In this document: positions 1-24,414 of the stretch, piece by piece | Position numbering within the stretch: the stretch's first letter is position 1 | How the letters are laid out: each line of letters opens with the position of its first letter | Sequence record: DRR723986_13700 | Strand: one strand, 5' to 3' | DNA length: 24,414 nucleotides | Notes under the pieces: generated by a model | Told to the model about the DNA's origin: nothing | The model's input: the letters and a program-made list of their open reading frames with translations, nothing else | Database searches by the model: none | Program-made: the position numbers and the translations under genes

Positions 1-680
1 GACACACACGCAGCTCCTCCAAAAACCTCTGGATATTCACTGATTGCATACATAGACATTAAACCTCCCATACTCGAACCCATAACAAATGTATGTTGAC
101 TATCCGTGTATACAGAATATTGCCTATCTACAAAAGGCTTTATCTCTTGCGTCAAACATTTTAAATAATTATCACCATTGAGCATTATGTTCTTTTTACC
201 AGCAATATCCATAAGGGAATCTTTTACACTTTCGTCAATATAATTAAGTGCTTTTTGCGGAAATAAATCTTGCCAACGTATTTGAGGAATATTATGAACC
301 GCGACAACAATAAAGTCATTAGTCTTTTTTTGGTCCATTAATTGTGTTGCCCACTCATCGACTTTCCATTCTTGCTTATTCCATGTTGTGGTGCTATCAA
401 ACAGCATTTGCCCATCGTGTATATACAATACACAATATTTTTTATCTCTGGTATAGTCTTTTGGCAACCATATGTCTGCTGGTCTTGGCACAATGTGTTT
501 AGAAGGAAAACTATCTATCCTAATTAATTTACCTGCAAATAACTTGACGTTCTCCACAGTTTCTAAATTATATAAAACTTTAGATATAATCTGTGGTTTT
601 ACCTCATCTAATTTTTCATTCTTTTCATTTTTACATGACAGTACTAAAAGAAGAACAAATATGAACAGTAGATTTTTCAT
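1..680 (-). CDS. Alpha/beta-hydrolase fold esterase, predicted lipoprotein; 3' end runs off the window start
   Basis: Absent from the ORF track and translated by hand from ATG at 680: MKNLLFIFVLLLVLSC (lipobox)...DIWLPKDY...YCVLYTHDGQMLFD...WKVDEWA...FIVVAVHN...FVMGSSMGGLMSMYAISEYPEVFGGAACV. It has a GxSxG nucleophile elbow and the HDGQ motif of the putative-esterase family. The frame is open to position 1. Confidence 0.9.
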   Translation of the reverse strand, partial: MKNLLFIFVLLLVLSCKNEKNEKLDEVKPQIISKVLYNLETVENVKLFAGKLIRIDSFPSKHIVPRPADIWLPKDYTRDKKYCVLYIHDGQMLFDSTTTWNKQEWKVDEWATQLMDQKKTNDFIVVAVHNIPQIRWQDLFPQKALNYIDESVKDSLMDIAGKKNIMLNGDNYLKCLTQEIKPFVDRQYSVYTDSQHTFVMGSSMGGLMSMYAISEYPEVFGGAACV

Positions 681-682
681 TG

Positions 683-2632
683 TTACAGCTTAGTAGTTAA
701 TATAATACTACCCTCTTCATTAAGCTTAATACTATCTCCCCAAACCATTGTTTCACCAGTAATGATATTTTTAAGTGTTTTACCTTTTAAGCCCATTTCT
801 TCATGATATTTTAAATCAATTTCAATAGGTTCATCATTTTTATTTATGATGTGTACTACAGTTTCCTCACCACTTGTGCGATATAAGAAATATGTTCCCA
901 TAAATGGCGCAAAATGTTTCGTTTCACCATTTTGTATTGCCTCACTGTTTTTTCTGTAATTCAGTACTTTCTTTAGGAAGGATTGCATGTCTTTTTGCTC
1001 TGTAGTTAAGCCTTCACCAGTAAAGGCGTTAACGGCATCACCTTGCCATCCACCAGGGAAATCCGTTCTAATTAATCCGTGATCTCCTGGATTAGCTGTA
1101 TCATCCATTAGTATCTCTGTACCATAATAAATCTGTGGTATCCTAGGCATCATTAACATATAACTTAAAGCCATTTTTGCTTTTGTAGCATCTTCTCCAA
1201 CCTCAGTATATATTCTACTTTTATCATGGTTGTCTAAAAACACCATGATATCATTTGGCGACTTATAGGCAAAATCATTGGCCAAGCCTTCATACAGTTT
1301 TACCAATCCTTTATCCCAGGATTCTTCTTCTTTGACTCCGTCAATAATGGCCTTTTGCATTGGGAAATCCATAGACGATTTTAAATTAGATTTATAACCA
1401 TCTGCGTTCTCTTTACCATCTTGCCAATAGGCAACTAAAAGAGGATTATAACTCCATTCTTCTCCAACTATTGAGAAATTTGGATATTCTTCCATAATCG
1501 CTCCTGCCCAATCAGTCATAAAATCTTTATCTGGATATGGATAAGTATCTTGTCTAATACCACCAAGATCCAAGGTTTCAATCCACCAAATACTGTTTTG
1601 AATAATATAATTGGCCATAAAAGGATTACGTTGGTTTAAATCTGGCATGCCTTTTACAAACCAACCATCTGTCATTCCTTGATGATCCTTTTCAGAAGCA
1701 TAAGGATCTTGATTGGTTGTTCGTCTATGATTAGAATATATGGTTTTTTGCCAATCCCAATTGTCTATATTCTCTTCATAGTTTTCTTGAAAGTTAACCC
1801 AATCTTTAAATGGTAAGTCTTTCATCCACCAATGTTCTAATCCACAGTGATTAGCCACCTGATCCATAATTAACTTCATGCCTTTCTCCTTTAATTTTGA
1901 AGAAAATTCTTTGTAATCATCCAATGTGCCGATTCGTGGATCTACCTTATGATAATCTGTAATAGCATAGCCATGATATGAACCTTGAGGCATATCATTT
2001 ATAAGGACTGGCGTTGGCCAAACAGCAGTGTAACCCAAATCATGGATATAGTCTATACTATTAATCATTCCTCTTAAATCACCACCATGCCTTTCGTAAC
2101 CTTCAGACCTATCAATATTAGTTTGCTTTAATCCTTCAATAATATCATTTGAAGTATCACCATTTGCAAAACGATCTGGTGTGATTAAGAAAATAGCGTC
2201 CGAACTATCAAAACCTACATAATCTTCGGCTGATTTTATACGTTCTTTTAATTCATAAGTGGCGATAAGTTCTTCGTTGTTATCGTTTTTGAACTTTATA
2301 TTGAATTGACCAGCAGAAGCATCTTCAGAAATTTTAAGGTCAATAAATAAATAGTTGTTACTGTTATCACCTTTTGAAACTTTTTCAATAGAAATTCCGG
2401 AATATGCTATACTTGGTTTAAAATCTGAAATATTAGGATGCTTCACCAATAACTGAAGACTATCGCTTTTAAAACCAACCCACCAATATGGAGGTTCAAT
2501 TTTATCAATATCATTTGACTCTACTAAAGTTGCATTGGAAGACGAATTTTCTTCGGGCTTTGACTCGCTCTCTTTACAAGCAATTAAGATAAAAAGTGTA
2601 AAGACTGTTAGAATTTTTAATGAATGTTTCAT
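683..2632 (-). CDS. GH13 cyclomaltodextrinase/neopullulanase (SusA-like, probably GH13_46), lipoprotein
   Basis: Lipobox LIAC; N-domain KIEPPYWWVG; PDRFANGD, GGDLRG, YHGYAITD; catalytic regions GIRQDTYPY (Asp), VGEEW (Glu), LDNHD (Asp). Confidence 0.92.
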   Translation of the reverse strand: MKHSLKILTVFTLFILIACKESESKPEENSSSNATLVESNDIDKIEPPYWWVGFKSDSLQLLVKHPNISDFKPSIAYSGISIEKVSKGDNSNNYLFIDLKISEDASAGQFNIKFKNDNNEELIATYELKERIKSAEDYVGFDSSDAIFLITPDRFANGDTSNDIIEGLKQTNIDRSEGYERHGGDLRGMINSIDYIHDLGYTAVWPTPVLINDMPQGSYHGYAITDYHKVDPRIGTLDDYKEFSSKLKEKGMKLIMDQVANHCGLEHWWMKDLPFKDWVNFQENYEENIDNWDWQKTIYSNHRRTTNQDPYASEKDHQGMTDGWFVKGMPDLNQRNPFMANYIIQNSIWWIETLDLGGIRQDTYPYPDKDFMTDWAGAIMEEYPNFSIVGEEWSYNPLLVAYWQDGKENADGYKSNLKSSMDFPMQKAIIDGVKEEESWDKGLVKLYEGLANDFAYKSPNDIMVFLDNHDKSRIYTEVGEDATKAKMALSYMLMMPRIPQIYYGTEILMDDTANPGDHGLIRTDFPGGWQGDAVNAFTGEGLTTEQKDMQSFLKKVLNYRKNSEAIQNGETKHFAPFMGTYFLYRTSGEETVVHIINKNDEPIEIDLKYHEEMGLKGKTLKNIITGETMVWGDSIKLNEEGSIILTTKL

Positions 2633-4980
2633 AAGTCTACTATTTTATTTACTTGATTTGAGGCGAAAAAATCTATTATAGTCACCAAATTATTAGGTGA
2701 AATTGTTACTGCTGTACCATTTACTAAAATTTGTAAATCTGAGTTTCCTTCTAATTCAAAATGTGTTTCATTTTGATTGACGATAACCTTTAATACTTGA
2801 TTCCTAAAATTAACTTTAAACGAATAAGCTTCCCATTGCTTGGGTATTTTAGGTTCAAAGGTTAATTGATCATTTCTTACACGCATTCCTCCAAAGCCTT
2901 CTACAATACTCATCCAAGTACCAGCCATAGATGTAATATGAAGGCCTTCATGAACTTCGTGATTATAGTCATCTAAATCTAAACGCGATGTTCTTAAATA
3001 AAATGTGTAAGCCTGATCCATTCTGTTTAATTTAGCAGCCTGAATGCTGTGTACGCAAGGAGATAAGGAGCTTTCATGAACTGTAAATGGTTCGTAAAAA
3101 TCAAAATGACGTTCCAAATCTTCGGTAGTAAAATGATCTTCAAAAAAATAAAAGCCTTGTAAAGTATCTGCTTGTTTTATATAAGGAGAACGTAATATTC
3201 TATCCCAAGACCATTTTTGATTAATTGGTCGTTGTGATTTATCTAAATCTGCAACAGTAATGAGTTCTTTGTCTAAAAATCCATCTTGCTGAAGGTATAC
3301 ATTATGCTCTTCCGAAAAAGGAAAATACATTTGATCAGCAACTTTTTTCCACTGTGCTATTTCCTCGTGAGTAATGTGTGTTTTCCCCTTTATTCGGCTA
3401 TAATCATCCTCAAAGCCTACTCTAACTTTTTCAATATTTTCTATAGCGTAATTAATGCACCATTGGGCAATATAGTTAGTGTACCAATTATTATTGATGT
3501 TATTTTCATACTCATTTGGCCCAGTGACTCCGAGAATCACATACTTGTTTTTATCTTTTGAGAATGTTGCACGTTGATGCCAAAATCTAGCGATACCAAT
3601 AAGGACTTCTAATCCCATTTCGGGTATATAACTAAAATCTCCAGTGTAGCGATAGTAATTATATATTGCAAAGGCTATTGCTCCATTTCTATGAATCTCT
3701 TCAAATGTAATTTCCCATTCGTTATGGCACTCTTCACCATTCATGGTTACCATTGGGTATAATGCTGCTCCATTTTTAAAGCCTAATTTTTCAGCATTTT
3801 CTATGGCTTTTTCTAAATGTTTATATCTGTAGGTTAATAAATTTCTAGCTACACTTTGATCTTTTGTAGCCATATAAAATGGTATGCAGTAAGCTTCAGT
3901 ATCCCAATATGTACTTCCTCCATATTTTTCTCCCGTAAAACCTTTAGGTCCTATATTAAGTTGAGGGTCTTTACCAAGGTAAGTTTGATTTAAATGAAAT
4001 ATATTAAATCTTATGCCTTGTTGTGCTTTAACATCACCATCTATTGTGATGTCTGCCATATCCCAAATCTTAGACCAAGACTCTTTTTGAGCTTCTAAGA
4101 GTCTCGCAAATCCAGAACCAACAGCCTTATCTAATACGGCTTTTGCTGCCGTGACCAACTCATATTTATTATGGTTTCTATCTACCGTATAACCACCAAA
4201 CTTATTAATTGATAGTGTTTCTCCTTTTTTAACTTGTTGCTGATATAGAAAAGCAATATGTGTAGAAGCTTTATCAATTTGTGGTTTTATTTTCACCTGT
4301 GAACCATTATGGTAAATTTGAGACTCCATAAAAGTACAGGTATAGAAGTCTGTTTTCATGGTTTTGGACTGAATGAAAGCTCTTTCATCTTGTTGAGAGA
4401 CACTTAAGGTATCCCAAAACTTGTCATCCCAGTTAGTATCTTCATTAGTAATACCACTATCTAAGTAGGGCTGAAATGTTATTTCTGCATCGCTATTTAA
4501 TAGCTTAACACTAAAATCTATAGCACCTAATTCGTCAGTTTCTAAACTTAAAAAACGCTTAACTTGTACTTCTATTTGAATTTCGTTTGGTAACGTAACA
4601 TTAAAGCTTCTGGATAACCAACCTTCTTTCATATTAAGCTCTCGCTTAAAATTTTGTACATTTTTACAAGTATGCAGGTCTAATTGTTCATTATTTATGA
4701 AAACATTTATGCCTATCCAATTTGGTGCATTTAGCACTTTAGCAAAATATTCTGGATAGCCATTTTTCCACCAACCAACTCTGGTTTTATCTGGATAATA
4801 AACTCCTGCAATATAGCTTCCTTGAAAGGTTGGTCCGGAATAGTGTTCTTCAAAATTTGCTCGTTGTCCCATAGCACCATTTCCTATGCTAAATAAACTT
4901 TCTGAAGCTTTAACATGACTTGGTTCGAACCCTTCCTCTATGATTGACCATTCATTTGGTTTTATATAATCGAGATTCAT
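2629..4980 (-). CDS. GH65 maltose phosphorylase; ATG at 4980 preferred over the TTG at 4998
   Basis: ESLFSIGNG, IGPKGFTGEKYGGSTYWDTE, GPNEY, IKQAD, HESSLS motifs; lies next to beta-PGM; overlaps the downstream GH13 start by 4 nt (ATGA). Confidence 0.93.
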   Translation of the reverse strand: MNLDYIKPNEWSIIEEGFEPSHVKASESLFSIGNGAMGQRANFEEHYSGPTFQGSYIAGVYYPDKTRVGWWKNGYPEYFAKVLNAPNWIGINVFINNEQLDLHTCKNVQNFKRELNMKEGWLSRSFNVTLPNEIQIEVQVKRFLSLETDELGAIDFSVKLLNSDAEITFQPYLDSGITNEDTNWDDKFWDTLSVSQQDERAFIQSKTMKTDFYTCTFMESQIYHNGSQVKIKPQIDKASTHIAFLYQQQVKKGETLSINKFGGYTVDRNHNKYELVTAAKAVLDKAVGSGFARLLEAQKESWSKIWDMADITIDGDVKAQQGIRFNIFHLNQTYLGKDPQLNIGPKGFTGEKYGGSTYWDTEAYCIPFYMATKDQSVARNLLTYRYKHLEKAIENAEKLGFKNGAALYPMVTMNGEECHNEWEITFEEIHRNGAIAFAIYNYYRYTGDFSYIPEMGLEVLIGIARFWHQRATFSKDKNKYVILGVTGPNEYENNINNNWYTNYIAQWCINYAIENIEKVRVGFEDDYSRIKGKTHITHEEIAQWKKVADQMYFPFSEEHNVYLQQDGFLDKELITVADLDKSQRPINQKWSWDRILRSPYIKQADTLQGFYFFEDHFTTEDLERHFDFYEPFTVHESSLSPCVHSIQAAKLNRMDQAYTFYLRTSRLDLDDYNHEVHEGLHITSMAGTWMSIVEGFGGMRVRNDQLTFEPKIPKQWEAYSFKVNFRNQVLKVIVNQNETHFELEGNSDLQILVNGTAVTISPNNLVTIIDFFASNQVNKIVDL

Positions 4981-5027
4981 GTAATATCTTAATTTCAAAG
5001 CCTTAATTGTATTAAGACTTTCCTTTT

Positions 5028-5684
5028 TTAATTATTAATTAATGATTGTAAAAATTCTTCTGAGATTTCTGTGAAATCTCGGAATACGTAATCCGCATGT
5101 CCCAAAACATCTTCACTTCCTATACCAATTGAAACCATTTTTGCTGTATTTGCTGCGGTAACACCTGCTACTGAATCTTCAAAAACGATACAATTTTCGG
5201 CTTCCATATTTAATAGTTGAGCTGCAATTAAAAACACCTCCGGATCTGGCTTTGCTTTACTTACATCATTACCATCTACAATTGCATTGAACTTTTGTTT
5301 CAAGTTAACACGCTCTAATATTGTTCTAGCATTTTTACTTGCCGAGCCTAATGCAATAGGTTGTTTATTGGCAATTAAATAGTCCAAAACTTCTGGAACA
5401 TCTGGTAATATTTCAGACTCGTCCATTTTAGAAATATGATTAAGGTAATCGTCATTCTTATCACCCATCAATTGCAAGAATTGCTCTTTTTCAATTGTTT
5501 TGTTTCCCCAATCGAGTATTTTCTCTAAAGATCTTACTCGACTTACACCTTTAAGTTGTTCATTTTCTTCTTCTGAAAAATCAATATCTAAACTATTGGC
5601 TAATTTTTTCCAAGCTAAAAAATGATATTTAGCAGTATCGACTATTACTCCATCTAAATCGAATATGAATCCTTTCTTCATCAT
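5028..5684 (-). CDS. pgmB: Beta-phosphoglucomutase (HAD family)
   Basis: FDLDGVIVDTA (motif I), LKGVSR, SASKNA, KPDPEVF, FEDSVAG; adjacent to the GH65 phosphorylase. Confidence 0.96.
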   Translation of the reverse strand: MMKKGFIFDLDGVIVDTAKYHFLAWKKLANSLDIDFSEEENEQLKGVSRVRSLEKILDWGNKTIEKEQFLQLMGDKNDDYLNHISKMDESEILPDVPEVLDYLIANKQPIALGSASKNARTILERVNLKQKFNAIVDGNDVSKAKPDPEVFLIAAQLLNMEAENCIVFEDSVAGVTAANTAKMVSIGIGSEDVLGHADYVFRDFTEISEEFLQSLINN

Positions 5685-5688
5685 ATAT

Positions 5689-7041
5689 TTATTTTTCTAG
5701 TGCAACTTCATCATCCACATCTTTGACTCTAGAAACTAATAAGGCAGCTATTATAAACGAAACTCCACTCATTACTAAAGCAAATATTGGTTTATCGTTA
5801 TATAAATACTTTACCATTGGCCCTCCAATTAAAGCATTTAATATTTGAGGTAGTACTATGAAAAAATTAAATATACCCATGTACACACCCATTTTTCTAG
5901 CTGGAATAGAACCAGCCAAAATTGCGTAAGGCATCGCTAGAATACTTGCCCATGCTATACCAACTCCTACCATTGAAAGTATTAACCAATTTTTATCTGG
6001 TAATACATATAGTGATAATAGTCCTAATGCTCCAATAATTAACGAATACGAATGTGTTTTTTTACGTCCGATTTTCTTAGCAATTGCAGGTAAGAAAAAA
6101 GCATAAATGGCAGAAACCAAATTATAAACTCCGAAAAGAATACCTACCCAATCTCCTGCATCTTGAAATCCTTTACTATGAGTATCCGATATATCTAAAC
6201 CATAAATATGAGATGCGATAGCTGGAGTTGCAAAAACCCACATACCAAATAACCCAAACCACGAAAAAAATTGAACCCATGCTAATTGACGCATGGTATC
6301 AGGCATTTTAGCGAAATCCGAAAAGATATTCATAATGCTAGAAGATTCCTCTTCCGCCTCAACTTCACCTTCAGCTGCATGGATAAGTTCCATTTCTTCT
6401 GGTGAATATTCTTTTGTTGTTATTACCGTAACTAAAATACTTCCAATAAGTACCGCAGCACCAATAAAAAATGATAGCAATAGATTTAAAGGCACTTCAC
6501 CGACAGCTGCTTCATTGGTTATATTAAACCAATTCGCTAAAACATATGGTAACCATGATCCGATTACCGCACCAATACCTATTAATATTGTTTGAACACT
6601 AAATCCAAGTGTTCTCTGATCAGAAGGTAATACATCAGCAACTAATGCTCTAAACGGCTCCATTGCAATGTTAAAGGACGCATCCATTATCATAAGCATA
6701 CCAGCACCAACCCACAAAGCAGGCATAAATGCGGTAAACATATCTGAATTAGGCATTAGAATCAAACCTATCGAAGCCAAAATAGCTCCAACTAAAAAGT
6801 AAGGTCTTCTTCTACCAAGTTTTGTCCAGGTTCGGTCACTATAATGACCAATTATAGGCTGAACTATTAAACCCGTTAATGGAGCAACAATCCAGAACCA
6901 GGATAATTCGTGAACATCTGCACCAAAAATTTGAAGTATTCTACTTGCGTTAGCATTTTGCAGGGCAAAACCCATTTGGACTCCTAAGAAACCGAAACTT
7001 AAATTCCAAATTTCCCAAAAGCTTAATCTACGCTTTTCCAT
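5689..7041 (-). CDS. MFS (SLC45/GPH-like) maltose/maltodextrin transporter
   Basis: About 12 hydrophobic segments; QPIIGHYSDRT..LGRRRPY, MEPFRALVAD, GVYMGIFNFFIVLPQ motifs; context. Confidence 0.9.
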   Translation of the reverse strand: MEKRRLSFWEIWNLSFGFLGVQMGFALQNANASRILQIFGADVHELSWFWIVAPLTGLIVQPIIGHYSDRTWTKLGRRRPYFLVGAILASIGLILMPNSDMFTAFMPALWVGAGMLMIMDASFNIAMEPFRALVADVLPSDQRTLGFSVQTILIGIGAVIGSWLPYVLANWFNITNEAAVGEVPLNLLLSFFIGAAVLIGSILVTVITTKEYSPEEMELIHAAEGEVEAEEESSSIMNIFSDFAKMPDTMRQLAWVQFFSWFGLFGMWVFATPAIASHIYGLDISDTHSKGFQDAGDWVGILFGVYNLVSAIYAFFLPAIAKKIGRKKTHSYSLIIGALGLLSLYVLPDKNWLILSMVGVGIAWASILAMPYAILAGSIPARKMGVYMGIFNFFIVLPQILNALIGGPMVKYLYNDKPIFALVMSGVSFIIAALLVSRVKDVDDEVALEK

Positions 7042-7132
7042 TAAATAGTATGTTTAAATTAATACTATTCTGACAAGCTTAGCTCATCAAAACTTATTGT
7101 AGAAGTGAAAATATAAGTTTTGATTTATGCTG

Positions 7133-7140
7133 TAAAGATA
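7133..7140 (-). promoter_or_regulatory. Candidate Bacteroidota sigma-A -7 element for the MFS-pgmB-GH65-GH13-esterase arm
   Basis: Minus strand reads TATCTTTA(CAGC), one mismatch from the TAnnTTTG consensus, about 90 nt upstream of the MFS ATG. Confidence 0.5.
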
Positions 7141-7171
7141 TACAATATTTTAAATAAGCAATGTTAAATTT

Positions 7172-8221
7172 CTATTTGGTAGACTCTCTTTCAATTAATT
7201 CAGTTGCAATTACAACAGTTTGAAATTCTTCGTCGAGATCTGTATTTAGTTCATTTTCCAGCTTATCTATTAATAGATTTGCAGCAGTTTCACCCATATT
7301 TTGCGCATGCTGACTTACAGTGGTTAGTCCAGGTGTAGCATGTTTAGCCAAAACGCCATCACTAAAACCAACTACTTGTATGTCTTCTGGAATTTTATAC
7401 CCTAATTTACGTGCTACTTTCATAGCTGATAAAGCATACAGTTCATTAACCGCAAAAACACCATCAATGTGTTTGTTTGATGCAAATAGTGTTTCAATTT
7501 CAGCTTCTAAAGTATCTAGATGTTCATCGTAATTTAATGTATCATCTAGTTTTAGAATCAATTCTGCCTGTGGTGTAATATTATGGTCCTGCAACGCCTC
7601 TAAGTAACCTTGTGTTCTAAGTTTACCAACACTAACATAATCTTTGGTTGTAATTAACGCAATAGCTTTACACTGGTTGTCAATTAGCTTTTTTACAGCT
7701 GTTTTAGCTCCATTAAAATCATCTACAATTACTTTGTCACATCTAATATCTGAAACCACACGGTCAAACATTACTATTGGCATACCTTGACTAATGGTTT
7801 CATTAAAATGATGGTAATCTTGTAACTGTAATGTTTCTTTTGATATTGAAAGTATAAAACCATCTATACTACCATTTGCCAACATCTCCATATTGATTAC
7901 TTCTTTTGAAAAAGACTCATTAGATAAACCAATGATAACATTATAACCTCTCTTATTAGCCACATTCTCTACACCACTAATGACGTTAGAAAAAAAGTGA
8001 TGAACTATTTCAGGAATTAGGATACCTATTGTATTTGTTTTCCTGTTTTTTAAACTTAAAGCTATATTATTAGGTCTGTAATTGTAGAGCTTAGCGAAAG
8101 CCTGAACTTTTTGCTTAGTATCTTCACTTATTTCCGCACTATTTCTTAACGCTTTTGAAACTGTTGAAATAGACACATCTAATTCTCGAGCTATTTGTTT
8201 GAGGGTTATTTTTCTCTTCAT
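7172..8221 (-). CDS. LacI-family transcriptional regulator (MalR-like)
   Basis: N-terminal HTH ITLKQIARELDVSISTVSKAL, hinge YRPNNIALSL, sugar-binding domain with IPEDIQVVGFSD and LTTVSQ. Confidence 0.96.
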   Translation of the reverse strand: MKRKITLKQIARELDVSISTVSKALRNSAEISEDTKQKVQAFAKLYNYRPNNIALSLKNRKTNTIGILIPEIVHHFFSNVISGVENVANKRGYNVIIGLSNESFSKEVINMEMLANGSIDGFILSISKETLQLQDYHHFNETISQGMPIVMFDRVVSDIRCDKVIVDDFNGAKTAVKKLIDNQCKAIALITTKDYVSVGKLRTQGYLEALQDHNITPQAELILKLDDTLNYDEHLDTLEAEIETLFASNKHIDGVFAVNELYALSAMKVARKLGYKIPEDIQVVGFSDGVLAKHATPGLTTVSQHAQNMGETAANLLIDKLENELNTDLDEEFQTVVIATELIERESTK

Positions 8222-8250
8222 ATTTATGGTTACAAAATGGTGCTGAACAG

Positions 8251-8258
8251 CGAAGATA
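8251..8258 (-). promoter_or_regulatory. Candidate -7 promoter element for the LacI gene
   Basis: Minus strand TATCTTCG, one mismatch from TAnnTTTG, about 30 nt upstream of the ATG at 8221. Confidence 0.4.
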
Positions 8259-8376
8259 ATCTAAAAATTATTTTAGCAGAATTAAGAACCTTATAATTTT
8301 AACTATTAAAAATTGTGAAATCCTTAATTTTTCAATAATTTTCTTCAAGTGTTAATTTTAGTTAAAAAGTTTTTAA

Positions 8377-8394
8377 CACGAAAACGTTTTCGTG
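8377..8394. promoter_or_regulatory. LacI-family operator (perfect 18-bp palindrome)
   Basis: CACGAAAACGTTTTCGTG, with the central CG and AAAC/GTTT core typical of LacI operators, in the divergent lacI/susC spacer. Confidence 0.88.
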
Positions 8395-8428
8395 ACATCT
8401 GTGATGTTTTTTAACACTCAAATCACAG

Positions 8429-8436
8429 TAATTTTA
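8429..8436 (+). promoter_or_regulatory. Candidate -7 promoter element for the susC operon
   Basis: TAATTTTA(CA), one mismatch from TAnnTTTG, about 65 nt upstream of the susC ATG; the AT-rich context weakens the call. Confidence 0.35.
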
Positions 8437-8502
8437 CATAGATTTAACCCAAGAAGTGAAAATATAAATTAATTAACTAAGCAATTAACTTAAAAATATT
8501 GT

Positions 8503-11400
8503 ATGAAAACATTCTTAAATGCTTTATTATTCTGTTTAATTATAGTACCCGCAACGTTGGCAGCACAATCAACTGTCTCAGGTACAATTACAGATAAGGC
8601 AAACGCTATGCCATTACCTGGCGTAAATGTGATTATCAAAGGTACTTCCAGAGGTACCTCTACCGATTTTGATGGTAAGTACTCTTTAGAAGTCAATCAA
8701 GGAGAAACTTTAGTATTCTCGTATTTAGGATTTACAACTCAAGAAGTTGTATTTACCGGTCAATCAACCATAGACATAACTCTAGAAGAGGATGCCGCCC
8801 AATTAGACGAAGTGGTTTTAATTGGTTATGGTTCAACTACGAAACAAGACGCCACAGGTGCTGTTGAAAAAGTTGGTGATGAAGAATTTAACCGTGGTGC
8901 TATTGTAGCGCCTCAACAACTTATTGCTGGTAAAGCTGCAGGTGTAAGAATTACATCTGGTGGTGGTGGCGCTGGTGAAGGTGGTGAAATTAGAATACGT
9001 GGTGGTGCATCATTATCTGCGTCTAACAACCCGCTTATTGTAATTGACGGTTTACCAATAGACCAACGTGGTGGTGCACAAGGAAGTCGAAATGCATTAA
9101 ACGCTATTAACCCAGCAGATATTGAAGATTTCGTAGTCCTTAAAGATGCATCAGCAACCGCAATTTATGGTTCGAGAGCATCTAACGGTGTAATTTTAAT
9201 TACAACTAAAAAAGGTTCTGCTAACCAACCTCTAAAAGTAGAGTATGGCTTACAAGCTTCTACACGTAGAATTACTAATAAAGTAGACGTGTTGAGTGCT
9301 AACCAATACAGAACAGTTGCTGCCGATAACGGTATAGATCCAGCTACATTTGGAAATTCTAATACGGATTGGCAAGATGAAATCTTTACGACTGGTATAG
9401 GAGCTATACATAATATTACTGCTTCTAAGGGTTATGAGAATTTTAATTTTAGAGTAAACTTTAACCATGTATCACAGGAAGGACCATTATTAGGTGATTT
9501 ATATGAGAGAAATGGTTTTAACACTTCTTTTGTTCACAAGTTTTTAGATAATGATTTAAAATTAACTGTAGTCGCAAGAGGTATTCAAGATGAATATAAT
9601 TATGCAGACGGTGCTGCAATAGGACAAGCAGTGGCATTTGACCCGACTCAACCTGTTAGAGATGAGAACGGAAACTTCACACAATTAGGAGCTAATTTAG
9701 CGCCAGCGAATCCTTTGTTTACTTTGGCAAACACTAATGATAGACAAACGATTAAAAGATTTATTTCTAATTTTAATGTTGACTATAGATTCTGGTTCTT
9801 AAAAGACTTAAAGTTCAACTTAAATGCTGGTATTGACTATGCAGAAAACGAAGGAGCGAGGTATGCGGCAGCCAACCCAAATAACCCTGATGCTTTTCCA
9901 TTTGTTGGGCAATCAGAAGGTCTAAATAGAAATACGGCTTTAGATTTTTTCCTTAATTATAAAAAGACTTTAGAGTCACTAAATACTACTGTTGATATTA
10001 CGGCTGGTCATGCGTTCCAAGAATTTTATGTACGTTCATTCATAGATGAAGGCGCAGGCCCTAATATCACAGTTGATACTGACATTAATAGAAATGCACT
10101 AGAATCATATTTTGCGAGAGCAAGTTTTGATATTGCGGATAAATATTTAATTTCAGCAAGTTTCAGAAGAGATGGTTCTTCAAGGTTTAGTGAAGACAAT
10201 CGTTGGGGATCTTTCCCTGGTCTATCTGTAGGTTGGAAAGTTACAAATGAGGATTTCATGCAAGATTCTTTTTTCTCTAATTTAAAGTTAAGAGCTGGTT
10301 GGGGTGTTACTGGTCAGCAGGAAATTGGTGAAAATTATGGTTATTTGGGTCTTTACACTCCATCACGTAATAATCAAGCTAATATTCAATTTGGTACTTC
10401 TGTAAACGGTGAACCAATTTTTATCCAAACGTTAAGACCAGAAGGATTTGATGAAAATCTTAAATGGGAAGAGACAACACAATACAATGTCGCATTAGAT
10501 TTCGGATTCTTCAATAATAGATTAACTGGTACAGTCGATGCTTACTATAGAGAAACTGAAGATTTATTGGCAACAGTACCTGTACCTGCAGGATCTAATC
10601 TAACCGATTTAATCACTACAAATGTGGGTGCAATAACAAGTAAAGGTATTGAGTTTAGTTTAAATGGTGTGATTGCTCAGAAAGAGGATTTTGGTTGGGA
10701 TACTAACTTTAATATTACTTTCCAAGAACAAGAAATAACAAAATTAAGTTTAAGTGATGATCCAAACTTCTTCATACAAACTGGTGGTATTTCTGGTGGT
10801 GTTGGTAACAATATTCAGATATGGAAACCAGGATATGATCCATCAACATTCTTTGTATTCCGTCAGGTATACGATAATGATGGCAACCCAATTGAAGGTG
10901 CTTATGTTGATGTCAACGGTGATAATCAAATTACGGAGGCAGATAGACAACCTTACAAAAAAGCAACTCCAGATGCCTTTATAGGATTCACCAATAACTT
11001 TAGATATAAAAATTTAGATTTAAACTTTACGTTTAGAGGAAGTTTTGGTAACTACGTATACAATAACGTAGCTTCAGATAGAGGTAACACTAATGCTATT
11101 GTAGGTCAGCCAGGATATACTGCCAATGCACATGCTAGTGTTTTAGACACAAATTTCTCTGGTCAAAACCTATTTTCTGATGCTTATATTCAGAGAGCTG
11201 ATTTTGTAAGATTAGATAACATTTCATTAGGATATACAATCCCATTTGAAAAAATTACTTTGAGAGCATCATTAACTGCTACAAACGTATTTGTTATCAC
11301 TGAATATGATGGACTTGATCCTGAAATTGGAAATGGTATAGAAAATAACTTCTATCCAAGAACAAGAGATGTTGTATTAGGATTAAATTTTACTTTCTAA
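8503..11400 (+). CDS. susC: SusC/RagA TonB-dependent outer-membrane transporter (maltooligosaccharides)
   Basis: Signal peptide; PLPGVNV..KGT..GT.TDFDGKY domain; LDEVVLIGYG; IRIRGG; NPADIEDFVVLKDASATAIYGSRASNGVILITTKKG; RRDGSSRF; LKWEET; C-terminal Phe. Confidence 0.98.
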   Translation: MKTFLNALLFCLIIVPATLAAQSTVSGTITDKANAMPLPGVNVIIKGTSRGTSTDFDGKYSLEVNQGETLVFSYLGFTTQEVVFTGQSTIDITLEEDAAQLDEVVLIGYGSTTKQDATGAVEKVGDEEFNRGAIVAPQQLIAGKAAGVRITSGGGGAGEGGEIRIRGGASLSASNNPLIVIDGLPIDQRGGAQGSRNALNAINPADIEDFVVLKDASATAIYGSRASNGVILITTKKGSANQPLKVEYGLQASTRRITNKVDVLSANQYRTVAADNGIDPATFGNSNTDWQDEIFTTGIGAIHNITASKGYENFNFRVNFNHVSQEGPLLGDLYERNGFNTSFVHKFLDNDLKLTVVARGIQDEYNYADGAAIGQAVAFDPTQPVRDENGNFTQLGANLAPANPLFTLANTNDRQTIKRFISNFNVDYRFWFLKDLKFNLNAGIDYAENEGARYAAANPNNPDAFPFVGQSEGLNRNTALDFFLNYKKTLESLNTTVDITAGHAFQEFYVRSFIDEGAGPNITVDTDINRNALESYFARASFDIADKYLISASFRRDGSSRFSEDNRWGSFPGLSVGWKVTNEDFMQDSFFSNLKLRAGWGVTGQQEIGENYGYLGLYTPSRNNQANIQFGTSVNGEPIFIQTLRPEGFDENLKWEETTQYNVALDFGFFNNRLTGTVDAYYRETEDLLATVPVPAGSNLTDLITTNVGAITSKGIEFSLNGVIAQKEDFGWDTNFNITFQEQEITKLSLSDDPNFFIQTGGISGGVGNNIQIWKPGYDPSTFFVFRQVYDNDGNPIEGAYVDVNGDNQITEADRQPYKKATPDAFIGFTNNFRYKNLDLNFTFRGSFGNYVYNNVASDRGNTNAIVGQPGYTANAHASVLDTNFSGQNLFSDAYIQRADFVRLDNISLGYTIPFEKITLRASLTATNVFVITEYDGLDPEIGNGIENNFYPRTRDVVLGLNFTF

Positions 11401-11404
11401 AAAA

Positions 11405-13036
11405 ATGAAAAATAAATATATAAACAACAAAGCTATGATGTTAAGAACAATTAAAAGTTTTCTAGTTGTGCTGACAGTTGCATTTTTTATGCAATCTTGT
11501 GCAGATCGATTAGATTTACAGCCAGAAGACGAACGTCTCACAGCTGATGCCGCCTTTGAAAACCCAGAGGCTTATAAGCAATTTTTGGCAAAAATTTATG
11601 CCGGTATTTCTTTGAGTGGACAGCAAGGACCTGCAGGTTCACCAGATTTGGCTGGATTAGATGAAGGATTTTCCAACTACTTAAGATTATATTGGAAAAT
11701 GCAACAGTTAACTACTGATGAGGCAATTATTGGATGGAATGATGGTACAATTCAAGATTTACATGGTCAAGTTTGGACTTCAGGAAATGAATTCATTAGA
11801 ACTATGTATACAAGAATAATGTATCAAGTTACATTATGTAATGAATATTTACGTCAAACAACTGATGCTAAATTAAGTGACAGAGGTGTAGACTCAGAGT
11901 TAAGAGCAGAAATACAAACGTATAGAGCAGAAGCTCGTTTTATGAGAGCCTTAACTTATTGGCATGCCATGGATTTATTTGCTAATCCACCATTTGTAAC
12001 AGAAGATGATCCAACAGGAGCTTTTCTTCCGCCACAAATCGAGAGAGCAGATTTATTTGATTTCGTTGAATCTGAGTTATTAGCAATTTTAGATGATATG
12101 GTTGCACCACGTCAAAATGAATATGGAAGAGCTGATAGAGCAGCTGCTTGGATGGTACTCGCTAAGATATATTTAAATTCTGAAGTATATACAGGTACAC
12201 CACGTAACACAGAAGCATTAAACTATGTAAACAACATTATTAATGAAGGCTATACTATTCCTGAAATTCCATATTTTCATTCATTCCTAGCTGATAATGA
12301 TTCAAATGGAGCTCAAGAAGAAGTAATTTTCACAATTCCATTTGACGGTTTAAGAACACAAGCATTTGGTGGTATGACGTTCTTAACGCATGCACCAGTT
12401 GGAGGTTCTATGAACCCTGCTGATTTTGGAATAAACGGTGGATGGTTTGGTATCAGAACTACACCGACATTTGTTGAGCAGTTCCCAGGGGAAGAAAATT
12501 CAGCTGATGGACGTGCATTATTATACACAGATGGCCAAAATAAGGATATTGAAGAAGTAGGACCTTTTAACCAAGGATATGCCGTTGCTAAATACAGAAA
12601 TGTAGATGTAGATGGTAATCCTGGTTCAGATGCTTCGGGTGATCACATCGATACGGATTTCCCAATGTTTAGATTGGCGGATGCCTATTTAATGTATGCT
12701 GAAGCAGTTTTAAGAGGTGGCGGTGGTTCTGCAAGTACTGCAGTAGATTACATTAACGAGCTAAGAGAGCGTGCCTACGGAGATACTAGTGGTAACATAA
12801 CAGAAACAGATTTAACCTTAGACTTCATTATAGATGAACGTTCAAGAGAATTATATTGGGAGTGCCATAGAAGACAAGATTTAATTAGATTCGATCAGTT
12901 CTCAGACCAAGGAGTTTGGCAATGGAAAGGTAATGTACCTCAAGGAACTACTACAGAATCTTTTAGAGATATTATGCCAATTCCAGCAACGGACTTAGGT
13001 ATAAACACCAATTTAACACAAAACCCAGGATACTAA
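11405..13036 (+). CDS. susD: SusD/RagB glycan-binding lipoprotein; true start may be the ATG at 11435 or 11438
   Basis: Lipobox MQSC; AEARFMRALTYW, FRLADAYLMYAEA, DERSRELYWECHRRQDLIRF, C-terminal QNPGY. Confidence 0.97.
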   Translation: MKNKYINNKAMMLRTIKSFLVVLTVAFFMQSCADRLDLQPEDERLTADAAFENPEAYKQFLAKIYAGISLSGQQGPAGSPDLAGLDEGFSNYLRLYWKMQQLTTDEAIIGWNDGTIQDLHGQVWTSGNEFIRTMYTRIMYQVTLCNEYLRQTTDAKLSDRGVDSELRAEIQTYRAEARFMRALTYWHAMDLFANPPFVTEDDPTGAFLPPQIERADLFDFVESELLAILDDMVAPRQNEYGRADRAAAWMVLAKIYLNSEVYTGTPRNTEALNYVNNIINEGYTIPEIPYFHSFLADNDSNGAQEEVIFTIPFDGLRTQAFGGMTFLTHAPVGGSMNPADFGINGGWFGIRTTPTFVEQFPGEENSADGRALLYTDGQNKDIEEVGPFNQGYAVAKYRNVDVDGNPGSDASGDHIDTDFPMFRLADAYLMYAEAVLRGGGGSASTAVDYINELRERAYGDTSGNITETDLTLDFIIDERSRELYWECHRRQDLIRFDQFSDQGVWQWKGNVPQGTTTESFRDIMPIPATDLGINTNLTQNPGY

Positions 13037-13055
13037 TTAACACGATAAATAAAAA

Positions 13056-14243
13056 ATGAAAAAATTATCAATTTTAGGCCTTTTCATCTTTGCCTTAGTA
13101 AGTTTTAATAGTTGTGAAACGGAAGATGATGTAGTCTTCACAACAGATAATAATGCTGAATTAGCGTTTACAAATAACTTTTCAGCAGAATATATATTAA
13201 CACCACAAACAGCAAGTAATTTAGGTGAGCGTTTCACTTGGAATGATGCTGGTGTAGATGTACCAACTAATGTTACATATCAATTACAGAAATCTATTTC
13301 TGGTGATTTTACAGATTTAGAAACTATAGGTGCAACAACAGGAAACGAAATTGCAATAACTATAGGAGATATGTTAGCATATGCTAATCAAGCTGGTTTA
13401 GATGCTGACCCAGAAACAGAAGCACCGAATACAGGAGACGTATTTTTTAGATTACGTTCATTTGTAGGTGATGGAAGTTTAGAGAACTTCTCTGCTACTC
13501 AAGCATTAACATTAGTTATGCAAGAAGTAACAGAAACTCAAGCTGCAGTTTGTGATTTAGATCAGTATTTCTTAGTAGGTGCTGCTGTTAAATTTACAGG
13601 ATGGGATTGGGGTACACCACAAAAAGCTGTATGTACAGGTACAAACGTTTATACTGTAAATGTAGATTTAATAAATAATGTTGATGGTGACGGTAACTTC
13701 AGATTTTTCACAACTGAAACAGATTGGGGATCAGGAATTAATTATCCTGGTTTCTTAGATGCTGGTTACACTATTGATTCAATGTTCGAGGATGCACAAG
13801 ATGGTGACAATAACTTCTTATTTACTGGACCTTCTGGAAAGTATTTCTTAACTATTGATGCATTAAACAAAACAATTACACTAGATGACCCAACTTCACA
13901 GGGGAATTGTGACTTAGACCAATTATGGGCTGTAGGTGCAGGATTACCAGATGCTGGTTGGGACTGGGGAACTCCAGTACAATTAATGTGTGAAGGAGAC
14001 GGTGTATATTCTGGTTGGGTAAATTATACTAGCGCTGTTGATGGAAACAACTTTAGATTCTTTACTACAGCTACTGATTGGGGATCTGGTCAAAACTATC
14101 CATTCTTTGAAGATGCTGGTTATACTATAGATGCAAACTTTGAGAATGCTCAGGATGGTGACTTAAATTTTGCGTTTATTGGTTCAGATGGTCAATATTT
14201 CACTACTATAGATACTGTAAACAAAACTATTACTTTAGAGTAG
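13056..14243 (+). CDS. susE: SusE/SusF-like surface glycan-binding lipoprotein with two tandem CBM-like repeats
   Basis: Lipobox FNSC followed by acidic ETEDD; SusE-type N-domain (FTW..A...VTYQLQ); two Trp-rich repeats (VGA...GWDW...FRFF...DWG); position after susD. Confidence 0.8.
   Translation: MKKLSILGLFIFALVSFNSCETEDDVVFTTDNNAELAFTNNFSAEYILTPQTASNLGERFTWNDAGVDVPTNVTYQLQKSISGDFTDLETIGATTGNEIAITIGDMLAYANQAGLDADPETEAPNTGDVFFRLRSFVGDGSLENFSATQALTLVMQEVTETQAAVCDLDQYFLVGAAVKFTGWDWGTPQKAVCTGTNVYTVNVDLINNVDGDGNFRFFTTETDWGSGINYPGFLDAGYTIDSMFEDAQDGDNNFLFTGPSGKYFLTIDALNKTITLDDPTSQGNCDLDQLWAVGAGLPDAGWDWGTPVQLMCEGDGVYSGWVNYTSAVDGNNFRFFTTATDWGSGQNYPFFEDAGYTIDANFENAQDGDLNFAFIGSDGQYFTTIDTVNKTITLE
13551..14240 (+). 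repeat. Intragenic tandem duplication (13551-13886 and 13908-14240)
   Basis: Both copies read CDLDQ...GWDWGTP...C...NFRFFTT.TDWGSG.NYP.F.DAGYTID..FE.AQDGD.NF.F.G..G.YF.TID..NKTITL; about 70 of 112 residues identical by hand alignment. Confidence 0.95.
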
Positions 14244-14280
14244 TCTAAATATTCTAATTACTATAAAATAGAATGATTTA

Positions 14281-14316
14281 AAGGCTATGTTATTACTAAT
14301 GACATAGCCTTTTTTT
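14281..14316 (+). terminator. Rho-independent terminator between susE and the amylase gene
   Basis: AAGGCTATGTTATTA / TAATGACATAGCCTT stem with one G-U pair, followed by a T-tract. Confidence 0.8.
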
Positions 14317-14332
14317 ATAATATTTCAATGCT

Positions 14333-17260
14333 ATGAAAAAATTAATACAATTTGTTTTAATACTCATTACATTTCAGTTAAATGCTCAAATCTCTGTAAA
14401 TCCGGCAGCATTTGAAGTTGACCAACAAATAACTATTACAGTTGATATCAACAGTACTGATTCTGATTGTAATGGAATTAGCAATCCAGGAGCAGTTTAT
14501 ATGCACTCCGGAATAGGTGATAATACCAATGCTTTTGGATTTTCTGTAATTGGTAACTGGGGACAAGATGATGGTGTTGGTGAAATGACAAATAATGGTG
14601 ATGGGACTTATAGTATTACTATTACACCAGAAACATACTATGGATTAGATGCTACTCAGGCACAAAATGCAACTCAACTCGGTATTGTTTTTAGAAATGA
14701 AGATGGTACGCTAGAATTAAAGGATAATGGTTGTAACGATTTTATTTTAAGAGTTGGTATTGTAAATATCAATATAATTGAACCAACAGGTTCTGCCGTG
14801 GTTGTTAATTTGGGAGATGATTTAACTGTCAAAACAAGTCTAAATTTCCAAGGAAATCTTACTCCAGGAGCATTTGAATTATATTTTAATAATGTGTTTC
14901 AAAACGGAGGTAACGGGTTTACAACTTATCAAGGTGTAATAACCAATATTACAACAAGTGGTACAGTTAGAATTGATGGATCACCGCTTTCTTCATCTGA
15001 ATCTGGCTCTGCCTCATTTGAAGTAGTTGTTGCTCCTACAGTTATTGAAGAAGCTTTACCAGCAAATTTAGTAGATGGTATTAATTATGACTCTGACTTA
15101 ACCAAGGCTACATTAGTATTAACAGCACCAGGAAAAGAATTTGTTCAAATTGCCGGTAGCTGGAATAGCTATACTCCGTCAAACTCTGATGTGATGAAGC
15201 GTGACCCAAGTTCAGGTAAATATTGGTTAGAGATTACAGGATTAACACCTGGGCAAGTTGAAACTTATCAATATTGGGTTTTTGATACAAATCCTATCGC
15301 AGGCTCTCCAAGTCAAGTAAAAGTTGCTGATCCTTATTCAACTTTAGTTTTATCACCTTTTGATGATCCGTTCATACCAGCAAGTACATTTCCTAATTTA
15401 CCACCTTACCCAGCTGGACAAGAGCGTGAAGTTACAGTATTACAAACTGGGCAAACACCATACAATTGGCAAGTGACTAACTTTAATAAACCAAAAGAAG
15501 AAGATTTAATTGTATATGAATTATTAGTAAGAGATTTTGATGCAGATCGAAACTATCAAGATATTATTGACAGGATAGATTATTTCAAAAACTTAAACAT
15601 TAATGCTATTGAGTTGATGCCTGTGATGGAATTTGAAGGTAACGAAAGTTGGGGTTATAACACATCTTTTCATATGGCTTTAGATAAATTTTACGGAACA
15701 CCTGAAAAATTTAAGGAGCTTATTGATGTATGCCATCAAAATGGTATTGCAGTAATACTAGACATAGCCTTTAATCACGCATTTGGTCGTAATCCAATGG
15801 TTAGAATGTGGATGGATGATCCTGATGGTGATGGTTGGGGAGGACCTTCAACAGAAAACCCATATTTTAATGTTTTTCCAACACATGCTTTTAGTGTGGG
15901 TAATGATTTTGACCATAGTAGCCAGTTAACTAAAGACTATGTGAAAAATGTAGTTACCTATTGGATTGAGGAGTTTAAAATAGATGGATTCCGTTGGGAT
16001 CTCACCAAAGGATTTACGCAAAATTGTGGCAATGGCACTTACGATGGAGATTTTGGCTGTACTCAAGATGAAAGTCAGGCTAATGACAGAGTTGCCGTAT
16101 TAAAAGACTATGCAGATCATTCATGGTCTGTGGATCCTGACCACTATGTAATTTTTGAGCATTTAGGTAATGACAATGAAGAAAAAGAATGGGCTAATTA
16201 TCGATTAGACGAAGGAAAAGGTATTATGATGTGGGGAAAAATGACTTCAGAATATAATGAATTAACCATGGGTCAGGATGGAAATAAAGATTTCCGTCGT
16301 ATTGGACATAATAACCATTTTGGTTTCAATGGTCCTAGAGTAATTGGTTATCCTGAAAGTCATGATGAAGAGCGCCTAATGTATAACAACCTTGCTAATG
16401 GTAAAAACTTTGGTGGTTACAACATTACAGACTTAAATACAGCGTTATCAAGAATGTCTGCGCTAGGTGCTATATCTGTATTAGTTCCCGGACCTAAAAT
16501 GATTTGGCATTTTGGTGAGTTAGGCATGGAAAATTCAATTTTTACCTGTAATAATGGCTCAACTAATTTCCCTGGAGATGGTGATGGCCCTGGCGATTGT
16601 AAATTAGATACTAAACCACAACCCCAATGGACAAATAACTGGCTTAGTGATGCTTTAAGAGGTCAGATTTATAACGATTGGGCTAGAATGCATGCCTTAA
16701 AAATAAATGAAGCTGTTTTTGAAGGCAACTATACTATTAACCAACCGAGCCAGTGGCCAACACCATTTGTTCCTAGGATAGACATCTTTGATGGTTCAAT
16801 ACCTGATACAGCACTTAAAAATGTCGTTATATTCGCTAATTTTGATGTTGTAAATCAGACTTTCAATCCTAGTTTTCCAGGAGGTGTAACCTCAACATGG
16901 TATGATTTAATGGATGAGTCAGGTTCTACAACTGTTAGCCAGACGACGACATCAATAACATTAGCTCCAGGAGAATTCAGGGTATTTGGTAACCAATCTG
17001 TAGGTTCATTAAGTACAAATGACGAAACAATTACTAAGTTCTCAATATATCCTAATCCTACTAATTCTGCATTTAGTATTAGTTTAAATGTTTCGGATAT
17101 TGAAATCTATGATTTAACAGGTAAGATAGTGAAGTCCTTTAGAGGAACTTTTACGAGAACCGATACGTTTGATATTTCTGCTCTAAATACAGGAATGTAT
17201 ATTGTAAAAGTAGAAAATAACAATAATCAAACGATGACAACCAAGTTAGTCAAGCTCTAA
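14333..17260 (+). CDS. Secreted multidomain GH13 alpha-amylase (N-terminal CBM-like domain, CBM48-like domain, GH13) with T9SS type-A C-terminal sorting domain
   Basis: Sec signal ending LNA-Q; APGKEFVQIAGSWN (CBM48-like); VYELLVRDF, IELMPV, SWGYN, LDIAFNH; catalytic GFRWDLTKG, IFEH, ESHDE; CTD IYPNP...IYDLTGK...GMYIVKV...TKLVKL. Confidence 0.93.
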   Translation: MKKLIQFVLILITFQLNAQISVNPAAFEVDQQITITVDINSTDSDCNGISNPGAVYMHSGIGDNTNAFGFSVIGNWGQDDGVGEMTNNGDGTYSITITPETYYGLDATQAQNATQLGIVFRNEDGTLELKDNGCNDFILRVGIVNINIIEPTGSAVVVNLGDDLTVKTSLNFQGNLTPGAFELYFNNVFQNGGNGFTTYQGVITNITTSGTVRIDGSPLSSSESGSASFEVVVAPTVIEEALPANLVDGINYDSDLTKATLVLTAPGKEFVQIAGSWNSYTPSNSDVMKRDPSSGKYWLEITGLTPGQVETYQYWVFDTNPIAGSPSQVKVADPYSTLVLSPFDDPFIPASTFPNLPPYPAGQEREVTVLQTGQTPYNWQVTNFNKPKEEDLIVYELLVRDFDADRNYQDIIDRIDYFKNLNINAIELMPVMEFEGNESWGYNTSFHMALDKFYGTPEKFKELIDVCHQNGIAVILDIAFNHAFGRNPMVRMWMDDPDGDGWGGPSTENPYFNVFPTHAFSVGNDFDHSSQLTKDYVKNVVTYWIEEFKIDGFRWDLTKGFTQNCGNGTYDGDFGCTQDESQANDRVAVLKDYADHSWSVDPDHYVIFEHLGNDNEEKEWANYRLDEGKGIMMWGKMTSEYNELTMGQDGNKDFRRIGHNNHFGFNGPRVIGYPESHDEERLMYNNLANGKNFGGYNITDLNTALSRMSALGAISVLVPGPKMIWHFGELGMENSIFTCNNGSTNFPGDGDGPGDCKLDTKPQPQWTNNWLSDALRGQIYNDWARMHALKINEAVFEGNYTINQPSQWPTPFVPRIDIFDGSIPDTALKNVVIFANFDVVNQTFNPSFPGGVTSTWYDLMDESGSTTVSQTTTSITLAPGEFRVFGNQSVGSLSTNDETITKFSIYPNPTNSAFSISLNVSDIEIYDLTGKIVKSFRGTFTRTDTFDISALNTGMYIVKVENNNNQTMTTKLVKL

Positions 17261-17283
17261 TAAATTTAAGTGTTAATTCGAGC

Positions 17284-17320
17284 AAAAAAAAAGAGCTTCT
17301 CTGCGAGAAGCTCTTTTTTT
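17284..17320. terminator. Rho-independent terminator ending the PUL, potentially bidirectional
   Basis: A9-GAGCTTCTC-TGC-GAGAAGCTC-T7. Confidence 0.9.
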
Positions 17321-17339
17321 ATTTTTTTGTATTAATACT

Positions 17340-17741
17340 CTCAAACTTTTTCTAATCACATTAACATTATCGTTCTATACATCCATCGATGCACAAAAAT
17401 TAAAAAGCACCTATGGAATAGTAGAATTATTGTATTAGTATCGAACGATACAGAAACTATAAAAACCAATAATTTGATTACGGAAATTAAAACATACACC
17501 ACAGGCCCTAAAGAAAAAAATTATACACAGCATCCTACCGCAAAACTATAGTGTTGAATAAAACTTGGTTAAGAGTGATGAACTATATAATTCTCTTAAT
17601 CCAGAAAAAGAGGATTTTAAATTCATACTTATTGAATTCGATGGTAAAATTAAAGTTGTAAAAAGTCAACCTCTATTAAGAAAAGAGCTTATTGCAATTA
17701 TAGATGTAATACCAATGCGTTCATTTAAGATAAAGAAATAA
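17340..17741 (+). pseudogene. Degraded DUF4174-like small secreted protein gene
   Basis: Stitched translation: LKLFLITLTLSFYTSIDAQKL / KHLWNSRIIVLVS...GPKEK / IIHSILPQNYSVE*NLVKSDELYNSLNPEKEDFKFILIEFDGKIKVVKSQPLLRKELIAIIDVIPMR...K*. There are two frameshifts in A-runs, a TAA at 17559-17561 and no ATG. It resembles the DUF4174 pattern as I recall it (W..R.l....F...LIG.DG..K....L...ID.MPMR). Confidence 0.75.
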
Positions 17742-17772
17742 AAAACCAACCATAAAAATTCATGGTTGGTTT
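17731..17772 (-). terminator. Rho-independent terminator for the lipoprotein pair
   Basis: 11-bp stem AAACCAACCAT (17743-17753) / ATGGTTGGTTT (17762-17772), followed on the minus strand by a T-rich tail. Confidence 0.8.
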
Positions 17773-17840
17773 GCTATTAATCAACTATTTAAGAGCAGTT
17801 AGAGTATGAAGCAATTGATTAATTAAACTCTTCTTTTTCC

Positions 17841-18326
17841 TTAATTCTTCTCAAATGTAAGCATATCCGTACCGCCATTACCGCCACTAATATCAATGAG
17901 TTCAATTCTAGTAGATGTCGTCGTTACGACGTCCCAATCATCATTGAGGTCCTCAAAATCGTTACTATCTGGCACAGGGAAGAAAATATTAAAATCGATA
18001 TCATCATCACTACTGCTATCATCACTACTATTACTGTCATCTGTTACTGACCATGTTCCAGTCAAAGTATTTGTACCATTTGTGGCTACAAGAGAGCCAT
18101 CAGAGTTAAAGCTAAAGTCATAGCCACTAAAATCTGAGGTTTCATTTTCACCAGAATCATTAAAATTGGTAATTCTCCAAGTGCCTGATTCTGCGGTATT
18201 CTCAATCTGTGCAATTTCCTGATTGTTGTTGTTTGAATTTCCATCGTCATCGTCATTTGAGCACATTGATGACATTAAGGTAAAACTTAACATTAATAAA
18301 AATCCAAGATTAAATACTTTTTTCAT
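17841..18326 (-). CDS. Acidic lipoprotein, single lipocalin-like beta-barrel domain; function unknown
   Basis: Signal peptide ending SSMC then SNDDDD; GTWRIT...F.F.SDG....GTW...DLNDDWDV....IEL.DISGGNGGTD.LTFEK; homologous to the C-terminal repeats of the upstream gene. Confidence 0.8.
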   Translation of the reverse strand: MKKVFNLGFLLMLSFTLMSSMCSNDDDDGNSNNNNQEIAQIENTAESGTWRITNFNDSGENETSDFSGYDFSFNSDGSLVATNGTNTLTGTWSVTDDSNSSDDSSSDDDIDFNIFFPVPDSNDFEDLNDDWDVVTTTSTRIELIDISGGNGGTDMLTFEKN

Positions 18327-18356
18327 AATTCTTTGTTTTAGGTTGATAATAGTGTT

Positions 18357-20141
18357 TTATATTTTTTGAAGAGTTAAGGTGTCGGTGCCGCCGCCACCTC
18401 CGCTTACATCTCGGAGTACAACTTCTGTATCTGATGAAGAAATAACATCCCAATCATCATCATTAAATTCTTCAAATGGTAAACTAGCACCAAAATTGAG
18501 AGCCATTTGGTTACCTGCACTTAATACAGCCCAGGTACCATTATTTGTATTAGAGCCATTTGAAGCTGAAACAGTTCCATCCATATTAAAGTCTATTTCA
18601 TAACCGGCATAGTCAGAAGTTTGGTCATCGCTATCTTCGGTGTAAGCAGCTACTATCCACAAACCGTCCAATAATATAGCTTCTAAGTCACTATTTCCAT
18701 TTCCACCGTTAAAAGGGTTGCGCTCAAAAGTTATAAAGTCTTCAGACCCATCACCACCACTGACGTCTTTTAATCTAATAATGTCATTGGTTACTTCAAG
18801 AACATCCCAATCATCGGTTAATTCATCAAGTGGAATACCATTGCCAAAGTTTAGATTTAATCCTAGTTCTGTTTCATCTCCAGAGGTTGTTGACCATGAA
18901 CCAGCAGTCACTCCACTCATGTCTGTAGCAGTTGCTGTATTGTCTGATGAAAAATTGAATACATATTCTACAAAATCTGAAGTCTCGTCAGTATCATCAA
19001 AAAAGTAAGTTACATACCAATCTCCATTTGTTAATGCATTGACTAAAACTGTATCATCAACATTTCCGTTAGATTCACAATCACTTTCAAATTCTAAACG
19101 ATCATCACCTAATCTCAAATCTACTTCCCATTCATCATCATCTTGATCAATCTCATGTAAGTTCCAAGTGTCATTAAAATCTGGCAATCCTGGAATATCA
19201 ATAGTTACTGAAATATTATTTCCTGTTCCAGATGCGTTCCATGTTCCATTAAAGGTATTTGCTCCTTGTGTCACTAAAATGCTTCCATCACTATTAAATT
19301 CAAATGTATACCCTACATAATTATCTTCGAGATCGTTATCATTTCGCTCTAGACCATCTACAGTCCATTCAGAGCAATCTGCAAAAACGGTTTCGAGGTC
19401 ATTAGTTGTGCAGTTATCACAATCATCGTCATCAAAATCATTATCATCATCTTCATCACAAGTATCATCTGCGCTTTCAATGGCATTTTCTAATTCTTGT
19501 ATTGAGTTTATAGTTTGGGTAGTTCCATCAGCAAGGATTACAGTAATTGGGAAGTTAATCGTAGCAGCAGCATATTCATCTAAATCATCAATAAAATCGT
19601 ACATGTCATTATCATTATTGATGGTGATGGAATCGATTATATCATTGTTTTCATCAAAAACAGAGACCGTAATAGGATATTGGAAATCAATACATTCTAT
19701 ATCGTCATCATCTTCATTTTCGCCAACACAATTAACTACAAGAGCTGCCAATTCAGAATCAGAGTTAACAACAACAGTTGTATAATCCGTTAGTATTACA
19801 GTTATAGGATATGAAATTATAATAGAATCTATATCATCATCAAACAAATCTATAATATCCTCAACGTTTTCATAACCATCTTCATCGTTAATTTCAATTT
19901 CAATACCATTAACTGTTACTGTTACAGGAAGTTCAACACTCAAACAACTCGCATTATCAATAATATTATCACTAGATCCATCATTAGTTGCTGTTCTGCT
20001 CATTAGGTCTGCTATAGGTGAATTGGCCTCAATAGTTTCTTCCACTGGTGGATCAATTTCTAAATCGTCTTCGGTTCTACAAGAAGTCATAGTGATTAAA
20101 ATCCCTATAACTAGTAGTAAGATTGGCTTCAATGTTTTCAT
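18357..20141 (-). CDS. Large, highly acidic multidomain lipoprotein (594 aa from the ATG at 20141); function unknown
   Basis: The ATG at 20141 gives the clean signal MKTLKPILLLVIGILITMTSC-RTEDD; two Cys-bracketed N-terminal repeats (YPITV/FPITV) and three lipocalin-like repeats. Confidence 0.85.
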   Translation of the reverse strand: MKTLKPILLLVIGILITMTSCRTEDDLEIDPPVEETIEANSPIADLMSRTATNDGSSDNIIDNASCLSVELPVTVTVNGIEIEINDEDGYENVEDIIDLFDDDIDSIIISYPITVILTDYTTVVVNSDSELAALVVNCVGENEDDDDIECIDFQYPITVSVFDENNDIIDSITINNDNDMYDFIDDLDEYAAATINFPITVILADGTTQTINSIQELENAIESADDTCDEDDDNDFDDDDCDNCTTNDLETVFADCSEWTVDGLERNDNDLEDNYVGYTFEFNSDGSILVTQGANTFNGTWNASGTGNNISVTIDIPGLPDFNDTWNLHEIDQDDDEWEVDLRLGDDRLEFESDCESNGNVDDTVLVNALTNGDWYVTYFFDDTDETSDFVEYVFNFSSDNTATATDMSGVTAGSWSTTSGDETELGLNLNFGNGIPLDELTDDWDVLEVTNDIIRLKDVSGGDGSEDFITFERNPFNGGNGNSDLEAILLDGLWIVAAYTEDSDDQTSDYAGYEIDFNMDGTVSASNGSNTNNGTWAVLSAGNQMALNFGASLPFEEFNDDDWDVISSSDTEVVLRDVSGGGGGTDTLTLQKI

Positions 20142-20203
20142 AATGTATTGGTTTTTAATTTTAAGTTTGTTTGCTAATGGGCTTTTAAATTGCCTCTTTA
20201 TAT

Positions 20204-20231
20204 TAAAACAACTCAATAAAAAATAGTCCCA
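20204..20231 (-). promoter_or_regulatory. Putative ECF-sigma promoter driving the lipoprotein pair
   Basis: Minus strand TGGGAC-tattttttattga-GTTGTTTTA; boxes and 13-nt spacer match the copy at 20819-20846. Confidence 0.72.
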
Positions 20232-20290
20232 AGAAAAAAATAAATTTATTTTTATTTATCTTTCTTTTTTGAAATCAAAAAACTCAAACC

Positions 20291-20809
20291 TTGCCAAAAT
20301 CATTGCACCAACATATATGTGACAAAAGTCGCTTCTCAAAAATCTATGAGAAGTACGCTCAAACACTGAGTAATATTTTGTTTTACAAATATGGTGAACT
20401 TTTAAATCCTGCTGACAAAGTACAAGAGGCGTTTATTAAGCTATGGGAAAACTGTGCTAAAATAAAACCAGAAACTGCAAAATATTATTTATATACCACG
20501 GCAAACAATATGATGCTAAATGAAGTTAAGCATCAAAAGGTAGTTTTAAAATATCAGCAAGTTAAACCAAAAGATTATACCAACGAATCTCCAGAATTTA
20601 TCCTGCGCAAGAAGGAGTTTCTAAAACGGTTTGAACATGTTCTATCTCAATTAAAAGAAGAAGAACGCGTTGCATTCTTACTAAATAAAGTAGACGGTAA
20701 AACACATAAAGAGGTTGCAGAAATTTTAGGCATTACAAAAAAAGTAGCTGAACACAGAATCTATGCTGCTTTAAATAAACTTAAAGATGAGCTTGAAGAA
20801 TTAAATTAA
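20291..20809 (+). CDS. ECF-type sigma-70 factor (TTG start)
   Basis: Region 2 DKVQEAFIKLWEN...YLYTTANN; region 4 ERVAFLL...GKTHKEVAEILGITKKVAEHRIYAAL; 172 aa; upstream of fecR. Confidence 0.95.
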   Translation: MPKSLHQHICDKSRFSKIYEKYAQTLSNILFYKYGELLNPADKVQEAFIKLWENCAKIKPETAKYYLYTTANNMMLNEVKHQKVVLKYQQVKPKDYTNESPEFILRKKEFLKRFEHVLSQLKEEERVAFLLNKVDGKTHKEVAEILGITKKVAEHRIYAALNKLKDELEELN

Positions 20810-20818
20810 AAATAATTC

Positions 20819-20846
20819 TGGGACATTTATTATTTAAGTTGTTTTA
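20819..20846 (+). promoter_or_regulatory. Putative ECF-sigma promoter driving fecR and the TBDR
   Basis: TGGGAC-atttattatttaa-GTTGTTTTA in the 55-nt sigma/fecR spacer, 18 nt before the fecR ATG. Confidence 0.72.
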
Positions 20847-20864
20847 TAAATATAACATCATGTT

Positions 20865-21767
20865 ATGGACAAAGAACAATTAATAAAAAAGTGGTTAAAT
20901 AATGACCTGTCAGAGACAGAGTCAAAGGCTTTCAACGCGTTGAAAGATGCCAACTTATTTAAAGAAATTATTGAAGAAGCTCAACGATTCAGTGGTAATA
21001 CACATGCAAATGTTGAATCCTTTGATGCATTAGATAAGATATTAGTTTCTAAAAAGACTACATCTACAAATTGGATGACGATAGTTTCAAGTTTAGCCGC
21101 TATTCTAGTTGTTGGTTTTGCATTGTTTACCGTAATCAATACAGACCAAATAAACTCTTTTAAGACCGATTTAGCTCAAAACGAGACCATCACTCTACCA
21201 GACAATTCAATAGTTAATCTAAATGAGTTATCAGAGCTAGAGTATGTAAGTTCTAATTGGGACGAGAATAGATCTTTAACCCTAAAGGGTGAAGCTTTTT
21301 TTGATGTGGAAAAAGGAAAACGATTCGATGTTAATACCGCATTTGGTAAAGTAAGTGTTCTAGGTACAGAGTTTAATGTTCTATCAAGAGATCGTATTTT
21401 CAAAGTATCCTGTTATGAAGGTTTGGTGCAAGTAACTCATAATAATAAAGATATTAAACTTCCTGCTGGAACTGAATTTATTTTATCATCAGGAAAAGGA
21501 TTAAAGACAAGCATTGCAGTCGCTGAACCCTATTGGCTTAAAAACATGAGTGTTTTTGAAAATGCGTCTTTTGAGGCAGTTGTTGAGGAACTAGAAAAAC
21601 AATACAACATCAGCATACAATATCCATCTGAGCTAAATATCAATTTCACAGGTGCTTTTGAACATAACAATCTTGAAAATGCTCTAAAATCCATATCAAA
21701 ACCCCTTAATTTGACCTATACCATTCAAAATACTAACGAGGTCATTATAAAGAATGGGCAAAACTAA
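20865..21767 (+). CDS. fecR: FecR-family anti-sigma factor / transmembrane sensor
   Basis: Single TM segment (IVSSLAAILVVGFALFTVI); TLPDNSIVNLN, LKGEAFFDV, VSVLGTEFNV; C-terminal FEN..F..VV.ELE.QY...FTGAF domain. Confidence 0.93.
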   Translation: MDKEQLIKKWLNNDLSETESKAFNALKDANLFKEIIEEAQRFSGNTHANVESFDALDKILVSKKTTSTNWMTIVSSLAAILVVGFALFTVINTDQINSFKTDLAQNETITLPDNSIVNLNELSELEYVSSNWDENRSLTLKGEAFFDVEKGKRFDVNTAFGKVSVLGTEFNVLSRDRIFKVSCYEGLVQVTHNNKDIKLPAGTEFILSSGKGLKTSIAVAEPYWLKNMSVFENASFEAVVEELEKQYNISIQYPSELNINFTGAFEHNNLENALKSISKPLNLTYTIQNTNEVIIKNGQN

Positions 21768-24258
21768 ATTTTACATAATTCTTGTACTATACTTCGTGCC
21801 ATTTTATATAGCGCCAGGACAAACCTCAGAGCAAAAAGTTCCAATTACGGAAGTATTGCAACAAATCACAAAAACACATTCAATTAGTTTTAATTACGAA
21901 AGCAGCCTTTTGGAAGATATATTTGTCGTTCCAGTTTCAGAGGATATAAGCTTGGCAACTAAGATTAAAAACCTGGAAAAGCAAACTAATTTAGTTTTTG
22001 AAAAGGTTAGCAATCTAGTTTACACCATTTCTAAAACTATTAGATTGTGTGGTTATATAAAAGATTCAGAATTAGAACAGCCACTTACAAATGCTACTAT
22101 AACAAGCAAGTTAGCTTATACTGTCACTGATGAGAATGGATATTTTGAAATTGAGTTGAAGTCTCTAAATGAATTGGTAACCATAAGACATATAGGATTT
22201 AAAACTATAGAACGCCAAGTAAAGTATTTTAGTTTAGAAGGCTGTGCATCGCTTACAATGTTTATTCAACAAGAAGTTATAGCACCAGTACTCATTGAAA
22301 CATATCTTGTGAGAGGTATAGACAAAAGACAAGACTGGACAACTTCAATAGATTACAAAAAGTTTAGCCTATTACCTGGTCTTATTGAATCTGATGTTCT
22401 TCAAACAGTACAAGCCTTACCAAGTATTTCAAGTATTGATGAAACAGTTTCTAATATTAACATTAGAGGTGGTTCTCACGATCAAAATCTGATACTTTGG
22501 GACAACATTAAAATGTATCAAACAGGACATTTTTTTGGCCTCATATCTAGTTTTAATCCACTTATGACGCAAACTGCTAGTGTTATTAATAATGGGTCAG
22601 ATGTCTCATTAACTGATGGTGTCTCTGGGACTATACACATGCAGACGGATAAACAACTAGACTCTAAATTCAATGGTGTTTTTGGAGTTAATTTTTTAAA
22701 TGCTGAATCGTTTTCAAACATTCCAATTGGTCATAAATCATCTCTTCAAATTGCCTCTAGAAAATCTTTAGATGACCTTTTTAGAACTCCGACTTACAAT
22801 GCGTATTTCGAAAGAGTAACCCAAGATACTGAAGCTAAAAATAATATCTCTAATGTCACCAATTCTAATCAAGAATTTAATTTCTATGACACTTCGTTAC
22901 GATGGTTATATCAACCAACGGATAAAGACCAAATTCGATTAAATTTTATTCTCATAAATAATGATTTAGGCTTCAATGAAACGGCTGATATCAATGGAAT
23001 ATCCAGAACTAGACGCAGTAACATATCGCAAAACAGCCTTGCAATTGGTATAAATTATAAAAGACAATGGAACGAAAAACTCAATTCAACTATTAATATA
23101 TACAATAGTGAATATAAACTAGAAGCTCTCAATGCCGACGTATTGAGCAATCAGTTACAATTACAGGAGAACGTTGTTTCCGAAACAAGTATCCAACTAA
23201 ATAACTTATATGAGCAAAAGCAATGGCGTTTTAATCTAGGATATCAATTTACAGAAACCGAAGTTATTAACTTAAATGATATTGATTTACCTAGATTTGT
23301 GAGACGCGATGAGGAAATCTTAAGAGAACATAGTACTTACAGTCAAGCCTGGTATAAAAGTTCTGACAATGACTTTTCTATTAGAGGTGGCATAAGAGCA
23401 AATTACCTAACTCGGTTTGAGAAACTGATTATTGAGCCAAGATTAAGCCTAAGAAAGTCTATTGGCCAACATATTGAAATTGAAGCTCAAGGAGAATTTA
23501 AACATCAAAACACCACACAGATAGTCAATTTCCAAAATGATTTTTTAGGCATTGAAAGGAGGCGTTGGCAATTAACAGATGATGATAGTATTCCTGTAAT
23601 ACAAAGTAAACAAGCGTCCTTAGGTATAACATATAAAAAAAACGGATGGTTATTAGACGCCAAAGGCTATTATAAAACAGTTGATGGCATAACAACACAA
23701 AGCCAGAGCTTCACCACTAAATACGAATTTGCAAAAGAAAAAGGAAGTTTTAGTGTTTATGGTATTGAGTTTTTATGTAGAAAGAAATTAGGTAGTTTTA
23801 ATAGTTGGTTAAGTTATTCGTACATGAACAACATCTACACCTTCAAAGCTCTTGAAGATATTGAGTTTCCAAGTAATTTTGACATTTCACATTCTGTTAC
23901 TTTGGGAACAACGTTTAGTAATAACTCTTGGAATGTTTCAGCCGGATTAAATTACAGAACAGGAAAACCTACCTCTATCCCTTTAAGTGGGAATGAAATA
24001 ATTGATGATGATGTCAATTTTGATAAAGCGAATAACGAAAGATTATTAGATTATCTAAGAATTGATGCTTCTGCTATATATAAGTTCAAAATAAGTAATA
24101 CGTTACGGTCAGAAATTGGAGCTTCCATCTGGAATATTTCTAATAGAGAAAATGCCATAAATAACTACTTTAGAGTTAATGAAAGTGATACTGTAAATGG
24201 ATTTTCAAGGTTTTCTTTGGGATTAACCACCAATGCTGTTATTCGTATTTACTTCTAA
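21754..24258 (+). CDS. TonB-dependent receptor/transducer with N-terminal signalling (STN-like) domain; non-SusC type
   Basis: Signal peptide; STN-like ITEVLQQI...ISFNY...L..LEKQTNL.F; carboxypeptidase-regulatory-like GYIKD...TDENGYF...IGFKT; plug NIRGGSHDQNLILWDNI; YLRIDAS; terminal Phe; overlaps fecR by 14 nt. Confidence 0.92.
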   Translation: MGKTKFYIILVLYFVPFYIAPGQTSEQKVPITEVLQQITKTHSISFNYESSLLEDIFVVPVSEDISLATKIKNLEKQTNLVFEKVSNLVYTISKTIRLCGYIKDSELEQPLTNATITSKLAYTVTDENGYFEIELKSLNELVTIRHIGFKTIERQVKYFSLEGCASLTMFIQQEVIAPVLIETYLVRGIDKRQDWTTSIDYKKFSLLPGLIESDVLQTVQALPSISSIDETVSNINIRGGSHDQNLILWDNIKMYQTGHFFGLISSFNPLMTQTASVINNGSDVSLTDGVSGTIHMQTDKQLDSKFNGVFGVNFLNAESFSNIPIGHKSSLQIASRKSLDDLFRTPTYNAYFERVTQDTEAKNNISNVTNSNQEFNFYDTSLRWLYQPTDKDQIRLNFILINNDLGFNETADINGISRTRRSNISQNSLAIGINYKRQWNEKLNSTINIYNSEYKLEALNADVLSNQLQLQENVVSETSIQLNNLYEQKQWRFNLGYQFTETEVINLNDIDLPRFVRRDEEILREHSTYSQAWYKSSDNDFSIRGGIRANYLTRFEKLIIEPRLSLRKSIGQHIEIEAQGEFKHQNTTQIVNFQNDFLGIERRRWQLTDDDSIPVIQSKQASLGITYKKNGWLLDAKGYYKTVDGITTQSQSFTTKYEFAKEKGSFSVYGIEFLCRKKLGSFNSWLSYSYMNNIYTFKALEDIEFPSNFDISHSVTLGTTFSNNSWNVSAGLNYRTGKPTSIPLSGNEIIDDDVNFDKANNERLLDYLRIDASAIYKFKISNTLRSEIGASIWNISNRENAINNYFRVNESDTVNGFSRFSLGLTTNAVIRIYF

Positions 24259-24300
24259 AGATTAAGTTGTCTATATACTTGTATTTAAATTCTATTGATC

Positions 24301-24328
24301 AAAAAAGCCAACTCGTAAGAGTCAGCTT
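24301..24328 (-). terminator. Terminator downstream of tRNA-Leu, convergent with the TBDR gene
   Basis: Minus strand AAGCTGACTC-TTAC-GAGTTGGCTT-TTTT, with two G-U pairs that form only on the minus strand. Confidence 0.7.
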
Positions 24329-24338
24329 CTTGATTATG

Positions 24339-24414
24339 TACAGGCGGCGAGACTCGAACTCGCACACCTCGCGGCACTAGATCCTAAGTCTAGCGTGTCT
24401 ACCAATTCCACCAC
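24339..24414 (-). tRNA. tRNA-Leu (anticodon TAG); about 6 nt of the 5' end lie outside the window
   Basis: Minus strand: D-arm GTGGAATTGGTAGACAC, anticodon arm CTAGA-CTTAGGA-TCTAG, long variable arm, T-arm GCGAG-TTCGAGT-CTCGC, acceptor 3' strand CGCCTGT-A; CCA not encoded. Confidence 0.97.

Follow-up and report, generated by a model that had tools for sequence, protein, structure and literature searches.

Organization of the five-gene locus

The 24,414-nucleotide stretch of DNA that was analysed (the window) carries two minus-strand lipoprotein genes placed head-to-head with three plus-strand genes. The lipoprotein genes are lipoS (17841-18326), encoding a 161-amino-acid (aa) acidic lipoprotein with a single lipocalin-like domain, and lipoB (18357-20141), encoding an acidic lipoprotein of 594 aa; the plus-strand genes encode an ECF sigma factor (20291-20809; 172 aa, with a TTG start codon), a FecR-type anti-sigma factor (fecR, 20865-21767; 300 aa), and a TonB-dependent transporter/transducer (TBDT, 21754-24258; 834 aa), the last two overlapping by 14 nt. 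The initial annotation had described this head-to-head arrangement and a domain common to the two lipoproteins, and both are borne out by the gene calls and by the alignment of lipoS to lipoB, which it matches three times in tandem (top match 38% identity, E 2e-18). The list of open reading frames has lipoB as 18357-20216, beginning at a TTG; this TTG at 20216 falls within a promoter-like site (see below), and lipoB orthologues begin at the position matching the ATG at 20141 (MKTLK...), which, judged from the sequence comparison, is the true start codon. A starch/maltodextrin utilisation locus occupies positions 1-17260, directly upstream of the five-gene block.

The block had also been described as flanked by terminators, which holds on one side. 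About 70 nt beyond the lipoS stop codon, the terminator scan places a terminator-like hairpin on the minus strand (17772-17743; 13 bp followed by a T-run). On the TBDT side the scan returned no terminator, and that part of the description is not confirmed. Past the TBDT stop codon, and ahead of a tRNA gene that runs toward it on the minus strand, there is an imperfect hairpin (24296-24336; z -2.1) that is without a T-run and is a weak terminator candidate.

The sigma factor matches Sigma70_r2 (PF04542, E 4.7e-9), Sigma70_r4_2 (PF08281, E 2.1e-12), and TIGR02937 above cut-off, and its orthologues align from residue 1, at the TTG start. The anti-sigma factor contains FecR (PF04773, E 5.7e-17) and FecR_C (PF16344, E 1e-13) domains and a single membrane span at about residues 70-92, and its FecR domain carries Gly167-Thr168, a Gly-Thr motif found in 74/74 orthologues. 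The self-cleavage site of Escherichia coli FecR is given in PMC12036975 as Gly181-Thr182; the protein encoded here has the Gly-Thr self-cleavage motif, with cleavage itself being predicted.

The TBDT is laid out as a signal peptide, an STN-like domain (residues about 28-94), a CarbopepD_reg-like domain (96-170), a plug, and a large barrel, and its model (pLDDT 83.0, pTM 0.72) is that of a plug-and-barrel transporter, for which the best fold matches are the signalling transporters FoxA (E 4e-21), FecA, PhuR, and FpvA, with BtuB also among those at E about 1e-20. CarbopepD_reg_2 is matched above cut-off and Plug slightly under it (22.7 bits vs 23.9); the profile search with the window protein gave no STN, barrel, SusC-family, or FecR_C match, and no NCBIfam model, those for SusC among them, was matched at E up to 0.01. 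Within the family, Plug is matched in 40/40 members and CarbopepD_reg_2 in 39/40, and the N-terminal domain gives a FecR_C-like match in 12/40 and an STN match in 5/40; the STN domain of the TBDT is weakly detectable by sequence. In length, the TBDT falls about 200 aa short of SusC-type transducers. A SusC/SusD polysaccharide utilisation locus was rejected, with a SusD match in 0/5 proteins and a TBDT without a SusC-family match, and the gene list and family search agree with the earlier observation that the block has no SusD, carbohydrate-active enzyme, or ABC transporter.

Conservation of the module and its promoter-like sites

A gene-neighbourhood check of co-conservation, as suggested in the initial annotation, was run, and in 70/70 related loci that have sufficient upstream DNA, a gene homologous to lipoB is oriented divergently from the sigma gene. 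When searched from the lipoprotein side, the module is present at 10/12 places, and in a phylum-wide sample the whole module is present at 18/20. Only four families are co-conserved across 77 loci (lipoprotein, sigma, FecR, and TBDT), with no further gene family, SusD included, in those loci; these linkage counts agree with the proposal that the five genes form a self-contained unit. A lipoS counterpart is found as a separate homologue in 45 related loci. The module has no linked genes for haem or iron and none for inner-membrane or periplasmic uptake; the lack of uptake genes suits a pure sensor as well as a transporter. The N-terminal domain pair of lipoB (see below) is present in 138/201 sampled Flavobacteriaceae genomes, with up to five matches per genome, and two or three whole modules, with mostly different promoters, were confirmed in each of four genomes (G001-G004). 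The module is a very common unit in marine flavobacteria and is unstudied; no prior description was found in full-text searches of the literature, in keeping with the earlier statement that no characterised system has this composition.

The same promoter-like motif had been reported upstream of both the lipoprotein genes and fecR-TBDT, and TGGGAC-N13-GTTGTTTTA indeed matches the window twice, vs 0.02 matches expected, with 0/100 shuffles reaching two; there are no further copies in the window when two mismatches are permitted. One site (20204-20231, minus strand) lies 62 nt from the lipoB ATG, upstream of the lipoprotein operon, and the other (20819-20846, plus strand) lies 18 nt from the fecR ATG. 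The same 6-mer is found at the same spacing 5' of xTTGT at both sites in 48/72 loci (0.4 expected), and 20/72 loci have no exact common 6-mer anywhere in the spacer. The -35-like half varies by clade (with the forms TGGGAC, CGGGAT, CAGGAG, GGGAAT, and GTAGGGT), yet it matches between the two sites of any one locus; orientation is toward the lipoprotein genes in 52/72 loci and toward the sigma gene in 0/72. Residue 155 of the sigma factor, within the region-4 helix, is His in 36/36, Tyr in 26/26, and Lys in 34/34 modules of three -35-class groups, and because the -35 classes coincide with clades, this covariation could be shared descent alone. On these comparisons, the two sites behave like the sigma factor's own promoters, and a two-promoter regulon comprising the lipoprotein operon and fecR-TBDT is well supported.

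Upstream of the sigma gene itself, TATCTTTC (20257-20264, plus strand) lies 27 nt 5' of the start codon and resembles TAnnTTTG, and a TAnnTTTG-like box is present in 39/72 loci vs 5.0 expected; we take TATCTTTC to be a housekeeping-type box, the TAnnTTTG consensus being implied in part by a published account. A scan with a sigma-70-type promoter consensus gave 28 sites vs 36.8 in shuffles, as might be expected if the two shared sites were not promoters of the module's sigma factor and the neighbourhood were kept for some other reason, but we consider this explanation barely credible, given that the two sites covary between clades at a constant spacing and orientation and track a residue in the DNA-reading helix of the sigma factor. 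The sole RNA trace of the module comes from one metatranscriptome, in which three contigs of 151 nt match it; these could stem from carried-over DNA.

The acidic lipoproteins and a proposed mechanism

LipoB has its lipid-modified Cys at residue 21, followed by RTEDD, and then two Cys-bracketed domains of ~75 aa each (C66-C138 and C150-C228) whose cysteines are conserved, a linker rich in Asp and Cys, and three lipocalin-like barrels at residues 259-353, 374-473, and 494-593 in the predicted model (pLDDT 83.8), each an eight-stranded antiparallel barrel with a flanking helix. The N-terminal domain pair is without a match in Pfam and NCBIfam. Among orthologues this pair invariably begins near residue 60, the C-terminal length is variable, and both the number of lipocalin repeats and the number of lipoprotein genes differ between loci. 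A lipocalin fold of the repeats is supported by the models: the structural matches include 4qrl (Z 10.9, rmsd 2.3, 94 aligned) and, at Z 10.7, potempin E and a lipid-binding lipocalin, the score at which 4nyq is listed; the Pfam lipocalin and META models give sub-cut-off matches. We note, as a point against a ligand-binding role, that lipocalin-like lipoproteins can also be protease inhibitors, such as potempin E, or co-sensors, such as ToxS (Z 9.5), both of which are near the top of the matches.

In lipoS, the lipid-modified Cys is followed by SNDDDD and is preceded by an unusual Met at position -1 of the lipobox. Acidic residues at +3 to +6 past the lipid Cys are conserved family-wide (CRTEDD and CSNDDD, with CSSDDD also seen), and these runs resemble the surface-export signals of Bacteroidota lipoproteins listed in PMC5080379, namely C-X-K-(D/E)2-X, SDDDD, and SDDFE. 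Both lipoproteins therefore probably sit on the cell surface, as far as such signals can be read from sequence.

The reading that we favour, and to which we give about an even chance, is that the module serves both signalling and uptake at the cell surface, with the wiring of the HasI/HasS/HasR-HasA haem system and with the lipoproteins as tethered binders. A housekeeping-type promoter would transcribe the sigma gene, and the FecR-type anti-sigma factor, to judge from its family, would hold the sigma factor at the inner membrane. The TBDT would bind an extracellular ligand and, through its STN-like domain, signal to the C-terminal domain of FecR. If FecA/FecR and FoxA/FoxR are a guide, FecR cleavage would then release the sigma factor. 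Free sigma factor would transcribe from the two putative cognate promoters, a step for which the comparative support is good, the one 5' of fecR-TBDT yielding more sensor plus its own brake, and the second driving the divergent lipoprotein operon. The lipoproteins would be flipped to the surface to serve as tethered binding proteins, with the invariable Cys-bracketed pair near the membrane docking on the TBDT, and the lipocalin-like barrels, which vary in number from one to four or more, capturing a small ligand, probably hydrophobic or cationic, and passing it to the TBDT. The unit has no inner-membrane transporter, and the ligand would therefore be moved on by unlinked systems or be mainly a signal.

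If the lipoproteins were instead placed on the inner leaflet of the outer membrane, they could act as periplasmic co-sensors acting on FecR or on the signalling domain of the TBDT, much as RseB and ToxS modulate their partners. The ToxS match and a weak Foldseek row for RseB (E 1.5e-3) are consistent with such a role, and feedback parts are to be expected in a regulon that includes the anti-sigma gene. Nonetheless, we regard it as very improbable, because the conserved acidic residues at +3 to +6 are a surface-export feature of the phylum in the account of PMC5080379, and an array that can reach four or more barrels is hard to reconcile with a modulator.

Another possibility is that the lipoproteins are an output acting without the transporter, with the TBDT only sensing. 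They are extremely acidic, with lipoB having 23.7% D+E vs 2% K+R, and they might coat the surface and there sequester cations, cationic peptides, or toxic hydrophobic compounds; the varying numbers of repeats and lipoprotein genes would fit a coat or sink; alternatively, they might alter outer-membrane behaviour, by analogy with Dma1/Das1 NigD of Bacteroides. The absence of linked uptake genes and the inhibitor lipoprotein potempin E among the best structural matches point the same way, and the phylum offers a precedent in an ECF module reported to have uncharacterised lipoproteins as its main output (PMC10927553). However, the TBDT family alignment (40 sequences) has a mean column identity of 58% with many invariant residues, and such a conserved full plug and barrel seemingly exceeds the needs of a sensor; moreover, the N-terminal pair hardly ever occurs apart from such a TBDT, which points to a physical partnership beyond co-regulation. 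We consider this alternative unlikely, although deserving of weight.

A narrower version of the favoured reading is that the system is of haemophore or siderophore type, with the barrels binding haem or a ferric chelate. The best fold matches of the TBDT (FoxA, FecA, PhuR, and FpvA) are siderophore and haem transporters with signalling domains; the Has system is wired equally in the description of PMC9249621; and the lipoprotein matches include siderocalin and a haem-binding plant lipocalin (Z 6.5-7.7), together with weak Foldseek rows (E 1.3e-3, probability 0.6-0.7, TM 0.12-0.14) for transferrin-binding protein B (TbpB), the type of surface lipoprotein in which lobes made of a handle and a barrel dock on a TonB-dependent receptor. 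The TBDT matches name no ligand, however, since FoxA, SusC, BtuB, and OprC, a copper transporter, all have E-values within two orders of magnitude of one another, and a SusC chain ranks 23 with no separation from the others. Haem and iron genes are not linked, and the multiple domain-pair matches per genome, with mostly different promoters among modules, suggest several ligands. We regard an iron or haem system as improbable.

More speculatively, lipoB and lipoS could be new 'fishing-line' surface binders that replace the SusD lid, with residue 155 providing a promoter code, a joint reading that is possible but on the doubtful side. If it is true, the docking pair with its variable lipocalin array would found a new binding-protein family, standing in for SusD-type lids in most marine Flavobacteriaceae; the small signalling TBDT would import non-glycan small molecules; and the pairing of residue 155 (H/Y/K) with the -35 half-site would mostly separate the paralogous units of a cell.

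Comparison with known signalling systems

The module shares its three signalling components with FecI/FecR/FecA of E. coli and with FoxI/FoxR/FoxA and FpvI/FpvR/FpvA of Pseudomonas, as well as the Gly-Thr motif of the FecR domain and a TBDT fold closest to FoxA, FecA, and FpvA. It differs in that its regulon is without periplasmic or inner-membrane transport genes, an additional CarbopepD_reg-like domain separates the signalling domain of its TBDT from the plug, and its anti-sigma gene sits behind a putative sigma-dependent site.

Within the same phylum, the ECF/anti-sigma/SusC-SusD loci described in PMC2709373 and ECF group 240 (PMC7826278) also use a FecR-type anti-sigma factor, and their transporters have the same order of signalling domain, CarbopepD_reg-like domain, plug, and barrel, but the module has neither SusD nor carbohydrate-active enzymes. 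In the Dma1/Das1/NigD system of Bacteroides thetaiotaomicron, likewise a Bacteroidota ECF module linked to the outer membrane, the strongest outputs are reported to be uncharacterised lipoproteins, one of them encoded adjacent (PMC10927553). As described there, its anti-sigma factor carries an eight-stranded outer-membrane barrel, whereas the module has a separate 834-aa TBDT; the Dma system has no TonB-dependent transporter, its sigma factor is of group ECF21, and its output affects vesicle formation. A Dma system was rejected for this locus, whose 300-aa anti-sigma factor has FecR and FecR_C domains and no barrel fusion.

Bacteroidota also have non-SusC TBDTs for small molecules that work with ligand-binding surface lipoproteins, as reported for BtuB-BtuG (PMC10404256) and XusA-XusB (PMC13142918). 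These lipoproteins are unrelated to lipoB and lipoS by Pfam and fold searches. To our knowledge, neither pair has been described as ECF/FecR-controlled.

In its wiring, the module comes closest to the Has haem system of Serratia marcescens, in which, according to PMC9249621, HasI drives hasS and hasR and not hasI, the capture protein HasA belongs to the regulon, and the same -35 sequence precedes the anti-sigma and receptor genes. Both systems have an ECF sigma factor that does not control its own gene and a capture protein, here a candidate, co-regulated with a TonB-dependent receptor; by analogy, the lipoproteins may catch the ligand of the TBDT, a role that the initial annotation had put forward along with the option that the receptor senses or exports them. 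Unlike HasA, which is secreted and has dedicated export genes as well as a dedicated TonB paralogue, the module's candidates are predicted lipid-anchored, lipocalin-like arrays; a HasA-family haemophore, HasD/HasE export genes, and TonB genes are absent from the module, and its genes are arranged divergently instead of in one operon. The initial annotation proposed a new, non-polysaccharide-utilisation class of signalling, and it is correct that this is not a SusC/SusD locus, but a new class is overstated, because the Has wiring matches and pairs of TBDTs and surface lipoproteins are established in published accounts (BtuB-BtuG, XusA-XusB, and SusC-SusD). The novelty lies in the family of lipoproteins and in how the parts are combined, making the module a variant of cell-surface signalling with a sigma factor apparently dedicated to a transporter-sensor and acidic lipoproteins.

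A divergent five-gene unit and its conservation

The unit at 17841-24258 comprises five genes, two on the minus strand and three on the plus strand. Two lipoprotein genes, lipoB (18357-20141, minus strand; 594 aa) and lipoS (17841-18326, minus strand; 161 aa), diverge from an ECF sigma gene with a TTG start (20291-20809, plus strand), a FecR-type anti-sigma gene, fecR (20865-21767, plus strand), and the gene of an 834-aa TonB-dependent transporter (TBDT; 21754-24258, plus strand) that overlaps fecR by 14 nt. In the ORF list, lipoB begins with a TTG at 20216; because this codon lies within a promoter-like site and all orthologues begin at an ATG giving MKTLK..., we set the start at 20141. The sigma factor matches Sigma70_r2 and r4_2, the anti-sigma factor FecR and FecR_C, and the TBDT CarbopepD_reg_2, with Plug slightly below the cut-off; the lipoproteins give META and lipocalin matches, all sub-threshold, and match no other family. 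The initial annotation had the two lipoproteins sharing a domain, and lipoS indeed matches three tandem stretches of lipoB (best 38% identity, E 2e-18). Its description of the block as bounded by terminators holds on one side, where a clean terminator-like hairpin lies 3' of lipoS (17772-17743, minus strand), and not on the other, where the terminator scan found none 3' of the TBDT gene and an imperfect hairpin at 24296-24336 (z -2.1) has no T-run. A tRNA gene convergent with the TBDT gene is cut by the window end (24339-24414, minus strand); Rfam detects it (42.6 bits), although ARAGORN gives no match.

Outside the unit, the first 17 kb of the window (3-17260) hold an ordinary, complete-looking starch/maltodextrin utilisation locus, with an esterase, a GH13 cyclomaltodextrinase, a GH65 phosphorylase, a HAD phosphatase/mutase-like gene, an MFS transporter, a LacI regulator, SusC, SusD, a SusE-like gene and a 975-aa GH13 amylase with a type IX secretion tail. 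Between two terminators, 17277-17741 contains a gene remnant in three reading frames (a signal-peptide-like piece at 17277-17438, then pieces at 17336-17551 and 17562-17741), which looks like the wreck of a gene for a small exported protein, presumably resembling the DUF4174 family.

A TBDT scan of species-representative genomes yielded 77 loci from many Flavobacteriaceae genera, at 29-85% identity. Wherever at least 2.5 kb of upstream DNA was present, a lipoB homologue lay upstream of the sigma gene on the opposite strand (70/70 loci), no more than 700 nt away in 64 of them, and of the seven loci with shorter upstream DNA, two still showed it. When all ORFs of 70 aa or more in the 77 loci (1666 in total) were clustered, four families recurred and only these, namely TBDT (77), FecR (75), sigma factor (72) and lipoproteins (119 ORFs in 72 loci), the next real family being a 78-aa ORF in 15 loci. 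The co-conservation proposed for Flavobacteriaceae neighbourhoods is thereby borne out, as is a block devoid of SusD and CAZymes: the unit has neither, and co-conservation among the 77 loci extends to no transporter, enzyme or TonB gene.

The same linkage is found when starting from the lipoproteins, whose homologues had been predicted to accompany the signalling genes in other genomes. The N-terminal part of lipoB occurs at 12 places in five whole genomes, and 10 of these adjoin a sigma/FecR/TBDT set (five being the second or third module in their genome, a module comprising such a set and its divergent lipoprotein genes); the matches are weakest at the two unlinked places (E 4e-10 and 7e-7). 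Four genomes were each confirmed to carry two or three whole modules. In an even, phylum-wide sample of 401 genomes, the lipoB profile matches in 40 at E up to 1e-10, and 32 listed places cover the N-terminal part; we examined 20, leaving out the ten strongest (E up to 1e-93, evident orthologues of known kind) and two weak ones. A whole divergent module was present at 18 of the 20, fecR with a weak TBDT match only at one, and nothing at one. Comparison thus establishes the genes as one unit at the level of sequence.

Several loci have peculiarities of their own. A 125-aa Ser/Leu-rich ORF antisense to lipoB (19408-19785 of the window, plus strand) has equivalents in 30 loci and is most simply explained as a side effect of the Asp/Glu-rich codons opposite, not as a gene. 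Three loci carry a 3.7-kb insert on the lipoprotein strand between lipoB and the sigma gene (L002, 4915-8394; also L008 and L010), containing the 78-aa ORF, another of 129 aa, and genes for a 300-aa exported protein and for a multi-pass membrane protein of 618 aa whose sequence resembles a family-2 glycosyltransferase. In genome G003, the match to the TBDT of the second module is split into two pieces at residue 549 (L078, 12099-14601), which suggests a frameshift, and in L036 (10001-12511) the TBDT ORF stops after 469 aa, with the match spanning 1-834; these broken copies may reflect decay or assembly errors.

A shared site as the probable promoter read by the sigma factor

The same promoter-like motif had been noted before the lipoproteins and before fecR-TBDT, and this observation stands. 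TGGGAC-N13-GTTGTTTTA lies at 20204-20231 (minus strand), 62 nt 5' of the lipoB start, and at 20819-20846 (plus strand), 18 nt 5' of the fecR start; two copies compare with 0.02 expected, and the window has no further copy even at two mismatches. When the spacer before fecR was compared with the 200-nt stretch 5' of lipoB, 48/72 loci had one and the same 6-mer at both sites, equally spaced from the xTTGT that follows, against 0.4 for random same-locus stretches. The downstream half, GTTGTnTA, is nearly constant between loci; the upstream (-35) half varies by clade and is the same at both sites within a locus, being TGGGAC in Winogradskyella and Psychroserpens, CGGGAT in Tenacibaculum, CAGGAG in Olleya, Flagellimonas and Hanstruepera, GGGAAT in Kordia, and GTAGGGT in Aequorivita, Eudoraea and nearly all distant modules.

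Across the full spacer between lipoB and the sigma gene, the site is oriented toward the lipoprotein genes in 52/72 loci and toward the sigma gene in none of the 72. A TAnnTTT(G/C) box, which we take to be the housekeeping -7 element of the phylum, lies 5' of the sigma gene in 39/72 loci (5.0 expected). This reading is implied by a paper on Flavobacterium psychrophilum transcript starts, in which the ECF motifs described are others than the shared site (PMC9723704).

The -35 class could be assigned in 96 of 98 modules, the window included, and residue 155 of the sigma factor, in a region-4 helix, follows it: H in 36/36 modules of the xGGGA(C/T) classes, Y in 26/26 of the CAGGA class, and K in 34/34 of the TAGGGT, TAGGA and GGGAAT classes. 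This pattern is as expected of a sigma-promoter pair, and it may also reflect shared descent, because the -35 classes coincide with clades. Paralogous modules within one genome mostly have different -35 halves; in Kordia, TAGGGT is common to two of three modules. Judged from comparative sequence evidence, two sites have the properties of cognate ECF promoters, one before fecR-TBDT and one before the lipoprotein operon, and none before the sigma gene. A regulon of two promoters read by the sigma factor is highly probable; that there is no regulon at all is extremely improbable.

In 15/77 loci (L012, L016, L035, L036, L050 and L078 among them), the lipoB-sigma interval holds a helical ORF of ~78 aa without a signal peptide, encoded on the lipoprotein strand; the window has no such ORF. 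A third promoter-like site of the clade-specific form precedes this ORF, which may be an extra member of the regulon.

Traces of the DNA in sequencing runs are mostly aquatic. One estuarine metatranscriptome contains three 151-nt contigs at least 99% identical to the window, two in lipoB and one in fecR (18991-19304 and 21145-21295), which are too few to inform on expression, start site or condition. At least half of the stretch's sampled words are contained in 17 runs, all but one marked probable DNA, and at least part of it is found in 19 runs from 14 studies, mostly labelled marine, seawater, estuary or aquatic.

Lipoproteins, receptor and a proposed working

In the lipoB model (pLDDT 83.8, pTM 0.44), the N-terminal part forms two ~75-aa domains of two beta-beta-alpha units each, bracketed by conserved cysteines (C66-C138 and C150-C228), and an Asp- and Cys-rich linker and three lipocalin-like barrels follow. 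The matches listed by three fold searches fall in the lipocalin part (residues 361-594), and include Bacteroides lipocalin-like proteins (4qrl, Z 10.9), potempin E (Z 10.7), a lipid-binding insect lipocalin (Z 10.7), ToxS (Z 9.5) and the C-terminal domain of a surface glycan-binding protein (Z 9.0). The domain pair has no Pfam or NCBIfam family match, and residues 22-250 retrieve only unnamed Bacteroidota clusters from the ESM Atlas, at 0.82-0.84, below the meaningful level. By itself the pair was detected in 138 of the family's 201 sampled genomes, a single genome giving five matches at most, and a 1.8-billion-protein library has 1133 cluster representatives with it. Its start nearly always lies near residue 60, in proteins of 350 to 1300 aa, and among the matches listed, every named relative is annotated as hypothetical or lipocalin-like. 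Across the loci, the domain pair and one barrel are constant, further barrels vary (one to four or more), and a separate lipoS is variable, being found in 45.

Both lipoproteins are acidic (D+E 23.7% and 19.9%, K+R 2-3%), expressed here as residue percentages, the computed isoelectric points sitting at the lower bound of the routine (4.05). Acidic residues directly follow the lipid cysteine in both (CRTEDD and CSNDDD), and resemble surface export signals known for the phylum (PMC5080379). A role of the lipoproteins as periplasmic modulators is very unlikely.

The TBDT model (pLDDT 83.0, pTM 0.72) consists of a small alpha/beta domain (28-94), an Ig-like domain (96-170), a plug and a large barrel. 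The top Foldseek matches are FoxA (E 4.0e-21), FecA, PhuR, FpvA, Fiu and BtuB, with SusC at rank 23 (E 3.0e-19), and they name no ligand because the spread of E-values is too small. An iron or haem ligand, as a special case of our main model, is unlikely, and confidence in any one named ligand is low. Among 40 TBDT family members, Plug matches in 40, CarbopepD_reg_2 in 39, FecR_C in 12, STN in five and a barrel model in four; when solved structures were searched by sequence with the TBDT profile, the sole match was to the CarbopepD_reg-like domain (6ytc, 9hfj). FecR of the window has Gly167-Thr168 in the motif at which E. coli FecR cleaves itself (Gly181-Thr182; PMC12036975), and 74/74 orthologues have this motif.

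By family membership, a ligand bound by the TBDT would be signalled through the transporter's N-terminal domain to FecR, the cleavage of which would release the sigma factor. The lipoproteins would be exposed at the surface and cooperate with the TBDT; docking would then fall to the constant domain pair, and capture to the lipocalin array. We advance this partnership tentatively, at slightly less than an even chance. Effectors that act independently of the TBDT have a precedent in Dma1/Das1/NigD (PMC10927553), and such a role for the lipoproteins seems rather unlikely.

Significance and comparison with known systems

Marine Flavobacteriaceae rank among the main consumers of algal organic matter, and their TBDTs are mostly interpreted as glycan importers. 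A widespread, separately regulated TBDT without SusD or enzymes would point to a substrate class missed by current annotation. The putative regulon is unusually testable, with two promoters, four or five genes and a clade-specific -35 half that tracks one sigma residue, and the modules would provide a naturally occurring collection of orthogonal sigma-promoter pairs, their sigma clade being one that we relate to ECF240. For this Bacteroidota group, the 2021 classification reports no experimentally addressed member (PMC7826278), and full-text searching of the main texts in one literature collection retrieved no description of the module.

In all testable features, the unit belongs to cell-surface signalling of the FecI/FecR/FecA type, with a weakly recognisable candidate signalling domain. 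A glycan, SusC-SusD locus was ruled out, there being no SusD, SusC-family match or enzymes in the unit, and a Dma-type system was ruled out by its different anti-sigma architecture. The unit differs from Fec and Fox in having no downstream uptake genes, in the extra domain before the plug of its TBDT, and in the position of the anti-sigma gene inside the regulon. Its circuit equals that of the Has haem system, although the kind of capture protein would differ: in Has, HasI drives hasS and hasR, which have a common -35 sequence, and not hasI, and the capture protein HasA lies within the regulon (PMC9249621).
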